DNA from: an uncultured Erysipelotrichia bacterium
Lineage (GTDB): Bacteria; Bacillota_I; Bacilli_A; CAYWJS01
DNA: 64,000 bases
Direction of reading: 5' to 3'
Assembly (NCBI GenBank): GCA_964458855.1
Contig: CAYWJS010000003.1
Location: forward strand, 1,957 to 65,956
Part shown: piece after piece, positions 1 to 64,000 of the stretch
Position numbering within the stretch: position 1 is the first letter of the stretch
Layout of the letters: each line of letters begins with the position of its first letter
Notes under the pieces: generated by a model
What the model saw: the letters and a program-made list of their open reading frames with translations, nothing else
Told to the model about the DNA's origin: nothing
The model's database searches: none
Program-made: the position numbers and the translations under genes

Positions 1-293
1 CTACAGACAGTCATTATATTGATATTAAATCTGAGTTAGCAGACTGTAATAATTCCTTAATTCCTATAGTCCATAAATGGGCTGAATTTAATAAAGATTT
101 ACTTAGATGTTATTTCATTGATTGGAAAAGCTGCTATATTAACCAGAATGTATTGGATGGAACTCAATGGGAGCTTAATGTTACATTTGATAATGGTACA
201 ACAATTAAGCGTTATGGCAGTAATGCCTATCCACCCCATTGGGAAAAATTGATTGCGGCGTTTCATAAATACGGATTGCCTATAATTAGATGA
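1..293 (+). CDS. Partial CDS (C-terminal fragment, 5' end outside window), hypothetical protein; stop TGA at 291-293, 16 nt upstream of mcrB
   Basis: Open frame from window edge translating ...NGTTIKRYGSNAYPPHWEKLIAAFHKYGLPIIR*; same strand and GC-richer composition as mcrBC; no family recognised. Confidence 0.4.
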   Translation, partial: TDSHYIDIKSELADCNNSLIPIVHKWAEFNKDLLRCYFIDWKSCYINQNVLDGTQWELNVTFDNGTTIKRYGSNAYPPHWEKLIAAFHKYGLPIIR

Positions 294-309
294 TTAGAGG
301 TGAAAAGAT

Positions 310-2919
310 ATGGATTCAAATATTCAATTAAAAAATCAATTTGCCTGGACTTCTTTTTATATGGAGTTTGCTGATAAACTGTTGCCATATAAAAATAATC
401 GTTCGCACCTTCTTGAGTTGTTAAAAGACGTTTATAACGATTTAGGATTGCGCTATCCGTTTATAGAAAAGGACGGTATGCTGATTGACGATATTTGCCC
501 GTTTACCGTATTTGGCTGTTTTAATAAAGGGATTTCCAATGAAAATCGTATTGCTTTGATGAAAGGCATTGGCAGTAAACTCGGTGTTAAGACTTCAGTG
601 CCTACAGAATTTGACGGCATTCCGGTACTTAACAACATGAAGGCTTGGTTTTTCGCCGGTAAAAGTGAGCGAAAAGAAGATGACATTCCCAACCTATGGG
701 ACACATTTGAAGCCGGATTAAACTATGCAGACAATCCGTCAGAAGTCTCCAAGTCAGCATTTATAGCCTGTTATGATAAAGTAAGAAAGCAATTTGGAAT
801 TAAGTGGAATTTAACTATGGGACTGTATTGGATACGCCCCTTTTCCTACTTAAACCTTGATGATCGTAACAGAAGTTATCTGACACAAGATAGCTCTCCT
901 TATTATGCAAGTATTACTAAAATTTCTAACTTAAAGCAGCCTCCAAGTGCAAAAACCTATTTAGATCTCATTACTGTATGTAAAGAAATCTTTGCAAAGA
1001 GCGACAGTCCTTATCACAGTTTTCCCGAACTGTCCCACATAGCATGGGCTACAACAACTTCGGGAGCACGGAATAACAATATCACTTCAACCGCTAATAA
1101 AAAAATAGGCTGGATTTTTCAAGGTAATCCTAAATACTATGATGTTATGGGTGCTATTAAGGATCTTGATGTTGTAACATGGAGCGTAAAGCAATACCAA
1201 AACCAGATCAAAAAAGGCGATCGCGCTTATATATGGGTTTCAGGCCCTGAGGGTGGCATTGTTGCTTCAGGAGTTATTCTCTGTGACCCAGAAATCAGGG
1301 AAAATAATGAGCCTGACCCCTATGATCTTTCTGGCGATATAAGTACAGGAGAACGTCTTGTCGTAGATATTGAACTTACCCAAAAAATAACGGATGCTGT
1401 TATTAAGAGAGAAGATTTCTTAGCGGATGAACGCCTAAAAAACGCAAATATTATTTCTTTCCCAAATGTAACAAATTCTAGATTGACTTCCGAGCAGGCC
1501 GATGTTATAGACAGCATTATCAACGGCACCTATATACGTATAGAGCCAAAGAATTCAGATGAAACATCAGCCCCTTTAAGACGATACTGGATTTATGCCC
1601 CCGGCAGCAATTCTTCCAAATGGGAAGAGTTTTACTCTCAAGGAATTATGGGTATTGGATGGGATGAATTAGGCGACCTTAAACAATACCCCAGCAAAGA
1701 TGCCATGAAAGCCAAAATGAAGGAACTGTATGGCGCTGAATACTCATATATTAACTCAGTCCTTGCCACATGGCAGTTTGCTAATGAGATTAAAGTCGGC
1801 GATATTGTTTATGCAAAAAAAGGCATGCATAAAGTAATCGGGCGTGGCATAGTTGAATCCGACTATATTTTTAACGCAGATCGCGATGAGTATAAACATA
1901 TTCGTAAAATCAAATGGACACATAACGGGGAGTGGGAACACCCGGGACAAGCTGTCATGAAAACCCTTACCGACATAACTCCTTATACTGATTATGTACA
2001 AAAACTAGAAGCGCTCTTTATTGATGATGACTCTGTAGATATTGAAGAAAAAGAAATTGTGTATGAGTCCTACACCGAAGATAACTTCCTCAATGAAGTT
2101 TTCATGGATGCCGAACGTTACAATACTTTGGTTAATCTCTTAAAAACCAAGAAAAACATCATCCTGCAAGGAGCGCCCGGCGTTGGTAAAACTTTTGCTG
2201 CCAAAAGACTTGCTTTTTCCATAATGGGGCAAAAAGATACAAGCCGCGTTATGATGGTTCAATTCCATCAAAGTTACAGCTATGAAGACTTTATTATGGG
2301 ATTCCGGCCAACCAAAGACGGATTTGAGCTTACCCCCGGGCCTTTTTACCAGTTCTGCAAAACAGCACAGGATGACGATGAACGGGATTATTTCTTTATC
2401 ATTGACGAAATTAACCGCGGCAATGTAAGCAAAATTTTTGGTGAGTTGATGATGCTTATAGAAAAGGAAAAACGCGGTGAAAAACTACGCCTTCTTTACT
2501 CCAACGAGTTATTTTCTGTTCCCAAAAATCTCTACATTATCGGTATGATGAATACTGCCGACCGCAGCCTTGCCATAATCGATTATGCTTTGAGAAGAAG
2601 ATTCGCTTTCTTTGAACTCGAGCCTGCTTTTGACTCTGAAGGATTTAAAAAAATTATACAGCAAGCAAACAACCCCAAGTTTAATGCCCTGGTTGAGCAA
2701 ATTAAAGCTTTGAATGACTTTATCTGCAAGGATGAATCCCTTGGCAGTGGGTTCAGAATTGGACACAGTTATCTGTGCACAAATAGTGAGGTAACCGACG
2801 AATGGCTGGAATCCGTTATTAAGTATGAATTGTTGCCTCTTTTAAACGAATATTGGTTTGACGAACCATCCAAAATAGAACAGTGGACAAAAAGGCTGAG
2901 TGAGGTTTTATATGATTAG
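310..2919 (+). CDS. mcrB: McrB-like AAA+ GTPase subunit of a type IV (modification-dependent) restriction system, with a long N-terminal extension carrying two PUA-like (EVE/YTH-type) reader domains
   Basis: ORF track 869 aa; Walker A GAPGVGKT (nt ~2170-2193), McrB signature MMNTADRS, RBS GAGGTG before ATG; N-terminal segments with W/GD/G-rich beta-barrel-like pattern. Confidence 0.85.
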   Translation: MDSNIQLKNQFAWTSFYMEFADKLLPYKNNRSHLLELLKDVYNDLGLRYPFIEKDGMLIDDICPFTVFGCFNKGISNENRIALMKGIGSKLGVKTSVPTEFDGIPVLNNMKAWFFAGKSERKEDDIPNLWDTFEAGLNYADNPSEVSKSAFIACYDKVRKQFGIKWNLTMGLYWIRPFSYLNLDDRNRSYLTQDSSPYYASITKISNLKQPPSAKTYLDLITVCKEIFAKSDSPYHSFPELSHIAWATTTSGARNNNITSTANKKIGWIFQGNPKYYDVMGAIKDLDVVTWSVKQYQNQIKKGDRAYIWVSGPEGGIVASGVILCDPEIRENNEPDPYDLSGDISTGERLVVDIELTQKITDAVIKREDFLADERLKNANIISFPNVTNSRLTSEQADVIDSIINGTYIRIEPKNSDETSAPLRRYWIYAPGSNSSKWEEFYSQGIMGIGWDELGDLKQYPSKDAMKAKMKELYGAEYSYINSVLATWQFANEIKVGDIVYAKKGMHKVIGRGIVESDYIFNADRDEYKHIRKIKWTHNGEWEHPGQAVMKTLTDITPYTDYVQKLEALFIDDDSVDIEEKEIVYESYTEDNFLNEVFMDAERYNTLVNLLKTKKNIILQGAPGVGKTFAAKRLAFSIMGQKDTSRVMMVQFHQSYSYEDFIMGFRPTKDGFELTPGPFYQFCKTAQDDDERDYFFIIDEINRGNVSKIFGELMMLIEKEKRGEKLRLLYSNELFSVPKNLYIIGMMNTADRSLAIIDYALRRRFAFFELEPAFDSEGFKKIIQQANNPKFNALVEQIKALNDFICKDESLGSGFRIGHSYLCTNSEVTDEWLESVIKYELLPLLNEYWFDEPSKIEQWTKRLSEVLYD

Positions 2920-3946
2920 AATTCAAAATATATACTATATGCTTGCTTATGCTTTTCATGTCTTAAATGAAGAAGGCTATAAACAAGTAGCAACTGAAGA
3001 TTTCGAATATACTTCTGATTTATTTGCAGCAATTCTTTCCAAAGGTATTGCCAGCCAAATCAAAAGGGGATTAAGTAGGGAGTATATCAGCAAAACAGAA
3101 GCCGTTATTTCACCTACAGGTAAAATCAATGTCTCAGCCTCCATTGTACAGAATTCCATGCTTAAAAAGAAACTGGTCTGTGATTATGATGAGTTTACAG
3201 AAAACAGTTACTTGAATAAAATACTCAAAACCACTGCAATGCTTTTGATACGCTGTCCGGAAGTATCAACGCAGCATAAAAAAGCCTTAAGGAAAACAAT
3301 GCTTTATTTCAGTAATGTTGATGAAATAAATCCGCGCAGAATTCAATGGTCGAGTATCAGATACCATAGGAATAATGCCACCTATAAAATGCTGCTGAAT
3401 ATCTGCTATCTAGTTATCGAAGGTATGCTAATGACCGAGCAGGACGGTTCCCGAAAGTTGGCCCGCTATGTAGACGACCAGCGTATGCCCAGGCTTTATG
3501 AAAAATTTGTGTTGGAATATTATCGTAGGCATTATCCCCAGTTTAATGCTTCATCCACCATTATTGACTGGGATGTCGACGGTGGAGAAATAGAATATTT
3601 ACCTACTATGAAATCAGATATAACTCTTCGATATCGGGGCAAAACACTCATTATAGACACAAAATACTATAAGAAGACCATGCAGATAAACAGCTTGTTC
3701 AACAGCCGAACAATCCATTCTCACAATTTGTATCAGATATTTACTTATGTAAAAAACATGGATTTAGCTCGTTCGGGAAATATAAGCGGCCTTTTGCTTT
3801 ATGCCAAAACTGATGAAGATATTGTACCGGACAACGATTATATTATCGGCGGTAATCGTATTAGCGTTAAAACTTTGGACTTGAATACTGACTTTTCCAA
3901 CATATCAAAACAGTTGAACGCAATAGTAGAAAAGATGTTATTATAA
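2912..3946 (+). CDS. mcrC: McrC-like nuclease subunit (PD-(D/E)xK) of the McrBC system
   Basis: ORF track 2900..3946 starts at GTG; more likely ATG at 2912 with RBS GAGGT, overlapping mcrB stop (ATGATTAG); N-terminal IRIQNIYYMLAYAF typical of McrC; catalytic-like motif IIDTKYYKK. Confidence 0.8.
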   Translation: MIRIQNIYYMLAYAFHVLNEEGYKQVATEDFEYTSDLFAAILSKGIASQIKRGLSREYISKTEAVISPTGKINVSASIVQNSMLKKKLVCDYDEFTENSYLNKILKTTAMLLIRCPEVSTQHKKALRKTMLYFSNVDEINPRRIQWSSIRYHRNNATYKMLLNICYLVIEGMLMTEQDGSRKLARYVDDQRMPRLYEKFVLEYYRRHYPQFNASSTIIDWDVDGGEIEYLPTMKSDITLRYRGKTLIIDTKYYKKTMQINSLFNSRTIHSHNLYQIFTYVKNMDLARSGNISGLLLYAKTDEDIVPDNDYIIGGNRISVKTLDLNTDFSNISKQLNAIVEKMLL

Positions 3947-4002
3947 TCATGTGTTTTATCGCATAAAGATAATAAGCAGTAATACATCCATCCTGTATCC
4001 TC

Positions 4003-4025
4003 AACCCCCTATAAAAAAGGGGGTT
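4003..4025 (+). terminator. Hairpin downstream of mcrC (aaccccc-loop-gggggtt), putative intrinsic terminator
   Basis: Inverted repeat read directly; T-tract after the stem is weak. Confidence 0.35.
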
Positions 4026-4279
4026 ATCTAATCTGGTAACTCAACTATTAATTTTCAGGGTGGTTGATATGTTCCCGCAAACAATAAAAATAAGGGTTTC
4101 CTGACATTGCCTCATTCGGCAGATCGGCCTCGAGAAAAACTAAATGTCTGGAAACCCTTTATTTACAAGCATTTTTAACTTTCTATTTATCTACCCTTGT
4201 CATCAATACCACGCACTCAACATGGTATGTAAATTTATTTTCACCAATTTTTGTAATTATTACGCGTGATAAAATACAT

Positions 4280-4564
4280 TCATTCGCTACCATCTATTGA
4301 ATCTTTAATAATATCTATATAATTCTGTTCTTTTATATCTGTATATAATACTTCTTTCTTTTCTCCAATATCAGTTGGTAAAAGATTAGTATTATTTGTT
4401 AAATATATTTGGGCTTGCTTTACTAATAGCTCTTCATTCCTACGAAAAGCATTAAAACGATTCTTTTGAATAAGTGATGAAAAACTTGGGATTGCTATTG
4501 CAAGAATCAAACCCAGAATAACAATAACTGCAAGAAGTTCAATTAAAGTAAAACCTCGACTCAT
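4280..4564 (-). CDS. Prepilin-type N-terminal cleavage/methylation domain protein (type IV pilin or ComGC-like pseudopilin)
   Basis: 94 aa; MSRG|FTLIELLAVIVILGLILAIAIPS class III signal/hydrophobic helix; strong RBS AGGAGG; ends with TGA stop. Confidence 0.7.
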   Translation of the reverse strand: MSRGFTLIELLAVIVILGLILAIAIPSFSSLIQKNRFNAFRRNEELLVKQAQIYLTNNTNLLPTDIGEKKEVLYTDIKEQNYIDIIKDSIDGSE

Positions 4565-4631
4565 AATGCTTCCTCCTCATTAAGTTTCAAATTAATATTA
4601 GCGCAAAAACCATCATAAATAAACATTTGCA

Positions 4632-4663
4632 CTTAAAATAAAAAGCCAAAATTTATTTTTGGC
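4632..4663 (-). terminator. Rho-independent terminator after rpe
   Basis: Stem agccaaaa/ttttggct with loop, followed by a T-run on the minus strand. Confidence 0.55.
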
Positions 4664-4667
4664 TTAG

Positions 4668-5321
4668 TTATTTATTTCGTAATGAATTAATTGCCCCTTC
4701 TAAATTATTTTGTTTCAATAAATAATTACCAGATACTAAGATATCGGCACCACTTTCAATTGCAAGAGGAGCGGTAATATTATTAATTCCTCCATCTACT
4801 TCAATCAAAACATCTAAATTGTTTTTAATAATTTCTTTCTTTGCTTCCTTTATTTTTTCTAAAGAAAATTTTATAAACTCTTGACCACCTTTTCCTGGTT
4901 CAACTGACATAATTAATAATAAGTCAATTTCTTTTAATAAGTGTTTTATTTCAGAAACACTTGTTTTTGGTTTAATTGAAATACCACATTTTATTTTTTC
5001 TTTTTTTATCATTTTAATTAAATTATAGATATTATTCTTTATTGCTGCTTCATAATGAAAAGTTATAATTTCTGGTTTTATTTCAATATATTCTTTAATT
5101 TTTTCTTCCAAACTTTCAATCATTAAATGAACATCTAATTTCTTTTTGGATATTTTTTTTACCTTTTTTATAAGATCAATAGGAAAAGTTTTATTAGGAA
5201 CAAATTTTCCGTCCATAACATCAATATGAATATATTCACATGAGGTATTATTAAGAGAGTTTATAGTTTCTTCAATCTTATTAAAATCTGTTGAAAGAAT
5301 TGATGGAGAAATTTTTACCAT
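4668..5321 (-). CDS. rpe: Ribulose-phosphate 3-epimerase
   Basis: 217 aa; HIDVMDGKFVPN and overall Rpe pattern. Confidence 0.9.
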   Translation of the reverse strand: MVKISPSILSTDFNKIEETINSLNNTSCEYIHIDVMDGKFVPNKTFPIDLIKKVKKISKKKLDVHLMIESLEEKIKEYIEIKPEIITFHYEAAIKNNIYNLIKMIKKEKIKCGISIKPKTSVSEIKHLLKEIDLLLIMSVEPGKGGQEFIKFSLEKIKEAKKEIIKNNLDVLIEVDGGINNITAPLAIESGADILVSGNYLLKQNNLEGAINSLRNK

Positions 5322-5322
5322 A

Positions 5323-6195
5323 TTAATACCTCGGCTTTCTCTGTTTTATTTCTTCTGCAAATTTTAAGTAATTCTCATATCTACTAGATAAAATTCTTCC
5401 TTCTTCTAGTAGTTTTTTTATATTACAACCATCTTCTTCTATATGATTACAATTGCGATACTTACATTCACTTGCATTATCAAAAAATTCAGGGAAACTG
5501 TTACGTAAATCTTCTAGTTCTAATTCATTAAAATCAAGTTTTGAAAATCCTGGAGTATCTGCAACAAGTCCCCCTTGAATATTAATTAATTCAACATGAC
5601 GAGTAGTATGACGTCCTCTTCCTAAAGTTTTTGAAATAGGGCTTGTTTTAAGTTTAAAATTTTTATCTAAAGCATTTAATATACTACTTTTTCCTACCCC
5701 ACTTTGACCTGCAAGTACTGTTATTTTATCTTTAAATAAATTATTTAAAAGATTTATATTTTCTTTTGTTTTTGTTGATACCAATGTTGTTTTATAACCT
5801 ATATTTTCATAGTAATTTGCAAGGCTTTCTAAATTTTTTCGCTCTTTTTCGTTTAAAAGATCAATTTTATTAATAATAACAACCACATCAATATTTTTAA
5901 ACGTTACTGTTACTAGTATCTTATCTAATAAATTTAAACTTAATTCTGGTTCTTTTGCACTCATTACAACTATTGCTTGATCAACATTTGCAATAGGTGG
6001 TCTGATAAGAAAGTTTTTACGTGGAAGAAGTTCCATAATATAACCTTCTTTTTCATTAAACTTCACATAATCGCCAACTAGTAGTTTTATATTATCTTTT
6101 CGAAAAACTCCTCGACCTCGGCAAAAATATATTTTACTATCTGCAAGAACCAGAAAATTTCCGCTATCAGATTTTGTTATTATTCCTTTTATCAT
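5323..6195 (-). CDS. rsgA: Ribosome small-subunit-dependent GTPase A (RsgA/CpgA)
   Basis: GQSGVGKSSILNAL P-loop, C-terminal Cys/His zinc finger; ORF track extends to 6273 but overlaps prkC, so start taken at the internal Met just after the prkC stop. Confidence 0.85.
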   Translation of the reverse strand: MIKGIITKSDSGNFLVLADSKIYFCRGRGVFRKDNIKLLVGDYVKFNEKEGYIMELLPRKNFLIRPPIANVDQAIVVMSAKEPELSLNLLDKILVTVTFKNIDVVVIINKIDLLNEKERKNLESLANYYENIGYKTTLVSTKTKENINLLNNLFKDKITVLAGQSGVGKSSILNALDKNFKLKTSPISKTLGRGRHTTRHVELINIQGGLVADTPGFSKLDFNELELEDLRNSFPEFFDNASECKYRNCNHIEEDGCNIKKLLEEGRILSSRYENYLKFAEEIKQRKPRY

Positions 6196-6196
6196 A

Positions 6197-7981
6197 TTAT
6201 TCAGATTCATCTTCTGAAATTTCTTCCCCTTCTTCTGGAAATTCTGGTATTTCTTCTTCTGGGGCAAGGGCAATTTGAACTCTTAATGACGCACCTTTTA
6301 CAATATTTGTTCCTGGAGGTCTGTCTTGCCAAATAACAGTATCTGGTTCATGCTCTAATGTTTCAACATATTCAATACTTAGTTTCAACTCGTAATCTTC
6401 AGCAAATGCTTTTACCGCTTCTTCCGTCCAACCCTCTGCCATCATATCAGGGTATTTTAAAATCACATCTGGAATATATAAAGTTATTTCATCACCTGGT
6501 TTTAATAAGGTTCCTGGCTTTACAGATTGCCTAATAATTAAATCTGGATTAATACTTTTATCTTTTACTTCTTCTTTTTCAATAAAAACATTCAAACCAT
6601 ATATTTCCTCAAGTCTAACTTTTACAACATCATAATCTTGACCAACATAATCTTCAATTTCAATAGTTAGTTTTCCTTTTGATTCATAAATAATAACTTT
6701 TGTATTTTTCTTTACTGTTCTACCAGCTCGTGGACTAGTTCTTGTTACTAATCCCTTTTCAATTGTTTCGCTGTATTCTGATATAACTTCAAGTTCAACA
6801 TCAAGACCAGCATTTATCAATTTACGCTCCGCTTCAACAACACTCATTCCTGAAACATCAGGTACAACTACTTCTGAAACTTTAAAAATAATTGGAACAA
6901 TAAAGAAAATTAATAATACTAAAGCACATAATCCAGCAAAAATACTTCCTAAAATAATTATTGTTTTTTTATCTTGATTTCTCAAAACTGGTCCCCTACT
7001 TTCTAAAGTTTTTGTCTCTTCTGTTTTTGTTTGTTCTTCCTTTGAAACTTCTTTTTCTTTTTGAATTTTCTCTAATTCTTGTATTAAATCTTTTGTTTTT
7101 CTATTTGTATCAAAATATGCATATTCATATCTATTTTCATTTTCTCTTTGTTCATCAAGAACTGTTTTTAAGTCTTCAAACATTTCTTTCGTTCTATTAT
7201 AGCGATTTTCCTCATTTTTCGCGCAAGCTTTTAAAATTACATTTTCTACACTTTGCGGAATTGCAGGATTTATTTCTCTTACACTTGGAATTGGTTCATT
7301 AATGTGTTTCATGATAACATTTATTGGACTATCTCCATCAAATGGAAGTCTTCCTGTTAAAAGTTCAAACATTAAAATTCCCAAAGAATAAATATCAGAT
7401 TTAATATCAATTTTATCACCTGATGCACGCTCTGGTGCCATGTAATAAACTGAGCCCATTACTGAATCTGTTCGTGTAAGTTTTGAAGCATTTATTGCAA
7501 CAGCTAAACCAAAATCAGTAATTTTTACCGTTCCATCTTTTTGAATAATAATATTTTCTGGTTTTATATCACGATGAACTATTAAAGAAGAGTGAGCTTT
7601 AGAAAGTCCATCTGTCAACTGTTGCATAATGTCAACAACTTCCGTAATAGTTAAAGCTCCTCGCTCTTTAATCAACTTTTTCAATGTTTTTCCTTCAATA
7701 TATTCCATAACAATGTAATAATGACCATTATCTTCTCCGACATCGTAAATATCTACGATGTTTTTATGATGGAGGCTACTTGCTGATAAAGCTTCTCTTT
7801 GAAATCTTTTTAAAAAGTCTTCATTTGAAGCAAGTTCTCCTCTAAGAATCTTTATTGCTACCTTGCGATTTAAAACAGTATCATTTGCAAGGTAAACATT
7901 CGCCATACCACCTTCACCTATTAATCTTAAAATTTGATAACGTTCATTAATCATTGTTCCAATTACAAGCATATTACTCAC
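6197..7981 (-). CDS. prkC: Ser/Thr protein kinase with extracellular PASTA repeats (PrkC)
   Basis: 594 aa; kinase motifs HRDIKPENI, DFG, APE; single TM; C-terminal PASTA-like repeats. Confidence 0.9.
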   Translation of the reverse strand: MSNMLVIGTMINERYQILRLIGEGGMANVYLANDTVLNRKVAIKILRGELASNEDFLKRFQREALSASSLHHKNIVDIYDVGEDNGHYYIVMEYIEGKTLKKLIKERGALTITEVVDIMQQLTDGLSKAHSSLIVHRDIKPENIIIQKDGTVKITDFGLAVAINASKLTRTDSVMGSVYYMAPERASGDKIDIKSDIYSLGILMFELLTGRLPFDGDSPINVIMKHINEPIPSVREINPAIPQSVENVILKACAKNEENRYNRTKEMFEDLKTVLDEQRENENRYEYAYFDTNRKTKDLIQELEKIQKEKEVSKEEQTKTEETKTLESRGPVLRNQDKKTIIILGSIFAGLCALVLLIFFIVPIIFKVSEVVVPDVSGMSVVEAERKLINAGLDVELEVISEYSETIEKGLVTRTSPRAGRTVKKNTKVIIYESKGKLTIEIEDYVGQDYDVVKVRLEEIYGLNVFIEKEEVKDKSINPDLIIRQSVKPGTLLKPGDEITLYIPDVILKYPDMMAEGWTEEAVKAFAEDYELKLSIEYVETLEHEPDTVIWQDRPPGTNIVKGASLRVQIALAPEEEIPEFPEEGEEISEDESE

Positions 7982-8720
7982 CTACACCCATTTCAATATA
8001 GGCAACTGAAATATTATCAGTGCCACCTTTTTTATTAGCAGTTTTAATTAAATACATAACTTTATCATCTATTTCTAAATTTGCAGTTAAGATATTGTAG
8101 ATTTCACGATTAGTTAGCATCTCTGTTAAACCATCACTACAAAGTAAAAGTCCATCTATTTCTTTTGATACCTCAAAAATATCCATATTTGACTTTAGTC
8201 CTGCCCCCAGTGCTCGCATTAAGACGTTTTTTTGCGGATGATTATGAGCACCTAAGCTGTTAATTTCACCACTTTGAACAAGCATATTTACTAAAGTATG
8301 ATCTGTTGTAACTTGAAGAATATCTTCATCTTTTAAAATGTAAGCCCTACTGTCACCAACATTACCTACTATAATATAATCACGAGTAATAATGGCAGCA
8401 ACTAAAGTTGTTCCCATTCCTTCACAACGGGGATCAAGCTCAATTCTATCAAGGATTAAGTTAGTTATCTCTTTTGCTTCTTGTTTTAGCCAAGCAGCAG
8501 CTTGCTTTTTATCACCAATTGATTCTAATTTTCCCCATTTGCGACTAATATTGCTAATTGCTATTTCAGATGCAATCTCTCCAGCATTATGTCCTCCCAT
8601 TCCATCAGCAACTGCCATTAAATATTCACCAGATAAATTTTTTACAATAATAACACTATCTTCATTATGATTTCTTACTTTTCCAGTATCAGTCGCGTAA
8701 AAAAAATCCACATCAACCAC
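7974..8720 (-). CDS. prpC: PP2C-family Ser/Thr phosphatase (PrpC/Stp)
   Basis: 248 aa; ADGMGGHNAGEIAS motif; 8-nt overlap with prkC as in the conserved operon. Confidence 0.9.
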   Translation of the reverse strand: MVDVDFFYATDTGKVRNHNEDSVIIVKNLSGEYLMAVADGMGGHNAGEIASEIAISNISRKWGKLESIGDKKQAAAWLKQEAKEITNLILDRIELDPRCEGMGTTLVAAIITRDYIIVGNVGDSRAYILKDEDILQVTTDHTLVNMLVQSGEINSLGAHNHPQKNVLMRALGAGLKSNMDIFEVSKEIDGLLLCSDGLTEMLTNREIYNILTANLEIDDKVMYLIKTANKKGGTDNISVAYIEMGVGE

Positions 8721-9755
8721 CTATTTCCTCGTTTCATTAATTCTTAATTGACCACAAGCAGCATTAATATCAGATCCCTTTTCTCTTCTAATTGTAGCAC
8801 TAATTCCGTGTTTTTTCAAAACATCATAAAATTCTAAATACCTTGTTTTTAATGCTCGCTTAAAACCGGTTTCAGCTACATCATTATATGGTATTAAATT
8901 AACATAAGCATTAAGCCCCGAAATTAGCTTTGCAAGTTCTTTGGCATGTTCTAAAGAATCATTAATATCATGAAGTAGAATATATTCAAATGTTACACGC
9001 CGATTAGTTTTTTTAATATAATAACGAACTGCCTTTATAATTTCTTCTATTGGATACACTTTATTTATTCTCATTAATTTATTTCGAATTTCATTATTTG
9101 GAGCATGAAGACTAATGGCAAGATTTACTTGCAATGGAAAATCACTAAACTCATAAATCTTTGGTACAATGCCACATGTTGAAACTGTTATATGACGTGC
9201 TCCAATACCTAAACCTAAAGGATTATTTATAATTTTTATAAATTTCAAAACATTTTCATAATTATCAAAAGGCTCACCAATTCCCATAATAACAACATGT
9301 GAAAGTCGTTCATTATTTTTTACTAACTCTTTTTGAACTTTTATTACTTGTTCTACAATTTCCCCTGCTTTTAAATTTCTTACCTTTCCTTTTAATCCAC
9401 TCGCACAAAACGCGCATCCCATATTACAACCAACTTGGGTTGAAACACAAACGCTTAAACCATAATTATGACGCATTAACACAGTTTCTATTAATGAATC
9501 ATCTGACAGTCTAAATAAGTATTTTTCTGTTTTATCTTCCGACACCATTTTTTTTACAAGTTCTAGTGATGAAATATAAAAATTTTCTTTTAATAAATCT
9601 ATTGTTTCTTTTTTTACATTTTTAATTTCCTCGTAAGAACCAATAAAATTTTGATAAAGCCAATTATATAGTTGTTTAGCAACAAATTTTTTGCTTTCTC
9701 TATTTAATAAAAACTCTTCTAAGTCTTCTAAAGTTAAGCTATAAATACTCTCCAT
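8721..9755 (-). CDS. rlmN: 23S rRNA/tRNA adenine-C2 methyltransferase RlmN (radical SAM)
   Basis: 344 aa; CNMGCAFCASG radical-SAM cluster motif; position upstream of prpC-prkC. Confidence 0.9.
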   Translation of the reverse strand: MESIYSLTLEDLEEFLLNRESKKFVAKQLYNWLYQNFIGSYEEIKNVKKETIDLLKENFYISSLELVKKMVSEDKTEKYLFRLSDDSLIETVLMRHNYGLSVCVSTQVGCNMGCAFCASGLKGKVRNLKAGEIVEQVIKVQKELVKNNERLSHVVIMGIGEPFDNYENVLKFIKIINNPLGLGIGARHITVSTCGIVPKIYEFSDFPLQVNLAISLHAPNNEIRNKLMRINKVYPIEEIIKAVRYYIKKTNRRVTFEYILLHDINDSLEHAKELAKLISGLNAYVNLIPYNDVAETGFKRALKTRYLEFYDVLKKHGISATIRREKGSDINAACGQLRINETRK

Positions 9756-9835
9756 GAAAGCACCTCTTTTATAAGTAAAATTATATCACTAGTTATAATT
9801 TAAAGAAATGCTTTTAGAATATTTTTTAAAAATAA

Positions 9836-9856
9836 AAGGTGTCACTTTGACACCTT
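9836..9856 (-). terminator. Hairpin terminator overlapping the stop codon of the activase gene
   Basis: aaggtgtc/gacacctt stem flanked by A-run and T-run. Confidence 0.5.
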
Positions 9857-10804
9857 TACAAGCTTTGCCCCATTATCACACTTGTTTCCCCACGAATCAA
9901 TTAGTTCGTGATCTTTATAAACACATATTATCTCACAATTATTAGCACATACCTTGCACTCAACTCCCCGCGTTATAAAATCTATCTCAGCAAGTGAAAA
10001 ATTAAATGGTTTAGGACTCGTTGTATCTTTTGCCATAATAGCAACTCCTAAGGCCCCCATTAAATGTCCATTTTTATCAACATAGATTTTTTCACCAAGA
10101 ATTTTTTCAAAAGCTTGAACAACTCCAATATTTTTGCTTACACCACCTTGAAAAACAATTGGTGGTTTTATATTTTTGCCTTTACCAACATTATTTAAAT
10201 AATTTGCTACAACCGCCTCACAAAGTCCTGCAATAATATCTTCTTTTGAGTGTCCTATTTGGGCTTTGTGGACTAAATCACTTTCTGCAAAAACTGTACA
10301 ACGAGCAGCAATTTTGGTTGGTGTTTTTGATTTTTGAGCCCAAAGGCCAAATTCTTCAACTGGAATACCAAGCCTTCTTGCTTGCGAACTTAAAAAAGAA
10401 CCTGTTCCTGCGGCACACAATGTATTCATAGCATAATCAATAACTATTCCGTTTTCAATTAAAATAATTTTTGAATCTTGCCCACCAATTTCAAAAATTG
10501 TTTTTACATCAGGAAAAATACTTAAGGTTCCAATTGCATGTGCTGTAATTTCATTTTTTACAAGTCCTGCATCAAGAATTGTGCCAATTAGTTTTCGAGC
10601 AGAACCAGTTGTTCCAACATAACTTATCTTAATATTTTTATCACTTACTTGCTTATAAAGTAATTTTATTAAATTTTTGACTGCTTGAATTGGATTTCCT
10701 TCAGTCCAAATATATTCACTAGCAATTATGTTGTTATTTTTATCAACAATTACTCCTTTTGTTGAAATTGAACCAACATCAACTCCCAGTGCATATTCAG
10801 TCAT
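9842..10804 (-). CDS. BadF/BadG/BcrA/BcrD-type ATPase, CoA-substrate-specific enzyme activase (HgdC-like)
   Basis: 320 aa; N-terminal LGVDVGSISTKGVIV actin-fold ATPase motif, GGQDSK, C-terminal Cys cluster. Confidence 0.75.
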   Translation of the reverse strand: MTEYALGVDVGSISTKGVIVDKNNNIIASEYIWTEGNPIQAVKNLIKLLYKQVSDKNIKISYVGTTGSARKLIGTILDAGLVKNEITAHAIGTLSIFPDVKTIFEIGGQDSKIILIENGIVIDYAMNTLCAAGTGSFLSSQARRLGIPVEEFGLWAQKSKTPTKIAARCTVFAESDLVHKAQIGHSKEDIIAGLCEAVVANYLNNVGKGKNIKPPIVFQGGVSKNIGVVQAFEKILGEKIYVDKNGHLMGALGVAIMAKDTTSPKPFNFSLAEIDFITRGVECKVCANNCEIICVYKDHELIDSWGNKCDNGAKLVKVSK

Positions 10805-11873
10805 ATCGCTTTTCCTTTCTCATAAGAAGCATATCATAAAAGGCTTCTAATCTTGTTTTTACACCTGTCTCTGAAGTATGAGCATCAAAACTAAAATATA
10901 AAATGGGAATCTTATAATCATTACTTAAATTTTGCAGTATCGGTATTGCATTAACCTCAGGAGTGCATCCAAATGGTTTGATATGAATTATGCCATCAAA
11001 CTCAAGTTCAGCTAAGATTTTAGTACGAGCAACACTATCAGTTCCATCTGCACCAATTGGATATTTTAAATATTTTCCCGCATTTTTTAATAACTTTTTT
11101 TCTAACTTCGCTTTTTCAAATAAAAGATATGTTATATTCATAAATCTTGTTACCTGAATTCCTTTTTGAGCAAGTTCTTTTTCAATAAAATAATTACTAA
11201 AAGGCTCCATTAATACATATAACTCTCCTAATACTCCAATCCTAATTGGATTTTTAGGTTTATCTGTTTCTATGCTTTTAAAAAGTTTTAAATAGTTTCT
11301 TTTTAACTTTAAAAGATCTATAAATCCTTTAGTGTGTTTTAAATCTTCTAAAAATTTTTTACGCAGTCTTTCAAAACTTCCCTTTTCTTTTTCAAATCAC
11401 ACATTTTCTCGAATATAAAACTCTATTTCATCAAGAATGTAAGCCATTTTAATAGCAAGTAAAACATAATATAAAAACTTAAAAAATGAAAGTTTATTGT
11501 TCAATTTTCTAAAACTTTTAAAAAGAGTAATTGGTGTTACTTTTCCACTGCTACAAATATCAATAAATTCAAAATTATAACCTAAATCTTTTAAAATTTG
11601 CTCTTGAATTTCTCCATAATAACCAAACCTGCAACCACCACCTGCTTGTAAAATAATATCAGCCCCTAACTCCAGTGCTTCTATATAATTTCCTAAGTTA
11701 TATTTAAAAGGAATACAAACAAATTCTGGACTATATTTTGCTCCAAGTTCCAAAGTTTTTTTTGTAATTGGTGGCGGTACTAATACTTCAAAATCAAGGG
11801 TTTTGCGTGCTAAATACTCAAACACAACATGATAACTTCCCATATGCGGAAAAGTAACTTTTTTCTTTTTCAT
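10797..11873 (-). pseudogene. 2-hydroxyacyl-CoA dehydratase-like / DUF2229-type gene interrupted by a single in-frame TGA (minus-strand codon at 11397-11399); ORF-track fragments 11397..11873 and 10797..11210 are one frame
   Basis: Hand translation shows 62 sense codons with no candidate start between the TGA and the downstream Met, including a conserved-looking IRIGVLGELYVL strand. Confidence 0.4.
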
Positions 11874-12799
11874 ACTTTCTCCTCCAAAGTTTTTTTGTTT
11901 TTAATAATATCAATAAAACTTTCAAGACGAGTATGAAGTCCCGCTTCTCCTTGCAACTCATCTAAAACAATTACTGTAAGAGGTATATTTTTGATTTTCC
12001 GAAGACAAATTTCATTAACTAAAGAATCTGGTCCACAAGGAAATGTTGAAACTAAAATAATTCCATCAATTTTATCTTGATATTTACAAATTGCACTAAT
12101 AAGTTCCTTGTTATAAGTCCAATATAATGATCTTGTTACATCTTTTATAAGACTTTCACATTCAATATCTCCAATAAGGTCAGCATAAATTAAAGTTACA
12201 CCAAGACTTTCTAAGTATTTAATAATTGGTTTTCCTAGTAACTCATCGTAAGTATTATAAGGATGACTTACAATCATTATTTTTAAATTATCTGTTTCTT
12301 CTATTAATTTTTCTTGTTCTAACATAAACTCTTCTTTCTTTTTCTTTTCATATTTTTTTGCCAAAAAGTATGCTTTTGTTGTTTTTAAAACTCCACATCT
12401 TAAAAAAAGGCCCATTTTTAAAAATGCCTTAAATTCATTTTCACCCTTTTCATAATCAATGTTATAATCAAGAATTTTTATATTAGGGAACGTATTTCTT
12501 ACAATATCATACATGGCATTAAATTTAACACAGACAACTTCTCTCTTTCCAAAGCTTACGATTCTTGGAACTAGTATGTAATCAACTTTTTCTTTAAGCC
12601 AAAAAACATGTCCCATATAAACTTTGGCAGAAAGACAACTTTCATCAATTGAAAAATTAATTCCGTCCTTTAAAATTTCTTTATTTGTTTTAGGACTCAA
12701 GATAACTTTGCAACCAAGTTCTTTAAAAAAACGTTCCCATAAATATTGATATTTATAAAATAAAAAAGCACGAGGAATTCCTATCTTTATTTTTTCCAT
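11870..12799 (-). CDS. DUF2229-like protein associated with CoA-enzyme activases (dehydratase-like component)
   Basis: 309 aa; N-terminal IGIPRAFLFYKY...FFKELG pattern typical of activase-associated domain; Cys-rich; operonic with activase. Confidence 0.6.
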   Translation of the reverse strand: MEKIKIGIPRAFLFYKYQYLWERFFKELGCKVILSPKTNKEILKDGINFSIDESCLSAKVYMGHVFWLKEKVDYILVPRIVSFGKREVVCVKFNAMYDIVRNTFPNIKILDYNIDYEKGENEFKAFLKMGLFLRCGVLKTTKAYFLAKKYEKKKKEEFMLEQEKLIEETDNLKIMIVSHPYNTYDELLGKPIIKYLESLGVTLIYADLIGDIECESLIKDVTRSLYWTYNKELISAICKYQDKIDGIILVSTFPCGPDSLVNEICLRKIKNIPLTVIVLDELQGEAGLHTRLESFIDIIKNKKTLEEKV

Positions 12800-12863
12800 A
12801 AAAAAACACCTCTAGTTTTTATATATTCAAGACTCGTTTAAACTTATAACTTATTGTAAAAAA

Positions 12864-12890
12864 AAGATGACATTAAAAATGTCATCTTTT
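12864..12890 (-). terminator. Rho-independent terminator after ldh
   Basis: aagatgacat/atgtcatctt stem followed by T-run on minus strand. Confidence 0.55.
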
Positions 12891-12893
12891 GTA

Positions 12894-13814
12894 TTAATTA
12901 ACATTTAATTTTTTTATTTCATTTTTAATAATCTTTATTGACTGCTTAAACTTTTTAAGTTCACTTTCCGAAAGTTTAATATCAATAATACTTTCTACAC
13001 CTTGAGAATTTATAACGGCTGGCATTCCAATAAATAAATCATACTTCTTGTTATAGGTAGATACTGTAAGAATTGAATTTTCATCATCTAAAATAGCATT
13101 AGTAATTCTTAAAAGTACCATCCCTATTGCATAATAAGTTGCACCCTTTTTCTTAATAATTTCATAAGCTGCATTTTTAACTTTATTAGATATCTCTTCC
13201 AGAGAAGAAATATCTAAAATTTCCGTCATTAGGCGAGTTCCCACATAAGCATTTGACCAAGAAACAAATTCACTATCACCATGCTCTCCCATTACATAAG
13301 CATGAACATTTTTAGGATTTATATTTAATTTATCTCCAATTAGGTAGCGAAGTCGAATAGTATCTAAAGCAGTTCCTGTACCAATTACTTGGGAAGGTTT
13401 AAGATTTGAATGCTTATATGTAAGATAGGTCATAATATCAACAGGATTTGTGGCAACTAAAAAAATACCGTTAAAACCTGATATCATAACTTTCTTAATA
13501 ATTTCCGCAAAAATTTTATCGTTTTTATATAAAAGATCAAGTCTTGTTTCTCCTTCTTTTTGTTTGGCACCCGCTGAAAGAACAATTATACTTGCATCTT
13601 TACAATCTTTATAATCTCCCACTTTTATTTTAATCTTACTTGGTGAGAACGCTAGGCAATGATTTAAGTCCATTACCTCACCTATTACTCGCTCTTTATC
13701 AATATCAATTAAAACAAGTTCTGTAACTTTTGTTCTTTGATTTAAAAGTGCATAAGCATAGCTCATCCCCACATTACCGCAACCAATAATTACAACTTTA
13801 TTTTGCTTAATCAT
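12894..13814 (-). CDS. ldh: L-lactate / L-2-hydroxyacid dehydrogenase (LDH/MDH family)
   Basis: 306 aa; GCGNVGMSYA Rossmann motif, GEHGDS catalytic loop. Confidence 0.85.
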   Translation of the reverse strand: MIKQNKVVIIGCGNVGMSYAYALLNQRTKVTELVLIDIDKERVIGEVMDLNHCLAFSPSKIKIKVGDYKDCKDASIIVLSAGAKQKEGETRLDLLYKNDKIFAEIIKKVMISGFNGIFLVATNPVDIMTYLTYKHSNLKPSQVIGTGTALDTIRLRYLIGDKLNINPKNVHAYVMGEHGDSEFVSWSNAYVGTRLMTEILDISSLEEISNKVKNAAYEIIKKKGATYYAIGMVLLRITNAILDDENSILTVSTYNKKYDLFIGMPAVINSQGVESIIDIKLSESELKKFKQSIKIIKNEIKKLNVN

Positions 13815-14250
13815 TAACTTTTTTACTCCTAATTAAGTAATTTATTCCCTCTCCTATTAGTCCTAAAATTATACCAATTGCAAGAACAAATAAATATGAA
13901 ATAATACTTGTTAAATCCGCCCAACCAGTATCATTATTTTTTATTAAAATTATAAAATAATAAGTAATACTAATTACATTTGTAAGCATAAATACAGGGG
14001 AAAAAATCTCCATTCCAAAATAACCAAATGAAGAAATTCCCGAAATAACAATTGAAAGTAGGAAAAAAGATAAAATATTTTGAAAAGATAACTTAGGGAT
14101 TAAAATTCTTTGCCCTATTATTAAAGCTAAAAAGTTAATGATAAAAACAAGTAAAAAAACATATAACCATTTTTTTGATTTTGGTTTTGGAAGCAAAATC
14201 ATCATAATTACCCTCCTTAAATTTATTATGTCAATATCTAAAAATATCAT
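13807..14250 (-). CDS. Small multi-pass membrane protein, hypothetical
   Basis: 147 aa, four hydrophobic helices; no family recognised. Confidence 0.4.
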   Translation of the reverse strand: MIFLDIDIINLRRVIMMILLPKPKSKKWLYVFLLVFIINFLALIIGQRILIPKLSFQNILSFFLLSIVISGISSFGYFGMEIFSPVFMLTNVISITYYFIILIKNNDTGWADLTSIISYLFVLAIGIILGLIGEGINYLIRSKKVND

Positions 14251-14309
14251 AACACAACATAATATTATTTTCTTTTTTTATGCATAAAAAAATAACTAAG
14301 ATAACTTAG

Positions 14310-15335
14310 TTATTTTTCGAAATACTCAACACCTATTGCTTTTCTTACATTATTTAATGTTTCTTGTGCTACTTTTCTTGCTTTTATGCTTCCTTCTAAA
14401 AGTATTTTATATACTTCATCGATATTTTGTTCATATACTTTTCTTCGTTCACGAATTGGTTTTAATTCTTCTTGAAGTACTTCATTTAAGTATTTCTTAA
14501 CTGTAACATCACCTAATCCACCTTTTTTATAATGCGCTTTTAATTCTTCAAGTTTTTTTCTATCTTTACAAAAGGCATCAAGGTAAATAAATACAGGGTT
14601 ATTTTTTACATCACCAGGATCTTCAATTCGAATATGATTTGGATCAGTAAACATACTCATTACCTTTTTTTCAATTACTTCTGGTTCATCAGCAAGAAAG
14701 ATTGCATTTCCAAGTGACTTGCTCATTTTTGCTTTTCCATCAATTCCAGGAAGACGACGAGCTGTTTTGTTTTCTGAAAGAATTGCCTCAGGCATTATTA
14801 GCGTTTCCCCATAAATTGAATTAAAGGCATGCACAATTTCTCTTGTCTGTTCAATTAAAGCAAGTTGATCTTCCCCAACTGGAACATATTTTGCACCAAA
14901 TGCTGTTATATCAGCTGCTTGACTTACTGGATAACAAAGAAAGCCAATAGGAACACTTTTTTCAAAACCTCGTTCCTTTATTTCCGTTTTTATTGTTGGA
15001 TTTCTTTGAAGACGCGAAACAGTCACTAAATTCATATAATATGTTGTAAGTTCAGTAAGTTCTGGAATTTGTGATTGAATACAAATTGTTGTCTTTTTTG
15101 GATCGATTCCTACTGCTAAGTAATCTAAAGCAACTTCTAAAACATTTTCTTTAATCTTTTCAGGATTTTTTGCATTATCAGTTAATGCTTGCATATCTGC
15201 AATAAGTATAAATTGTTCAAATTTTCCTGATTCTTGAAGTTCTAAACGTTTTTTTAAAGAACCAACATAATGTCCAAGATGAAGACGTCCTGTTGGTCTA
15301 TCTCCAGTTAAAACTACTTCTTTTTTCTTACTCAT
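14310..15335 (-). CDS. trpS: Tryptophan--tRNA ligase
   Basis: 341 aa; class I HIGH-type motif GRLHLGHY and KMSKS. Confidence 0.9.
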   Translation of the reverse strand: MSKKKEVVLTGDRPTGRLHLGHYVGSLKKRLELQESGKFEQFILIADMQALTDNAKNPEKIKENVLEVALDYLAVGIDPKKTTICIQSQIPELTELTTYYMNLVTVSRLQRNPTIKTEIKERGFEKSVPIGFLCYPVSQAADITAFGAKYVPVGEDQLALIEQTREIVHAFNSIYGETLIMPEAILSENKTARRLPGIDGKAKMSKSLGNAIFLADEPEVIEKKVMSMFTDPNHIRIEDPGDVKNNPVFIYLDAFCKDRKKLEELKAHYKKGGLGDVTVKKYLNEVLQEELKPIRERRKVYEQNIDEVYKILLEGSIKARKVAQETLNNVRKAIGVEYFEK

Positions 15336-15381
15336 TTATTTCACCTCTTTTATTTCGGCCTCACTTATATTTTAACATACT

Positions 15382-17187
15382 TTACACTCTTTGTTTTAAT
15401 TCAAAATATAAAAGCGAAACTGTTGGTGGAAGGGCAAAAAGAATTGGTAAAATATAGCGGAAATAAGTGTTCACAGGACCAGCAACACAAGCAAGAATTA
15501 TAGAAAGTGCTGGAAGTATTACCGTAATATATTTACTATTTTTATTTACAATTAAAATCACTAAAATTAATAAATAAATCCAAACAATAACACCAATATT
15601 AACAATTAAACCAACAATTGGAACATATGGAAATGCTTCACCTATTCCTATTAAAATATTACGTCCAAATTCTAAGGAATCAATGTAGTGATAATCAAAT
15701 CCATCCTTTACCATATTAGGATTCATTCTATAATAAATATACCATCTACTAGTATTTGGATAAAAATACCCATAAACATTACTTATTGTCGCATCAAAAT
15801 AAGCACTTGGATGTCTAAAAAACATTTTAAACCAAACTTTAAAATATTGTTTTAGTTCTTCCCTTGTTGTATATTTATTATATTTATTTTTAACTGGATC
15901 AGATAAATCCGGTTGGTAGTTCTCTGCTAAGGTGTCATATTCTAAAATGTGATCAATTATTTTTCTTTCTTCTTCTGTTACATCATCACCATGATATTTT
16001 ACGTATCGTGCAGTTTGCTGAAACGGAATTGATAAAGCTTCTCTTATACTTGTATTTGGGATTTTAAAGTAAGGTAATAAAACATTGTTATAAGCAATAT
16101 AAAACAAAACATTTACAAAGAAAACTATTATTAATGGTTTTCTTGATTTTGATAAGATAAAAAACAATGCTGGAAAACTTAAAACAATTGTATAAATTCC
16201 ATTATTTCTAAACAAAGTTACAAGTAAAATGATTAATCCTAAAATAATATAATCTTTTATTGTTTGTTCGTTTTTTAATAAATTATAAAGTTTAATTACA
16301 TAAAGTACTATTAAAGAACTAAAAATTACATCTTTTACTGCTGTCATTGCATAAAAAGGAAAAACTGGAATTAAGGCATAGATTAAAAGTGCACCAATAA
16401 CAAAATTATCATGTACTTTTGCTTTTTTAAGATAAACAATAGTATAAGCAAAAACACTTATAACAATTGATAATTGAATAATTGTATAAAGAAATAGCCC
16501 AAAATTTTGATTACCTAATGTATACCCAAATTTAAATAATCCTCCAAGTAAAAATGTATGAATTAAGGGATTAAAATTAGTAAGTGTTACAGATTCATCT
16601 AACAAGATAACACTATCCAAGTAAAATGTATGAAGTCCTAACATTTCTCTTATTTGGTAACCACCATCATAATTTAAAATTACTGGATAAAAACAAATTA
16701 TATATGGTAAATAACAAATAAAAATGAAAAGGAAACTAAATAAAAAGGGGTGCTTATCTAAATATTTTGTTATTTTGGGAAAATAGTTCTTAAAATCTCT
16801 TTTTGTTACTAAATATCCATATAATAAATTTATTCCTAAATTAAAAAAAACAAAATAGCTAACTAGTCTTGCTAAAGCAATAATAAAAAATAATATATTT
16901 CCAAATACTAAGGAACTATCCCCAACCACATCATAACTATGGAATAAAACCATAAAAATACTAAAAATAAATGCTAACAGTGATAAAAGAAATTGAGAAT
17001 TTACTTTAAATAAATATTTTTTATAAAGAAAAAATACGGAAACAGCTATTAAACAAGCAGTTAATACTCCCGTGTTATTGCGAACAAATTCATAACTTGG
17101 GTAAGCAAGTTCAACTGTTAAGCTAAATGCTGTAAGAATGCTTAAAATAAGTGCAATAAAAATTCTTTTGTTTTTCATATTAACCAC
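15382..17187 (-). CDS. Large polytopic membrane protein, putative GT-C-type glycosyltransferase (YfhO/Gtr-like)
   Basis: 601 aa, >10 predicted TM helices; operonic with GtrA-like and GT2 genes. Confidence 0.5.
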   Translation of the reverse strand: MVNMKNKRIFIALILSILTAFSLTVELAYPSYEFVRNNTGVLTACLIAVSVFFLYKKYLFKVNSQFLLSLLAFIFSIFMVLFHSYDVVGDSSLVFGNILFFIIALARLVSYFVFFNLGINLLYGYLVTKRDFKNYFPKITKYLDKHPFLFSFLFIFICYLPYIICFYPVILNYDGGYQIREMLGLHTFYLDSVILLDESVTLTNFNPLIHTFLLGGLFKFGYTLGNQNFGLFLYTIIQLSIVISVFAYTIVYLKKAKVHDNFVIGALLIYALIPVFPFYAMTAVKDVIFSSLIVLYVIKLYNLLKNEQTIKDYIILGLIILLVTLFRNNGIYTIVLSFPALFFILSKSRKPLIIVFFVNVLFYIAYNNVLLPYFKIPNTSIREALSIPFQQTARYVKYHGDDVTEEERKIIDHILEYDTLAENYQPDLSDPVKNKYNKYTTREELKQYFKVWFKMFFRHPSAYFDATISNVYGYFYPNTSRWYIYYRMNPNMVKDGFDYHYIDSLEFGRNILIGIGEAFPYVPIVGLIVNIGVIVWIYLLILVILIVNKNSKYITVILPALSIILACVAGPVNTYFRYILPILFALPPTVSLLYFELKQRV

Positions 17188-17191
17188 CCCA

Positions 17192-17620
17192 TCAATTCCC
17201 GTGTTTAATAAAAATAATATATTTTTGAATTAAATAATTTACAACAAAAATCACTATATCAACAACAACTTTTATAATTGTAGCATTTATTTTTATTAAA
17301 TTGTAGATGGAAGATACTAAAAAGCCTGACAAAAACATTTGAATAATTACTAACAAATAATATTGAAAAACTGTTTTTCTTTCAATTGGTTTTCCATATA
17401 CATTAAAAACAAGATTTTTATTTAATAAATAGTTTATAAATGATGATATAATTCTTGCTAAAATAGTTGCAGCAATAATTATATCTAAACTAGTAATATT
17501 TTTTAATAAGTTATAAAAGAAAGTAAAAAGTAAAATATCTACACAAAAAGATATTCCAGCAGAAATAATATATTTTAAAAATGTTTTATAGTTATTTATT
17601 ACTTTCTTTAATTTTTTCAT
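17192..17620 (-). CDS. GtrA-family small membrane protein (lipid-linked sugar translocation)
   Basis: 142 aa, four TM helices, typical GtrA size and context. Confidence 0.55.
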   Translation of the reverse strand: MKKLKKVINNYKTFLKYIISAGISFCVDILLFTFFYNLLKNITSLDIIIAATILARIISSFINYLLNKNLVFNVYGKPIERKTVFQYYLLVIIQMFLSGFLVSSIYNLIKINATIIKVVVDIVIFVVNYLIQKYIIFIKHGN

Positions 17621-17963
17621 TTTCTAAATCCCCAACTCTTTTTTTCAAAATACTTAATTCTTGAACTAAAGATACTATTTCCATCTTTTGATGTGAAACA
17701 ATACTTGTTAAAATAAAACAAATGAATAACAAAATAATAAATCCTAAAAGGAAAACAAAATTTGAAGCAACTTCAATACCTATTAAATTTGCAACTTTTT
17801 GTAGAAAATTAGGAATTAAAGCTGCAACAAGCATTACAATTGGAAAACCAAGCCATGGTAAAGCATATTTAATTAAAATTTTCCCTTTTAAAATTAAACG
17901 ATATACAAAAAACATAAATATTAAACAAAAAAATATTAAAAATATTGTTAATTTTACTGGCAT
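17592..17963 (-). CDS. Small membrane protein (DUF2304-like) associated with the GT2 gene
   Basis: 123 aa, three hydrophobic segments; immediately downstream of GT2. Confidence 0.45.
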   Translation of the reverse strand: MPVKLTIFLIFFCLIFMFFVYRLILKGKILIKYALPWLGFPIVMLVAALIPNFLQKVANLIGIEVASNFVFLLGFIILLFICFILTSIVSHQKMEIVSLVQELSILKKRVGDLENEKIKESNK

Positions 17964-17965
17964 TT

Positions 17966-18682
17966 TTACTTCCCTTTCCCTTCTGAAACTGTTTTTATAA
18001 TAATTGCAATACTTACTTTTATCATAAAATATAATGTTTTTAAACTTCGAATTGAACTTCTTCCAGTTTGTCGTTCTTTCATTTCTACTGGAATTTCTGA
18101 ATGTTTATAATTATTCTTTATAACTGTAACAATCGAAACAGGTTCTGCATAATCAATTAGGTAGTCATGTGCAAATAATTTAATAACCTTTTTGTTACAA
18201 GCACGAAAACCACTAGTTGGATCATAAATTCTTGTTTTTGTACACCAATAAATTAAATTAGATAAAAATCCAATTCCTATTCTCCTTGTTTTAGTTGATC
18301 TAAATTTGCTTAATTTTTGAACAAAGCGAGAACCAATAACAATATCATAACCTTTATTTATTTCTGAAATTAACTTTTCAATATAGCTTGCTTCATGTTG
18401 ACCATCACCATCAAATTGAATAGCAATATCATAATCATTATATAATGCATATTTATATCCAGTTTGTACTGCCCCACCAATTCCTACATTAAATGGTAAG
18501 TCAATAAAATTAATATTATTTTTAAGACAAACTTCTTTTGTATTATCCGTTGAACCATCATTGATAACAACATAATCCAACTCAACATTTTTTATTTGAA
18601 GTTTCTTTAGGTTATTAACAACTGATAAAATACTATCCTCTTCGTTATATGCGGGAATAATTATTAATACTTTCACTTTCAC
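17966..18682 (-). CDS. Family 2 glycosyltransferase, polyprenyl-phosphate sugar transferase (GtrB/CsbB-like catalytic domain)
   Basis: 238 aa; IIIPAYNEE, INDGSTDNT, DGDGQH motifs. Confidence 0.8.
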   Translation of the reverse strand: MKVKVLIIIPAYNEEDSILSVVNNLKKLQIKNVELDYVVINDGSTDNTKEVCLKNNINFIDLPFNVGIGGAVQTGYKYALYNDYDIAIQFDGDGQHEASYIEKLISEINKGYDIVIGSRFVQKLSKFRSTKTRRIGIGFLSNLIYWCTKTRIYDPTSGFRACNKKVIKLFAHDYLIDYAEPVSIVTVIKNNYKHSEIPVEMKERQTGRSSIRSLKTLYFMIKVSIAIIIKTVSEGKGK

Positions 18683-18788
18683 ACCACTTTTCTTTTTGAA
18701 TTTCTAGGAACATTACTTATTCAATTATACCATCCATTTTATTTTTTAAAAATAAAAACCGAACTATTATTAGTTCGATTTATTTTTT

Positions 18789-18864
18789 TGGTAACCCGTA
18801 TGGGATTCGAACCCACACATACTACCTTGAGAGGGTAGCGTGTTAACCATTTCACCAACGGGTC
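18789..18864 (-). tRNA. tRNA-Glu, anticodon read as CUC by hand folding
   Basis: 76-nt cloverleaf with acceptor GACCCGT/ACGGGTT, TPsiC loop TTCGAAT, 3' CCA encoded; anticodon loop CTCTCAA; close similarity to Firmicute tRNA-Glu. Confidence 0.75.
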
Positions 18865-18870
18865 ATAAAA

Positions 18871-18889
18871 AATGACTTTTTAAGTCATT
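18871..18889 (-). terminator. Hairpin between gltX and tRNA-Glu (terminator or processing site)
   Basis: aatgactt/aagtcatt stem flanked by A- and T-runs. Confidence 0.4.
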
Positions 18890-18917
18890 TTTTATTATAT
18901 CTTAAATTTATTTAATT

Positions 18918-20570
18918 TCAATAAAATCTTTGAAATCTTTTTTCCATACGCTCTCTTCCCAAAAGCTGAATAATATCATAAAGGTTTGGTGTCATATCAC
19001 GTGTTGTTAAAGCAACGCGAATAACAGTTGTAACATCTGCAACATTCCCTTTATAAGCATCAGGATTTTTTCTATACTCTTTCATTTCAGCAGCATATCC
19101 AAGTTTAGAAGACATTTCTTTAATTTTTGCAAACCAAGTTGGTTGATCATCTTCTTCGTTATAATATTCAGTAATAAATGTCTTAAGAATTGTTTTAATT
19201 TCTTCTGGATTATTGATTTTTTTAAATTTATAATCTAAGTCTCCTGTAAATAACTCATCATACATATACCATACTTCATCTTTAATTTTGCCAAATGTAA
19301 CATAATCTTTCCTTGGGTTTTCTCGTTCCCTTTCAATATTAAAAATTTTAATTGAATAATCTGAATATTTCATTAAAAGTTCTGCAAATTCTAAATCATA
19401 TTCCTTAGCATGCTTTAAAGCTCTTTCATATACTTCTTTTGCCGTAAGACGACTAATAAAATTTTTTGAAATATGAAGAAGTTTTTCAAGATCAAAAAGC
19501 GAGCCACTAGTACTTACTTTTTTAAAATCAAATTCAAAGTTTTCAATTGTTGCATCTGGATTACTTTCATACCATTCTTCAAAATTAGAATTTGCAACTG
19601 TCATAATATAAAGCAAAACTGCTTCCGTTGGTATTCCTTTTTCATAATAATAACTTACTGCTGCTTCTGGATCTTTTCTTTTACTTAATTTTCTTCTTGA
19701 ACCTGTCTCATCTATTTTCATAAGGGGTGAAAGATGTGCATATTTTGGTGGTTCAAAACCAAAAACTTGAAATAGTTGCACATGTATTGGAAGTGATGAA
19801 AGCCATTCATCCCCTCGAATTACATGCGTTGTTCTCATTAAGTAATCATCTACAAGATGTGCAAAGTGATATGTTGGAAGCCCATCTCCTTTTATTAAGA
19901 CAACATCCAAATCATTTTCAGGAAACTCTACTCTTCCTTTTACTAAATCTTCAAAAACAATTTTGTTTTCAAAGTTTCCTGGTGATTTTAGACGAATTAC
20001 ATAAGGCTTTCCAGCACGAATTTTCTTTATTGCTTCTTGAAAAGTAAGATTTCTACATTTCGCATACTTTCCATAATAACCAATTCTTGCTTTTACCCCT
20101 TCTTGACTTTTTCTTTCTTCTTCTAGTTCTTCTTCAGTACAAAAACAAGGGTATGCAAGCCCTTTTTCTATTAGATGGCGAGCAAAAGCATGATAAATTT
20201 CTTTTCTTTTACTTTGAATATAAGGGCCATAATTTCCAATCTCTTCTGTTTCACTAATCATTCCTTCATCAAAGGTAATGTTAAAGTTTTTAAGATCACG
20301 AATAATATTTACAATTCCGTTTTTAACACTTCGTTTTTGATCTGTATCTTCAATTCTTAAGAAAAATACACCACCTGTTTGTTCTGCAACTTTCTTAGCA
20401 ATAAAAGAAGAAAACAAAGAACCAAGATGTACAAAGCCCGTTGGGCTTGGTGCAAATCTTGTTACTACTTGTCCTTCTTTTAAATTTCTTTTTGGATAAA
20501 TTTTTTCATAGTCTTCTACTGTTTTTGTAATATTAGGAAACAAAATATCAGCAAATTCTTTGTTTGTCAT
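18918..20570 (-). CDS. gltX: Glutamate--tRNA ligase (GluRS-type class I synthetase, longer than usual)
   Basis: 550 aa; RFAPSPTGFVHLG HIGH-type motif, RIEDTD, KLSKR (KMSKS-like). Confidence 0.85.
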   Translation of the reverse strand: MTNKEFADILFPNITKTVEDYEKIYPKRNLKEGQVVTRFAPSPTGFVHLGSLFSSFIAKKVAEQTGGVFFLRIEDTDQKRSVKNGIVNIIRDLKNFNITFDEGMISETEEIGNYGPYIQSKRKEIYHAFARHLIEKGLAYPCFCTEEELEEERKSQEGVKARIGYYGKYAKCRNLTFQEAIKKIRAGKPYVIRLKSPGNFENKIVFEDLVKGRVEFPENDLDVVLIKGDGLPTYHFAHLVDDYLMRTTHVIRGDEWLSSLPIHVQLFQVFGFEPPKYAHLSPLMKIDETGSRRKLSKRKDPEAAVSYYYEKGIPTEAVLLYIMTVANSNFEEWYESNPDATIENFEFDFKKVSTSGSLFDLEKLLHISKNFISRLTAKEVYERALKHAKEYDLEFAELLMKYSDYSIKIFNIERERENPRKDYVTFGKIKDEVWYMYDELFTGDLDYKFKKINNPEEIKTILKTFITEYYNEEDDQPTWFAKIKEMSSKLGYAAEMKEYRKNPDAYKGNVADVTTVIRVALTTRDMTPNLYDIIQLLGRERMEKRFQRFY

Positions 20571-20610
20571 ATTATCCCTCTTTTATCTTAAATGCTACCT
20601 TATATTATAA

Positions 20611-20642
20611 CAAAAAAAAAGAACTATTAATAGTAATAGTTC
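20611..20642 (-). terminator. Rho-independent terminator after tRNA-Met
   Basis: gaactatta/taatagttc stem followed by a 9-nt T-run on the minus strand. Confidence 0.5.
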
Positions 20643-20655
20643 TATTTATTTTCAT

Positions 20656-20732
20656 TGGTAGCGATGGAGGGACTTGAACCCCCGACCTGCCGGGTATGAA
20701 CCGGACGCTCTAGCCAACTGAGCTACATCGCC
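20656..20732 (-). tRNA. tRNA-Met (anticodon CAU), elongator type by acceptor and anticodon stem; tRNA-Ile2 (lysidine) not excluded
   Basis: 77-nt cloverleaf, D-stem GCTC/GAGC, anticodon loop TTCATAC, TPsiC GGGGG/TTCAAGT/CCCTC, CCA encoded. Confidence 0.85.
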
Positions 20733-21015
20733 ATCTGCTCTATAATAATAGCAAATTTTTTCAAAAGATGCAATATTAAAAATTTTGCATTATAAAGTTA
20801 ATTCTTTCGTAAAACCTTTTCTTTTTTTCTTACTATTTTTTTCAAAATTTTCTAATTTAAAAGATGGAACTATAATTGCTTCTGTTTTTTCGTTATTATA
20901 TAAATCGTTTTTATGATCATCTAAATTAAGTAAAAATAATTGGTACTTTTTTGTTTTTCTTTTTCCTCTCCCCTAATTATGCACTATATAATAACATTCA
21001 ATTAAATTTAATGCA

Positions 21016-21046
21016 ACCAAAAAAAGAAGTCAAAGAAATGACTTCT
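21016..21046 (-). terminator. Hairpin terminator downstream of the small basic ORF
   Basis: agaagtca/tgacttct stem with T-runs on both strands. Confidence 0.45.
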
Positions 21047-21063
21047 TTTTTCTTCTATAACTT

Positions 21064-21228
21064 TTATAACTTTAATTCCAAAGACTTTCCTTTTTCCTTT
21101 TTTTGGTAATGGTAATAAGGGAAACCTTTTTTTCTTTTACAAACTAATTGATATTCTAATTTTTTTACTTGTCTAATTAATTGTTCTTTTTCTTTATCTT
21201 TAATCTTCCTTCTGGTTTTATAGCTCAT
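21064..21228 (-). CDS. Small highly basic protein (56 aa), hypothetical; below the ORF-track length cut-off
   Basis: Hand translation MSYKTRRKIKDKEKEQLIRQVKKLEYQLVCKRKKGFPYYHYQKKEKGKSLELKL*; perfect RBS GGAGG about 8 nt upstream of ATG; own terminator. Confidence 0.35.
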   Translation of the reverse strand: MSYKTRRKIKDKEKEQLIRQVKKLEYQLVCKRKKGFPYYHYQKKEKGKSLELKL

Positions 21229-21250
21229 ATATAAAACCTCCTCTAAGTCA

Positions 21251-22507
21251 TTACTCGTAGCGCAAAATATATTTATCTTTAAACTTCTCTTTATTTAGTG
21301 TATGCGGACTATACTCAGGAAATACTATTGTATCTTGATTTCCATCAGAAACATAACGTGAATCCTTATAAGAGGCAAAAGCATTATCAATTATTTCTGG
21401 TGGAGCACCCCAATTAATTTCATCATTTGCTTCATTAGTTGCTCTTATTCTTGGAATATTATAAATATCTATTTTTTCATCATATATTGAGCGACTAAAC
21501 CATTTTCCTATATTTAACGCTGCTTGCATTTTATAGGGAACTCCATTATATGAACCTGACTTTAAAGCAGGAAAGTTTGCATGATTTGGATCTGTAAGAG
21601 AACCATTTGGTTTAGCAAGAACTTGTAAATGACGCCCTGGAACAATGCTTTCTAAAAGTTGCTCAATCTTTCCTATTTCTTCTTCTACTTTTTCATAAGA
21701 GACCTTATCTAAAGGAGTATGACTATAAGTATGATTTGCTACCTCATAACCATTTTCAACAAGCCACTTTATTTTGAGTTCTTCATGTGTTCTACCATTA
21801 AATAATCCTTTATTTAAAAAGAAAGTTGCGGTAACATTATAATCTGGATATTTTTTCTTAAATTCTTCTAAAATACCTACAGCACATTTTGGATCAATTA
21901 TAATGTTTCCGTCTTCATCAAATCCTAAAATATTAAAATTATCACGATTTCCATCATCAAAAGTTAAAACAATTGGTGAATATCCAAGTGGTGTTGAAAT
22001 ATTACCACTAATGAAGTCCCCAAGAGTAATCATGCGGTATCCTTCTTCATAAAAAAACTCTAAATCTTTTTTAAAATCTTCATAATAACGGTTATAACCT
22101 GCATAATCCACTTGTTCTCTCGTTGCTCGTATTCCATGGTACATCATAATTGGGACATACCCAAGTTCATTAACTTTATACCTTGCTATTTCTTCTGGAT
22201 CAAGTGAACCTTTTGAAATAACAATTTGTTCTTTTCCTTTAAAATCATTTAATATTGTGTTTGGTTCAATAGTTTGTGAAATTATTTTTCCCTTTGGAAC
22301 ATTAGTTGTATAAATATAAGTTATCTCATAATCTAAGTTTACTTTTTCAGCAAACGCAATAAACTCAGCCTCCCTTTTCCCCACAAAGTTTGGCATTTTA
22401 ACACGTGAAAATTGATAATACAAAAATACGCCCACTATTATTAAAGTTATAACGAGAAGTGTTCTTTTTAAAAATACCATCTTATTAAATCTTCTTCGCC
22501 TATACAT
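21251..22507 (-). CDS. Membrane-anchored polysaccharide deacetylase (NodB homology domain)
   Basis: 418 aa; N-terminal TM, NodB motifs LTFDDG and H-containing motifs. Confidence 0.75.
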   Translation of the reverse strand: MYRRRRFNKMVFLKRTLLVITLIIVGVFLYYQFSRVKMPNFVGKREAEFIAFAEKVNLDYEITYIYTTNVPKGKIISQTIEPNTILNDFKGKEQIVISKGSLDPEEIARYKVNELGYVPIMMYHGIRATREQVDYAGYNRYYEDFKKDLEFFYEEGYRMITLGDFISGNISTPLGYSPIVLTFDDGNRDNFNILGFDEDGNIIIDPKCAVGILEEFKKKYPDYNVTATFFLNKGLFNGRTHEELKIKWLVENGYEVANHTYSHTPLDKVSYEKVEEEIGKIEQLLESIVPGRHLQVLAKPNGSLTDPNHANFPALKSGSYNGVPYKMQAALNIGKWFSRSIYDEKIDIYNIPRIRATNEANDEINWGAPPEIIDNAFASYKDSRYVSDGNQDTIVFPEYSPHTLNKEKFKDKYILRYE

Positions 22508-22515
22508 TTTACCAC

Positions 22516-23568
22516 CTACCTTATATAATTTCGTTTTAATCTTTTATCTAAGTTAGTTACCACTTCATAATTAATTGTTCCCGCCTTTTCTGCAATTTCA
22601 TCTACAGTAATATTGGGTCCAATTAATTCAACAGTATCACCTACTAAAACTTTATCATCTACCTCAACCATTAGAAGGTCCATACAAATGCGTCCTACAA
22701 TTCTGTAATGTTTATCGGAAATTACAACTGGTACATCTTCATACCTTCTTAACCAACCATCACCATAACCAATAGGAATAACTGCAATTTTCGTATCTTT
22801 TTTGGCAACATACTTTGGCCCATAACTTACAAATTCGCCTTTTTTTAAGTTTTTAATTTGAACAACATTACTATATAAACTAAGTATTGGTTTTAAATTA
22901 AGATCAAGATTAGGTGCTGGTTTTAGACCATATAAAGCAAGTCCTGGTCGAACTGCATTTGTAAAATCTTCTTTCTGCTTTATTAAAGCAGCTGAAGCAG
23001 AGGTATGAATATATTTAAAATCATAATCAATTTCATTTAAAATTTGAACAAAAAAATCCCTTTGTTTAAAGTAAAGTTCATCATTTGTATCAACAGTTGC
23101 ATAATGCGTGTATATTCCTTCTAAGCATAAGTTTTCATTATTTTTTATAATACTTATTGCTTCCTTTATCTCATCAATACTTTTTAACCCCAATCTATTC
23201 ATTCCAGTGTCAACTTTTAAATGAAGTTTTATTTTTTCTTTTGGAGTTATTTTTTTTAACCAATCAAGAGAAAATATTGTAAGAGTTAAATCATTTTCTA
23301 AAGCAAGTGAAATATCACTTGGATCAATTGGACTTAAAATAAGTATTGGTGTTTTTATATTTGCTTTTCTTAAAATGAGTGCCTCACTTATCCTTGCAAC
23401 AGCAAGATAAGCAACTCTTTCTTTTTCTAAAACTTTGGCAATTTCTACAGCACCATGTCCATATGCATCAGCTTTTACCACAGCAATAATTTTTTTATTA
23501 GTATGTTTTTTTATTTGATTTAAATTATAAATTAGGTTTGTTAAGTTGATAACACAATTTTTGTCCAT
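22516..23568 (-). CDS. alr: Alanine racemase
   Basis: 350 aa; AVVKADAYGHG PLP-lysine motif, GYGDG, GRICMD. Confidence 0.85.
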   Translation of the reverse strand: MDKNCVINLTNLIYNLNQIKKHTNKKIIAVVKADAYGHGAVEIAKVLEKERVAYLAVARISEALILRKANIKTPILILSPIDPSDISLALENDLTLTIFSLDWLKKITPKEKIKLHLKVDTGMNRLGLKSIDEIKEAISIIKNNENLCLEGIYTHYATVDTNDELYFKQRDFFVQILNEIDYDFKYIHTSASAALIKQKEDFTNAVRPGLALYGLKPAPNLDLNLKPILSLYSNVVQIKNLKKGEFVSYGPKYVAKKDTKIAVIPIGYGDGWLRRYEDVPVVISDKHYRIVGRICMDLLMVEVDDKVLVGDTVELIGPNITVDEIAEKAGTINYEVVTNLDKRLKRNYIR

Positions 23569-23624
23569 TTTTATACACCTTCATTTTTTATTTTAACATA
23601 AAAAAATCTAAATAAAAATCTATG

Positions 23625-24059
23625 TTACTTACCTTTATTTGCCAAAGACTCATAAATTTTAAATACTTCCGGTAAATATTTATTTATCATTACAGGACGA
23701 AAAGTTTTTGTTTCTACACAAACAACAGTTGATGTTCCCTCTACTAATAATTCTCCTTTCTCATTAAAAATTTTATGAGCATATGTTGTCCTTACTTTGT
23801 TAAATTCTAAAACTTTTGTTTTTACTTTTACTTTATCCCCAAAACGAGCTGGGCGAAAATATTTTATATTGATTTCCCTTACTGGAAATATTATTCCCCT
23901 TTCTTTTACCTCATTTAAAGTAAAACCTAACTCTTCAAAAAAACTAGTGCGTCCTAAATCAAACCAAATTAAGTAATTTGCATGATACACAACACCCATT
24001 TCATCTGTCTCGTTATATCTTACACTTAACTCAATTTCATTTTCCATCTTTATTATCAC
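23625..24059 (-). CDS. Acyl-CoA thioesterase, hotdog fold (YbgC/4HBT family)
   Basis: 144 aa; N-terminal RYNETDEMGVVYHANYL signature. Confidence 0.7.
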   Translation of the reverse strand: MIIKMENEIELSVRYNETDEMGVVYHANYLIWFDLGRTSFFEELGFTLNEVKERGIIFPVREINIKYFRPARFGDKVKVKTKVLEFNKVRTTYAHKIFNEKGELLVEGTSTVVCVETKTFRPVMINKYLPEVFKIYESLANKGK

Positions 24060-24118
24060 CCTATTTGTATTGTAGCATAAAACATTTTAAGTGTAATAAT
24101 AAAATTGTTGAAAAAATG

Positions 24119-24127
24119 TGCTATAAT
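24119..24127 (+). promoter_or_regulatory. Extended -10 promoter element TGcTATAAT upstream of the thioredoxin-like gene
   Basis: Read directly; about 24 nt upstream of RBS GAAGGAG and ATG at 24151; -35 not clear. Confidence 0.35.
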
Positions 24128-24150
24128 TTTTTTATAGAAGGAGCGTTCTT

Positions 24151-24417
24151 ATGAAAGTTTTAGTATTTGGTGCAGTTTGGTGTCCTGAATGCATTATTAT
24201 GAAACCAATTTTAGAAGAAATCCAAAGTGAAATAAAAAATATTAAGATTGAATATTATGACTGCGATGAACATAAAGAATTAGAAAAAAAATGGAATGTA
24301 AAAAAAGTTCCAACTTATATTTTTCTAAATAAAAATAATGAAGAAGTTGAAAGAAAAACTGGAATATTATCAAAGAAAAAATTTCTTTCTTACATTGAAA
24401 AATATAATAACAATTAA
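24151..24417 (+). CDS. Small cytoplasmic thioredoxin/glutaredoxin-like protein with WCPEC active site
   Basis: 88 aa; CxxC motif in thioredoxin-fold context. Confidence 0.7.
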   Translation: MKVLVFGAVWCPECIIMKPILEEIQSEIKNIKIEYYDCDEHKELEKKWNVKKVPTYIFLNKNNEEVERKTGILSKKKFLSYIEKYNNN

Positions 24418-24428
24418 TGGAGGTTAAC

Positions 24429-25622
24429 ATGAAAAAAATATTAAAAGGATTATTAATGCTACTTATTTTTCTTACAATTTTCTTACCAAATATAGCACTC
24501 GCACAAGAGAAAAATATTACAATTCATGTCTTTGGAACTTATACGTGTTCAAATTGCGAGAATGCAAAAATGTATTTAAATACATTAAAAGATAAATACG
24601 AAAATATTAATATCATTTATTACGAAATAAATGAAAAAGAAAACTCTACATTTTTTAACAAAACCCTTAAGTTTTTCAACCAAAAAACACCAAGAGTTCC
24701 TTTTATTGTAATTGGAAATCAAACACTTACAGGTTTTTCTTTAGGTATTACTGATAAACAAATTGAAACAATTATTATTAACTACCAAATAGGCAAAAAT
24801 GAATATCATGATTATGTTGATGCAATCTTAAAAGATGAAACAGAAAAACTTCCGCCACTTAAAGAAAACATTATTCCAGAAAAAATAAACATTCCTTTTT
24901 TTGGAGATATTACTCTTAAAAATTTATCACTTCCTATAATTACTATCATTTTGGGGGTATTGGATGGATTTAATCCTTGTGCAATGTGGGTGCTTTTATT
25001 TTTAATTAGTACCCTTTTAGGACTCAATGACAAGAAAAAAATTAAGATTTATGGATTTACTTTTATCCTTACCTCGGCAGTTATTTACTATATTTTTATG
25101 AGCGCCTGGTTAAATCTTGCAATTTTTGCTAGTACGTTATTTTGGTTCCGCTTACTAATTGCAATAATTGCTTTTATTGGTGGTAGTATTAATATTTATA
25201 ATGCTTTTAAAGAAGATGATGGTTGTACCGTAATTGATGAAAAAAAGCGAACAAAAATTTTCACTAGAATTAAAAGTTTTGTTCAAGAAAAACAACTTGT
25301 ATTAGCACTACTTGGTATAATTTTTCTTGCCATTTCAGTAAATATAATTGAATTATTTTGCTCAGCAGGATTTCCAGTTATTTATACTCAAATTCTTGCT
25401 ATGAATAATCTTTCACCTATTTTCTATTATTTATACTTAATTTTTTATGTTTTATTCTTTATGCTTGATGATATACTTATTTTCTTGGTTGCAATAAAAA
25501 CTCTTGAGTTAAAAGCCTTTTCAACAAAATATAGTCGTATTACTAAAATTATCGGTGGAATATTAATGATTATAATTGGATTATTGCTTTTAATTAATCC
25601 TAATCTGTTAAGTTTTAGTTAA
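24429..25622 (+). CDS. Fusion of an extracytoplasmic thioredoxin-like domain (CSNC) with a CcdA/DsbD-type transmembrane thiol-disulfide electron relay
   Basis: ORF track starts at 24417; likely start ATG 24429 after RBS GGAGG; signal/TM, CxxC domain, then TM core with GFNPC and LFCSAGFP cysteines. Confidence 0.65.
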   Translation: MKKILKGLLMLLIFLTIFLPNIALAQEKNITIHVFGTYTCSNCENAKMYLNTLKDKYENINIIYYEINEKENSTFFNKTLKFFNQKTPRVPFIVIGNQTLTGFSLGITDKQIETIIINYQIGKNEYHDYVDAILKDETEKLPPLKENIIPEKINIPFFGDITLKNLSLPIITIILGVLDGFNPCAMWVLLFLISTLLGLNDKKKIKIYGFTFILTSAVIYYIFMSAWLNLAIFASTLFWFRLLIAIIAFIGGSINIYNAFKEDDGCTVIDEKKRTKIFTRIKSFVQEKQLVLALLGIIFLAISVNIIELFCSAGFPVIYTQILAMNNLSPIFYYLYLIFYVLFFMLDDILIFLVAIKTLELKAFSTKYSRITKIIGGILMIIIGLLLLINPNLLSFS

Positions 25623-25704
25623 ACTTTACATAATTTGATATCTGTTATTTTAAAAAATTATGTCTTATAATGTGGATAAGAGTATTAAGGGGAGAGGATA
25701 ATCT

Positions 25705-27804
25705 ATGTTGGAAAAAGTAATTAAAAGATCAGGAAGATTACAAACTTTTAATCGCAAAAAGATTGAGATTGCAATATACAAAGCAATTATTAACACAAGA
25801 ACTGATATTAGTATTCAAAAAGCAAAAGAAATGAGTGAACTTGCAACAAATATTGTGATTTTTAAATTAAATATGAAAAATGAACCAATTGTTCACTTAG
25901 AAGAAATTCAAGATGCAGTAGAAGAGACCCTAATGAATCTTGGTATGACTGATGTTGCAAGAAGTTATATTCGATATCGTTTCCAACGCGAACAAATTAG
26001 AAACGATAAAAAGGCAGCAACTACTGTTGAAAAAATGATTAAAAATTATATCAGAGAAGATGATTGGGAAGTTAGGGAAAATTCCAATATAGATTATTCC
26101 TTACAAGGATTAAATAATTATATTGTTACTAATATTACAAGAGAATTCTGGTTAAATTATGTTTTCTCACCAGAGCAAAGAAAAGCCCATGAAGAAGGAG
26201 ATCTTCATATTCATGATTTAGGAATTCTTTCAACTTATTGCTGTGGATGGGATTTAGAAGCATTACTTTTAAAAGGATTTACTGGTGTTAAAAATAAAAT
26301 TCAAAGTAAACCACCAAAACACTTTAAAACTGCTTTAGGACAACTTGTAAACTTTTTTTATACTCTGCAAGGAGAAGCAGCAGGAGCACAAGCTGTATCA
26401 AATTTTGATACCCTTCTTGCACCTTTTATAAGATACGATAATCTTTCATACAAAGAAGTTAAACAAGCAATGCAAGAATTTATTTTTAATCTAAATGTTC
26501 CAACAAGAGTTGGTTTTCAAACACCTTTTGTAAATATTACAATGGATATTACTGTTTCACCTTTATATAAAGACAAACCAATTATTATTGGCGGTGAATA
26601 TAAAGAAGAAAAATATGGTGATTTCCAAAAAGAAATGAACATGATTAACCGTGCTTTCTGTGAAATAATGGTTGAGGGAGATGCAAGTGGAAGAGTATTT
26701 ACCTTCCCAATTCCAACTTATAACATTACCAAAGATTTTGACTGGGATAATGAAGTTGTTGATGACATCATGAAAATGACTAGCAAATATGGTATTCCTT
26801 ATTTTTCAAACTTTGTTAATAGTGATATGAAACCAGAAGATGCAAGAAGTATGTGTTGTCGTCTAAGACTTGATAATAGAGAACTAAGAAAACGTGGTGG
26901 CGGTCTATTTGGTGCCAACCCATTAACAGGAAGTATTGGGGTTGTTACAATTAACTTACCACGCTTAGGTTATCTTTATAAAACAAAAAGTGAATTCAAA
27001 GAAACTTTAAGAATTTTAATGGATATTGCTAAGGGGATTCTTGAAGCAAGAAGAAAATTAATTGAAAAAAATACTCAAACGGGTCTTTATCCTTACAGTG
27101 CTTTCTATTTAAGTGATGTCTACGAAAGATTTGGTGAATACTGGAAAAATCACTTTAATACAATTGGAATTGTAGGAATGAATGAGTGTATTAGGAATTT
27201 TTACAATGATAAAGAAAATATCACTACTCAAAAAGGTCAAAAGTTTGCAAATGATATTTTAGACTTTATGCGTAAGGTTATTACTGAATACCAAAAAGAT
27301 GGTGATCTTTATAACTTAGAGGCAACACCTGCTGAAAGTACAGCTTATCGTCTAGCGAAAAAAGATAAAGAAAAATATCCAGATATTATTACCGCTGGTG
27401 ATAAAGAACCATATTACACAAATAGTAGTCAACTCCCAGTTGGCTATACAGACGATCTTTTTGAAGCCCTTAACTTACAAGATTCACTACAAGCAAAATA
27501 TACTGGAGGGACAGTATTCCATGCTTATCTTGGAGAAAAGATTGATGATTACCTTGTAACAAAAAATATAATAAAAAATATCTTTAGAAATTATACTTTA
27601 CCTTATTTTTCAATTACTCCAACTTTCTCAATTTGTAAAGATCATGGGTATTTAAATGGTGAACAATTTAAATGTCCAGAATGTGGTAGTGAAACTGAGG
27701 TTTGGACAAGGGTTGTAGGATTCTATCGTCCAGTACAAAACTTCAATAAAGGAAAACAAGAAGAATATAAAGATCGCCTAGAATTTGTTGTAGAAACGAA
27801 GTGA
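25705..27804 (+). CDS. nrdD: Anaerobic ribonucleoside-triphosphate reductase (class III RNR)
   Basis: 699 aa; N-terminal ATP-cone, C-terminal CPECG zinc ribbon and glycyl-radical region RVVGFYRP. Confidence 0.9.
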   Translation: MLEKVIKRSGRLQTFNRKKIEIAIYKAIINTRTDISIQKAKEMSELATNIVIFKLNMKNEPIVHLEEIQDAVEETLMNLGMTDVARSYIRYRFQREQIRNDKKAATTVEKMIKNYIREDDWEVRENSNIDYSLQGLNNYIVTNITREFWLNYVFSPEQRKAHEEGDLHIHDLGILSTYCCGWDLEALLLKGFTGVKNKIQSKPPKHFKTALGQLVNFFYTLQGEAAGAQAVSNFDTLLAPFIRYDNLSYKEVKQAMQEFIFNLNVPTRVGFQTPFVNITMDITVSPLYKDKPIIIGGEYKEEKYGDFQKEMNMINRAFCEIMVEGDASGRVFTFPIPTYNITKDFDWDNEVVDDIMKMTSKYGIPYFSNFVNSDMKPEDARSMCCRLRLDNRELRKRGGGLFGANPLTGSIGVVTINLPRLGYLYKTKSEFKETLRILMDIAKGILEARRKLIEKNTQTGLYPYSAFYLSDVYERFGEYWKNHFNTIGIVGMNECIRNFYNDKENITTQKGQKFANDILDFMRKVITEYQKDGDLYNLEATPAESTAYRLAKKDKEKYPDIITAGDKEPYYTNSSQLPVGYTDDLFEALNLQDSLQAKYTGGTVFHAYLGEKIDDYLVTKNIIKNIFRNYTLPYFSITPTFSICKDHGYLNGEQFKCPECGSETEVWTRVVGFYRPVQNFNKGKQEEYKDRLEFVVETK

Positions 27805-28478
27805 TGAAAATGATTTTTGGTTTAACTAAAACATCATTTGTTGATTATCCAGGGGAAGTATCATTTGTTATATTTTTAGGGGGCTGCAATATGCGATGCC
27901 CCTATTGTCACAATAAATCAATTGTTAATAAAGAAAACAGTATCTACGAGTTAAATACTGTTTTAGAAATGATAAAAGAAAGAAAAGGTTTTCTTAATGC
28001 TGTTGTTATTACTGGTGGTGAACCAACTGTTCATGGTGAACAATTAATTGAACTAATAAAAAAAATAAAAGCTTTAGGTTTTAAAGTAAAACTCGATACA
28101 AACGGCACACATCCGAACTTAGTTAATAAAATTATCAGTAATAACTTAATTGATTATATTGCAATGGATATTAAAAATACTTTCTCTAAATATGAACTAA
28201 CAACAAATGTAAAAATCAATATTGAGAAAATAAAAGAATCGATTAAATTAATTGAAAGTAGTAATATCCCTTATGAGTTCAGAATGACAGTGAATAAAAA
28301 TATGCAGTCAGAAGAAGATATTAAAGAAGTGTTTACTTATATTGAAGAACCAGAAAAATTAAAACTCCAAGCATATCGTTATAGTACTGAACAACTAGAG
28401 AATATAGAGTTTGAAACTTATAGTGATGAAGAATTAAATAACTTAAAAGAAGAAGTAATTTCAATAAATCAAAAATAA
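27801..28478 (+). CDS. nrdG: Anaerobic RNR activating protein (radical SAM)
   Basis: 225 aa; CNMRCPYCHN cluster motif; 4-nt overlap with nrdD. Confidence 0.85.
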   Translation: MMKMIFGLTKTSFVDYPGEVSFVIFLGGCNMRCPYCHNKSIVNKENSIYELNTVLEMIKERKGFLNAVVITGGEPTVHGEQLIELIKKIKALGFKVKLDTNGTHPNLVNKIISNNLIDYIAMDIKNTFSKYELTTNVKINIEKIKESIKLIESSNIPYEFRMTVNKNMQSEEDIKEVFTYIEEPEKLKLQAYRYSTEQLENIEFETYSDEELNNLKEEVISINQK

Positions 28479-28505
28479 TAAAGTATTAATATCATTTAAA
28501 ATTAA

Positions 28506-28695
28506 TAATTATGTTATCATGTTTATAGATACTTGTTTTTATTAGGATTACGATAGGAAGTGGATATTTTGCAAAATGGAAAAGGATTTACATTAATCGA
28601 TAATTATGTTATCATGTTTATAGATACTTGTTTTTATTAGGATTACGATAGGAAGTGGATATTTTGCAAAATGGAAAAGGATTTACATTAATCGA
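28506..28695. repeat. Perfect tandem duplication, 2 x 95 bp (28506-28600 and 28601-28695), covering promoter, RBS and the first codons of the downstream pilin-like gene
   Basis: Both copies read base by base and are identical. Confidence 0.9.
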
Positions 28696-29560
28696 ACTTT
28701 TAGCAGTCATTGTCATTATGGGGATAATCCTTGCAATTGCAGTACCTAGTACAATGAGAATAATAGAAAATTCACAACAAAAATCTTTAGCTAAAGTAGC
28801 AAACGGAATAGTTAGAGCCGCAAAATATGAATACCCTCGCGAAATTATTAGAGAACAAGATGCAACAGAAATAATCTTTAATTATGAGGACGGCATAGAG
28901 AGTTCTAATGTTGAAGGAGAAAATTTAAAATACACAGGTAAGAAACCAAAAGATGGGATTGTTAAAATTAGCCCAGAAGGTAAAATTGCTATTGCAATCC
29001 ATGATGGTAGGTATTGTGCAACAAAATCATATTTAGAAAGCGAAGTAACAATAAACAATATCACAAAAGATGAATGCATGAGTTCATTAAGTGAATCAAG
29101 AGAAATTGTTGCCACTAGAATTGAAGAAAAACTGAGCGACGGTTTTTTTATTTTTAATTATATGGCTCAATTTTCTAATAATTTAAATTTAACAGTAGGA
29201 AAAAAATATGAGGTAATATTAAAAACTGATCAAGGTACAATTAAATTAGAAAACATAATTTGCGAGCTAGATGATACATTTAACCAGTTCCCAACATTGC
29301 GTTACACTCCTGGCTATGACGGTGGTCCAGAGGACTTTCATCACATATATGATAAAGGTAAAGAATTTGTAGAAACTACCTTACCACTAATTCAACATAT
29401 ATATGAAACGCATGGACCAGGTTTTTTTGGAGTAAATTTAACAGCATTAGAAACACTTCAAAAATTTTCTGAGAATGGTGAGTCTTGGATACTAGAAATT
29501 GGTGAACTTTCTTCAATTCAAGCACCAAATATCGAAGAAATAACAATTATTGAACATTAA
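28655..29560 (+). CDS. Prepilin-type N-terminal methylation domain protein, large type IV pilin-like protein
   Basis: 301 aa; ORF track starts at GTG 28655; likely start is TTG 28664 after RBS AGGAAG, giving leader MQNGKG|FTLIELLAVIVIMG. Confidence 0.65.
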   Translation: MDILQNGKGFTLIELLAVIVIMGIILAIAVPSTMRIIENSQQKSLAKVANGIVRAAKYEYPREIIREQDATEIIFNYEDGIESSNVEGENLKYTGKKPKDGIVKISPEGKIAIAIHDGRYCATKSYLESEVTINNITKDECMSSLSESREIVATRIEEKLSDGFFIFNYMAQFSNNLNLTVGKKYEVILKTDQGTIKLENIICELDDTFNQFPTLRYTPGYDGGPEDFHHIYDKGKEFVETTLPLIQHIYETHGPGFFGVNLTALETLQKFSENGESWILEIGELSSIQAPNIEEITIIEH

Positions 29561-29561
29561 A

Positions 29562-29591
29562 ATATCCACCTATTAAGGTGGATATTTTTTG
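29562..29591 (+). terminator. Bidirectional hairpin terminator between the pilin-like gene and the convergent ABC transporter gene
   Basis: atatccacc/ggtggatat stem followed by a 6-nt T-run. Confidence 0.55.
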
Positions 29592-29593
29592 TT

Positions 29594-31420
29594 TTAATCT
29601 TCAAATTGGGAATTATATAGTTTTGCATAAAAACCATTCTTTGCCAGCAACTCTTCATGACGGCCTTGCTCAACAATTTTTCCTTCATCAATTACTAAGA
29701 TTAAGTCAGCACTTCTAATTGTTGATAGACGATGGGCAATTACAAATGTAGTTCTTCCCTTCATTAACTCTTCCATCGTTTTTTGAATCAAGACTTCTGT
29801 TCTGGTATCAACATTACTTGTTGCCTCATCTAAAATTAATATTTTTGGATCAGCAAGAATAGCCCTTGCAATCGTTAATAGTTGTTTTTGCCCACTTGAA
29901 ACATTATCTGACTCTTCATTTAACTCCATATTGTAACCGCTAGGTAAAGTTTTGATAAAGTTATGAACAGATGCCGCTTTTGCTGCCTTAATAACTTCTT
30001 CATCTGTTGCTCTTAAATTTCCATAACGAATATTTTCCATGATTGTTCCTGTAAATAGCCACGTATCTTGTAAGACCATTCCAAAAATTTCCCTTTTTGC
30101 TTCATCACTTAAATCATTAACATTATAGCCATCAATTAAGATTGAACCTTCATTAACAGGATAGAATCCCATCAGTAATTTTACAATTGTTGTCTTACCA
30201 GCACCTGTTGGTCCAACAATTGCAACTTTTTCACCTGCTTTTAACTTAATATTTAAACCTTTGATAATTGGTTCTTCTGCTTTATAACCAAAACTAACAT
30301 TTTGAAATTCAACATTACCTTTAATCCCATCTTTAATAATGTTTTCTTTTGCTATTTCCATTTCCTTTTCTTCCAAAAATTCAAATACTCTTTCTGCTGC
30401 TGCTATCATTGATTGAAACATATTCGAACCATTGGCAATTCGCACAATTGGATGAGTAAAACTTCTCATGTATTGAATAAATGATTGAATATTACCTACT
30501 GTAATCGTTCCTTGAATTGCGTAATATCCGCCTAAAATTGCAATAATTGCATACCCTATATTAGCAACAAAGTGCATAATTGGATGCATTAGACCTGATA
30601 AAAATTGACTTTTCCAAGCTGATTGATAAAGAACTTTATTGTCTTTTTCAAAACTATTTATCATTTTCTCTTCAGCATTAAATGCTCGAAGAACTGTATG
30701 TCCCGAAAACATTTCTTCAACTTTTCCATTAACAAATCCTAAGTAGTCTTGTTGGGCTTTAAAATACTTTTGTGATTTTTTAATTACAAATATTGTTAAG
30801 AAGAAAGAAAGCGGAATCATTAATAACGAAATTAAAGTCATTGGAACATTAATTGAAAACATCATGATAACTACTCCAACAATAGTTACAACTGACGTGA
30901 TAAACTGCGTTGCAATTTGATTTAGACTCTGTGTTAGAGTATCAATATCATTTGTTACAATTGTTAGAATTTCCCCATGAGTTTTCTGATCAAAATAACT
31001 CATCGGTAAACGATTTATTTTCTCACTTAAAGCTTTGCGCAGATTAAACGATACTTTCTGTGAAATACCAGTCATAATGTAGCCTTGAATATATGAAAAA
31101 ACTAAACTCAAAATATAAAGTCCAAGGAGTGTAAGAAGAGTTGTTGCAATTTTTGCAAAATTAATTCCCTCTCCTCCTGTGTACTTACTAATTACTCCTT
31201 CAAATAAAAGGGTTGTTGCATTCCCCAATATTTTTGGTCCGATAATTGAGAAGATAGTACTACCAACAGCAAAGATAATTACAACTAATAACCCTACTTT
31301 ATACTGAGAAATGTATTTCATTAATTTTTTAAATGTTCCTTTAAAATCTTTTGGTTTTTCAAAGGAGAATCTCCCACCACCCATTGGTCGCATGGGAGCA
31401 CTACTTTTTTTATTTTTCAT
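29594..31420 (-). CDS. ABC exporter, fused permease/ATPase half-transporter (heterodimeric multidrug-type)
   Basis: 608 aa; six-TM domain, Walker A GPTGAGKTT, signature LSSGQKQ, Walker B ILILDEATS. Confidence 0.85.
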   Translation of the reverse strand: MKNKKSSAPMRPMGGGRFSFEKPKDFKGTFKKLMKYISQYKVGLLVVIIFAVGSTIFSIIGPKILGNATTLLFEGVISKYTGGEGINFAKIATTLLTLLGLYILSLVFSYIQGYIMTGISQKVSFNLRKALSEKINRLPMSYFDQKTHGEILTIVTNDIDTLTQSLNQIATQFITSVVTIVGVVIMMFSINVPMTLISLLMIPLSFFLTIFVIKKSQKYFKAQQDYLGFVNGKVEEMFSGHTVLRAFNAEEKMINSFEKDNKVLYQSAWKSQFLSGLMHPIMHFVANIGYAIIAILGGYYAIQGTITVGNIQSFIQYMRSFTHPIVRIANGSNMFQSMIAAAERVFEFLEEKEMEIAKENIIKDGIKGNVEFQNVSFGYKAEEPIIKGLNIKLKAGEKVAIVGPTGAGKTTIVKLLMGFYPVNEGSILIDGYNVNDLSDEAKREIFGMVLQDTWLFTGTIMENIRYGNLRATDEEVIKAAKAASVHNFIKTLPSGYNMELNEESDNVSSGQKQLLTIARAILADPKILILDEATSNVDTRTEVLIQKTMEELMKGRTTFVIAHRLSTIRSADLILVIDEGKIVEQGRHEELLAKNGFYAKLYNSQFED

Positions 31421-33632
31421 GTCCTAACTCCTCCTCTGATAACTGTGATAAGGCAATTTCACGATAAACTTCACAAGACTCTAATAACTCATTGTGGGTA
31501 CCTATTCCCACTACTTTCCCATTATCTAATACGATAATTTGATCAGCATTTAAAACTGTACTTATTCTTTGTGCTACAAGTAAAATTGTACTATCCTTTA
31601 TTTCTTTATTTAAAGCTGCTCGTAAGTTTTTATCAGTTTTAAAATCAAGAGCTGAAAAACTATCATCAAAAATAAATATTTTTGGTTTAAGTGCAATTGC
31701 TCTAGCAATTGATAATCTTTGTTTTTGTCCCCCAGATAAGTTAGTTCCACCCTGACTTACTTGAGCTTCATACTTATCTTCTTTACCCTCAATAAACTCT
31801 GTTGCTTGGGCAATACTTACAACACGATCAATTTCTTCATTATTTATGTTTTCATTACCAATTAAAATATTTGATTTGATTGTTCCTGAGAACAACACTC
31901 CCCTTTGTGGAACATAACCAATATTTGCTCTTAAATCACTAATTTTAAGATCTCTAATATCAAGTCCATCAATTAAAATTTCTCCACTTGTTACATCATA
32001 AAAACGTGGTATTAAATTAATTAATGTTGATTTACCTGACCCAGTTGAACCAATAATTGCGGTTGTCCCATTACCTGCTTTAAAAGAAATATTCTCTAAA
32101 ACATTTTCTTCTGCTCCAGGATATTTAAATGATACATTTTTAAATTCAATTATTCCTTCTTTAATTACATTTTTCTTTACTTTTTCTTTTTCCTTAATTG
32201 ATAAATCCGTATTTAATACTTCTGCAATTCTTTTCATCGAAACCCAAGATCTCGGTAAAATCACTGACATAGCTGAAAACATTAAGAATGCCATTATGAT
32301 TTGCATTGTATAAGAAATGAAAGCAATTAAACTACCTACTTGCATCGTACCAGCATCAATTCTACTTGCTCCCACCCAAATAATTAAAATACTAGTTGCA
32401 TTCATAATGAATGTCATCATTGGCATCATAAATGTCATCACACGATTTACAAAGAGATTAGTTTTCATTAAATTATGATTAGCTTCATCAAATCTTTTTT
32501 CTTCAAATTTTTGATTAGAGAAGGCACGAATTACAGGTATTCCCGTTAATATTTCTCTTGTTATTAAGTTTAATTTATCAATTTGATTTTGAACAATTTG
32601 AAACTTTGGAAGAGCAACAACTAACAATGTAATTACTAAAATCAAAATTGCAAGCACTCCAACCCCAATTACCCATGACATTGAATTACCACTTACCTTG
32701 GTATAGGCCCCAATACCAATAATCGGTGCATAAATTACCATTCTAAGTGACATTACAATTAACATTTGTATTTGTTGAATATCATTTGTACATCTTGTGA
32801 TAAGTGAAGCAATTGAGAAATGTTCTAACTCTTGATTTGAAAAACTCATTACTTTACTCACAATTTTGCTTCGCAGATCCCGACTAAAACGAGCTGCCAC
32901 TCTTGCTGCTAAATATGAAATAGTAATTGCGACCACCATAATCAGAAAAGTAATTCCTAACATTTTCAAACCTGTTGTAATAATATAATTTAGTTGCAAT
33001 CCATTTGTATCAATTCCTATGACTTGATACTCATTCTTTAAATAAGAGATCGAAACTTGCTTCACTAATTGTGGTTCAAGATTTTCCATCTTTTCATAAA
33101 TTCGAGTTAAGATTTCATTTAATTCCTCTTGTCCCATTAACTTAAATACATCTAAAAGAGTCATGCCCTCCGGAATCTTTGGAATACCAAAACTCTCAAG
33201 CAACAAAAGAAAACTAACATCATTAGATGAAAACATGTTAACTAAATATATTTGATACTCAATTTTTTCATTTAGTTCTGTTCTTTCTTTCTCACTAATA
33301 TCCTTTAAAAGATATAAATCATTCGTTTCCAAAATAGGATAATCTTTTAGATAATCTTGATCACCTTTTTTTATTAATAAATAATTCTTTAAGATAGACT
33401 CATCATCCTGAGTAAATAAAAGGATTTTTTCTAATTCTTCTTTTCTAATAGCTTTGGGAACCGAGTCTTCAATTCCACCCTGTTGAATTCCAACATTAAC
33501 AATTCTTGCTGTATAATCTGGCAATTGTAAGTCAAGCATTGCTTGTACAAATAAAAACGTTATTACAACTAAGATTGGAAATGCTGATTTACTTAATATT
33601 TTAAATATCTGTTTCATTTTCTCACCTATCAC
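31410..33632 (-). CDS. ABC exporter half-transporter partner with a ~170-aa extracytoplasmic insertion between TM1 and TM2
   Basis: 740 aa; Walker A GSTGSGKST, signature LSGGQKQ, degenerate Walker B IFIFDDSFS; overlaps partner by 11 nt. Confidence 0.85.
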   Translation of the reverse strand: MIGEKMKQIFKILSKSAFPILVVITFLFVQAMLDLQLPDYTARIVNVGIQQGGIEDSVPKAIRKEELEKILLFTQDDESILKNYLLIKKGDQDYLKDYPILETNDLYLLKDISEKERTELNEKIEYQIYLVNMFSSNDVSFLLLLESFGIPKIPEGMTLLDVFKLMGQEELNEILTRIYEKMENLEPQLVKQVSISYLKNEYQVIGIDTNGLQLNYIITTGLKMLGITFLIMVVAITISYLAARVAARFSRDLRSKIVSKVMSFSNQELEHFSIASLITRCTNDIQQIQMLIVMSLRMVIYAPIIGIGAYTKVSGNSMSWVIGVGVLAILILVITLLVVALPKFQIVQNQIDKLNLITREILTGIPVIRAFSNQKFEEKRFDEANHNLMKTNLFVNRVMTFMMPMMTFIMNATSILIIWVGASRIDAGTMQVGSLIAFISYTMQIIMAFLMFSAMSVILPRSWVSMKRIAEVLNTDLSIKEKEKVKKNVIKEGIIEFKNVSFKYPGAEENVLENISFKAGNGTTAIIGSTGSGKSTLINLIPRFYDVTSGEILIDGLDIRDLKISDLRANIGYVPQRGVLFSGTIKSNILIGNENINNEEIDRVVSIAQATEFIEGKEDKYEAQVSQGGTNLSGGQKQRLSIARAIALKPKIFIFDDSFSALDFKTDKNLRAALNKEIKDSTILLVAQRISTVLNADQIIVLDNGKVVGIGTHNELLESCEVYREIALSQLSEEELGHEK

Positions 33633-33737
33633 ATAAATATGTTATACCTTTTCATTATATGGTATTAAATCCAAGTTCTCAACCTATAAAAAAACTACTA
33701 ATACGAACATTAGTAGGTTTTTATTTTATTTTAATTA

Positions 33738-33824
33738 TGGTGCCAGTGGAGGGACTCGAACCCTCACGAGTATTACCTCATCGGATTTTGAGTCCGACGC
33801 GTCTACCAATTCCACCACACTGGC
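33738..33824 (-). tRNA. tRNA-Leu (anticodon CAA), long variable arm
   Basis: 87-nt class II tRNA, anticodon loop CTCAAAA, TPsiC GGTTCGAGTCC, CCA encoded. Confidence 0.85.
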
Positions 33825-33875
33825 AAGTAATGCAAAATAATAATATCAAATTATTAGCATTACTACAAGATATAA

Positions 33876-34469
33876 TTATTCATTTTCTAAATCATTATCA
33901 TTATTCTTCTCTTGATACTTTGACATAAATAAATCTACTTCATCACGAATTTCTTCTTCAGTAAATTCTTCTAGTTTTGGTAAGTCATCAATTGATGATA
34001 AATTAAAGTGATCTAAGAATTCATCAGTAACACTATAAAGTGTTGGTCTTCCTGGTGTATCTGCTCGTCCTACTTCTTTGATTAAACCTCTTGCAAGTAA
34101 TTTAACTACAATTCCATCTGAATTAACTCCTCTAATTTCTTCAATTTGTGATCTTGTAATTGGTCCGTTATAAGCAATTATGATTAGGGTTTCTAATGCT
34201 GCTTGACTTAAAATATTAGTGTTTGGACTGTCAATTAACCTTTCATAATATTTTGAGTGTCCTGGTTTTGTAGTAAGTTTATACTTGTTTCCCAAATAAA
34301 CAAGTTGTACCCCTCTATTTTCACTTTCATATTCTTCTTTTAATTTATTAATTAATTCTTTAGTTGTTGTCTCATCTGTTTCTAAAACATGTCTAATTCC
34401 AGCAAGAGAAATTCCTTCTTCTCCAACTAAAAATAAAATTCCTTCTAATACTGCTTTTAGATTATCCAT
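33876..34469 (-). CDS. scpB: Segregation and condensation protein B
   Basis: 197 aa; tandem winged-helix pattern, downstream of scpA with 8-nt overlap. Confidence 0.85.
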   Translation of the reverse strand: MDNLKAVLEGILFLVGEEGISLAGIRHVLETDETTTKELINKLKEEYESENRGVQLVYLGNKYKLTTKPGHSKYYERLIDSPNTNILSQAALETLIIIAYNGPITRSQIEEIRGVNSDGIVVKLLARGLIKEVGRADTPGRPTLYSVTDEFLDHFNLSSIDDLPKLEEFTEEEIRDEVDLFMSKYQEKNNDNDLENE

Positions 34470-35196
34470 TTACTTCACCTTCTTTTAAGTTAATTAAAAT
34501 GTCATCAAAATTTTTGTTTTGACGAAGTTCAATAACATTGTTTTTTGCAAGTTCTAAAATTGATAAAAATGTTGTAATAATATAATCTTTTGTTAATATT
34601 TCAAACAAATCTGAAAAATTTACTTTTTTATCTTTAATAAGCCTATTTTTTATTTCTTTCATTCTTTCTTCTACAGTTATACCTATTTTTGTAACAGTTG
34701 TTTCAAGTGGCCTCATTAATGCCTTTCTTCTCATTAATTTTTGAAATGCACTCATTAAATCATAAATACTAATATCACTAGAAAGTGGTGGTATATCTTT
34801 CATATAAGGTGTTAAATCACCCTGTGGTCTTGTGTAATATAGTTGTCTGTTTTCACTTAATTTTCTAAATTTTGTTGTTGCTTCTTTATATTTTTTATAT
34901 TCAAGCAACCTTCTTATCAATTCTTCTTTTGGATCTTCTTCATATTCATCAGATGTTTCTAACTTTTCATTTGGAAGTAAGAGTCTTGATTTAATATAAA
35001 TAAGTTCAGCTGCCATTGTTAAGTATTCTGATGCAATTTCAAGCTCTAACTCTTCCATTGCTCTTATATAATTTAAGTACTGGTCTGTTATTTCACTAAT
35101 TGAAATATCCCAGATACTCATTTTTGCTTCTTTTATTAAATGTAACAGTAAATCAAGCGGTCCTTCAAATTCATTAATTTTAACATTATATTCCAC
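34462..35196 (-). CDS. scpA: Segregation and condensation protein A (kleisin)
   Basis: 244 aa; N-terminal FEGPLDLLLHLI motif. Confidence 0.85.
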   Translation of the reverse strand: MEYNVKINEFEGPLDLLLHLIKEAKMSIWDISISEITDQYLNYIRAMEELELEIASEYLTMAAELIYIKSRLLLPNEKLETSDEYEEDPKEELIRRLLEYKKYKEATTKFRKLSENRQLYYTRPQGDLTPYMKDIPPLSSDISIYDLMSAFQKLMRRKALMRPLETTVTKIGITVEERMKEIKNRLIKDKKVNFSDLFEILTKDYIITTFLSILELAKNNVIELRQNKNFDDILINLKEGEVNG

Positions 35197-35230
35197 AAGT
35201 TAACACCTCGTAATTATTATAACATAAAAA

Positions 35231-35249
35231 AGCCACTTATAAAGTGGCT
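35231..35249 (-). terminator. Hairpin terminator at the end of the spoVA genes
   Basis: agccactt/aagtggct stem flanked by A-run and T-run. Confidence 0.5.
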
Positions 35250-35252
35250 TTT

Positions 35253-35639
35253 TTATGATTTTGGTTTAAATAAAATTGCAACTAAAAAAGCAAAGAAGAT
35301 GGCACTGGTTATTCCTGCTGTTGTAAGGTCAAACATTTTCATAGCAATCCCAAAAAAACCATATTGATCAGTGTGATCTAAGGCACTATGAATCAAGGAG
35401 TGACCAAAACTTGTAATTGGAACAAGGGCTCCTCCACCACCAAACTCAACAATTCTGTCATAAATACCAAAAATATCAAGACCAGCACCTAAAACAACAA
35501 ATAAACTTGTAACATGTCCAGGCGTAAGAAGTGTATTTTCCAAAATTAATTGTCCAATAACACAAGTAATTCCAGCTACTAAAAAAGCATTTATATAATC
35601 CATTATATCGCCTCCAAACTTACTGCATGAGCAATACAA
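35253..35639 (-). CDS. spoVAEB: Stage V sporulation protein AEb (SpoVAC/SpoVAEb family membrane protein)
   Basis: ORF track 128 aa; likely start at internal Met (MDYINAFLVAG...) overlapping spoVAD stop; glycine-rich TM pattern. Confidence 0.75.
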   Translation of the reverse strand: MYCSCSKFGGDIMDYINAFLVAGITCVIGQLILENTLLTPGHVTSLFVVLGAGLDIFGIYDRIVEFGGGGALVPITSFGHSLIHSALDHTDQYGFFGIAMKMFDLTTAGITSAIFFAFLVAILFKPKS

Positions 35640-36610
35640 GGAATAGTTTCTTTTTGTTGAATCATAGTGGGACTAAAGAGAGCCCCTGTTGCAACTAAAA
35701 GAATTCTTTTTAATTTCCCTGTTTCTAATCTATTTTTCAAAAACCCAAAAGTAACTAAAGCAACACAAGCTGAACCACTACCCCCAGAAAATACTTCTTG
35801 GTTTTTCAAATCATAAAGCATTAGTCCACAATCATTATAATTTTTAGAAATATCCAATTTATATTCCTTTTTTAAATAATCAACCAAAACTTTACTTCCA
35901 ATATCACTTAAATCTCCTGTTACAATTAAATCATAATAATCAGGTGTTCTGTTTGTGTCTGTTAAATGTTGATTAATAGTATCTGCTGCAGCAGGTGCCA
36001 TAGCACCTCCTAAATCAAAGGGATTATTCATTCCCATATCAATTACTTTTCCTATTGTTACTGATTCAAGCTTAATTTTTGCTTTTTTCTTAGATAAAAG
36101 AACTGATGCAGCACCTGTTGCAGTAAAGGTTGCTGTCTGTGGTTTTTGTCCTCCATATTCATTAGGATAACGATATTGACGTTCAGCTGTAGAATTGTGG
36201 GATACTGTTGAACAAATTACATTATTTGCATTTTTACTATTAACTAAAATACCTCCAATAATTAAACTTTCCACGATATTTGCACAAGCTGCATAAACCC
36301 CTAGAAAAGGAAACCCAAATTCACGAGCAACATAATTAGAACTTACATTTTGGTTTAATAAATCCCCTGAGACAAAAAGATCAATATCAAATTTTGTAAG
36401 ATTAGTTTTACTTAAAACTTTAATAATACTTTCTTTTAATAATTTTCTTTCAGCAAGTTCATAGTTTTTCTCTTCGCAATATACATCACTAAAAGTTTTA
36501 TCAAAATATTTACCAAGTGGTCCCTCACTCTCCATTGGACCTGCTATAGTTGTAGCTTCATTTATATAAACACCATTTTTAAATGTTATTGTTTGCTCTC
36601 CTTGTTTCAT
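35603..36610 (-). CDS. spoVAD: Stage V sporulation protein AD (thiolase-like fold)
   Basis: 335 aa; position and overall pattern between spoVAC and spoVAEb. Confidence 0.85.
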   Translation of the reverse strand: MKQGEQTITFKNGVYINEATTIAGPMESEGPLGKYFDKTFSDVYCEEKNYELAERKLLKESIIKVLSKTNLTKFDIDLFVSGDLLNQNVSSNYVAREFGFPFLGVYAACANIVESLIIGGILVNSKNANNVICSTVSHNSTAERQYRYPNEYGGQKPQTATFTATGAASVLLSKKKAKIKLESVTIGKVIDMGMNNPFDLGGAMAPAAADTINQHLTDTNRTPDYYDLIVTGDLSDIGSKVLVDYLKKEYKLDISKNYNDCGLMLYDLKNQEVFSGGSGSACVALVTFGFLKNRLETGKLKRILLVATGALFSPTMIQQKETIPCIAHAVSLEAI

Positions 36611-36611
36611 T

Positions 36612-37067
36612 TTATCCTCCCATCACAAAGTATCTAATTATTCCAAAAATATATGCACTTACTACTCCATAAACAATTACTGTTCCTGCTAGCTTAAACA
36701 TATTTGTACCAATTCCGTAAACTAAACCTTCTCGTTTATGTTCTAAAGCTGCACTTGTCATAGAATTTGCAAACCCGGTAATGGGAATAATTGTTCCTGC
36801 TCCTGCCCACTGCCCAATTTTATCAAAAACACCAAAACCAGTTAAAAAACTTGCAAGAGCAATGAGAGTAACAATCATTGGAGTTGATGCTGCTTTTGCT
36901 GAAATATTTAAAACTTTGCTATAAAATTGAATAAGAAATTCAGCAAAAACACCAATTAAACCACCTACAATAAATGCTCTAAATACTTTTGTTCCCATCT
37001 TTTTGGGGGGATAAAAAGTTTTTACATAATCTTTATAACTTTCTTTTTTCACATAATCACTCCTCAA
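36612..37067 (-). CDS. spoVAC: Stage V sporulation protein AC
   Basis: ORF track starts at TTG 37067; likely start GTG 37052 after RBS GAGGAG; membrane protein of SpoVAC family. Confidence 0.8.
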   Translation of the reverse strand: MRSDYVKKESYKDYVKTFYPPKKMGTKVFRAFIVGGLIGVFAEFLIQFYSKVLNISAKAASTPMIVTLIALASFLTGFGVFDKIGQWAGAGTIIPITGFANSMTSAALEHKREGLVYGIGTNMFKLAGTVIVYGVVSAYIFGIIRYFVMGG

Positions 37068-37108
37068 TTGTTAGTATGTAAAAAATATCTTTAAAAATAC
37101 AAAAAAGA

Positions 37109-37819
37109 TTACACAATTTGTAATCTTTTTCGTAAATCATTTATTACTTTGTTTTCCATTCTTGATACTTTTACTTGTGAAATTCCGAGTCTTTTTGCAA
37201 CCTCAACCTGAGTTTGTTCTAAATTATATCTCATTTTAATTAATAATTTTTCAGTTGGGTCAAGCTTTTCTAATTCTTCAGTCAGCTCTAGTTTTTCAAA
37301 TTCACGTTTTGCACTCTCATCTAAAATTGTATTGTGAAGTGTATTAGTCTCATTATCATATGCTTGATCCATACTTAAAATATATTCTTTTGATTCAAGT
37401 GCATCCAAAATTTCACTCTTTGAAACTCCAAGATAATTAGTTATTTCATTTATAGTTGGAGTTCTCATATATTTTTGAGTAAGAATTTCTGTTGCTTCTT
37501 CTATTTTTTGAGCAATTGCAATAATATTTCTATTATATTTTACAAGTCTTTCATTTCTTAGGTATTGTCTTACTTCACCTAAAATTATAGGAAAAGCATA
37601 GGTTGTAAGTTTTGCTCCATGTGCTTTATCATAATTTTTTACAGCTTTAATAAACCCTATAACAGCAACTTGATACAAATCATCCTCATTATAACAGGTT
37701 CGAAACCTATTAATAATAGAATAAATTAAACCCTCATTACTTTTAATTAGCTCAGCTAAAGCTTCTTTTTCATTATTCTTAGCCCTCTCTACTAATTTAT
37801 CTACATTTTGTTTAGACAT
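37109..37819 (-). CDS. sigF: Sporulation sigma factor (sigma-F by operon position after spoIIAA-spoIIAB)
   Basis: 236 aa; sigma-70 regions 2 and 4; 8-nt overlap with spoIIAB. Confidence 0.8.
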   Translation of the reverse strand: MSKQNVDKLVERAKNNEKEALAELIKSNEGLIYSIINRFRTCYNEDDLYQVAVIGFIKAVKNYDKAHGAKLTTYAFPIILGEVRQYLRNERLVKYNRNIIAIAQKIEEATEILTQKYMRTPTINEITNYLGVSKSEILDALESKEYILSMDQAYDNETNTLHNTILDESAKREFEKLELTEELEKLDPTEKLLIKMRYNLEQTQVEVAKRLGISQVKVSRMENKVINDLRKRLQIV

Positions 37820-38252
37820 TTTCTAAAACCTCAGCTAATTTTAAATTTTTGGTAATTATAAGTTCTGTTCCTTTATTTGAACTATTTATTTTTAAATCAT
37901 CAGAAAAAGTTTCAATAATTGTAAATCCCATTCCTGACCTTTCTTTATCAGGCTTTGATGTATACATTGGTTGTCTTGCAAGTTCAATGTTTTCAATTCC
38001 ACAGCCTTCATCTTTTACAACGATTTTAACACTTTTATCTTTTATACTAACTTCTAAAATTACTTGTTTTTCAGGGTCTTCTTTATACCCATGAATAATT
38101 GCATTTGTTACAGCTTCTGAGATAATTGTTTTAATTTCTAAAATTTCATCAACAGTTGGATTTAAAGGGGCAATAAAACTACTAACAGCCATTCGCGCAA
38201 ATAATTCATTTTCACTTTTTGCATCAAAAATAATTTTTATTTTATTTTCCAT
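37812..38252 (-). CDS. spoIIAB: Anti-sigma F factor (GHKL-type Ser kinase)
   Basis: 146 aa; HATPase_c motifs (E...N...G.GLGF-like). Confidence 0.85.
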   Translation of the reverse strand: MENKIKIIFDAKSENELFARMAVSSFIAPLNPTVDEILEIKTIISEAVTNAIIHGYKEDPEKQVILEVSIKDKSVKIVVKDEGCGIENIELARQPMYTSKPDKERSGMGFTIIETFSDDLKINSSNKGTELIITKNLKLAEVLENV

Positions 38253-38253
38253 A

Positions 38254-38595
38254 TTAAACCCCCATTAACTCTATCGCCATAATTTCTGAATCTGCTTCAC
38301 AAACCAAATCAAACAAGCCACTCATAGAAAATAAATTTCTTAAATGCGCGTTTAAGCCACAAACAACAATTTTCCCGCCCCTACTTTCAACTTGTTTATA
38401 TCTACCCAAAATTACTCCAAGCCCACTGCTGTCCATAAAGTTAACTTCTCGAAAGTTTAAAACTAAAAACTTTATTCCGTACTCATCAATAAGTGGTGCA
38501 ACTTTTTTGCGAAATTTTCCAGCACTGTGATCATCTAATTCCCCGCGAATTCTTACAAATAAAATTCCCTTCCGAAACTCCATGTCTATATCCAT
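38254..38595 (-). CDS. spoIIAA: Anti-sigma F factor antagonist (STAS domain)
   Basis: 113 aa; phospho-serine motif FMDSSGLGVILGRY. Confidence 0.85.
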   Translation of the reverse strand: MDIDMEFRKGILFVRIRGELDDHSAGKFRKKVAPLIDEYGIKFLVLNFREVNFMDSSGLGVILGRYKQVESRGGKIVVCGLNAHLRNLFSMSGLFDLVCEADSEIMAIELMGV

Positions 38596-38701
38596 TTTAT
38601 TCCCCCTTCGGAAACTACTTTATCATAGTTTTTTTAAAATGGTTTATTTTCGACAAAAGAAGTTTTTTTGTATAAAAAAAATGGACTTTTAGTCCATTTT
38701 C

Positions 38702-39268
38702 TTATTTAAAAATATTCATTCTTGATATAATTTGCATTCTCTCTCTCAAGTCGGTGGCACCCTTAAAAAGCTTGTTAAGAGTATGGCCAATATAAATATT
38801 GAAAAATCCAACAATAATTATTGCTAACATAATTAGTAAGTTTGAAATACTTGTAATTAAATCAGGAATAAATATTAAAACTAAACCAATAACAAGAATA
38901 AATAAATTATAATATTTTTTGATATCACCCATAATTTTGTTAGTAGTAAAAAAACCTATTATTGATTTCAAAATTAACCAACTACCAATAATTTGTACTA
39001 ATAAATTAATATTATCTGTTCCAACTAAATACAACAAAGAAACAGCAATTAAAATAGAAATTATATTATCTGTTATTGTAACCCAAAGCTTTTCACTAAA
39101 ATCTTTCATTTTGTAATTAATTATTAATTTTTCAATTGCTTGACTCATAATTAATAAACTAATAAAAATGATAATAAATTGAGGTCCCATATCTGGATTG
39201 AAAAATAATCCATAAAGACCAAACGCAATAAATACAATTCCTTTTATTATTCTTAAAGTTCCGTTCAT
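38702..39268 (-). CDS. Small polytopic membrane protein (possibly HdeD/DUF308-like), hypothetical
   Basis: 188 aa, about six hydrophobic helices; immediately downstream of the HerA-like ATPase with a 2-nt gap. Confidence 0.45.
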   Translation of the reverse strand: MNGTLRIIKGIVFIAFGLYGLFFNPDMGPQFIIIFISLLIMSQAIEKLIINYKMKDFSEKLWVTITDNIISILIAVSLLYLVGTDNINLLVQIIGSWLILKSIIGFFTTNKIMGDIKKYYNLFILVIGLVLIFIPDLITSISNLLIMLAIIIVGFFNIYIGHTLNKLFKGATDLRERMQIISRMNIFK

Positions 39269-39270
39269 TT

Positions 39271-41109
39271 TTAACCTCCTATTATTTTATTTTGGTACCA
39301 AACATTTGCAATATCAGCACTTGAGCTATATGGGTCAGGTACTGGACGTTCAATATTAACCATAACTGGTAAATTTACCGCCGTTCCAAAAGCGATGCAA
39401 GTTCCAACTTGTAAGTAAGTTAGCTTATCAAGAATTGCTGTTGTAATATTTGGGACCATCTCTCGCATATAAGCTAAATCACGTGGGTGGTTTATTCTAA
39501 ATAATATGACATTTGAACATTGTGAAACAATTGTTTCACTTACTTCAGATGGGCGTTGTGAGACAAGTCCTAAGATAATTCCGTATTTTCTTCCTTCTTT
39601 AGAAATCCTTTCAAATATGTTATAACCTAAAATCTCAATATCAGTATCTTTTTGAGCATAGCGATGTGCTTCTTCCAAAATAATATGAATTGGAAATGAT
39701 GTTCTATCTTTTAATGATTTTGTATAATTAAAAAACATTTTTGAATATATTTTTGTAATAACTTTTGCAAACCTATCATCAACACCATGAATATTAAAGT
39801 TAATAATTTGCGCCTTCTTTTCTCCTTCAATTAAAACAAGGGATTTTATGTATTCCTCTAATGAATTATATTCAGTTTCTCCAAAATAGTCATTATATGA
39901 ACCATTAATTATTGAATCAAGTCGAACTTTTAAAACATTTGTGTAATCATAAACACTATCACTACTTAATTCACCTTCAGAAATAATTGCAAAATCTAAA
40001 GCTTTTTTGAAATCCTGCAAATCATATTTTACCAATTTATCAACATAATTTAAATCAAACTCTTCTTTAATAAATTGACTAAAAAACTTAGTAATTAACT
40101 CCATCTCTCTAAGTTTTCCATGTTCATCAATTAAAAAGCATTGTTTTAAAGTCCTAATGACACCTGGCTGTACAATTTTTGCTTCTAAATTAATTTCTTC
40201 TGTATTAAAATTAACTAATACTGAAAACACTCGATCACGTGCCGTTGAAGATGAACCTGAATTAGTTAAAATTGTCATTATTGCTTTTGCTAAAATGTGA
40301 TTTTTTAAATCATTTGCTTCCTTACTACCCAATTTAAAGACTTTTACTAGATTAAGTGCTTTTTCTAAGATTGGAAGTTGAATATGGCGGTCAACACCCA
40401 AAAGTAATGCCCAATCATCAACATCTAAAAGCCATACCGGAATTTTAATTAATCGATCAGTATCTGTTGTATCAGCAGTTGTATAAGATTTAAAATTTAA
40501 TTCTGGATTAATTTTTGAAAGCTCACTAAAAGCTTGGTGATATTCACCATAAGCATCAAAAATAAAGATATTAGCATTGTATGGTACACCCTCTGTTTTA
40601 GAAAATACATTTTGGAGAATTCTTGCTACTGCATTTGATTTACCACTACCTGTATTACCAAAAATAGCAAAGTGATTACTTAAAAAATCATTTACTCTTA
40701 AATATATTGGTAAACCAAAAATTGGTGATGTACCAAGTTCAAGTTGTTTTCTCTTGTCATATAAATTAGATCCTAAAATTAATTTCACTTCTGACTTTTT
40801 AGCAAACCTAACAGTTGCTGCAAAAGACGGATTAACAGATGTTCCAAATTTAAAACGGTCATCAGAAAACTCACCTACAAAGGAAGCATAGGCATAACTT
40901 TTATCTCCTTTTTTAAAAACATCTTGAATTTCACCAATAATTTGTGATTCTGCTTCTTCAAAAATAATAAAAACATTAATTAAACTTTTGGCACGATTTA
41001 AATCAAAATTTAACTCTATTTCAACAATTGAATCTTTAATTGTCAATATCTTCCCAATCATTAAAACCACTCCTATGGTAATTTTAACACTTTTATAAGG
41101 AAGATTCAA
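39271..41109 (-). CDS. HerA/FtsK-superfamily ATPase (DUF87-like) with N-terminal HAS-barrel-like domain
   Basis: 612 aa; Walker A FGNTGSGKSN, Walker B-like HIILEEAHRY, arginine-finger region LVSQRPSEV. Confidence 0.6.
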   Translation of the reverse strand: MNLPYKSVKITIGVVLMIGKILTIKDSIVEIELNFDLNRAKSLINVFIIFEEAESQIIGEIQDVFKKGDKSYAYASFVGEFSDDRFKFGTSVNPSFAATVRFAKKSEVKLILGSNLYDKRKQLELGTSPIFGLPIYLRVNDFLSNHFAIFGNTGSGKSNAVARILQNVFSKTEGVPYNANIFIFDAYGEYHQAFSELSKINPELNFKSYTTADTTDTDRLIKIPVWLLDVDDWALLLGVDRHIQLPILEKALNLVKVFKLGSKEANDLKNHILAKAIMTILTNSGSSSTARDRVFSVLVNFNTEEINLEAKIVQPGVIRTLKQCFLIDEHGKLREMELITKFFSQFIKEEFDLNYVDKLVKYDLQDFKKALDFAIISEGELSSDSVYDYTNVLKVRLDSIINGSYNDYFGETEYNSLEEYIKSLVLIEGEKKAQIINFNIHGVDDRFAKVITKIYSKMFFNYTKSLKDRTSFPIHIILEEAHRYAQKDTDIEILGYNIFERISKEGRKYGIILGLVSQRPSEVSETIVSQCSNVILFRINHPRDLAYMREMVPNITTAILDKLTYLQVGTCIAFGTAVNLPVMVNIERPVPDPYSSSADIANVWYQNKIIGG

Positions 41110-41135
41110 TTAATATCTTTAATATAAAATACCCT

Positions 41136-42293
41136 CTAAGAGGGTATTTTACCTGTTAACATTTCTACTAAGTAGCGGTTAAATAAATCCCAAATATTTG
41201 CCTTTTCTATTTTTTCTAAGGTAATTACTGGTACTGAAAGCAATACTTTATTATTATCTATAACATTTAAAGTACCTATTCTTGCTCCTGCTTTTAAAGG
41301 AACAGTAATTTTATCAATTTCTAATTTATAAGTTACATTTCTTTTTGGTTTTCCTTTTTGATTTAAAATGTATAAATCATCTTCTAGTACTGCTTTAACT
41401 GTTGTTTTTTTAGCTTTTGCAACAAAAATTTCCTTTAACACTTGCCCTTTTGATAAAGTTTTTTCAACTTCATATTGCTGAAAAGCATAATCTAAAAGTT
41501 TCGTTGTTTCATAATTACGATAACTTTTATCAGCAATTCCCATTACTACTGATATAACACGTAAGTTATTCCTTTTTGCAGTTGCAGTTAAACAATATTT
41601 TGATTTTGTTGTATGTCCGGTTTTTATCCCGTCTACCCCTTCATAGAAACGAACTAAGTTATTTGTATTTACAAGCCAAAATTTTTCATCTGTATCTTGT
41701 CTTAAATAATCTTCATAGATTGATGTGTATTTTAAAACCTCTGGATATTTTAATACTAATTCCCTTGCCATTACTGCAAGATCATAAGCAGATGAATAAT
41801 GGTTTTCTTCATCAAGACCTGATGAATTTACAAAGTTAGTATTTTTTAAACCTAATTCCTTTACTTTTTTATTCATTTGTTTAACAAATTCCTCTTCTGT
41901 TCCAGCTACTCGTTCTGCTAAAGCAACTGTGGCATCATTAGCACTAGCAATTGCAACTGCTTTAAATAAATCCTCAACACTCATTATTTCACCTGGTTCA
42001 AGGTAAATTTGACTTCCACCAAAAGAAGCAGCATTTGCACTTACCTGAATTTTTTCATCCCAAGTAAGTCCACCAGATTTAATATCTTCTAAAATTAACA
42101 TCATACTCATTATTTTTGTCATTGATGCTGGTGCAAGTCTTTTATGAGGATCCTTTTGGTAAAGAATTTCACCCGTTGTTACTTCCATTAAAATTGCACT
42201 TTCTGATTTTGGTGTTAAATCAAGCGTTTCTCCTTTTACTGGAAGCGGCATCATTAAAAGAATTAACACCAAAATAAACATTTTCCTTTTCAT
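41136..42293 (-). CDS. dacF: D-alanyl-D-alanine carboxypeptidase (S11, DacF-like)
   Basis: ORF track to 42344; likely start ATG 42293 after RBS GAGGTG giving signal peptide MKRKMFILVL; SMTK (SxxK), SAN, KTGHT motifs. Confidence 0.8.
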   Translation of the reverse strand: MKRKMFILVLILLMMPLPVKGETLDLTPKSESAILMEVTTGEILYQKDPHKRLAPASMTKIMSMMLILEDIKSGGLTWDEKIQVSANAASFGGSQIYLEPGEIMSVEDLFKAVAIASANDATVALAERVAGTEEEFVKQMNKKVKELGLKNTNFVNSSGLDEENHYSSAYDLAVMARELVLKYPEVLKYTSIYEDYLRQDTDEKFWLVNTNNLVRFYEGVDGIKTGHTTKSKYCLTATAKRNNLRVISVVMGIADKSYRNYETTKLLDYAFQQYEVEKTLSKGQVLKEIFVAKAKKTTVKAVLEDDLYILNQKGKPKRNVTYKLEIDKITVPLKAGARIGTLNVIDNNKVLLSVPVITLEKIEKANIWDLFNRYLVEMLTGKIPS

Positions 42294-42340
42294 ACATAAC
42301 ACCTCAATAAATGTTATGCTTAAAAAATTGTAAAAATGAA

Positions 42341-44254
42341 TCATATTTTTCTACCATAAATATAGCCACCAATAATTATAACTCCAAAAAATAGTGACAA
42401 TTTAATCAATAAATGTTGTGAATTATTATTCTTTTCATTTTGAATGTTACTTTCTTTTAGGGTTTCTTTTTCTGTTGATTTCTTGCTTGTATTTTTAAGT
42501 AAGTTGTTTTCTCCAAGCGAAACAGTAACCGTTAAAGTGTCGTTTTTTCTTATTTCAGAGGGAAAGATATTAATTATTTTTCCTTTAGGAACTTTTTCTA
42601 AATATTTATAAAGAAGTTGAGTTTTAACATTTTTGTTTTGTAACCATTTTTCCAAATCAGAATATTTTTCAAATTTTGGGATTTTTATTTTTCCACTTGA
42701 AATGATTACTTCTAAAACATCATTTTTATTAAGAACTTTTTCATCATAAGAAAGCACTTTATTTTTCTCTTCTAAACTCTCTACTATTTTATATTTAACA
42801 TTTATTCCCTGTTTTTTTGCCCATGTATTTATTTCTTCTTTAGACCACTCATAAATATTCGGTATAGTAAAATTTCCTTTCGATAAAAGAACTTCAAAAG
42901 TTTCACCTGTATTTAGCTTTTGCTTATTAACGTCAATTACTGTATCTTTGGGTTCAATGCTTTCTATTATTTGAAATTTAGGATTAACCCTATTTTGAAA
43001 TGCCCAACTTTGAACTTCTTCTTTTTTCCAACCTATCATATTAGGAACATTTACTTCTTTTGGTAATACTTTTAAAGTTAAATTTATTTTAAGCTTATCA
43101 ATTAAAATACTTATTGGTTGAATTCCTATTTTTTTAGTATCAACTTCTTCTTTTATCTTAATACTATTTTTAGGATTTGTACTTTTAACATAATCATAAA
43201 TATTAAACTTATCTCCCCAATATATTTTTATTTCATTTTTAACTTCAATTTTATCTCTTGTACGAAAACGATAGAAAACTTTTTTAGTCGTCTCATCTTT
43301 TATATATGGAGCAAGCACATCATTTTCATAAGTGTCTAAATAAATTTTTTCAATATTGTAATACTTAAACATTTTTTCGCGCACACGATACTCTTTTTCA
43401 ATTTTTACTTCTCTTATTAATGATGATGTTACTTTCTCAAGGGATTCTTTCCATGGTTCCCATTTTGGATTTACTAAATTTTCTGCTTTTACTTCGTGAG
43501 TAAAACTATATTCTGAATAATAGTTGCTCATAAATTGATAGTTTCCTTTTATTTGGGCATAAATTCCAGAGTCTAAAGAGTTAGAATCTAAAAAATTAAG
43601 AGTGTATTTTTTAGTTGCAGTTCCTTTATCATATAAATAAATTTTTATTTTTATTTCATCAATATTATAAAATGCTTTCAAATCAATTAATATTGTGCCA
43701 TCATTTTCTAAAAAAGACATGTTTTCCTCTGCATTATTATTGTTTATAAAGTCTTTAAACTCAGGATTACATTTAGTACAACTTACACTATAATTTATTT
43801 TTTTATTATTTACATAAATATTTATTTCGGGAATTCTTAAAGCATTATATGAGCCTCGAACATCAGTAATATAAATATATCTTACTTTTTTCATGTTTCG
43901 ATATTTATAAACATTTCGAGTATCTATTTCATTAAACTCATTTTTTAAAATCTCTTTTTTTTGCCAAGAACTAAATTCTCCCCAAATAAAATCATCATCC
44001 AAACGATAAGGATATTCTTTTGGATTTTTCCCATTATAATAGTAATCATTTGTATAATTAATCTGTTCTTTATACCACTTCCATTTTATAATACTTTGAA
44101 CATTAACAAGCTCACTTGGTATTACTTTTTCTTCACTCCAATCACTAAAATTACTCCATTCGGTATAATAAACACTACTTTCTGCTTGTACTTTTATTGG
44201 TTTTAATAAAACAAATAATAGTAACAAAATTTTTAATACTTTTTTTACATTCAT
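42341..44254 (-). CDS. Secreted, C-terminally membrane-anchored protein with three PASTA-like repeats, hypothetical
   Basis: 637 aa; signal peptide ending VQA, W/Y/K-rich N-terminal region, three ~65-aa repeats with PASTA-like pattern, C-terminal TM LFFGVIIIGGYIYG. Confidence 0.5.
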   Translation of the reverse strand: MNVKKVLKILLLLFVLLKPIKVQAESSVYYTEWSNFSDWSEEKVIPSELVNVQSIIKWKWYKEQINYTNDYYYNGKNPKEYPYRLDDDFIWGEFSSWQKKEILKNEFNEIDTRNVYKYRNMKKVRYIYITDVRGSYNALRIPEINIYVNNKKINYSVSCTKCNPEFKDFINNNNAEENMSFLENDGTILIDLKAFYNIDEIKIKIYLYDKGTATKKYTLNFLDSNSLDSGIYAQIKGNYQFMSNYYSEYSFTHEVKAENLVNPKWEPWKESLEKVTSSLIREVKIEKEYRVREKMFKYYNIEKIYLDTYENDVLAPYIKDETTKKVFYRFRTRDKIEVKNEIKIYWGDKFNIYDYVKSTNPKNSIKIKEEVDTKKIGIQPISILIDKLKINLTLKVLPKEVNVPNMIGWKKEEVQSWAFQNRVNPKFQIIESIEPKDTVIDVNKQKLNTGETFEVLLSKGNFTIPNIYEWSKEEINTWAKKQGINVKYKIVESLEEKNKVLSYDEKVLNKNDVLEVIISSGKIKIPKFEKYSDLEKWLQNKNVKTQLLYKYLEKVPKGKIINIFPSEIRKNDTLTVTVSLGENNLLKNTSKKSTEKETLKESNIQNEKNNNSQHLLIKLSLFFGVIIIGGYIYGRKI

Positions 44255-44332
44255 TTTTTCACCTCCTATTTTATTTTTCTTTAAAATCTTTAAAAATCTT
44301 TCTCAAATAAAAAAATACGGCTTTTGCCGTAT

Positions 44333-45640
44333 TTATCTAACTACTCCGTGAATTATTTTTAAAGGTTTTGCACGTTTTCTCGTAATTTTATATGCATATG
44401 TTACAAGTTTTAGAGCTTCTTCACATTTAATATCATTTACATGAAGATAAGCAACTGGTGTATCTTTTGTTACTCTATCCCCTACCTTGCAATTTAAAAC
44501 GACTCCAACAAGTGGATCAATATCATCTTCTTTTTTATTTCTACCTGCTCCTAAAATTCTAGCTGCTTTACCAATATTTAAGGCATTTAGGGATGCTACA
44601 TACCCCTCTTTATTTAAGTACACTGGAATTATTCTTTTTGCTTTTGGAATTAAATCTGGATTATCAATCCACTTTACATTGCCACCTTGATATTTTACAA
44701 ATTCTCTAAACTTTTTAAAAGCCTCTTCACTTTCAAGCTTTTCTTTTAAAATTTTTCTTGCTTCCTTTTGATTTGGAGCAATTTTACCTAAAACAAGCAT
44801 TTCAGAAGCAAGAGCAAGAGACACCTCTAAAACATCTTTTGGACCTTTACCTTTTAAAATATCAATTGCTTCTTTTACCTCTAAAATATTTCCCACAGCA
44901 TATCCTAATGGTTCATTCATATCAGTAATATAAGCAACCGTTTCTTTACCTAGATTTTTCCCAATTTCAACCATGGTATTTGCAAGAATTGTTGCATCAA
45001 TTTTATTTTTCATAAATGCACCATGTCCAACTTTTACATCAAGTACTATCTTATCTGCACCACCTGCAAGTTTTTTTGCCATTATACTTGATGCAATAAG
45101 AGGAATTGAGTCAACAGTTCCTGTTACATCTCTTAGAGCATATATTTTTTTATCAGCAGGAGCAAGATCTTCTGTCTGACCAATAATTGCAATTTTTATA
45201 TCATTTACCTGTTTATAAAAATTTTCTAAACTTATATTTGTTTTAAAACCATCAATTGATTCAAGTTTATCAATTGTTCCTCCAGTATAACCAAGACCTC
45301 TACCACTCATTTTGGTAAATGAAAGCCCCGTGCTTGCAACAAGTGGTCCAAGAACAAGTGTTACTTTATCACCAACTCCACCTGTTGAATGTTTATCTAC
45401 TCTAATTCCTTTTATTTTACTTAAATCAATTGTTTTTCCACTATTTAAAATTTCTTCTGTTAATTTAATACATTCTTCTTTACTCATTCCGTTATAATAT
45501 ATTGCCATAAGAAGTGCACTCATTTGATAATCTGGTATCTCATCAGAGGTATAATTTTGAATAACATATTCAATTTCTTCAGAAGTCAAAGTTTCCCCAT
45601 CACGTTTTTTTTCAATAATATCAACCATTCTCATAATCAT
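44333..45640 (-). CDS. pdp: Pyrimidine-nucleoside (thymidine) phosphorylase
   Basis: 435 aa; N-terminal IEKKRDGETLTSEEI and glycine-rich phosphate-binding region. Confidence 0.85.
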   Translation of the reverse strand: MIMRMVDIIEKKRDGETLTSEEIEYVIQNYTSDEIPDYQMSALLMAIYYNGMSKEECIKLTEEILNSGKTIDLSKIKGIRVDKHSTGGVGDKVTLVLGPLVASTGLSFTKMSGRGLGYTGGTIDKLESIDGFKTNISLENFYKQVNDIKIAIIGQTEDLAPADKKIYALRDVTGTVDSIPLIASSIMAKKLAGGADKIVLDVKVGHGAFMKNKIDATILANTMVEIGKNLGKETVAYITDMNEPLGYAVGNILEVKEAIDILKGKGPKDVLEVSLALASEMLVLGKIAPNQKEARKILKEKLESEEAFKKFREFVKYQGGNVKWIDNPDLIPKAKRIIPVYLNKEGYVASLNALNIGKAARILGAGRNKKEDDIDPLVGVVLNCKVGDRVTKDTPVAYLHVNDIKCEEALKLVTYAYKITRKRAKPLKIIHGVVR

Positions 45641-45688
45641 TACCTCTTTCCTTTTATATTATACCATAAAAAAAGATACCCCTAGGTA

Positions 45689-46057
45689 TCATTTTTTTAA
45701 TTTTTTATCAATTAATTTTACAGTGTTTTCTAAATTATTTACTAAATTATTATACAAATTTGGGTATTTTTTTATTTCTTGTAAAATTTTTAAATCAACA
45801 TCAGAAACTTTTATTTTATATTCTTCTGAATCTTCAGAAACTAAATTAATTTCCCTTCCCAATAAATAATCTATAGTAACTCCTAAAGCATCTGCAATAT
45901 CAATTAAGGTTTCAATATTTGGAGTTCGATTACCATTCTCATATCCTGAAATTGATACTTTTGTTACATTTACAAGATTTCCTAATTTATTTTGAGTTAA
46001 ACCATGTTTTTTACGAAGTTCCTTTAGTCTTTTTCGAAACACTTCCATCAGTATCAC
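45689..46057 (-). CDS. XRE-family helix-turn-helix transcriptional regulator (repressor-like)
   Basis: 122 aa; HTH LTQNKLGNLVNVTKVSISGYENG. Confidence 0.65.
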   Translation of the reverse strand: MILMEVFRKRLKELRKKHGLTQNKLGNLVNVTKVSISGYENGNRTPNIETLIDIADALGVTIDYLLGREINLVSEDSEEYKIKVSDVDLKILQEIKKYPNLYNNLVNNLENTVKLIDKKLKK

Positions 46058-46082
46058 CCTTTATTAACTACATTTTTATTGT

Positions 46083-46145
46083 AAGTTAACAAAGAGTAAA
46101 TTTGGCAAAAGTTAACTAATAAGGAACTTTTTGCTTGAAGTTAAC
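46083..46145. promoter_or_regulatory. Three copies of AAGTTAAC (palindromic core GTTAAC) at 46083-46090, 46109-46116 and 46138-46145 in the divergent intergenic region; candidate operators
   Basis: Read directly; third copy overlaps the -35 (TTGAAG) of a near-consensus promoter with -10 TATAAT at 46158-46163. Confidence 0.4.
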
Positions 46146-46182
46146 TTCTGGTTTACCTATAATATTATTAGAGGTGAATATA

Positions 46183-46398
46183 ATGTGTTATGTTAAACTT
46201 AAACACCTCCGTAAAAATTATGGCTACACACTTGATGATATGGCAAAAAAATTAAAAATTAGTAAAACTTATTATTGGCAGATTGAAAATAATAATCGAA
46301 AGCTTTCCTATGAAATAGCTTTTAAAATAGCATCCATTTTTAACACAACGCCAGATGATATTTTTTATGAAGATTTTAAAATAATAAAAAAATTCTAG
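46183..46398 (+). CDS. Small XRE-family HTH protein (Cro-like), divergent from the 122-aa regulator
   Basis: ORF track starts at TTG 46135, which is probably the -35 box; likely start ATG 46183 after RBS GAGGTG; HTH YTLDDMAKKLKISKTYYWQIEN. Confidence 0.6.
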   Translation: MCYVKLKHLRKNYGYTLDDMAKKLKISKTYYWQIENNNRKLSYEIAFKIASIFNTTPDDIFYEDFKIIKKF

Positions 46399-46407
46399 TT
46401 TACCCTC

Positions 46408-47106
46408 CTAGAATTTTTTTAAGTTATTTTCAATTATTTCTCTTATTTTAAGTGCTAGATCATTACTTCCAAGATTTTGATATTCTTCTTTAGTAATTGG
46501 TTTGTCAAAAATAATTGTAACTTTTGTCTTTCGCGGAAATCTATTTTTAATATCCTTTGCACCAATTATTGTAACTGGAATAATTGGAGCATCAACTTTT
46601 GTTGCAAGACGAAATGCACCTAATTTAAACTCTAATAACTTACCTGTTTTACTTCTTGTTCCTTCAGGAAAAACAACCATTACTTTTCCATTTTTAATTT
46701 TTTTAGATGCAACATCAATTACTTTAACACTTTCCCTAATGCTTTTTCTGTTAATAAATTCACTTTCAGTAATTTTAACAAGATCACGAATAAAAAATAT
46801 TTTTTTCAATTCTATTTTGGCAAGAAAACCAGAAAGCACACCAAAAACTTGAAAAAATATTACATCAAAATTACTTTGATGATTTGGTGTAATTAAATAC
46901 CCACCATCACGAGGTAAATTTTCTAAACCTTGAATGTCAAGTTCAATACGAAATAGTTTTAAAGCTATTTTTGCTAAAAAACTAATATATTTTTGACGTT
47001 TTTTAATTGGTAATTTCTTATATATCTTAAATGAAGCTAAAATTAAGATTATCAAAACTAGTATTAAAATTAATAAAAATATAAGTGTATTTATTAATAT
47101 ATCCAC
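46408..47106 (-). CDS. plsC: 1-acyl-sn-glycerol-3-phosphate acyltransferase
   Basis: 232 aa; N-terminal TM, acyltransferase motifs NHQSNFD and FPEGTRS. Confidence 0.8.
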   Translation of the reverse strand: MDILINTLIFLLILILVLIILILASFKIYKKLPIKKRQKYISFLAKIALKLFRIELDIQGLENLPRDGGYLITPNHQSNFDVIFFQVFGVLSGFLAKIELKKIFFIRDLVKITESEFINRKSIRESVKVIDVASKKIKNGKVMVVFPEGTRSKTGKLLEFKLGAFRLATKVDAPIIPVTIIGAKDIKNRFPRKTKVTIIFDKPITKEEYQNLGSNDLALKIREIIENNLKKF

Positions 47107-47167
47107 CTTAATCTACTCCTTTATATAAAATTATTATAACACAAAAAAATAATTTCCTTTTCGGAAA

Positions 47168-47494
47168 TTATTTTTTACCACTACTTAGAAATGTAACCTT
47201 TTCCGCAACTACTTCAGTTGTATATTTTTTATTATTTTCACCATCTTCAAAGACCCTAGACTGGATTCTTCCTTTAATCCCAATAATATCTCCTTTTTTG
47301 CAGTATTCAACGGTCGATTCAGCAATTCCTTTCCAAAGTACACAGTCAATAAAATCTGTTTCATATTCTCCTTCCAGATTTTTAAATGATCTTGTTACTG
47401 CTAAAGTAATATTTGTAACTTTTTTCCCACTTTCCGTTTCCCTTAGTTCAGGATCTCTTACTAATCTTCCTACAAGTACAGCTTGATTTAACAT
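47168..47494 (-). CDS. ssb: Single-stranded DNA-binding protein lacking the acidic C-terminal tail (SsbB-like)
   Basis: ORF track to 47545; likely start ATG 47494 after RBS AGGGAGGG; OB-fold pattern MLNQAVLVGRLVRDPELR; ends ...SSGKK with no D/E-rich DIPF tail. Confidence 0.75.
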   Translation of the reverse strand: MLNQAVLVGRLVRDPELRETESGKKVTNITLAVTRSFKNLEGEYETDFIDCVLWKGIAESTVEYCKKGDIIGIKGRIQSRVFEDGENNKKYTTEVVAEKVTFLSSGKK

Positions 47495-47646
47495 ATTTTC
47501 CCTCCCTTTCGCAATAATAATAAAAACTTTAAAACAATTTTGCAAATAGCAAACTTTAAAAAATTGAATTAAAAATATTGCAAAAATTGAAGTTTTGCCT
47601 TACAGAATTTAAAAAATGGACATATTTTAATGTCCATTTTTTAAGT

Positions 47647-48918
47647 TTATGCTTTTGGCTTAATAATAAAACTTGTCATATTTTCTTCTTTAAATAATTT
47701 TGCAAATTCACTTATTACTTCATCATAAGTTAAATCTTTTACAATATCTATTTCTTCAAAAATATTAATTCCTGATAAATATTTTCTCGTAAAAAGATTT
47801 GCTACTGTTTCAATATTATCAAATAAAAGTAGATTTTGTGTAATCATTGCCTGTTTTTCTCGCATAAATTCTTCTTCTGTAATTTTTCTATAATTTTTTA
47901 AAATACTTTTTACATTTTTAATAAATTCTTCTGGTTTAAGAGTATTACCATCAATAATAATTACTCCTGTATCACGATTTATTAAATAGTCAAAACTAAA
48001 CGTATCATTAATTATTTCTTCTTTTAAAAGTCTCTCATAATTATCAGTACTAATAGACAATAGAGAACTTAAAACAAGATTAATAATAACTTTTTGATAA
48101 AAAGTTTTCTTTTCATCACCAAATATTTTTACTGCAACTCCCGCCATTGGAATATTTACATCCATTTCTTTTTCTTTATGCACATTTCTTACTTTGTTTG
48201 GTTCATTTATTCTTTCTCTTTTAATTTCAACATTTTCTTTTCTTAATTCTTTTTGTGACTGATTTTTTATAATTAATTTCATAATTTGTTCTGGATTAAA
48301 ATTTCCTGCCACAAAAAGCATCATATTTTGTGGATTATAAAACTTCTTATAACATTTTAAAAGCAAATCCTTATTAATTTTGTTGATTGACTCAATAGTT
48401 CCCAAAATTGGAATATGAATTGGATTATTTATATATAGATTTTCAAGCAAACCATAAAAAAGTTGTGCTTCTGGGCTATCATTATACATTTTTATTTCTT
48501 GGGCAATTATTCCTTTTTCTTTTTCTACGTTTTCATCAGTAAAATAAGGTTCTTGAACAAAGTCTAAAAGTATTTCTAAGTTTTTTTCTAAATTTTCAGT
48601 ACAAGTAAACAAATATGATGTTTGACCAAAAGATGTGAAAGCATTTGCATTTGCTCCATTTTCTGCAAAATCAAAGAAAACATCACGGTCTTTTTTTTCA
48701 AATAATTTATGTTCAAGGAAGTGAGCTATTCCTTCTGGAACTTTTATTATTTCTTCATCTTCTAAATTAAAACTATTATCTACTGAACCAAATTTTGTCG
48801 TAAAAATAGCATAAGTTGAATTAAAATTTTTCTTTGGCATTAAAAATACTTCTAAACCATTAAAAAGTTTCTCATAATATAAAGTTTCTCCTAAGTTCTT
48901 ATATTCAAGGCGCTCCAT
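47647..48918 (-). CDS. M16-family zinc peptidase, active subunit (YmfH-like)
   Basis: 423 aa; inverted zinc-binding motif HFLEH. Confidence 0.8.
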   Translation of the reverse strand: MERLEYKNLGETLYYEKLFNGLEVFLMPKKNFNSTYAIFTTKFGSVDNSFNLEDEEIIKVPEGIAHFLEHKLFEKKDRDVFFDFAENGANANAFTSFGQTSYLFTCTENLEKNLEILLDFVQEPYFTDENVEKEKGIIAQEIKMYNDSPEAQLFYGLLENLYINNPIHIPILGTIESINKINKDLLLKCYKKFYNPQNMMLFVAGNFNPEQIMKLIIKNQSQKELRKENVEIKRERINEPNKVRNVHKEKEMDVNIPMAGVAVKIFGDEKKTFYQKVIINLVLSSLLSISTDNYERLLKEEIINDTFSFDYLINRDTGVIIIDGNTLKPEEFIKNVKSILKNYRKITEEEFMREKQAMITQNLLLFDNIETVANLFTRKYLSGINIFEEIDIVKDLTYDEVISEFAKLFKEENMTSFIIKPKA

Positions 48919-50180
48919 TACGATTCACCCCCAGTTAGAAAAAAGACGGAATCCTTTATAAGTTTTTTTGCTACACCTCTTACATTCTCAAAAGTAACAT
49001 CATTTATTTTTTTAATATACTCATCTGGATTTATAAATTTATGAGCAACTGACCATCGAAAATAGTAATTAATTGGTCCTTGATATGTATCAAGACTTGA
49101 TTTTAATGAGTTAATTATTGCAAGTTTTGCTTGTTCCAATAGTTCACTTGAAAAATCACCATTTATAATTTTTTCAAGTTCTTCGTCAACTACCTCTATT
49201 ACTTTATCTTTTTTATCAGGATCAATTCCAGTATGAACAATTAAATTTCCAACTAAAGCATCGTATTTACTGTAAATACTATAACAATAAGATTTTTTTT
49301 CACGAATATTAGTAAATAATACTGAGTTAGGAATACCACCAAAAATAGCATTAAATACATTCATTGCAAAAAATTCTTCATCATCTATGTTAACATTACT
49401 ACGATAACCTATATTTAATTTTGCTTGGCTAACGTTTTGTGTCTCTGAAATTTCTTTTACTTTTTCTATTTTCTTTTTATTTTTATATATTCCTTCAAGT
49501 TCCTTTAAATTATTTTTGAATGGTAAATATTTTTTGATTAATTTTATAAATTCGGTTTCTAAAACATCTCCAATTACATAAACTTCTACACTATCATTTT
49601 TTATTACATCTTGCCAATAATCATACATTTCTTCGCCAGTAATATTTTTAATTTTTTCAATACTTTCTTTAGTTAAAAAAGGAATTTCACCTTGATACAT
49701 TATTTCATATAACCTTTGCATCGAATATTTAGTTTTATTATTATAAGTTGCTTCAATTTTTTCAATTAATAATCTTTTATTTTCATTTAATATTTCATCA
49801 CTAAATTTATTATCACTAACATTAGGATGAAATATAAATTGATTTAAAGCAGCAAAACAATTCTCATAAATATCATTTAATTTAATAAAATCGTGATGAG
49901 GTAAAGTTAAAGAGATATTAATACTATTTATAAGGCCAATGCGAGAAGAATTAATAAAAAAATCTGTGGCATTAATTTCTTTTAAATGACGCGCTAAAAG
50001 TTTGCGTAATGGATATTTTTCTGATCCACTATGAAGAAGAAAAGGTAAGAGAGAACGCTTTTCAATCTCTTTTTCAAAATTTTTCCGGTTCAAGCGGACA
50101 CTAACTGTTATGCCTTTAAATTTTGTTGTTGGGATAAAAAAAACTTTCATGCCTGAAAATTTTGTTTCTTTAATTTTCAT
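48918..50180 (-). CDS. M16-family peptidase-like protein lacking the HxxEH motif (non-catalytic partner, YmfF-like)
   Basis: 420 aa; M16 fold pattern without zinc motif; stop/start overlap with partner. Confidence 0.7.
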   Translation of the reverse strand: MKIKETKFSGMKVFFIPTTKFKGITVSVRLNRKNFEKEIEKRSLLPFLLHSGSEKYPLRKLLARHLKEINATDFFINSSRIGLINSINISLTLPHHDFIKLNDIYENCFAALNQFIFHPNVSDNKFSDEILNENKRLLIEKIEATYNNKTKYSMQRLYEIMYQGEIPFLTKESIEKIKNITGEEMYDYWQDVIKNDSVEVYVIGDVLETEFIKLIKKYLPFKNNLKELEGIYKNKKKIEKVKEISETQNVSQAKLNIGYRSNVNIDDEEFFAMNVFNAIFGGIPNSVLFTNIREKKSYCYSIYSKYDALVGNLIVHTGIDPDKKDKVIEVVDEELEKIINGDFSSELLEQAKLAIINSLKSSLDTYQGPINYYFRWSVAHKFINPDEYIKKINDVTFENVRGVAKKLIKDSVFFLTGGES

Positions 50181-50233
50181 AAAGTCACCTCATACTTATT
50201 ATAAACAAAATTGAAAAAAATAATCAAAAGGGA

Positions 50234-50935
50234 CTAAATTAGTCCCAAAGCAATTTCAATCATTTCAGTAAATCTTTTTTCACGTTCTTCACTAGTTGTT
50301 TTTTCTTTTGTTACAAGTGAATCAGAAACAGTAAGTAGACAAGCTGCTTTTTTGCCTAAGACATTTGCATTATGAAAGAGTGCAAACGACTCCATCTCAA
50401 CAGCAATACAACCATGATTTTCATAAATTTTTTTATAAGCATCTTTATCTTCCCTGTAAAATACATCTGAACAAGAAACCTTTCCTTCAATAATATTTAT
50501 TCCAAGTTCTTGTGCTTTTTCCTTTATTTTTTGATTTAATTCTAAATTTGGTTTTAGTTCGCATGATTTAACATTGTTTTGTACCAAAGCATAACTAGAT
50601 TCACTAAAAGATTCCGTAACTAAAATAACATCATATAAATTTAAAGCTTTTGTATAAGCACCACACGAACCAATTCTAATGATATTTTCTACATCATAAA
50701 ATTTAAAGAGCTCATAAGAATAAATTCCCATACTTGGAATTCCCATACCCGATGGAAAAATTGTAACTTTTTTCCCTTTATATTCACCCGTATATGCGGT
50801 CATACCTCTTACACTATTTACAAGTTTATAATTATCTAAAAAATTTTCAGCAATAAATTTTGCTCGTTTTGGATCTCCTGGCATTAATACTGTTTTTGCA
50901 ATATCTTCTTTTTTCGCCTCAATATGTGGTGTCAT
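50234..50935 (-). CDS. deoD: Purine/uridine nucleoside phosphorylase (PNP/UDP family, DeoD-like)
   Basis: ORF track to 51085 overlaps ftsK; likely start ATG 50935 (MTPHIEAKKEDIAK) after RBS GGAGGG. Confidence 0.8.
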   Translation of the reverse strand: MTPHIEAKKEDIAKTVLMPGDPKRAKFIAENFLDNYKLVNSVRGMTAYTGEYKGKKVTIFPSGMGIPSMGIYSYELFKFYDVENIIRIGSCGAYTKALNLYDVILVTESFSESSYALVQNNVKSCELKPNLELNQKIKEKAQELGINIIEGKVSCSDVFYREDKDAYKKIYENHGCIAVEMESFALFHNANVLGKKAACLLTVSDSLVTKEKTTSEEREKRFTEMIEIALGLI

Positions 50936-51020
50936 TTTATCCCTCCTAAAATTATTATAACACCTATTTAAAAAACAAAAAACCTTTAAAGTTAGTATAA
51001 ACTTTAAAGGTTTATAACTT

Positions 51021-53255
51021 TTATTCTTGTTCATTAAGTTTAACAAGAACTTCTCTTGGTTTAGACCCTCTTTTTGGTCCCACAATCCCCCGTGCTTCCA
51101 TTATATCTATTAATCTCGCTGCACGGTTATAACCTATTTTAAATCTTCGTTGAAGTCGAGAAGCACTAGCTTCTTGTTCTTCAATTACAAATTTTACTGC
51201 ATCTTCATAAAGTACATCTTCTTCATCAGCAAAATCTTTTTTTTCTTCAACTGATTCTATTTCAAGCTTCATCATATTCTCATCATACTCAACTTTTTGC
51301 TGTTTTTTTACATAATCTACTACTTGTTTGATTTCCATTTCTGAAACATAAGAACCTTGAATTCTAATAGGTACATTTTGCCCCATTGGAAGGAATAACA
51401 TATCTCCCTTACCAATTAATTTTTCAGCACCCGTCATATCAAGAATTGTTCTTGAATCAATACTACTTGAAACACTAAATGCAATACGTGATGGTATATT
51501 TGCTTTAATAAGTCCTGTAATAATATCAGCTGATGGACGTTGTGTAGCAGCAATCAAATGAATCCCTGCTGCTCGTGCCATTTGTGTAATCCGCATAATT
51601 GACTCTTCTACCTCTTTTGCTGCAACAAGCATCAAATCAGATAACTCATCAATAATTACAACAATAAATGGAAGTTTCTTTTCTCTGCCAACATAGGCAT
51701 TATAACCAGCAATATTTTTACATCCTATCTCCGCAAACAATTCATAGCGATGCTCCATTTCTTGAATAATTTTCTTAAGAGCAATGCTTGCTTTTTTAGG
51801 ATCAGTTACAACAGGCATTAAAAGATGAGGTAACCCATCGTAATAACTTAATTCAACAATTTTAGGATCGATTAATACAAATTTTAATTCATCCGGCCTT
51901 TTATGCATAAGTAGTGAAATAATTATTGAATTTATACAAATTGATTTTCCGCTTCCTGTAGCTCCCGCAACAAGAAGATGAGGCATTTTACTTAAATCTG
52001 CATGAATAGGTTGTCCTTTAATATCACGACCAAGACCAATTATTAGTTTATCTTTATCAAAATTTTCAATAGTCTCTAATACTTCTCGCAATGTTACAAT
52101 TTTATTTTTTTCGTTTGGAATTTCAATTCCAATTGTGTGTTTTCCAGGAATTGGTGCTTGAATTCTAACATCTTTTGCAGCAAGTGCAATTGCAATTTCT
52201 CGATTCAAGCTTACTACTCTGCTAACTTTAGTACCTGATGTAATTTCAAGCTCATATTGTGTTACAGTTGGTCCAACATTGGCAGCAACTACCCGTGAAT
52301 TAATACCAAAATCACGTAGTAGGCTTTCTAACTTTTCAACTACTTCTGTTATTGTTTTTTGATTAGCAATACTATCACCATCATCAACACCACGTTTTAA
52401 TATGTTTATTGGTGGTAACTGATAATCACCCATCTCTAAAAATTCATGTTTTTCTTCCAAGTCTTTTGGAGTTTCTGATATAGTTTCAGGTTGGATACTT
52501 TCTTCTTTTATTTCTACTTCTTCTTTTTGTTTCTTTAGCAAATCATCAATACTTGAAATAATGATTTGACCTTCACCTTTTTCAAATTCTTGTTCAGCTT
52601 CTTTTACCTTTTCTAAATTTTTCTTTCGTTTAGAAGATACAAAATTGTAAATTTTTTTACTTACTTTTATTATAAACTCCGTTAATGATTTACCAGTAAT
52701 CAACATAATAGCAAATATCATTAAAGCAAGGGTTACAATTTTTGCTCCTTCTTTACCTGTTGCAAAAGAAATAATTGATAAAAATATTGACCCAATCATT
52801 CCTCCCCCAACAGGAATTGTTCCAGGGCGACTTAAAGCAAGAGTTATTTGTTCCCATGTTCTACTAATTATATCAAGGTTTTCTTCACCATGATTAACAT
52901 GACTCCAAACTGTTATTGTGATAATTAAAAAATAAAAACCTATTAATTTTGAACTATAAAAATTTGGCCATGCTTTTTTTATCATTAAATAAATTCCCAA
53001 AACTATTGTTGAAAGTGGTACAATAACATACCACGAACCTACTAAAAATTGAGAAAATTTAGACAAAATATCTCCTAACCAACCAAATGGACCAAGAGCA
53101 ATTATACTAAGGAGAATTAAAATCATCCCATTTAGTTCAACATACAACTCCTTATTTTTTTTCTTCTCTTGTTTTCTTTTCTTCTTTTTAGACATAAGGA
53201 ACACCTCAATGTTATTATAACATAATAATAGATTTATTAATATGAAAAAACACAA
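51021..53255 (-). CDS. ftsK: DNA translocase FtsK/SpoIIIE
   Basis: 744 aa; N-terminal TM domain, Walker A GATGSGKS, C-terminal gamma winged helix. Confidence 0.9.
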   Translation of the reverse strand: MCFFILINLLLCYNNIEVFLMSKKKKRKQEKKKNKELYVELNGMILILLSIIALGPFGWLGDILSKFSQFLVGSWYVIVPLSTIVLGIYLMIKKAWPNFYSSKLIGFYFLIITITVWSHVNHGEENLDIISRTWEQITLALSRPGTIPVGGGMIGSIFLSIISFATGKEGAKIVTLALMIFAIMLITGKSLTEFIIKVSKKIYNFVSSKRKKNLEKVKEAEQEFEKGEGQIIISSIDDLLKKQKEEVEIKEESIQPETISETPKDLEEKHEFLEMGDYQLPPINILKRGVDDGDSIANQKTITEVVEKLESLLRDFGINSRVVAANVGPTVTQYELEITSGTKVSRVVSLNREIAIALAAKDVRIQAPIPGKHTIGIEIPNEKNKIVTLREVLETIENFDKDKLIIGLGRDIKGQPIHADLSKMPHLLVAGATGSGKSICINSIIISLLMHKRPDELKFVLIDPKIVELSYYDGLPHLLMPVVTDPKKASIALKKIIQEMEHRYELFAEIGCKNIAGYNAYVGREKKLPFIVVIIDELSDLMLVAAKEVEESIMRITQMARAAGIHLIAATQRPSADIITGLIKANIPSRIAFSVSSSIDSRTILDMTGAEKLIGKGDMLFLPMGQNVPIRIQGSYVSEMEIKQVVDYVKKQQKVEYDENMMKLEIESVEEKKDFADEEDVLYEDAVKFVIEEQEASASRLQRRFKIGYNRAARLIDIMEARGIVGPKRGSKPREVLVKLNEQE

Positions 53256-53270
53256 GATTACTCTTGTGTT

Positions 53271-54917
53271 TTATATTTCTTGGGTAATACTAATAATCAT
53301 TGGACGAGCTTTTGTTTTGTTATATAAGTAATCGCCAACAACTCTTCTGATTTCCTTTTTTGCTTCATTATAATCGATGTAGTTGTTTTTGATATTTTGT
53401 TCAATAACTTTTTTTGTTAATTTTTGTGTGTCATTAATTATCTCTTGGTTATCCTTTAAAAAAACAAAACCTTTTGTTAATACTTCTGGGCCAGATATTA
53501 TTTTCTTTGTTTTTTTATCTAAAACAACACTAATTACAACAATTCCACCGTTTGCTAAAACCTCACGATCTTTTAAAACAACATCTCCCAAGTTATCAGT
53601 ATTAATTCCATCAATTAAAACATCACCAACTGGTACTTTATCTACAATTGGCATTAGTTTCCCATCTTTAAATTCAACAACATCACCATTATCAACCAAA
53701 ATAATTTGATTCTCTTTCATTCCAAACATAAGAGCTGCTTCTTTACTTGCAACTTGGTTTCTATATTCTCCTCGAACTGGCATCAAATATTTAGGTTGAA
53801 TTAAATTTATCATCATAAGCAAATCTTCGCGTGATGCATTATATGAATTAAAATATTGTTTTGGCAATTGATAATACTTTGTCCCCTTTTTACAAATTAA
53901 GTCCATAATTGATGCCATCATTACTTCTGCACCCATTAAAACTGGATGGAACAATACAAACGCATCAGTATTTTTTAGTTTTATTAATTTATCATGATCA
54001 TGTGCAATTTTGTTAATTGTATTGAAAAGTTCAATTGAGTCATCTCCAACTAAAATAACTGCTTTATCACTATTTATATCATTAATTGAACCAAATAATT
54101 TTTTATTAAACTTTAAATATTTAAGTTCAATACTACGATCAACTAAATTTTTAAACTTTTTACCAACTATTATTAACTTACGATGGTTAAGTGCTACTTG
54201 GTTCATTACTTCTTGGATATAATAGTAATTTGTTGAAAATGTAGAAATTATAATACGCTTATTATGGGTTGCAAAAATATCTTCTAAAAATATTTCTGGA
54301 TGATCAAAAGTTCCCGCATGTGATAAGTTATCAGTTGCTGTAGAATCAGTAAGTAAACAAAGCACTTGTTGTTGTTTTCCAATATAGGCAAGCTTTCCAA
54401 TATCAGTTTGATAAGTTCCTACTGCAACTGGATTAAAAACAAAGTCTCCCGTATAAATAATATTTCCATCACTTGTATTTATTACAAACCCCAAAGCATC
54501 TGGGATTGAGTGACTAACTTGAATAGGAAAAATACTTACATCACCAAAATCTATTTTTCGGTGTGCTTTTATAACATTTAAATTAGTAGCATTAATTACT
54601 GTTTCTTCAAGTAGTAATTTTAATATTTCAATTGTTAAATTTGACCCGTAAACAGGAAGATTAGGAATTAACTCAAGTAGTTCTGGCATTGCACCAATCG
54701 CATCAAAATGACCATGAGTTAAAAAGATTCCTTTTATTTTTTCTTGATTTTTTTCAATATAAGTAAAATCAGGAATTATTTTATCGATTCCAAATTGACC
54801 TTCTGGAATTTTAAGTCCAGCATCAAAAATAAACATTTGTTTTTCGACTTCTACAACATACATATTTTTTCCTACTTCATCTAATCCACCAATAGCAAAT
54901 ATTTTTATCTTACTCAT
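53271..54917 (-). CDS. rnj: Ribonuclease J, J2-like paralogue with degenerate metallo-beta-lactamase motif (HGHFDA instead of HxHxDH)
   Basis: 548 aa; beta-lactamase/beta-CASP architecture; motif read directly. Confidence 0.85.
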   Translation of the reverse strand: MSKIKIFAIGGLDEVGKNMYVVEVEKQMFIFDAGLKIPEGQFGIDKIIPDFTYIEKNQEKIKGIFLTHGHFDAIGAMPELLELIPNLPVYGSNLTIEILKLLLEETVINATNLNVIKAHRKIDFGDVSIFPIQVSHSIPDALGFVINTSDGNIIYTGDFVFNPVAVGTYQTDIGKLAYIGKQQQVLCLLTDSTATDNLSHAGTFDHPEIFLEDIFATHNKRIIISTFSTNYYYIQEVMNQVALNHRKLIIVGKKFKNLVDRSIELKYLKFNKKLFGSINDINSDKAVILVGDDSIELFNTINKIAHDHDKLIKLKNTDAFVLFHPVLMGAEVMMASIMDLICKKGTKYYQLPKQYFNSYNASREDLLMMINLIQPKYLMPVRGEYRNQVASKEAALMFGMKENQIILVDNGDVVEFKDGKLMPIVDKVPVGDVLIDGINTDNLGDVVLKDREVLANGGIVVISVVLDKKTKKIISGPEVLTKGFVFLKDNQEIINDTQKLTKKVIEQNIKNNYIDYNEAKKEIRRVVGDYLYNKTKARPMIISITQEI

Positions 54918-55021
54918 TATCTAACCTCCTTTCTTTTTGTTTAAACCTTTTAAAATTATACCATATAATCTTAAAAAAGATAATTATTTGCTCATAAAAA
55001 AAAGCACATATTGTGCTTTTT

Positions 55022-55855
55022 TTATTTCATTGCTTTTTTTATTTTTTCCTTTAAAGAATCAGTAATATCAACTAAAGGAAGTCTAGGAACTCCAACATCA
55101 ATTCCTTTTTGGCGTAATGCAAATTTGATTGGAGCTGGATTTGGTTCAGCAAATAACAACTTAATTATTTTTGAAAGTTTATTCATCAACTTTTCATTTT
55201 CAGTCTCTATTACTTCTCTAAGTTCAGGACCAATAATATGACTTGCAACACTTACAACACCTTCTGCCCCAAGTTTTACAAAATCAAGTGTTGTAATATC
55301 ATCTCCACTATAAACGTAAAGATCAGTATGTTCAATTAATTTTTTTACTGTTTCCAAATCATTGTGGGAGTATTTCACAGCTTTTACATTTTCTAGTTTT
55401 GCAAGTTTTACTAATGTTTCATATTCAATATTTACAACTGAACGACCTGGAATATTATAAACCATTATGGGGGTTCGAACAGCGTCACTAATTTGTTTGA
55501 AATGTTCATAAATTCCTTCCTGACTTGGCTTGTTATAATAAGGGGCAACAACTAAAAATCCATCTACCCATATTTTTTCAATTTTTTTTGCAAAGTGAAC
55601 AGTTTCTTTTGTATTGTTAGTTCCTACTCCAACAATTAAAGGAATTCTTCCTTTTAAAATTTTCTTTATATATTTTACAAATTTAATTTTCTCTTTTTCA
55701 TCTAAAGTAGGAGCTTCTCCTGTTGTTCCAAGGATAACTAAACTATCAGTACCAGTATTAATTAAGTGCTCCACTAATTCTTTTGCCACCTCATAGTTAA
55801 TATCACCATTTTCTTTAAACGGAGTAACCATTGCGGTTACAAGTTTACCATACAT
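55022..55855 (-). CDS. dapA: 4-hydroxy-tetrahydrodipicolinate synthase
   Basis: 277 aa; N-terminal VTAMVTPF and GTTGE motifs. Confidence 0.85.
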   Translation of the reverse strand: MYGKLVTAMVTPFKENGDINYEVAKELVEHLINTGTDSLVILGTTGEAPTLDEKEKIKFVKYIKKILKGRIPLIVGVGTNNTKETVHFAKKIEKIWVDGFLVVAPYYNKPSQEGIYEHFKQISDAVRTPIMVYNIPGRSVVNIEYETLVKLAKLENVKAVKYSHNDLETVKKLIEHTDLYVYSGDDITTLDFVKLGAEGVVSVASHIIGPELREVIETENEKLMNKLSKIIKLLFAEPNPAPIKFALRQKGIDVGVPRLPLVDITDSLKEKIKKAMK

Positions 55856-55857
55856 AT

Positions 55858-57039
55858 TTATCCTCCTAATTTAAAGTAATCATGAATAAGATTTAAGGAT
55901 TTAGCTAAATCTTTTTTTTCTACTAATAACCAAACTGTAGTATAACTATTACTAACATTTAAAATATTGATATCATTTTTTAATAAATAAGAAATTGCTT
56001 TAATAATAAAATTGCTGTTATAGTTTGGGTTGTTATTTACAAGGGCAATTTTGGCACATTCTTTAACAAGAGATACTTTTATTTCTTTTTTTTCAAAAGT
56101 TTTATTTAAAATTTCACTATCTATATCATTAATAACAAATTTTATTTCTTTTGGTGAAAAGACTAAAAAATCTATTTCTATGTTAAATTTCGAAAGAATT
56201 TTGAAAAATTCATCCTGTTTTAGGTGAAGATTGTCTTTAAAATTAATTACTAAATATAATAGATTTTCAATTGAACCTAAACCAATTATTTTTTTCTTTT
56301 TATAATTTATATGTTTTACAACTGTTCCTGGATCATTGTTTAAAGCTGAACGAAGTTCAATTTCAATATTATGCTCTTTTGCATATTCAACTGCTTTATA
56401 ATGCACTACTTTTGCTCCTTGATATGACATATTAATAACTTCGTCGTAACCAATTGTACGAATTAGTCTTGCATCTTTTACTTCTTTTGGGTTTGCTGTC
56501 ATAAGACCTTGAACATCAGAATAAATTTTTACTCTTTTGGCACCAAATTGGTGTGCTAAAACAACTGCTGAAAAATCACTTCCTCCCCGCCCCAATGTTG
56601 TTACTTTTCCCTCTTCATCTATTCCTTGAAACCCCGGAACTACCAAAACATCATATAAATCTAAATATTTATTTAAATATTCTTTATTTACTTTTATTAT
56701 ATTTGCATTATTAAATTCACTATTTGTTGCAAACCCAAGTTCATAGGTATTAATGGCAATGCTTTTTATATTTTTATTTTTTAATTCACTTGAAAGAACT
56801 ACCGTAGAAATTGTTTCACCAACACTCATCAATAAATCCATTTCTTGCAGACTGGCATTTGGGGCAAGACGTCTTAAACTATCTGTTGCATAATAATCTG
56901 GATACCTTCCAATAGCTGAAACAACAACAATTACTTTATTGTTTTGTTTTATTAAACTTTGAATTATTTTTACAACTTTTTCTCGCATTTTTTTAGTTTT
57001 TAGACTTGTTCCACCAAACTTTATTACTTCAACATTCAT
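55858..57039 (-). CDS. lysC: Aspartate kinase
   Basis: 393 aa; N-terminal KFGGTSL motif, C-terminal ACT-like region. Confidence 0.85.
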   Translation of the reverse strand: MNVEVIKFGGTSLKTKKMREKVVKIIQSLIKQNNKVIVVVSAIGRYPDYYATDSLRRLAPNASLQEMDLLMSVGETISTVVLSSELKNKNIKSIAINTYELGFATNSEFNNANIIKVNKEYLNKYLDLYDVLVVPGFQGIDEEGKVTTLGRGGSDFSAVVLAHQFGAKRVKIYSDVQGLMTANPKEVKDARLIRTIGYDEVINMSYQGAKVVHYKAVEYAKEHNIEIELRSALNNDPGTVVKHINYKKKKIIGLGSIENLLYLVINFKDNLHLKQDEFFKILSKFNIEIDFLVFSPKEIKFVINDIDSEILNKTFEKKEIKVSLVKECAKIALVNNNPNYNSNFIIKAISYLLKNDINILNVSNSYTTVWLLVEKKDLAKSLNLIHDYFKLGG

Positions 57040-58076
57040 GATTTATTTTTTCCTTTAAGCAAATTTTTTGAAATTAAAAGTTCTGCAATTTGAACTGCAT
57101 TAAGTGCCGCGCCCTTTAACAAATTGTTAGAAACAACCCAAAGTGCGCAAGCATTATTATGCTTTAAATCCATACGAACACGTCCAACATAAACAAAAGG
57201 ACTATCTATAACATCTCTTGGTACTGGATAACTTTGTGTTTTTGGATTATCTATTAAAATTACTCCTTTGGAACTATTTATAATGCTTTTCAATTTAATT
57301 AAATCCATTGGTTTTTCAGTTTCAAGATAAATACTTTCAGAATGACCCACTTTTACAGGAACCCTTACACAAGTTGCACTAATTTCAATGCTTGGGTCTT
57401 TGAAAATTTTTTGTGTTTCATAAACCATTTTCATTTCTTCTTTGGTATAATTATTATCCAAAAATTCATCTACCTGAGGAATTACATTATAAGCAATTTT
57501 ATAGTGCTTAATGTTTGATTTAATTGGTAAAATTTTAGGTTCTGTATCACCTTCAATTTGTGATTCTAGTTCTAAAAGAGCATCTTTTCCTGCTCCACTA
57601 ACAGCTTGATAGGTAGAAACAATAATTTTTTTAATTTTATATTCTTTATGAATATTATTTAAAGCAACTACAAGTTGAATAGTAGAACAATTTGGATTTG
57701 CAATAATTCCTTGGTGGTAAACTAAATCTTCACCATTTACTTCTGGTACAATTAAAGGAACTCCTTTTTCCATGCGAAAAGCACTTGAATTATCAATTAC
57801 TAATACTCCTTTATTACGTGCATAATTTACATACTCTTTTGCAAGACTGCTTAATACCGCAAAAAAAAGAATATCAATTCCAGAAAACGAGTCTTTTGTA
57901 AGTTCTAAAACATCTATTTCTTGATCCTTAAATTTTATTTTTTTACCAAGACTTTTTTCACTTGCAAAAAGTTTTAACTTTCGTATTGGGATACTCGTTT
58001 TTTCTAAACACTTTATTATCATTTCTCCAACTAAACCTGTTGCACCAACAACTCCTATTACATAGTCTTTACTCAT
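57036..58076 (-). CDS. asd: Aspartate-semialdehyde dehydrogenase
   Basis: ORF track to 58130; likely start ATG 58076 (MSKDYVIGVVGATGLVG) after RBS AGGAG. Confidence 0.85.
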   Translation of the reverse strand: MSKDYVIGVVGATGLVGEMIIKCLEKTSIPIRKLKLFASEKSLGKKIKFKDQEIDVLELTKDSFSGIDILFFAVLSSLAKEYVNYARNKGVLVIDNSSAFRMEKGVPLIVPEVNGEDLVYHQGIIANPNCSTIQLVVALNNIHKEYKIKKIIVSTYQAVSGAGKDALLELESQIEGDTEPKILPIKSNIKHYKIAYNVIPQVDEFLDNNYTKEEMKMVYETQKIFKDPSIEISATCVRVPVKVGHSESIYLETEKPMDLIKLKSIINSSKGVILIDNPKTQSYPVPRDVIDSPFVYVGRVRMDLKHNNACALWVVSNNLLKGAALNAVQIAELLISKNLLKGKNKS

Positions 58077-58656
58077 TTTTAAACTCCTGTAAAACCGGTT
58101 GCAGTTGGCGTCCTTGTAATGCTTCTTCAATCGTTGGAATAATTAAGTCAAAATGCGATGATAAAGATTGTGGTTTAGCTTTAAAGTTGTCTTGCCCAAA
58201 AGGAACAAGATAAATATTTTTTCTATTTAGAAGTTCCATAATATTTACACCATTTGCACCAAGTCCATCATTAGTAGTAAATGCTATAACAACCGGCGAG
58301 TTATTTCTAAGGGTTGCTTTTGCTGCCATAATAACGGCACTATCAGTATGACCATGTAAAAGTTTACTAAGAGTGTTTCCCGTTGCAGGTGCAATCACAA
58401 GAATATCAAGAGGTTCAATAGAACCAAATTTTTCTGCTTCAACTATTGTACTTACTACTTCTTTTTTAGTTATTTCTTCAAGTTTTTTTACAACTTCTAT
58501 CGCTTTTTTAAATCTTGTATCGGTAGTTACTACTCTTTCACTTGCAATTGGTACTATTTCATGACCCAAATCTACTAATTTTTGAATCTCATCATAAACC
58601 TTATCAAAAGAACAATGAGATGCAGTTAGAGCAAATCCAATTTTAGACACTTTCAT
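58069..58656 (-). CDS. dpaB: Dipicolinate synthase subunit B (flavoprotein)
   Basis: ORF track starts at TTG 58680; likely start ATG 58656 after RBS GAGGGGAG; flavoprotein pattern KIGFALTASHCS. Confidence 0.8.
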   Translation of the reverse strand: MKVSKIGFALTASHCSFDKVYDEIQKLVDLGHEIVPIASERVVTTDTRFKKAIEVVKKLEEITKKEVVSTIVEAEKFGSIEPLDILVIAPATGNTLSKLLHGHTDSAVIMAAKATLRNNSPVVIAFTTNDGLGANGVNIMELLNRKNIYLVPFGQDNFKAKPQSLSSHFDLIIPTIEEALQGRQLQPVLQEFKNE

Positions 58657-59521
58657 CACTCCCCTCACTAATAATTTCAAGTATTGCTTCCGCTAAAATT
58701 TTCCCTGCTGTTTTAGGAGCAACAAGTCCAGGTATTCCTAATACTAAATCAGCTTTTAAACCGCGTTTTTTGGCATACTCAAAATCTACTCCTCCTGGTT
58801 TGCTTGAAATATCTAAAATAAATGTATTAACATTTACCTCATCTAAAATATCTCGCGTTATAACAAGAGCTGGTACTGTATTAATAATAATATTTGCATC
58901 AGAAATTTTTGCTTTTACTTTCTCAATATATAGAGGATTCATTTTTAATTCTTTAACGCGAGCATAATTTTTTTTGCTTCTAACTACTACTGTTACATTA
59001 GCACCTAAATTTTTTAAGGTTCTTGCTAAAGTTTCCCCAACACGACCAAACCCAAAAACATAAATATTAGAACCAAAAATTGTGTAATCTGTATTTTCAA
59101 CAAGCATCATAATAACGCCTTCTACTGTTGGAATTGAATTATAAATTGCAACATCATCACGCTCCATTAAAATATAAGCATCACGGTTTGCAAATTCTAA
59201 CATTTCTTCTAATCTTTTGGTTTTAATTCCAGTAAATATTTTTACATTTTCTTTTGTATTACTAAAAAAATTAAGGGGTAATATAAAGTCTTCATTAGAA
59301 AATAAAGTCCTAACTTTTCCTTCATCTGAAACCCCGTTAACTGGTAAAATTATTACATCATAAATATTAATATTTAACTCTTTTAAACTAACTTTTCTTG
59401 CCTCAACAAATGATTGCATAAGTTGATGGAATCCTAAAAGATGAATATTTGCTTTTTTTTCTTTGAAAATTCTAATCATTTCCAGTTGTCTTTGGTCGCC
59501 ACCAACAAATAAAACATTCAT
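58643..59521 (-). CDS. dpaA: Dipicolinate synthase subunit A
   Basis: 292 aa; Rossmann-like GFGRVG motif; immediately upstream of dpaB. Confidence 0.8.
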   Translation of the reverse strand: MNVLFVGGDQRQLEMIRIFKEKKANIHLLGFHQLMQSFVEARKVSLKELNINIYDVIILPVNGVSDEGKVRTLFSNEDFILPLNFFSNTKENVKIFTGIKTKRLEEMLEFANRDAYILMERDDVAIYNSIPTVEGVIMMLVENTDYTIFGSNIYVFGFGRVGETLARTLKNLGANVTVVVRSKKNYARVKELKMNPLYIEKVKAKISDANIIINTVPALVITRDILDEVNVNTFILDISSKPGGVDFEYAKKRGLKADLVLGIPGLVAPKTAGKILAEAILEIISEGSDESV

Positions 59522-59543
59522 TATAACACCTCATTTTCTAATC

Positions 59544-59552
59544 TATTGTATG
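59544..59552 (-). promoter_or_regulatory. Candidate sigma-K-type -10 element (CATACAATA, matching CATAnnnTA) upstream of dpaA
   Basis: Read directly on minus strand about 20 nt upstream of the dpaA ATG; single-motif match only. Confidence 0.25.
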
Positions 59553-59573
59553 AATAATGGTGGCTTTGGTTCT

Positions 59574-60455
59574 CTAACGATTAGAACTTAGGTGTTCTTT
59601 TAAAGGCATAATTTTGAGTTTTTTTACTTTTGCTACTTCCTTAATAACATTTAAATACGTGTCAAGTTTTTCATCATTTGGAACATGAATTATTACTCCA
59701 GCACTTATTTTTTTTATAAGTTCAAGTTTTAAAGAATTATTAGAAAGCATACTTAATTCTTTTAAAAAAACAGTCGGAAGAACAAATTTTGTTTTTGCAT
59801 TATCAATTGTTTTCAAAAAATCAACATCATATTCTTTTTTTTCATTGCTTACATAAAGAGGTTTGTTCATTGTTAGGGTATTAATATCATTTTTAGTACT
59901 TACAATCTCTTCTTTTTTAGTTGCATTAATTTCAAGTTCATGACCATTAATATAAAGACGCATTGCATCTACCTTATTTTTATTCAACCAATTCTTACTA
60001 ATAAAAAAAGTTGCTTTCAAATCATACTTTATAAGTAGTTTAAAATGTTCTTCTATTTCTTCATTTTCATTTAAATAAAATATAATACTTGCCCCTTCTT
60101 TCTTTGGGTTTCCTTCTTTAATTATTTTTTCTTTATAATTCCATATTGTCTTTTCTGGTGTTGTTTCTTTTAAAACTAATAAATCCACATCAAATTTTCC
60201 CTTTTCTTTCATTACATAATAACTTTTATTTACATCTATTTTGATTCCATTATAACCAGGAATAACTTGATTATTGGAAATTAAATATGCATTAAAGGCT
60301 TCTTCATAGTATTCATCTTTTAATTTGTTTATTTCAATCATGATTGGATCTCGATTTTTCATAATAGTTACAATTTGGTCAGTGGTATAAAAAGAACCTA
60401 AAATAAGAATTGTTAATATAAAAAATTTCAATGCTTTTTTCATCTTATCACCCAT
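59574..60455 (-). CDS. Secreted/membrane-anchored hypothetical protein; in the position occupied by the sporulation deacetylase YlxY in Bacillus, but NodB motifs not recognisable
   Basis: 293 aa; N-terminal hydrophobic segment. Confidence 0.35.
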   Translation of the reverse strand: MGDKMKKALKFFILTILILGSFYTTDQIVTIMKNRDPIMIEINKLKDEYYEEAFNAYLISNNQVIPGYNGIKIDVNKSYYVMKEKGKFDVDLLVLKETTPEKTIWNYKEKIIKEGNPKKEGASIIFYLNENEEIEEHFKLLIKYDLKATFFISKNWLNKNKVDAMRLYINGHELEINATKKEEIVSTKNDINTLTMNKPLYVSNEKKEYDVDFLKTIDNAKTKFVLPTVFLKELSMLSNNSLKLELIKKISAGVIIHVPNDEKLDTYLNVIKEVAKVKKLKIMPLKEHLSSNR

Positions 60456-60507
60456 TAAATTATATGAAAATAAAAAATAAAAAAAACCTATTTAAAAATA
60501 GGTTTTT

Positions 60508-60948
60508 TTACTCTAATGTTAAAGTTTTTTCTTTTTCTTTATATCTTGTGTAGGCGTTATCTTTTGCATTAAGTTCTGGTAATAAATCATGAATAAAGGT
60601 AGCTAAACCATAATCTAAATCGCTTCCCAAATTTTTTACTGTTTCTGAAAACTTCTTAGATAGATGTGATACTCCATGATGATGAGCAACTTCTAAAACT
60701 AAATTGCTTGAAACTTCTTTACAGTTAAAAAATTCTCTCAACTTATCTAGTAATTCTTCGCTACATTTTTTTCTTAAATAATTATTATTTAAAATATATA
60801 TAATTTCATTTGCAAGTTGAATTTTTTGGGTTTTATCTAAATCTTTTTTTACACCCTCTACATTATTATAAGGATAGTTTTTTACATACTCTTCAAAAAA
60901 ATTAATTGAAGAAAGAAAATTTATTACTTTTTCAGCATCATACCCCAT
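60508..60948 (-). CDS. Hypothetical protein
   Basis: 146 aa; own terminator downstream; no family recognised. Confidence 0.35.
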   Translation of the reverse strand: MGYDAEKVINFLSSINFFEEYVKNYPYNNVEGVKKDLDKTQKIQLANEIIYILNNNYLRKKCSEELLDKLREFFNCKEVSSNLVLEVAHHHGVSHLSKKFSETVKNLGSDLDYGLATFIHDLLPELNAKDNAYTRYKEKEKTLTLE

Positions 60949-61035
60949 AAATTTACCACCACTTTCAAAATTTTACTATATATATTAATACTTGTATTAT
61001 GAACTGTCAAGTTTTTACAATATTTTTAGTTGCTT

Positions 61036-63144
61036 TTAAGAATTTGTTTGCTTTAAAGCTTCTTTTCGTGATAAATTTAGTCTTCCTCGCTCATCACGCT
61101 CAATTACTTTTACTAAAATTTCATCACCAATTTTTACAACATCTTCTGCTTTTTCTACTCGTTTTTCATCTAATTGAGAAATATGAATTAGTCCTTCACA
61201 ACCTGGCCACAGCTCAACAAATACTCCAAACTTTTCAATGCGGATAACTTTTGCACTATATATCTCTCCAATTTTTGCTTCTCTTGTTAATTCTTCAATT
61301 ATTTTTGCTGCTTTTTCAATCATTGCATAATCATGGTGATAAATTATAATTCTTCCATCTTGTTCAATATCAATCTTAACATCATCTGATTCCTCAATAA
61401 TTTTGTTAATTACTTTTCCACCTGGACCAATAATATCTCGAATTTGATCTGGATCAATTCTTAATTGTTTAATTTTTGGTGCATACTTACTTAACTCTTT
61501 GCGTGGTTCACTAATTGTTTCATTCATATTTTTAAGAATTTCCATTCTTCCTTTTCGGGCTTGTTCAAGTGCGTCTTTTAAAATTTTTTCGCTTAATCCT
61601 GAAATTTTAATATCCATCTGTAAAGCACAAATACCATTTTTTGTTCCAGCTACTTTAAAATCCATATCTCCTGATCGATCTTCTATTCCTTGAATATCAG
61701 TTAAAATTATATGTTTTTTTCCATTACTTATAAGTCCCATTGCAATACCTGCAACTTGGTCTTTAATTGGTACCCCTGCTGACATTAAAGCCATAGAAGC
61801 AGCACAAATACTTGCTTGGCTACTTGAACCATTACTTTCTAAAACCTCTGATACAAGTCTAATTGTATAAGGGAATTCCTCTTCTGAAGGAATTACTTGT
61901 AAAAGAGCTCGTTCTCCTAAAGCACCATGACCAATTTCGCGTCTGCCTGGTGCTCCATATCTTCCAACTTCTCCAACACTGAATGCTGGGAAATTGTAAT
62001 GGTGCATAAAACGCTTATCTTCTTCAACACCTAAACCATCTAAAATTTGGTGTTCACCAAGTGCTCCAAGCGTACAAACACTTAATACTTGTGTTTGTCC
62101 TCTTGTAAATAATGCTGAACCATGAGTTCTCGGTAAAATATCAACTTGTGAGTTTAAAGCACGAATCTCATCTGGTTTTCTTCCGTCTGGTCGAATCTTT
62201 TTCTCAATAATTAATTTTCTAACTTCTTCTCTTTCAATATCATCTAAAACTAATATTACTTGTTTTAAAATTTCTTCAAGCTTTTCATCTTCACTATACT
62301 CATTTTCAATTTGTTCTAAAACTTGTTCTCTTATAGCGTTTAATTTTTCTTCCCGTTCTTTTTTCTCTTTTGTTTGAATTGCTGTTATTATTTTCTCTCT
62401 TGCAATATTTTCCACCTTATTTTTCAAAATGTCATCTGCTTCAAACATTTCAAAAGCAAATTTTTCGCGTCCTACTTCTTTTATTATTTTATTTTGAAAT
62501 TCAATTAACTTCTTAATTGCCTTATGACCAAACATAATTGCACTCAATATATCTTTTTCTGGCACCTCTTTTGCATCAGCTTCTACCATGTTAACTGCAT
62601 CCGTTGTTCCTGCAACTGTTAAATTAATATCACTTTTTTCAAGTTCAGAAGGAGTTGGGTTAATTATAAACTTACCATCAATCCTTCCTACTACTACTCC
62701 TGCTACAGGACCATTAAATGGAATTTCAGAAATTGAAAGTGCTAAAGAAGATGCAAAAAGGGCAGTCAGTTCCGGTGATTTATCTTGGTCAACAGATAGT
62801 ACTGTATTTACTACTTGTACTTCATTACGAAAACCTTCTGGAAATAATGGACGGAGCGGACGGTCAATTAAGCGTGCTGTTAAAGTTGCATGCTCACTTG
62901 GACGTCCTTCCCTTTTAATAAATCCACCCGGAATTTTTCCCACAGCATAAAATTTTTCATTATATAAAACTGTAAGTGGAAAAAAATCTAAATTCATTTG
63001 GTCTTTTGAAACTGTTACAGCAGTTAAAACAGCTGTATCACCATACCTTACTAAACAAGCAGAATTTGCTTGTTTGGCAAGTTCTCCAATTTCAATAACG
63101 ATTTTAGTATTATTAAATTCTAATTCAAACACTCTTTTCTCCAT
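61036..63144 (-). CDS. pnp: Polyribonucleotide nucleotidyltransferase (PNPase)
   Basis: 702 aa; two RNase PH domains, KH and S1 domains. Confidence 0.9.
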
Positions 63145-63229
63145 AACAATCTCCTTACTTATATAGACTACATCTTTTATTATAATACCATAAAATTTAA
63201 ATAAATAGAAAATAAGTTGCTATAGCAAC

Positions 63230-63499
63230 TTATTTTCTTAATTTTAATTTATCAATTATATTGCGATAACTATTTATATCCTTTTTCTTTAAATGTTCTA
63301 ATAATTTGCGACGATGCCCAACTTTTTGAAACAACCCTCTTCGTGAATGGAAATCATGTTTATGTGTCTGCAAGTGTTTTGTTAAAAGTTCAATTTCCTT
63401 AGTTAAAAGGGCAATCTGTACTTCTGGTGATCCTGTGTCACCTTCGTGTTTTGCAAACTTTTTTATAATCTTTTCCTTTTGTTCTTTTGTTAAAGCCAT
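63230..63499 (-). CDS. rpsO: 30S ribosomal protein S15
   Basis: 89 aa; canonical S15 sequence (…[14 protein letters not shown]…). Confidence 0.9.
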
Positions 63500-63620
63500 C
63501 TTTTTACTCCTTTCTTTATTTTACCCCTAAATCCAAGTTTAACATCGGAGTATAAGTTAAACCTCGAAATAGGACAAAACTATTATAACTTATTACTTAA
63601 TTATAATCAATTAAAAATTT

Positions 63621-64000
63621 TTATATACCTCGCATGCAACTATAAGTATTATTATTTTCTTTTTTATAAATAGCAAGTTCTTCATAATTATCATTTAAAA
63701 TCAGTACTATATCATCTTTTATATTTAATTTAATTTTTGCTCCGTTTTTTACCTTTTTTTCAAGCTCTTTTTTTACAATTACTTGTTTGCAATTTTTTAG
63801 TGCTTCTTTAATACTTAATAAAGTGTACTCTTTTTTTTCAAGTTTTTCTAAAGTAATACATTCATTTAAAGTATACATTCCTTGTTTTGTCCGAACAAGT
63901 CTTCCTAAATGAGCGGGATAACCCAATCTTTTTCCAATTTCTGTTACAAGGGTTCTAATATAGGTTCCTTTACTAACATTACATTTAATTTGAAACTTTA
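63621..64000 (-). CDS. truB: tRNA pseudouridine-55 synthase TruB, C-terminal part (5' end outside window)
   Basis: Hand translation upstream of the ORF-track start gives ...KGTYIRTLVTEIGKRLGYPAHLGRLVRT...; frame stays open to the window edge. Confidence 0.7.
   Translation of the reverse strand, partial: KFQIKCNVSKGTYIRTLVTEIGKRLGYPAHLGRLVRTKQGMYTLNECITLEKLEKKEYTLLSIKEALKNCKQVIVKKELEKKVKNGAKIKLNIKDDIVLILNDNYEELAIYKKENNNTYSCMRGI

Follow-up and report, generated by a model that had tools for sequence, protein, structure and literature searches.

Is the short open reading frame (ORF) that lies between a polysaccharide deacetylase gene and a tRNA, in the 64,000-nucleotide stretch of DNA analysed here (the window), a gene in its own right, and if so, of what kind? 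Cistrons such as this one are missed by the length cut-offs applied during annotation. The window has a G+C content of 29%, and nearly all its genes are on the minus strand. Read directly from the sequence, the small ORF occupies positions 21064..21228 of the same strand, running from an ATG at 21228-21226 to a TAA at 21066-21064, and hence consists of 54 sense codons plus the stop (55 codons). The first-pass annotation had placed it at these coordinates, although it counted 56 codons and left the strand unstated. The product, MSYKTRRKIKDKEKEQLIRQVKKLEYQLVCKRKKGFPYYHYQKKEKGKSLELKL, contains 15 lysine and four arginine residues among its 54 amino acids (35%), together with six acidic residues, and has a net charge of +13, a pI of 10.1 and a mass of 6.76 kDa (~6.8 kDa). 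The protein is thus highly basic, as was originally described, although the proportion of Lys and Arg is lower than the 40% or so first estimated. The exact 54-aa sequence already exists, without a name, as a called gene in a public protein collection, in which it derives from a 72.5-kb NCBI contig and from Logan assemblies.

The signals preceding the ORF are those expected of a translated gene. By direct reading, a Shine-Dalgarno sequence, GGAGG, is found on the minus strand at 21237..21241, with a spacer to the ATG of exactly 8 nt, matching the approximate distance first reported. The window contains 37 occurrences of this motif, 31 of which are on the gene-rich minus strand, and approximately a dozen stand 4-9 nt ahead of the starts of ORFs of at least 94 codons. 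Hence GGAGG is the working ribosome-binding site of this organism. The length of the frame was then compared with that expected by chance, by shuffling the 198-nt spacer that separates the stop codon of the upstream gene from the downstream hairpin 20,000 times while preserving its dinucleotides. Same-strand ORFs of at least 54 codons arose in 0.075% of these shuffles, or 0.03% when only ATG starts were permitted, with a median of 13 codons for the longest ORF. Adenine makes up 53% of the ORF strand, a composition that by itself reduces the frequency of stop codons and makes translations Lys-rich. Nevertheless, a frame that opens at a working GGAGG site and extends across the spacer as far as the terminator is very unlikely to have arisen by accident. 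The signal from codon usage was ambiguous: under a coding model for the window, frame 0 scored +11 to +79 bits above the remaining five, and the codon log-odds relative to an intergenic trinucleotide model was +5.2 bits, a score that falls at the 6.8th percentile of real-gene segments of the same length and is reached by 9% of spurious overlapping ORFs. The ORF nevertheless combines a ribosome-binding site and start codon with an open frame longer than expected by chance, and the frame is retained among the available copies, such that it is probably a real, translated cistron.

The 3' boundary is similarly well defined. An intrinsic-terminator-like hairpin is predicted on the minus strand at 21019..21052, beginning 12 nt past the stop codon, with a 14-bp stem and a 6-nt loop (AAAAAAGAAGUCAU/UUCUUU/GACUUCUUUUUU), the 3' arm of which runs into UUUUUUU. 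Its folding free energy of -15.8 kcal/mol (z = -3.2) was not equalled by any of 200 shuffled sequences, in keeping with the clean hairpin and T-run noted on first inspection. A simple terminator scan did not flag the hairpin at 21052..21019, probably because the T-run is absorbed into an A:U-extended stem. A sigma-70-like site (TTGACT, 17 nt, TAAATT; 9/12 matches) is found at 21005..21033 on the minus strand, overlapping the 3' arm of the hairpin.

Upstream, the ORF adjoins a set of genes on the minus strand. The likely first gene of this operon encodes an acyl-ACP thioesterase-like (4HBT) protein (23625..24059), and is followed by that for a 350-aa alanine racemase (alr, 22516..23568), matching Pfam Ala_racemase_N/C, and then by that for a 418-aa protein with PASTA and polysaccharide deacetylase domains (21251..22507), which lies directly upstream of the small ORF. 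The thioesterase and alr genes are separated by 56 nt, the alr and deacetylase genes by 8 nt, and the deacetylase stop codon and the ATG of the small ORF by 22 nt. No sigma-70-like site was detected between the deacetylase gene and the small ORF, which, given the 22-nt gap, is therefore likely to be the last cistron of the operon, with the hairpin acting as the operon terminator. The proposed transcript would carry the thioesterase, alr, PASTA-deacetylase and small ORF in that order and end at the hairpin (21052..21019), such that the small ORF would be co-transcribed with the deacetylase and translated from its own ribosome-binding site. The structural part of the original description is therefore supported: a strongly basic product is specified by a small, separate cistron that has a ribosome-binding site of its own in front and a terminator behind.

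The next feature on the minus strand is a tRNA with a CAT anticodon (20656..20732), 286 nt downstream of the terminator, which is a separate unit and marks the boundary of the feature. It is followed by gltX (18918..20570, minus strand), encoding a 550-aa glutamyl-tRNA synthetase (GluRS), and then by a tRNA-Glu(CUC) at 18789..18864. An Rfam scan of 19500..22500 matched only the tRNA at E <= 1, and the possibility of an RNA element or T-box was rejected on this basis. MazE/MazF-type antitoxins are often encoded after alr in Firmicutes, but such an identity was also rejected for the small ORF, which has neither a partner gene nor a family match.

The tRNA synthetase locus has features of its own. 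The GluRS comprises a class Ic catalytic domain and Anticodon_2, and is approximately 60 aa longer than a typical bacterial GltX, a length conserved across thousands of related uncultured Bacilli. In its four nearest relatives, gltX is preceded by a tRNA-Gln(CUG) (L086 5883..5956, L088 5886..5960, L089 1147..1220 and L090 5695..5770), and in three of these four it is also followed by tRNA-Glu(CUC), such that likely substrates of the synthetase lie on both sides of its gene. The window keeps the downstream tRNA-Glu(CUC), whereas its upstream tRNA is CAT (Met or Ile2), not CUG. In L086, a cluster of Z1, DUF4420, AIPR and DNA methylase genes (1..5804), which looks like a defence island of the restriction or abortive-infection type, lies directly upstream of tRNA-Gln and gltX, which shows that this junction is a variable insertion spot.

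Searches of curated families did not assign the small protein to any known group. Across Pfam, NCBIfam, PHROGs, PADLOC and the sequences of the PDB, nothing was recovered beyond coiled-coil noise. The best Pfam match was to Striatin, a coiled coil, at E = 0.016 and 16.1 bits relative to a cutoff of 29.4; the best E-values elsewhere were 0.055 in NCBIfam, 0.17 in PHROGs (phrog_20343) and 0.11 in the PDB, with none in PADLOC. SufR_cyano was also among the best curated-family matches, scoring 13.2 against a cutoff of 178.8. No score in Pfam-A, NCBIfam, PHROGs or PADLOC exceeded its threshold, and no E-value was significant. Direct comparison with proteins gave the same picture. A word-indexed search of 5.8 billion clusters returned one protein, the conspecific allele P0001, which is 96% identical, and this was likewise the only credible match when 1.84 billion representative proteins were searched exhaustively with phmmer; a 790-aa protein also reported by phmmer (E = 8.5e-4) was a bias match with no aligned stretch. 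Scans of JGI metagenome contigs and IMG/VR with back-translated patterns found no relative of the ORF, there was no similarity to viral sequences in PHROGs or IMG/VR, and the window contains no paralogue.

These searches leave the functions originally suggested for the product unsupported. No match to SASPs or other small spore proteins was found in Pfam or NCBIfam at E <= 10. The public names of this species' deacetylase fragments place it in the Tenericutes/Mycoplasmatota, which are not known to sporulate. The alternative proposal, a nucleoid-associated protein or regulator, found no backing in the form of an HU/IHF, HTH or RHH domain, and the wider comparison with small-protein families that had been recommended as a check yielded no match at E <= 10 beyond coiled-coil noise. 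Ribosomal proteins such as bS21 and bL34 are similar in size, pI and Lys/Arg content, but they are universally conserved, whereas this protein matches no ribosomal family in Pfam or NCBIfam and has no homologue outside the species among the 1.84 billion representatives. A further comparison is with FbpA, FbpB and FbpC of Bacillus subtilis, which are Fur-regulated small basic proteins proposed to be RNA-chaperone co-factors. These Firmicute proteins are also roughly 50-60 aa, very basic and helical, and represent the kind of polyanion-binding helper that the small protein may be. However, the latter does not match the Fbp Pfam families at E <= 10, has no Fur box or iron context, and appears to be encoded by the last cistron of a cell-wall operon.

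The predicted structure is simple. AlphaFold, run without an alignment, models one helix at residues 3-32, with block pLDDT values of 87, 92 and 82 (82-92 over the first 30 residues), followed by a low-confidence tail, residues 33-54, that is predicted to be disordered and is rich in Tyr and Lys (GFPYYHYQKKEKGK; also given as KKGFPYYHYQKKEKGKSLELKL). There is no HTH or RHH fold in this model of a single helix and disordered tail. Within the helix, a Lys/Arg-rich stretch at residues 4-16 is succeeded by a short hydrophobic stripe of L17, V21, L24 and L28, and the helical hydrophobic moment peaks at approximately 0.5 over residues 11-29. The N-terminal two-thirds of the protein would therefore be a single long basic helix, the hydrophobic stripe of which could pair two such helices, with the tail as a flexible segment. 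A basic segment placed directly before hydrophobic residues spaced at intervals of 3-4, all in one continuous predicted helix, recalls the layout of bZIP proteins; yet there are only around two heptads, no bZIP signature residues and no Pfam match, and the predicted resemblance is one of layout only. The product has neither a hydrophobic segment nor a signal peptide, and hence should be cytoplasmic. From its composition and predicted structure, the most likely activity, although a tentative one, would be electrostatic binding of a polyanion, nucleic acid being the first candidate; as for other tiny basic proteins, the partner could be RNA, the ribosome or DNA.

The absence of homologues by sequence was mirrored by absence at the orthologous position. 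The deacetylase is 99% identical to conspecific copies and then at most 48% identical to any relative, its closest relatives lying at 40-48%, whereas GltX is 100% identical within the species and then at most 75%, with its closest relatives at 70-75%. According to the names in public records, these relatives are metagenome-assembled genomes (MAGs) of uncultured Bacilli, Mollicutes and Tenericutes from guts and digesters. Synteny was compared around deacetylase homologues at 80 genome loci and six metagenome loci, and at none of the 80 or the six was the deacetylase gene followed by a small basic ORF. The commonest gene in this position encodes a pilin-like protein that starts MKLNNKGFAIT, and begins 9-15 nt after the deacetylase stop codon; others include galE-like genes and uppS, and in the best metagenomic relatives (47-48% identical) polA is found 78 nt downstream. 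Approaching from the other side, the genes that precede gltX in the GluRS relatives (70-75% identical) are unrelated ones, such that the context is unconserved, and no match to the small ORF was found there. Lenient tblastn and blastn searches with the ORF and spacer against all these related loci returned only AT-rich noise. Hence the small ORF has been shown to be restricted to this species or a very narrow lineage, an orphan by both sequence and position, albeit one whose nearest sequenced relatives are already distant. As nothing comparable is found in those relatives, the gene is inferred to be either young or very fast-evolving.

The pairing of the deacetylase with the pilin-like gene is itself widespread in RF39-like, Mollicutes or Bacilli MAGs (loci L005-L084; for example, L023 5109.. 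and L006 5158..). The N-terminus of the encoded protein, MKLNNKGFAIT(S/G)(V/I)LYGLLILF, is prepilin-like without the canonical FTLIE glutamate. The idea that the small ORF or the 286-nt spacer is a decayed version of this gene was rejected, as neither the ORF nor the 286-nt spacer shares any similarity with it. Elsewhere, the window contains two prepilin genes, at 4280..4564 (minus strand) and 28655..29560 (plus strand), with canonical N-termini (GFTLIELLAVIVI) and Pfam N_methyl matches, a sign that this small genome of low GC content may encode a competence-type or type IV pilus system.

Variation within the species could be assessed using 14 conspecific contigs, from different sequencing runs, that cover part of the region; where the source was stated, these came from anaerobic-digester metagenomes. 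Digester samples in which the species occurs include ERR6175504, ERR6210758 and SRR8925798. The complete ORF is present in ten of the 14, all ten of which keep the 54 codons and an identical ribosome-binding site and terminator, with no indel or premature stop. The check on conservation proposed at the outset therefore has two outcomes: within the species the frame is kept in 10/10 copies, but beyond it no counterpart exists by sequence or position. The ORF has two segregating sites, both nonsynonymous and both charge-changing (R32G and E45K), and no synonymous sites, defining three haplotypes: R32/E45, found in the window and in L085, R32/K45 and G32/K45. Hence the bias towards synonymous substitutions that had been anticipated for a conserved gene did not emerge from these few sites and shallow divergence. 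The density of segregating sites in the ORF (2/165) is 3.7 times that in the three flanking genes (9/2745), a difference that is not significant over all segregating sites, and that reached P = 0.047 in a single pairwise comparison. However, the flanking genes, which are real, are also mostly variable at nonsynonymous positions (seven nonsynonymous against two synonymous sites, with divergence too shallow to measure selection), and therefore the pattern says nothing specific about the small ORF.

Across 20650..24100 as a whole, comparison with the 14 contigs identified nine nonsynonymous and two synonymous sites in four genes, and transitions account for ten of the 12 segregating sites. Outside coding sequence, these 3.4 kb are polymorphic only at window position 20717, corresponding to position 16 (D-loop) of the tRNA, where the window has T and seven of eight conspecific contigs have C. 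Such nonsynonymous-dominated variation is unusual under purifying selection. One explanation would be that slightly deleterious variants persist in a small population, another that the assembly consensus contains artefacts.

Taken together, the best explanation is that the ORF is a genuine, translated, species-restricted orphan gene, forming the last cistron of the thioesterase-alr-PASTA-deacetylase operon and encoding a soluble cytoplasmic protein, a reading that we assign a probability of about one in two. The alternatives differ in how much of this they deny. One holds that the spacer is a non-coding 3' untranslated region, in which the ORF and GGAGG coincide by chance and are unused by ribosomes. 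The failure to find homologues and the overlap of the codon score with the distribution for spurious ORFs would be expected if this were so; but chance is very unlikely to have brought together an optimally spaced GGAGG, an ATG and a frame of 54 codons that closes 12 nt short of the terminator, and the stretch belongs to no Rfam family, making this interpretation improbable. Slightly less probable is that the product belongs to a known small basic family, from which it has diverged too far for sequence detection, whether as a bS21-like protein, a Fur-regulated basic protein or a DNA-binding fragment of a recombinase or transposase. Proteins of these kinds typically share its size, charge and helical N-terminus, similarity soon becomes undetectable in a compositionally biased sequence of only 54 aa, and the lineage is an isolated one, as the identities of GltX (75% at most) and the deacetylase (48% at most) to any relative attest. 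Set against this are the weakness of even the best E-values in Pfam, NCBIfam, PHROGs and the PDB and their absence in PADLOC, the empty result of exhaustive phmmer outside the species, and the lack of a paralogue in the window or a mobile-element context. It is less probable still that the ORF is a leader peptide or attenuator, in which translation of a Lys-rich frame controls the terminator and thereby read-through into the tRNA and gltX. Although a ribosome terminating 12 nt before the hairpin would touch the stem, and the frame contains 15 Lys codons, 54 codons is long for a leader, an alternative antiterminator structure was not found, and neither a T-box nor another Rfam leader was matched. 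Moreover, nothing connects lysine with the downstream genes, for the CAT-anticodon tRNA and the GluRS; the tRNA lies some 286 nt beyond the hairpin, with a candidate promoter visible by eye directly ahead of it; and the gltX genes of relatives occur in unrelated contexts.

The main rival accepts translation but questions function. Here the ORF would be a proto-gene without a selected role: an A-rich 3' untranslated stretch that happens to be open and to be provided with a ribosome-binding site, which may be a relic of the site that serves the downstream gene in relatives, or may have arisen convergently with it. This is a possibility to be taken seriously, albeit on the unlikely side. The restriction to one species, the ambiguous codon score on a strand that is 53% A, and the predicted disorder of half the protein are all compatible with it, as are the two charge-changing nonsynonymous polymorphisms, denser than those in neighbouring genes. 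In addition, the deacetylase gene of relatives is followed by a different (pilin-like) gene, with its ribosome-binding site and start codon 9-15 nt beyond the deacetylase stop. In opposition are the improbability of a 54-codon frame despite the composition (0.075% of shuffles), the almost exact fit of the ORF to the spacer from ribosome-binding site to terminator, and its intactness in 10/10 copies. A recent de novo birth from non-coding sequence is one route by which the ORF could have originated, compatible with the data though unlikely and unsupported by any intermediate. In such a history, the deacetylase gene of an ancestor would have preceded another gene, as in many relatives it precedes the pilin-like gene, the ribosome-binding site of which is found 9-15 nt past the stop. 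Once that gene was lost, the A-rich remnant or 3' untranslated region between the retained position of the ribosome-binding site and the terminator would have become open and translated, and the new frame would since have been fixed in the species as a basic helical protein.

The reading preferred here, that of a genuine orphan gene, fits an already known class. [quoted passage not shown] The small ORF resembles these SSOGs, or ORFans, in lacking similarity outside its species, and in being short, less optimal in its codons and partly disordered. It also resides in an operon-like arrangement with conserved genes, in its native context and without viral similarity. It differs in two respects. 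According to PMC11293555, SSOGs are mostly rare within their own species, whereas this ORF is intact in all ten of the conspecific contigs that cover the site. Additionally, the extreme charge of its product is not a general property of SSOGs. Hence the ORF fits an established category, while the functions first suggested for it are unsupported.

Taken alone, such a gene is of little significance, as lineage-restricted small ORFs occur in every bacterial genome, and the context points to no unusual mechanism. Its modest value is rather as a clean, fixed orphan, with textbook expression signals, set within a conserved cell-wall operon and shared by every sampled strain of an uncultured bacterium with a small genome of 29% GC. 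The small ORF is therefore a reasonable candidate for studying the origin of orphan or de novo small proteins and the ways in which they become functional.

Follow-up and report, generated by a model that had tools for sequence, protein, structure and literature searches.

Organization of the locus

Here we describe a herA-like gene and a membrane-protein gene on the minus strand of the window (the whole stretch of 64,000 nucleotides that was analysed), both of which were confirmed as open reading frames (Table 1). The upstream flank encodes an S11 D-Ala-D-Ala carboxypeptidase (dacF-like, 4.4e-81) and the downstream flank encodes SpoIIAA (TIGR02886, above the cut-off), SpoIIAB and SigF. These flanks agree with the initial annotation, which had placed a 612-residue HerA-like ATPase and, 2 nt downstream, a polytopic membrane protein of 188 residues between dacF and spoIIAA; the gap between the herA stop codon and the following ATG is indeed 2 nt, and the membrane protein has six predicted helices. 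The length given for the ATPase holds for the open reading frame, which has 612 codons from a TTG (39271..41109), but probably not for the protein. The start is almost certainly the ATG at 41061, giving a product of probably 596 residues, because this codon has an AGGAG 8 nt on its 5' side, every homologue begins at the equivalent methionine, and the gene calls on all other contigs of the species give 596 residues.

Table 1. Genes and predicted signals of the herA locus (window coordinates)
Feature	Position	Strand	Remarks
herA-like gene	39271..41061	-	596 aa from ATG; ORF open to TTG 41109
188-aa membrane-protein gene	38702..39268	-	very divergent DUF308/HdeD-like, species-specific
Promoter-like site, sigma-A-type	41081..41109	-	TTGAAT-17-(TGt)TAAAAT, extended -10; promoter scan and sequence, consensus match only
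Ribosome-binding site AGGAG	41070..41074	-	8 nt 5' of ATG 41061; sequence
13-bp hairpin over dacF stop codon, likely terminator	41124..41152	-	RNA fold
Intrinsic terminator, 13-bp stem and U8 tract	38667..38703	-	terminator scan, RNA fold, inverted repeat

The sigma-A-type site ends 19 nt before the herA ATG, and the position of its -10 box (-20..-45) is common to most of 77 related herA loci. A sigma-F/G/E/K/H consensus was not found upstream of herA, nor was a sporulation-sigma consensus enriched in the 77 related loci. By RNA folding, the hairpin over the dacF stop codon (-15.9 kcal/mol, z -4.6; none of 200 shuffles equally stable) is likely a terminator that separates dacF from herA, and the distal terminator, immediately behind the membrane gene (-12.8 kcal/mol, z -5.6), is predicted to close a bicistronic unit of herA and the membrane gene ahead of the spoIIA promoter region. 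As predicted from the sequence, the two genes have their own sigma-A-like promoter and a terminator hairpin on each side. A search for structured RNAs across the region gave no match at E <= 0.1.

Flanking direct repeats, a recombinase or integrase gene, a tRNA gene and a shift in G + C content were all absent from the herA locus, and the G + C content and GC3 of both genes are the same as those of their neighbours. The pair lies among core genes for sporulation and the cell wall, and this context holds no further defence gene and no mobile-element gene. All these features indicate that the herA unit is not mobile, and the wording of the initial annotation, in which the pair is 'inserted', is misleading. 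In 23 of 80 relatives a dacF-like gene (52% identical) precedes herA by three to five genes, so the proximity of dac and herA looks old; spoIIA was found near herA in no relative examined. The site between dacF and spoIIAA is best explained as a local rearrangement of this old neighbourhood, with no recent insertion.

Within the species, 12 strain contigs differ at 0-8 variable sites per gene. The changes in herA are eight non-synonymous and no synonymous ones, which among near-clonal contigs are too few for significance; there is no signature of strong constraint on herA at this level.

The HerA-family ATPase and its relatives

The herA product matches Pfam DUF87 (PF01935; 8.6e-27, 95 bits against a cut-off of 23.2) and the PADLOC HerA model PDLC04102 (6.3e-121), and a phmmer search of the PDB recovered ten HerA sequences (9c1m at 3e-39). 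An AF2 monomer model (pLDDT 73, pTM 0.69) aligned over the full length of known HerA structures in Foldseek (TM 0.55-0.72; 8yhx at 1.4e-29, TM 0.72). In the model, beta strands occupy residues 3-122 and helices residues 214-410, alongside a core of mixed alpha/beta structure, and the published HerA domain scheme (PMC11472057) maps onto it. We distinguish an N-terminal beta-barrel (about 1-112), a RecA-like core (113-225 and 416-575), an alpha-helical bundle (226-415) and a conserved C-terminal tail. The Walker A motif GNTGSGKS(N) (K141), the Walker B motif (HI)ILEEAHRY (E463/E464) and the motif SQRP(S) (Q502-R503-P504) are all present, and K141, E463/E464 and Q502-R503-P504 are invariant across 22 sequences of the clade described below (alignment A1). 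The case for a bona fide HerA-family ring ATPase of 596 residues, built on sequence and a predicted structure, is solid; the HerA/FtsK-type assignment, the HAS-barrel-like N-terminus and the three motifs of the initial annotation are upheld by the profile and structure searches alike.

The nearest annotated relatives are the HerA subunits of plasmid-borne SIR2-HerA (Nezha) defence operons of Firmicutes (Listeria pLM, Enterococcus, Lactobacillus kefiranofaciens; 8wiv/8wld, 8j4u, 8su9), with full-length homology at 33-35% identity and a shared four-part fold, Walker A, Walker B, QRP and a C-terminal P.P..S..DI..W tail. PDLC04102 ranks first for both groups (403 bits for the window HerA, about 515 for the SIR2-linked HerAs). 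The plasmid proteins that matched over their full length were all HerAs with a SIR2 gene overlapping their start; alignments with non-Firmicute plasmid HerAs are limited to the C-terminal ATPase half, and the long C-terminal arm of the Paenibacillus HerA (696 aa) is missing from the window HerA. In a solved complex the HerA beta-barrel clamps SIR2 (PMC11472057). The barrel is the most diverged domain of the window HerA: it lacks three insertions, and its identity to SIR2-linked HerAs is 24%, compared with 39-44% for the core. Whereas SIR2 overlaps the herA start in the plasmid operons, herA is preceded by dacF here and by yqeH in relatives. When searched with three plasmid SIR2 proteins (tblastn and HMM), neither the 64-kb window nor about 100 loci of the clade yielded a significant SIR2 match; weak matches upstream of herA in three relatives (L015, L079, L084) were rejected as the zinc-ribbon GTPase YqeH. 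The window HerA and the Firmicute SIR2-HerA ATPases share one HerA subfamily, but the window HerA is a member of a distinct, effector-less clade.

DUF4297-HerA (9c1m, 8ziq) and HerA-NurA (4d2i, 9x1m) share the HerA fold and the hexameric-ATPase motifs (Foldseek E 1e-23 to 1e-27, phmmer 3e-39 to 1e-24), but the window HerA is less similar to them in sequence than to the SIR2-linked subfamily, and the nuclease partner gene is absent: no NurA or DUF4297 gene stands next to herA, either here or in the relatives. NCBIfam equivalog cut-offs are not reached, and the neighbouring genes of the window have other annotations.

The clade itself, to which the window HerA is about 53% identical, has members in at least 580 species representatives of small-genome gut Bacilli, whose metagenome-assembled genomes are labelled Bacilli, Tenericutes or Mycoplasmatota; no paper on it was found in the literature searched. 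The usual place of herA is after yqeG-yqeH. When loci were fetched via YqeH alone, herA lay downstream in 28 of 66 informative loci and the alternatives were heterogeneous, which marks the site as a synteny breakpoint; because herA occupies no fixed locus, its universal ('core') presence is unproven. The clade is absent from plasmid collections and from IMG/VR and phage records, in which there were only partial terminase-like matches. Mean pairwise identity among 44 species was higher for HerA (0.70) than for YqeG (0.58) and the ribosome-assembly GTPase YqeH (0.49), and HerA diverged in step with YqeH (r 0.75, Mantel p 0.001). The window proteins have also diverged alike from their counterparts in the clade (HerA 53%, FtsK 51%, DacF 52% and Pdp 52% identity). 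All this points to a chromosomal, vertically inherited clade under strong purifying selection, unlike SIR2-HerA with its plasmid or defence-island setting. Since the clade is uncharacterised, its members cannot be equated with a housekeeping ATPase whose biology and partner are established.

Housekeeping-like conservation and vertical inheritance, together with the lack of a conserved neighbour, would also suit a HerA that forms half of an end-resection (HerA-NurA-type) or other repair machine, with the nuclease encoded elsewhere and the membrane gene unrelated and merely on the same transcript. The fold matches to the HerA-NurA structures 9x1m and 4d2i agree with such a role, as do the profile matches to the NCBIfam models of double-strand-break-repair HerA (1e-33 to 1e-38), although the latter score 114-177 bits against equivalog cut-offs of 800-970. 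We consider this reading decidedly improbable, because the archaeal repair HerAs are less similar to the window HerA than the defence HerAs are, and because a NurA-like gene occurs neither in the window nor in any of about 100 loci. Neighbour clustering of 80 loci likewise gave no recurrent nuclease-like neighbour, and at least one relative (L006) has an AddB-like nuclease gene, which may mean that canonical end resection is provided for.

The membrane protein and its possible link to HerA

The 188-residue protein has six hydrophobic transmembrane helices and ends in a basic amphipathic helix (residues 167-188); the positive-inside rule gives it an N-in/C-in topology. This is no chance open reading frame: its in-frame coding score is positive, it has an AGGAGG ribosome-binding site, its six helices obey the positive-inside rule, and an identical gene stands on at least 23 contigs from the species; 188 codons without a stop at 23% GC would also be very unlikely by chance. 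The protein scores above the gathering cut-off for Pfam DUF308 (1.4e-6, 28.9 bits against 25) over one full repeat (model positions 1-72 of 73), and none of nine reversed or segment-shuffled controls matched, but the match is marginal. HdeD, a small inner-membrane protein of this type, likewise has roughly six transmembrane helices. In contrast to DUF308/HdeD-like proteins, only one repeat is detectable in the window protein, with no signal of an internal repeat, and the protein has no detectable sequence homologues. A word-indexed search of 5.8 billion clustered proteins returned only the protein itself, an exhaustive HMMER/phmmer scan of 1.84 billion representative proteins returned only a fragment of it, and phmmer --max against every open reading frame of the related herA loci returned nothing; a borderline match in one relative (L050) was rejected as a soluble kinase-like protein. 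The AF2 model from the single sequence (pTM 0.32) was too poor for a fold search. These properties indicate a real gene, an ORFan confined to one species and remotely DUF308/HdeD-like in its product.

The 2-nt gap and the shared promoter and terminator argue that the membrane protein is functionally linked to HerA in this species. Among 80 related loci no conserved gene, homologous or analogous, lies downstream of herA, and no paper on a HerA-DUF308 pairing was found in the literature searched. The proposal of the initial annotation that the pair is a dedicated membrane-associated translocation or defence module is therefore not supported, since the gene after herA is not conserved in 80 related genomes and the partner is an ORFan.

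A defence role for the pair would have HerA sense phage DNA ends or proteins and activate the six-helix protein as a membrane-disrupting effector, in a two-gene abortive infection system similar to SIR2-HerA with the NADase swapped for a transmembrane effector. Other defence families commonly exchange their effector for a transmembrane one, effectors are often fast-evolving or orphan, as the membrane protein is, and the tight coupling of the two genes in one operon would suit such a system, as would the SIR2-HerA HerAs as nearest annotated relatives and a defence model as the best profile. Nevertheless, we regard this scenario as unlikely. The membrane gene lies downstream of herA, whereas SIR2 lies upstream and overlaps it, and its product matches no PADLOC model and, apart from a 22-aa tail, has nothing that could be a sensor domain. 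No conserved partner exists in the sister clade (at least 580 species), and the HerA is vertically inherited, more conserved than its housekeeping neighbours and absent from plasmid, phage and viral collections. The core sporulation and cell-wall surroundings, without defence or mobile-element genes or a composition shift, also speak against it.

The membrane protein might instead anchor the HerA hexamer in a split FtsK/SpoIIIE-like or Ced-like pump that moves DNA in sporulation, competence or exchange, which would explain the neighbouring sigma-F operon. HerA and FtsK/SpoIIIE share the ASCE/RecA-type (FtsK-HerA) pumping-ATPase superfamily, a polytopic protein with a basic cytoplasmic tail is encoded beside the motor, and sporulation genes (spoIIA) adjoin the unit. 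A precedent is cmdABCDEF of Streptomyces, where a superfamily ATPase and membrane proteins affect sporulation and chromosome segregation (PMC2782261); CmdB was rejected as a HerA proper and is VirB4-like. Of 80 relatives, 17 have prepilin-type genes close to herA, and in one relative (L009) two pilin genes are flanked by two herA paralogues. Yet such a pump is very unlikely in our view. The pilin genes usually belong to a syntenic block in which they lie upstream of dac, at a distance of five to six genes from herA and uncoupled from it, and both the membrane partner and a nearby spoIIA are missing from all relatives examined. Matches to the FtsK, TrwB, VirB4 and CedD models are weak, being far below the cut-off or confined to the P-loop. 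An assignment of the herA product to FtsK/SpoIIIE itself was rejected, as the motor domain is below threshold (Pfam FtsK_SpoIIIE, 18.8 bits against 24, residues 137-172 only) and fused transmembrane, alpha and gamma domains are lacking, whereas the window already has, at 51021-53255, a complete FtsK/SpoIIIE gene that encodes alpha, motor and gamma domains. This gene, the sigma-A-like promoter and the lack of a sporulation-sigma consensus also give no indication of the lineage-specific sporulation factor that had been considered, and the terminators set the unit apart from both dacF and spoIIA.

A HerA clade without a linked effector

On balance, and with moderate confidence, we interpret the window HerA as an effector-less, probably housekeeping DNA-end ATPase with a species-specific DUF308-like add-on, and not as part of a conserved two-gene machine. 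Expressed vegetatively from its own sigma-A promoter, the protein would load as a hexamer onto DNA ends or nicks and translocate or unwind the DNA through its central channel at the expense of ATP. It might add an intrinsic nicking activity, which has been reported for a HerA when Sir2 is absent (PMC13434337). [quoted passage not shown] D169 of the window HerA is the putative counterpart of D218 in the E. coli HerA. Its role would lie in DNA maintenance or surveillance and not in sensing for a suicide effector, although an effector may be encoded elsewhere in the genome. The membrane protein would be a co-transcribed, lineage-specific addition that may tether or modulate HerA via its basic cytoplasmic tail.

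The closest characterised relatives of the clade are all defence proteins, which counts against a housekeeping reading. A bolder view, which we put forward as a long shot, is that the clade represents the antiphage SIR2-HerA motor in an effector-free form, either domesticated or ancestral, with an important DNA-handling role in small-genome, spore-forming gut Bacilli, and that it has here been joined by a newly evolved six-helix protein to form a membrane-tethered machine beside the sigma-F operon. If the membrane-tethered reading is true, this would be a previously undescribed HerA architecture; the pairing of HerA with a membrane protein is limited to one species and gives little leverage by itself.

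Bacterial HerA is now studied almost solely as the sensor-motor of abortive-infection pairs (SIR2-HerA, DUF4297-HerA) or as the partner of NurA. The locus points to a large uncharacterised HerA clade, spread over at least 580 uncultured species of gut Bacilli, with an intact motor, no linked effector, vertical inheritance and stronger constraint than its housekeeping neighbours. If our interpretation is true, a defence-type motor would serve a cellular function, or evolution would have taken the reverse direction, and the clade would show what HerA does by itself.

Locus organization and transcription unit

The initial annotation described an ORF pair between dacF and the spoIIA operon; both ORFs (see table) and these flanks are present. 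The gene upstream of herA encodes a dacF-like S11 D-Ala-D-Ala carboxypeptidase, and the membrane gene is followed by spoIIAA (TIGR02886, above cut-off), spoIIAB, sigF, spoVAC/D/E and scpA/B. In the classic Bacillus order, dacF directly precedes spoIIAA. The 612-codon herA ORF exists from its TTG, but the gene almost certainly starts at ATG 41061 and encodes 596 aa, because an AGGAG motif lies 8 nt upstream, all aligned homologues begin at the equivalent Met, and every herA gene call on other same-species contigs is 596 aa long.

Features of the herA locus and of the surrounding window
Feature	Coordinates	Strand	Description
Sporulation genes	35253-38595, 58069-59521		spoIIAA/AB/sigF, spoVAC/D/E, dpaA/dpaB
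Direct repeat ATTTTAACACTTTTAT, first copy	38023-38038		within spoIIAB
Spo0A-box-like TTTGTCGAAA	38648-38657	-	perfect
Membrane ORF	38702..39268	-	188 aa; 2 nt after herA stop
herA ORF	39271..41109	-	612 codons from TTG
Direct repeat ATTTTAACACTTTTAT, second copy	41081-41096		spacer and extended -10 of herA promoter
637-aa ORF	42341-44254	-	immediately upstream of dacF
FtsK/SpoIIIE gene	51021-53255		complete

The herA gene and the membrane gene are predicted to form a self-contained transcription unit, as indicated by a 13-bp hairpin across the dacF stop (RNA fold; -15.9 kcal/mol, z -4.6), a consensus match to a sigma-A-type site (TTGAAT-17-TGtTAAAAT) ending 19 nt 5' of the herA ATG, and a terminator (stem + U8; -12.8 kcal/mol, z -5.6) after the membrane gene. 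The Spo0A-box-like sequence in the 106-nt spacer between this terminator and spoIIAA would fit an intact, independently regulated spoIIA promoter. The proposed insertion of the pair between dacF and spoIIA was not borne out: repeats do not flank it, neither a recombinase, a tRNA nor a structured RNA was found around it, and its G+C content and GC3 are the same as those of its neighbours.

The direct repeat in the herA promoter and spoIIAB is exact over 16 nt; by chance, this 4.8-kb stretch would contain about 0.1 such repeats. The stop of the 637-aa ORF overlaps the longest dacF ORF by 4 nt, but not the 385-aa dacF gene call. Its product carries a signal/TM segment at the N-terminus and a TM segment at the C-terminus, with two PASTA repeats close to the latter. 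Neither an NCBIfam match nor a homologue in the 80 related herA loci was found for it, and it is thus another lineage-specific envelope protein.

Identity of the ATPase

The HerA motifs quoted in the initial annotation are present, and the assignment was confirmed by profile, phmmer and structure matches. The ATPase matched the Pfam DUF87/HerA central domain (8.6e-27) and the PADLOC HerA model PDLC04102 (6.3e-121, residues 44-608). NCBIfam HerA equivalogs matched at 1e-33 to 1e-52, far under their cut-offs, so that the protein is not an equivalog of any named HerA. Ten solved HerA sequences were matched using phmmer (best 9c1m, 3e-39), and an AF2 model (22 homologues, pLDDT 73, pTM 0.69) aligned over its full length to HerA structures including 8yhx (1.4e-29, TM 0.72), followed by 8xau, HerA-DUF4297, SIR2-HerA, HerA-NurA and Sulfolobus HerA. 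Walker A K141, Walker B E463/E464 and Q502-R503-P504 are invariant across the alignment. Judged by sequence and predicted structure, the ATPase is a real HerA.

FtsK, TrwB, VirB4, TraB, EccC and CedD were rejected as identities, their matches being sub-threshold or restricted to the P-loop; the window has its FtsK/SpoIIIE gene elsewhere. That the pair forms a split FtsK- or Ced-like membrane DNA pump tied to sporulation or competence is improbable, and one or more of the comparative results speak against it.

The only full-length annotated homologues are plasmid HerAs of Listeria, Enterococcus and Lactobacillus (33-35% identity), and in each case a SIR2 gene overlaps the herA start. PDLC04102 ranked first both for these (~515 bits) and for the window clade (~400 bits), and a conserved C-terminal tail is common to both. 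Identity between window HerA and the SIR2-linked HerAs is 39-44% in the ATPase core, 32-35% in the helical bundle and 24% in the N-terminal beta-barrel, which lacks three insertions (~9, 15 and 10 aa) present in the SIR2-linked proteins. In the solved Paenibacillus complex, two HerA beta-barrels hold SIR2 between them by its alpha1 helix, and beta-barrel mutations break the complex (PMC11472057). According to a 2026 study, one E. coli HerA alone has no ATPase activity and is a nickase that requires D218, 30 residues past the Walker-A lysine, and is repressed by Sir2 (PMC13434337). Window HerA has an Asp at K141+28 (IFDAYGEY), which is invariant in the clade; its likeness to D218 is suggestive only.

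The membrane protein

The membrane ORF has a strong RBS and a positive in-frame coding score, and at least 23 contigs, taken from different samples, carry the identical protein, always in the same arrangement. It has six hydrophobic helices, charged loops that follow the positive-inside rule (N-in, C-in) and a C-terminal basic amphipathic helix. A search of 5.8 billion clustered proteins returned the protein alone, and exhaustive HMMER comparison with 1.84 billion representatives yielded only a fragment of it; PADLOC and NCBIfam gave no match. One repeat passes the Pfam DUF308 threshold (28.9 bits vs 25), a match that nine controls, reversed or segment-shuffled, all failed to reproduce, so that the protein is best described as extremely diverged DUF308/HdeD-like. 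It is real but an orphan.

Neighbourhoods and descent of the HerA clade

The window comes from an uncultured, spore-forming bacterium whose MAG was deposited under Tenericutes/Mycoplasmatota. The closest relatives of its HerA form a flat set at 48-54% identity; they are ~590 aa long, carry DUF87 or ATP-binding protein annotations and derive from gut MAGs of Bacilli or Tenericutes, among them complete chromosomes of 1.2-1.5 Mb. A pattern scan located the clade in at least 580 species representatives. Sporulation genes of the window and cotE in a relative (L001, 12651-13184) accompany these genome sizes and labels; the MAGs appear, from their gene content, to be very small-genome endospore formers. 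Downstream of RNase J, L001 (3469-4200) also carries a 132-aa Hint/intein-splicing-domain ORF, which differs in length or is truncated in sister contigs L002 and L003, and an opposite-strand TSCPD-domain ORF.

No conserved gene follows herA in the 80 related loci, where PFOR, FeoB, LepA, a radical-SAM enzyme, an LtaS-like protein, surface proteins and others occur. Genes that recur are found upstream: yqeH in 49 loci (immediately before herA, at -1, in 42), yqeG in 46, and a dacF-like carboxypeptidase 52% identical to that of the window in 23 (at -3 to -5). Prepilin-type (N_methyl) genes occur in 17, mostly upstream of dac. Many relatives share the block rpsP-KH-pilin-pilin-dac-(X)-yqeG-yqeH-herA, in which X is MFS-like, and in L009 (3240-7776) two pilin genes separate two herA paralogues. 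Prepilin-type genes near herA were also seen in L008, L027, L028, L034, L037 and L043; in L001, L018, L047 and L086, the gene for a surface protein that is pilin-like or anchored at its N-terminus starts within a few nt of the herA stop.

Neither spoIIA, a homologue of the membrane ORF nor SIR2 was found in the related loci; weak SIR2-like matches were traced to the YqeH zinc ribbon and rejected. The herA-membrane gene pairing, absent from all 80, is by this comparison a one-species curiosity, which argues against the membrane-associated translocation or defence module originally proposed. A HerA with a transmembrane effector acting in abortive infection is unlikely, being at odds with one or more of the comparative results. 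A -10 box lies 20-45 nt 5' of the herA start codon across the clade, and sigma-F/G/E/K/H consensus sequences are not enriched upstream; together with the absence of spoIIA near related herA genes, this disfavours the suggested sporulation factor.

No member of the clade turned up in IMG/VR or phage records, which gave only partial terminase-like matches, and the HerAs carried by plasmids are all more distant. Among 44 species with yqeG-yqeH-herA (loci in L008-L087), mean pairwise identity was 0.70 for HerA, 0.49 for YqeH and 0.58 for YqeG, and HerA and YqeH identities were correlated (r 0.75, Mantel p 0.001) as tightly as those of YqeH and YqeG (r 0.69). Window HerA, 53% identical to the clade, is as diverged from it as the window's FtsK (51%), DacF (52%) and Pdp (52%). 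These are signatures of a chromosomal gene that probably descended vertically with strong purifying selection acting on it, rather than of a defence gene being shuffled. That HerA is better conserved between species than the adjacent YqeH GTPase and YqeG phosphatase is unusual, given that the characterised proteins closest to it are components of defence systems. A role as a repair motor with its nuclease encoded at another locus is quite unlikely, and it too disagrees with at least one comparative result.

Among 66 informative yqeH-seeded metagenome loci (L103-L182), herA follows yqeH in 28 and the other occupants are heterogeneous; the slot is therefore a synteny breakpoint in this lineage, and herA may not be universal. 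Occupants include hypothetical or membrane-anchored proteins, frr, hisS and a murF-like gene; L124 has yqeH, a 266-aa hypothetical and LtaS, where L157 has yqeH, herA and LtaS. Across 12 strains (P0125-P0136; L091-L101), herA showed eight non-synonymous and no synonymous differences, counts too small for statistics, and spoIIAA, spoIIAB and sigF none; variant P0131 carries R503H in the clade-invariant QRP arginine.

We favour, with modest confidence, an effector-less housekeeping or surveillance HerA with a co-transcribed, species-specific DUF308-like protein, placed by rearrangement. Such a chromosomal HerA would be expressed in vegetative cells and, driven by ATP, would work as a motor on DNA ends or nicks; the membrane protein may tether or modulate it, and the position between dacF and spoIIAA would reflect rearrangement of an old dac...herA neighbourhood. 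Of wider interest is a by-product of this analysis, the effector-less HerA clade itself: it is large, strongly conserved and related to the motors of SIR2-HerA systems, and appears to be undescribed in the searched literature.

Follow-up and report, generated by a model that had tools for sequence, protein, structure and literature searches.

A PASTA-repeat type I membrane protein encoded near spoIIA in an uncultured Erysipelotrichia bacterium belongs to a new, unannotated protein family

What does a PASTA protein that is neither a penicillin-binding protein (PBP) nor a kinase do beside a DacF-like carboxypeptidase gene and a set of sporulation genes? The question arises from a 64-kb stretch of DNA from an uncultured Erysipelotrichia bacterium (contig CAYWJS010000003.1, the whole stretch hereafter called the window), for which an earlier note had proposed a tail-anchored peptidoglycan sensor of spore wall remodelling. 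We find that the 637-aa protein is an unusual PASTA carrier and a member of a new family whose conserved part is the N-terminal domain, and not the PASTA repeats or the pairing with DacF. As to its role, our tentative preference is for an envelope protein of early sporulation whose head would bind glycans and whose stalk, replaceable within the family, would here target peptidoglycan, acting in a structural, adhesive or localising capacity.

Topology of the protein and its PASTA repeats

The gene (42341..44254; like all features of this locus given below, on the minus strand) is an ORF whose product, identical or more than 90% identical, is encoded on several independent contigs, so it is no assembly artefact. 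The parts of the protein had been described correctly: a signal peptide (residues 1-24), an aromatic-rich domain of about 370 aa (25-400), three repeats (405-587) and a C-terminal transmembrane (TM) segment (614-634). By hydropathy, the signal peptide (44183..44254), with MNVKKVLKILLLLFVLLKPIKVQA before the cleavage site and ES after it, has its hydrophobic core at residues 6-24 and V-Q-A at -3 to -1, and the Ala at -1 (A24) is at least 90% conserved among 150 relatives. The TM anchor (42353..42415; hydropathy 1.8-2.05) is followed by a cytoplasmic tail of three residues, R-K-I, and the predicted topology of a signal peptide plus a single C-terminal TM helix places residues 25-613 outside the membrane. 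So conserved and typical a cleavable signal peptide rules out a tail-anchored protein in the strict sense; the topology is type I. No LPXTG motif precedes the C-terminal hydrophobic segment in the window protein or in its relatives P0002-P0006, as read from their sequences, and a TM anchor rather than an LPXTG anchor fits the reported lack of sortases in related orders (PMC10868615).

The proposal that the repeats are PASTA domains held up in a search with PF03793, which scores 41.1 bits on the whole protein (E = 1.7e-10, cut-off 23.2) in three stretches. Scored singly, each repeat falls just under the Pfam cut-off, yet aligns to almost the full 64-position model: repeat 1 (residues 405-465; 42860..43042) reaches 20.5 bits over profile positions 1-64, repeat 2 (466-527; 42674..42859) 19.0 bits over positions 2-63, and the membrane-proximal repeat 3 (528-587; 42494..42673) 22.1 bits over positions 10-63. 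Residues 412-492, which span the junction between repeats 1 and 2, can be aligned with the PASTA region of PBP2x 5u47, and the motif P-D/N-x-Y-x-W-T/S-K-E is common to the repeat region, to 5u47 and to the window's own PrkC. The structural model shows a helix followed by strands in each repeat (helices 411-420, 472-481 and 531-540), with pLDDT below 50 because the alignment lacks depth there. Judged by profile and alignment, the three repeats are real but divergent PASTA domains. A PADLOC match to PD-T4-6 over the same region (24.7 bits) was judged insignificant.

Tandem extracytoplasmic PASTA repeats of about 60-65 aa beside the membrane are shared with PBP2x/SpoVD and with PrkC/PknB/StkP. 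In contrast to these PBPs and kinases, the window protein has no cytoplasmic output and, as had been noted before, neither a transpeptidase (PF00905) nor a kinase (PF00069) domain, with no match to either model at E ≤ 1. Its repeats stand N-terminal to the TM helix, repeat 3 being the membrane-proximal one, whereas PrkC has the opposite order. The window also encodes a canonical PrkC (6197..7981) with much stronger PASTA repeats (116 bits); identity between the two sets is only about 21%, so we rejected a recent duplication from PrkC as the origin of the repeats. A word-index search in which the query was just the PASTA segment retrieved no sequence, the window protein included, and thus gave no trace of where the repeats came from.

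The earlier note took the protein for a peptidoglycan sensor which, with DacF, would monitor or control remodelling of the spore cortex or germ-cell wall in the forespore. This model draws on the three PASTA repeats, the operon with a DacF-like S11 carboxypeptidase, the adjacent sporulation genes and a position that we take to correspond to that of dacF-spoIIA in B. subtilis. A sensor needs an output, yet only three residues reach into the cytoplasm, and so short a tail rules out inward signaling; the PASTA repeats can bind or localise the protein but cannot by themselves transduce a signal. We consider the sensor model improbable, and the gene order and promoter motifs described below also count against it.

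Within the family, PASTA repeats are unique to the window species, and they are individually weak, as might be expected if the gene were non-functional, whether as a chimera made in assembly or as a family gene fused to a PASTA fragment and now in decay. This is hardly credible, given that the intact 637-aa ORF recurs at 99-100% identity on at least five independent contigs and samples, that a terminator and a strong ribosome-binding site precede it, and that its three repeats are full-length, in register and continue into the family's usual TM anchor.

The N-terminal head and its family

Residues 25-400 form a head of 376 aa in which F, W and Y make up 15.7% of the sequence (Tyr 9.3%), versus 8.6% in the repeat region. 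Neither Pfam nor NCBIfam has a model for this domain, and no relative of it turned up in sequence and profile searches of the PDB or in a search of PHROGs. The fold is predicted at pLDDT 89 as long beta-hairpins, a CBM32/discoidin-like jelly roll and a Rib-like Ig domain. Part 1 (residues 25-121; 43892..44182) consists of long Tyr-rich beta-hairpins (AF2 model m8b684c225909; strands 26-43, 59-67 and 84-97 in model numbering, pLDDT about 93) that have no PDB match, and the conservation map places the family motifs YYSxYSxFS, RYKWY and FSxW here. Part 2 (residues ~122-256; 43487..43891) is the jelly roll, in which RYI, E143, a CxxC pair (C159, C162) and IDL..YY are conserved. A second set of long hairpins makes up part 3 (residues 257-340; 43235..43486; strands 257-286 and 294-308 in AF2 model numbering, pLDDT 90-96) and bears the best-conserved motifs of the family, YRYKDxxYxYY ... 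YYRYxTRDK. Residues 341-400 (43055..43234) form the Ig domain, whose predicted fold is of the Rib type.

The predicted beta-sandwich of the head is galactose-binding-domain-like (F5/8 type C/CBM32). The profile F5_F8_type_C_2 scores 14.6-15.1 bits against the head and matches 7 of 32 relatives at E ≤ 0.01 (best 4e-4). The jelly roll differs from CBM32 and F5/8 type C domains in this score, about 15 bits and below the Pfam cut-off of 27.8, in its conserved CxxC pair, in its insertion between long beta-hairpins that lack a PDB counterpart, and in having no glycoside hydrolase attached. A Foldseek search of the full-length model against the PDB returned only noise (viral spikes, E > 1e-3) except for the Rib domain. 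The Rib and coiled-coil proteins of Gram-positive cocci (alpha-like, R28, M-like) similarly combine a Rib-like Ig domain, a long stalk (coiled coil in relatives of the window protein) and an N-terminal head displayed away from the membrane, whereas the window protein has a single Rib-like unit, no LPXTG, a TM anchor and a sporulation locus.

It is the N-terminal domain that defines the family. A single-sequence word-index search gave just six homologues and badly understated the size of the family, so an exhaustive profile search was used instead, which found 496 representative clusters at E ≤ 1e-3 and 181 at E ≤ 1e-30. The window protein as a single query recovers relatives P0002-P0006, and a scan of metagenome contigs for relatives found none. 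Against family profile A5 it scores 441 bits, partly a self-match since it is one of the 13 sequences in A5, and it is 26-36% identical to the other 12 over the whole domain. With this profile match it combines the signal peptide and C-terminal TM segment that we require of a member, and it is the only family copy that profile A5 finds in the window. An N-terminal hydrophobic segment (signal peptide) is present in 133 of 150 relatives and a C-terminal TM segment in 136. The stalk between them has a median length of 128 aa (range 0-613 aa); the 32 longest members have a coiled coil there, and the stalks of relatives are coiled coil or of low complexity. PASTA was found in none of the other 149 representative relatives. 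To PBPs and kinases the window protein adds a third class of PASTA carrier, a non-catalytic display protein. That PASTA replaces the coiled-coil stalk here suggests that it can serve merely as a wall-embedded spacer or targeting device.

All family members come from uncultured metagenome-assembled genomes (MAGs), where they are 'hypothetical proteins' of Bacilli/'Mollicutes', and the MAGs originate from rabbit, human, rumen and digester. These sources would suit an adhesin or lectin displayed on ordinary vegetative cells of a gut or digester bacterium, whose CBM32-like head binds host, dietary or neighbour-cell glycans and whose TM anchor stands in for the missing sortase; the reported absence of sortases from related orders (PMC10868615) agrees with this. 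We think such an adhesin unlikely, though it is an alternative of some weight. Adhesins often show paralogous arrays, but the family gene occurs in a single copy per locus. In the adhesin reading the place of the gene at spoIIA would carry no functional meaning and would persist solely through overlapping spoIIA regulatory sites.

Gene order and promoter motifs around spoIIA

In the window, an intrinsic terminator of the upstream pdp gene (44313..44334; a 9-pair stem, then a T run) makes the 637-aa gene the first of its transcription unit. The DacF-like D,D-carboxypeptidase gene (S11; 41136..42293) is co-directional with it, and exactly 47 nt separate the TGA of the 637-aa gene from the likely start of dacF (MKRKM at 42293, after a GAGGTG ribosome-binding site, in an ORF spanning 41136..42344), as the earlier note had estimated. 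Given this gap, a ribosome-binding site of its own and no terminator between the two genes in a terminator scan, dacF is probably co-transcribed with the 637-aa gene. Its product matches Peptidase_S11 (PF00768, 272 bits) and PBP5_C (PF07943, 52.6 bits) and no NCBIfam model at equivalog level; with these two domains and a gene 2.5 kb upstream of spoIIAA on the same strand, it has the features of DacF. A HerA-type ATPase gene (39271..41109; DUF87 95 bits, PADLOC HerA PDLC04102 402.8 bits) and a gene for a 6-TM DUF308 protein (38702..39268; six hydrophobic segments) are the last genes (38702..41109) of this putative operon, which ends in a terminator hairpin (38678..38700; minus-strand sequence AAAATGGACTAAAAGTCCATTTTTTTT). 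The Spo0A-box-like motif TGTCGAA, the sole copy in 64 kb, follows at 38649..38655 and precedes spoIIAA (38254..38595; STAS domain in the identical locus L001), spoIIAB (37812..38252; HATPase_c domain in L001) and sigF (37109..37819; sigma-70 domains in L001, 197-203 bits against SigF/SigG models and below the equivalog cut-off). With spoVAC/D/E further downstream on the same strand, the sporulation-gene surroundings are as previously described.

Linkage to dacF in related spore-formers, set beforehand as a test of the earlier interpretation, largely fails. The family gene lies directly upstream of spoIIAA-sigF(-spoVAC/D/E), with no dacF between, in 13 of 16 lineages (13 of the 15 besides the window), and across the 16 dacF is near it only in the window species and L014. 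These lineages are deeply diverged, their SigF being 36-42% and their SpoVAD about 53% identical to the window's. The 5' neighbours of the family gene vary (pdp, rpe, ABC transporter, UvrA, RelA/SpoT-like, ClpB-like, HAAS, M23 peptidase), and sigK is divergently upstream in five loci. Most loci of the other lineages lack spoIIAB, and both SpoIIE and SpoIIAB have been reported missing from RF39-type and related lineages (PMC10868615). The gene is away from spoIIA in two lineages: in L012/L013 it stands between a PcsB-like M23 peptidase gene and trmB, and in L003 it is followed by a membrane-protein gene, DUF368-like by eye. The L003 gene was also considered as the target of a DGR, which we rejected as the VR is in another gene (L003:5-163). 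Neither herA nor the DUF308 gene occurs at the corresponding position in 13 other lineages, and the pair was probably inserted between the family gene and spoIIAA. We also rejected a conserved partner of the 'ATPase plus small protein' type, as neither the 188-aa protein of L014 nor the 218-aa protein of L012 is related to the 6-TM DUF308 protein.

In 13 of the 15 other lineages the family gene, immediately 5' of spoIIAA, is overlapped at its 3' end by Spo0A-box motifs (tandem TGTCGAA), and in most loci a terminator would not fit. The window gene is not immediately 5' of spoIIAA and has no such boxes at its 3' end: dacF, herA and DUF308 (3.7 kb) and a terminator intervene, and the same element stands after DUF308. 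Since the boxes lie inside the 3' end of the family gene, gene order is perhaps held by regulatory overlap and not by shared function. For a vegetative adhesin this is a favorable point, as the boxes alone could freeze the gene order, and so is the missing spoIIA linkage in two lineages. It is opposed by the embedding of the gene between sigK and spoIIAA-sigF-spoVA in several lineages and by its place, in the window, at the head of an operon with a DacF-like enzyme.

In these loci, as in dacF-spoIIAA-spoIIAB-sigF of B. subtilis, the gene directly 5' of spoIIAA runs in the same direction and encodes a secreted envelope protein, in most lineages with no terminator between, and the window has a DacF-like gene as well. 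Unlike in B. subtilis, the neighbour in these lineages is the family gene and not a carboxypeptidase gene, spoIIAB is missing from most family loci, and the promoter box is sigmaH-like and not sigmaF/sigmaG-like.

This box has the form AGGAWWT-N13/14-xGAAT. Of the 16 lineages, 14 have an exact AGGAWWW at -44 to -56, where the background is about 1.8% (binomial p ~1e-20, from a stage at which 12 of 13 loci had been scored). An xGAAT follows 13-14 nt later in L004, L015, L016 and L017, and the -10 element is degenerate in most loci. With xGAAT the box agrees with the B. subtilis sigmaH motif, AGGAATT-N14-CGAAT (PMC6849360), from which we infer sigmaH as its sigma factor. The putative promoter of the window gene, AAGATTT-N14-AGAAA (44276..44300), is a two-mismatch variant of the family box. 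No convincing sigmaF-, sigmaG-, sigmaE- or sigmaK-type promoter was recognized by eye upstream of the 637-aa gene or dacF. A GCATA in the spacer before dacF was rejected because the -10 element that goes with it would fall on the dacF start codon.

The conserved sigmaH-like box argues for stationary-phase or sporulation control over vegetative expression, against an adhesin, and it also bears on the sensor. Spore wall remodelling is a late forespore function of sigmaF/sigmaG, whereas the box points to the onset of sporulation. Further, PASTA and DacF adjacency are peculiar to the window species, with 149 representatives lacking PASTA and 13 lineages an adjoining dacF. Of the earlier interpretation, the PASTA repeats, the carrier that is neither PBP nor kinase and the DacF-like and sporulation context remain; dacF linkage, sensing and late timing do not.

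Possible roles in the sporulating cell

At germination, PrkC-type kinases respond to muropeptides through their PASTA domains. A spore-persistent inner-membrane or surface protein for germination or attachment, with a stalk that reads muropeptides like the PrkC ectodomain and a head that attaches, would be in keeping with the neighboring spoVA genes and with the long stalks, whose coiled coil of up to about 600 aa could project from a surface. The protein has no means of inward signaling, the organism has its own canonical PrkC with far stronger and dissimilar repeats, and a sigmaH-like promoter suggests early rather than late expression. A role of this kind therefore seems quite improbable to us.

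In the early-sporulation reading that we prefer, a type I membrane-anchored envelope protein would be produced at the onset of sporulation under sigmaH and Spo0A. Once the signal peptide had been removed, the whole protein would lie outside the cytoplasmic membrane, held by one C-terminal helix. The head would be the conserved business end, in which rigid Tyr-rich beta-hairpins bear a probably glycan-binding CBM32/discoidin-like jelly roll, followed by the Rib-like Ig domain. The segment between head and membrane would be a replaceable stalk, a coiled coil in almost all relatives and three PASTA repeats here. The most likely task of these repeats is to retain the protein in nascent uncross-linked peptidoglycan or to guide it there, presumably the material trimmed by the probably co-transcribed DacF-like carboxypeptidase. 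The protein would thus be a structural, adhesive or localising envelope component of the sporulating cell and not a transmembrane signal transducer. Against this reading stand the two lineages with the gene off spoIIA, a gene order that regulatory overlap may suffice to keep, the two mismatches in the window promoter, the degenerate -10 elements, and the single repeats below cut-off in a part of the model with pLDDT below 50. Some PASTA domains, moreover, do not bind peptidoglycan.

In the poorly known sporulating relatives of the Mollicutes, no neighbour accompanies spoIIAA-sigF more constantly than this unannotated family of about 500 clusters. It brings with it a regulatory model, in which a sigmaH-like promoter is combined with tandem Spo0A boxes overlapping the coding end, and it offers a new marker gene for the organisation of sporulation in lineages reported to lack SpoIIAB and SpoIIE. 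A bolder suggestion, which we put forward as a long shot, is that RF39-type and related uncultured Bacilli have in this family a core gene of early sporulation that has so far gone unrecognised. The gene would open a spoIIA operon driven by sigmaH, would carry an internal promoter dependent on Spo0A within its own 3' end, and would encode an extracytoplasmic glycan- or wall-binding product that marks or organises the sporulation septum. Given the reported lack of SpoIIE and SpoIIAB (PMC10868615), the family protein might take part in an alternative coupling of sigmaF activation to the septum. If so, the window protein would be a variant with explicit wall recognition through its PASTA repeats and a DacF partner.

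An unusual PASTA carrier in the window

The target gene (42341..44254, minus strand) was read as a 637-aa ORF beginning with a typical signal peptide (residues 1-24; K-rich n-region, hydrophobic core, cleavage after V-Q-A). This is followed by an N-terminal domain, or head (residues 25-400; Tyr, Trp and Phe content 15.7%), three repeats of ~60 aa each (residues 405-587) and a TM helix (residues 614-634), the sole other hydrophobic helix, after which only R-K-I follows. The whole protein matched the Pfam PASTA model (PF03793) over three stretches with 41.1 bits (E = 1.7e-10) against a cut-off of 23.2 bits, bearing out the earlier note, which had read the repeats as PASTA-like. Scored singly, repeats 1, 2 and 3 reached 20.5, 19.0 and 22.1 bits with nearly the full model covered, and by these profile scores we take them to be genuine though divergent PASTA domains. 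The note had also held that the carrier is neither a PBP nor a kinase; this stands, as the Pfam search found no transpeptidase or kinase domain in the protein. No NCBIfam model matched it. The protein was recovered on several independent contigs at 99-100% identity and is therefore no assembly artefact, which leaves an artefactual explanation barely credible.

The target is an unusual PASTA carrier. It has the PASTA module in common with PBP2x/SpoVD and PrkC-type kinases but lacks the catalytic feature that defines them, and its repeats are only about 21% identical to those of the window's own canonical PrkC (6197..7981; PASTA 116 bits). Its layout is like that of Rib/coiled-coil adhesins, from which it differs by a TM anchor and the absence of LPXTG. 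Such anchoring agrees with the absence of sortases reported for related orders (PMC10868615).

A surface-protein family defined by the head

A word-index search with the target recovered only five distant relatives, all without PASTA, which align to the N-terminal ~60% of the target only. An exhaustive profile search with the N-terminal domain returned 496 representative clusters at E ≤ 1e-3, of which 181 reached E ≤ 1e-30, and the conserved portion of the target is this domain. Stalk types were read in the best 150 of the 496 representatives: 133 have a signal-like hydrophobic start, 136 end in a TM helix, and the stalk, the segment from domain to anchor, runs from 0 to 613 aa (median 128 aa). 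Beyond the target, an HMM made from the target's own repeats found PASTA-like repeats in none of these 150, and Pfam searches of the tails of the 32 longest members gave no PASTA, LysM, SH3 or SPOR domain, only coiled-coil-type noise. With the head constant and the stalk variable, the stalk would mainly project or position the head. The gene is single-copy in the window and in every locus examined. All relatives come from MAGs, and the named members all go by "hypothetical protein [Bacilli bacterium]" or a comparable MAG title; this is an unannotated surface-protein family.

An AlphaFold2 model of the head from a 13-sequence alignment was confident (mean pLDDT 89); the structure predicted for the PASTA region is unreliable. 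In the head, two groups of antiparallel hairpins, all very long, bear the family motifs YYSxYS, RYKWY, YRYKDxxYxYY and YYRYxTRDK. Between them lies a beta-sandwich of about 135 aa, which is absent from the relative P0005 and is therefore an inserted module, and a small Ig domain stands at the end of the head. Similarity to CBM32 is moderate. The head is thus a new combination, in which the lectin-like module has moderate support, and it may bind a ligand.

Linkage to spoIIA and shared regulatory motifs

Genomic context was read for 16 distinct lineages, a sample drawn only from contigs of sufficient length. Thirteen of these lineages (L002, L004-L011, L014-L017) have spoIIAA and sigF immediately 3' of the family gene after 55-100 nt, usually with spoVAC/D/E next; in the window species it is separated from spoIIAA by three other genes. 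Two lineages depart from this pattern: L012/13 has the gene between a PcsB-like M23 peptidase and trmB, and in L003 a membrane-protein gene, putatively DUF368-like as read by eye, follows it. The 5' neighbours vary. Since the lineages are far apart (identity to the window's proteins is 36-42% for SigF and about 53% for SpoVAD), general synteny does not explain the adjacency, and the tie of the family to spoIIA by genomic linkage is well supported. The earlier note had expected linkage to dacF in relatives. That expectation mostly fails, with dacF nearby only in the window and L014 among the 16 lineages (L014 order: dacF, ClpB-like ATPase, 188-aa protein, family gene, spoIIAA); the linkage to spoIIA itself is stronger and takes its place. 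In B. subtilis, dacF holds the position that the family gene occupies here.

Five loci have sigK divergently upstream, in the order sigK <- -> family gene, spoIIAA, sigF, spoVAC/D/E, with sigK on the minus strand at L008:1428-2126, L010:373-1083, L011:235-933, L015:2436-3137 and L016:2754-3455. The two copies scanned, from L016 and L008, fall in the NCBIfam SigK subfamily at 304-309 bits. In 12 loci (L002, L005-L011, L014-L017; for instance, L007:9570-10592) sigF comes straight after spoIIAA (STAS), and the anti-sigma kinase gene spoIIAB is missing from between the two, a gap that raises the question of how sigmaF stays inactive there. The window does have spoIIAB (37812..38252). The missing gene fits the report that the order RF39 largely lacks spoIIAB and spoIIE (PMC10868615).

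The Spo0A-box core consensus is TGTCGAA. Right after the family-gene stop codon, every spoIIAA-adjacent locus displayed has TTTTGTCGAAT, a putative Spo0A box by its match to this core (variants TGTCGGA in L007 and TGTCGAT in L017). A second such element lies ~21 nt upstream, within the last ~8 codons of the gene, accounting for a conserved TCG Ser codon in the cytoplasmic tail; the tandem boxes are at L004:2460-2560, L005:1395-1480, L006:3160-3250 and equivalents. About 25 nt downstream of the post-stop box, before spoIIAA, is the extended -10-like element TGTGCTAAATTAT, and since a terminator would not fit in most loci, transcription probably continues into spoIIAA. The window's box (38649..38655), the only TGTCGAA in the 64 kb, sits behind a terminator. 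Overlap of this kind could have frozen the position of a vegetative adhesin, a rival explanation that we regard as rather unlikely.

At the other end of the gene, an AGGAWWW box stands 44-56 nt 5' of the start codon in 14 of the 16 lineages (binomial p about 1e-20, scored at 12/13 loci, for a per-window background of 1.8%). The element 13-14 nt further on is xGAAT in L004, L015, L016 and L017, and elsewhere xGTAT or xTATG stands in its place; the window counterpart is AAGATTT-N14-AGAAA. The box agrees with the motif of B. subtilis sigmaH, AGGAATT-N14-CGAAT (PMC6849360), a consensus match from which we infer the sigma factor. We tentatively propose, at somewhat less than even confidence, that the target is an envelope protein of early sporulation, in the sigmaH/Spo0A period, whose head would bind glycan and whose stalk would target peptidoglycan, working structurally or as a localiser. 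A spore-resident factor for germination or attachment appears improbable.

The probable operon in the window and its surroundings

Directly downstream of the target is an ORF with Peptidase_S11 (272 bits) and PBP5_C domains. The earlier note had placed this carboxypeptidase gene ~47 nt away, and its likely start (42293, after a GAGGTG ribosome-binding site) is exactly 47 nt past the target stop codon, with no terminator between them in the terminator scan. Upstream of the target is the terminator after pdp (44334..44313, minus strand), and the next convincing one (38700..38678, minus strand) comes only past herA and the DUF308 gene. This makes the target the likely first gene of a unit of four, namely target, dacF, herA and DUF308. 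A weak hairpin at 40549, inside herA, lacks a T run and was not counted as a terminator. Beyond this unit follow the TGTCGAA box, spoIIAA, spoIIAB, sigF, a terminator and spoVAC/D/E.

PASTA domains elsewhere bind uncross-linked stem peptides or lipid II. In this species, where the gene would share an operon with a D,D-carboxypeptidase, the three PASTA domains form the stalk, and given that recognition elsewhere, anchoring or targeting of the protein to nascent peptidoglycan would be the most economical reading of their role. The earlier note had instead suggested peptidoglycan sensing during spore wall remodelling, here taken as a sensor coupled to DacF. The close spacing to dacF in the window suits such a sensor, but dacF is rarely nearby in other lineages, and with all but three residues outside the membrane the target could not by itself pass a signal inward; we consider it improbable.

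Other features of these loci were also recorded. The HerA-type ATPase (PADLOC HerA PDLC04102, 402.8 bits) and 6-TM DUF308 protein between dacF and spoIIAA (38702..41109, minus strand) look like a defence-type two-gene module inserted in the sporulation locus, and in L012 a gene for a close homologue of HerA (E = 3e-195) stands 6 kb away from the family gene. That locus also encodes a PcsB-like protein with coiled coil and M23 peptidase directly upstream of the family gene (L012:6702-7919), and L014 has VanY and a DacF-like S11 carboxypeptidase 3-5 kb upstream (L014:3005-5362). In L003 a diversity-generating retroelement (L003:1-3279) adjoins the family homologue, with bAvd at 1265-1627, the template repeat at 1919-2077 and the reverse transcriptase at 2095-3279; its variable repeat (5-163, 84% identical over 159 nt) lies within another gene, truncated, upstream of ssb. 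Elsewhere in the window, prpC, prkC (the 116-bit PASTA kinase), rsgA and rpe form a canonical operon (4668..8720, minus strand). As rsgA-rpe lies just 5' of the family gene in L004, L015 and L016, these two PASTA-related loci may have been adjacent at one time. Finally, a McrB-like (EVE and AAA_5) and McrC pair at 310..3946 on the plus strand constitutes a type IV restriction system, and its segment, with 38% GC against about 28% elsewhere, is probably a horizontally acquired island.
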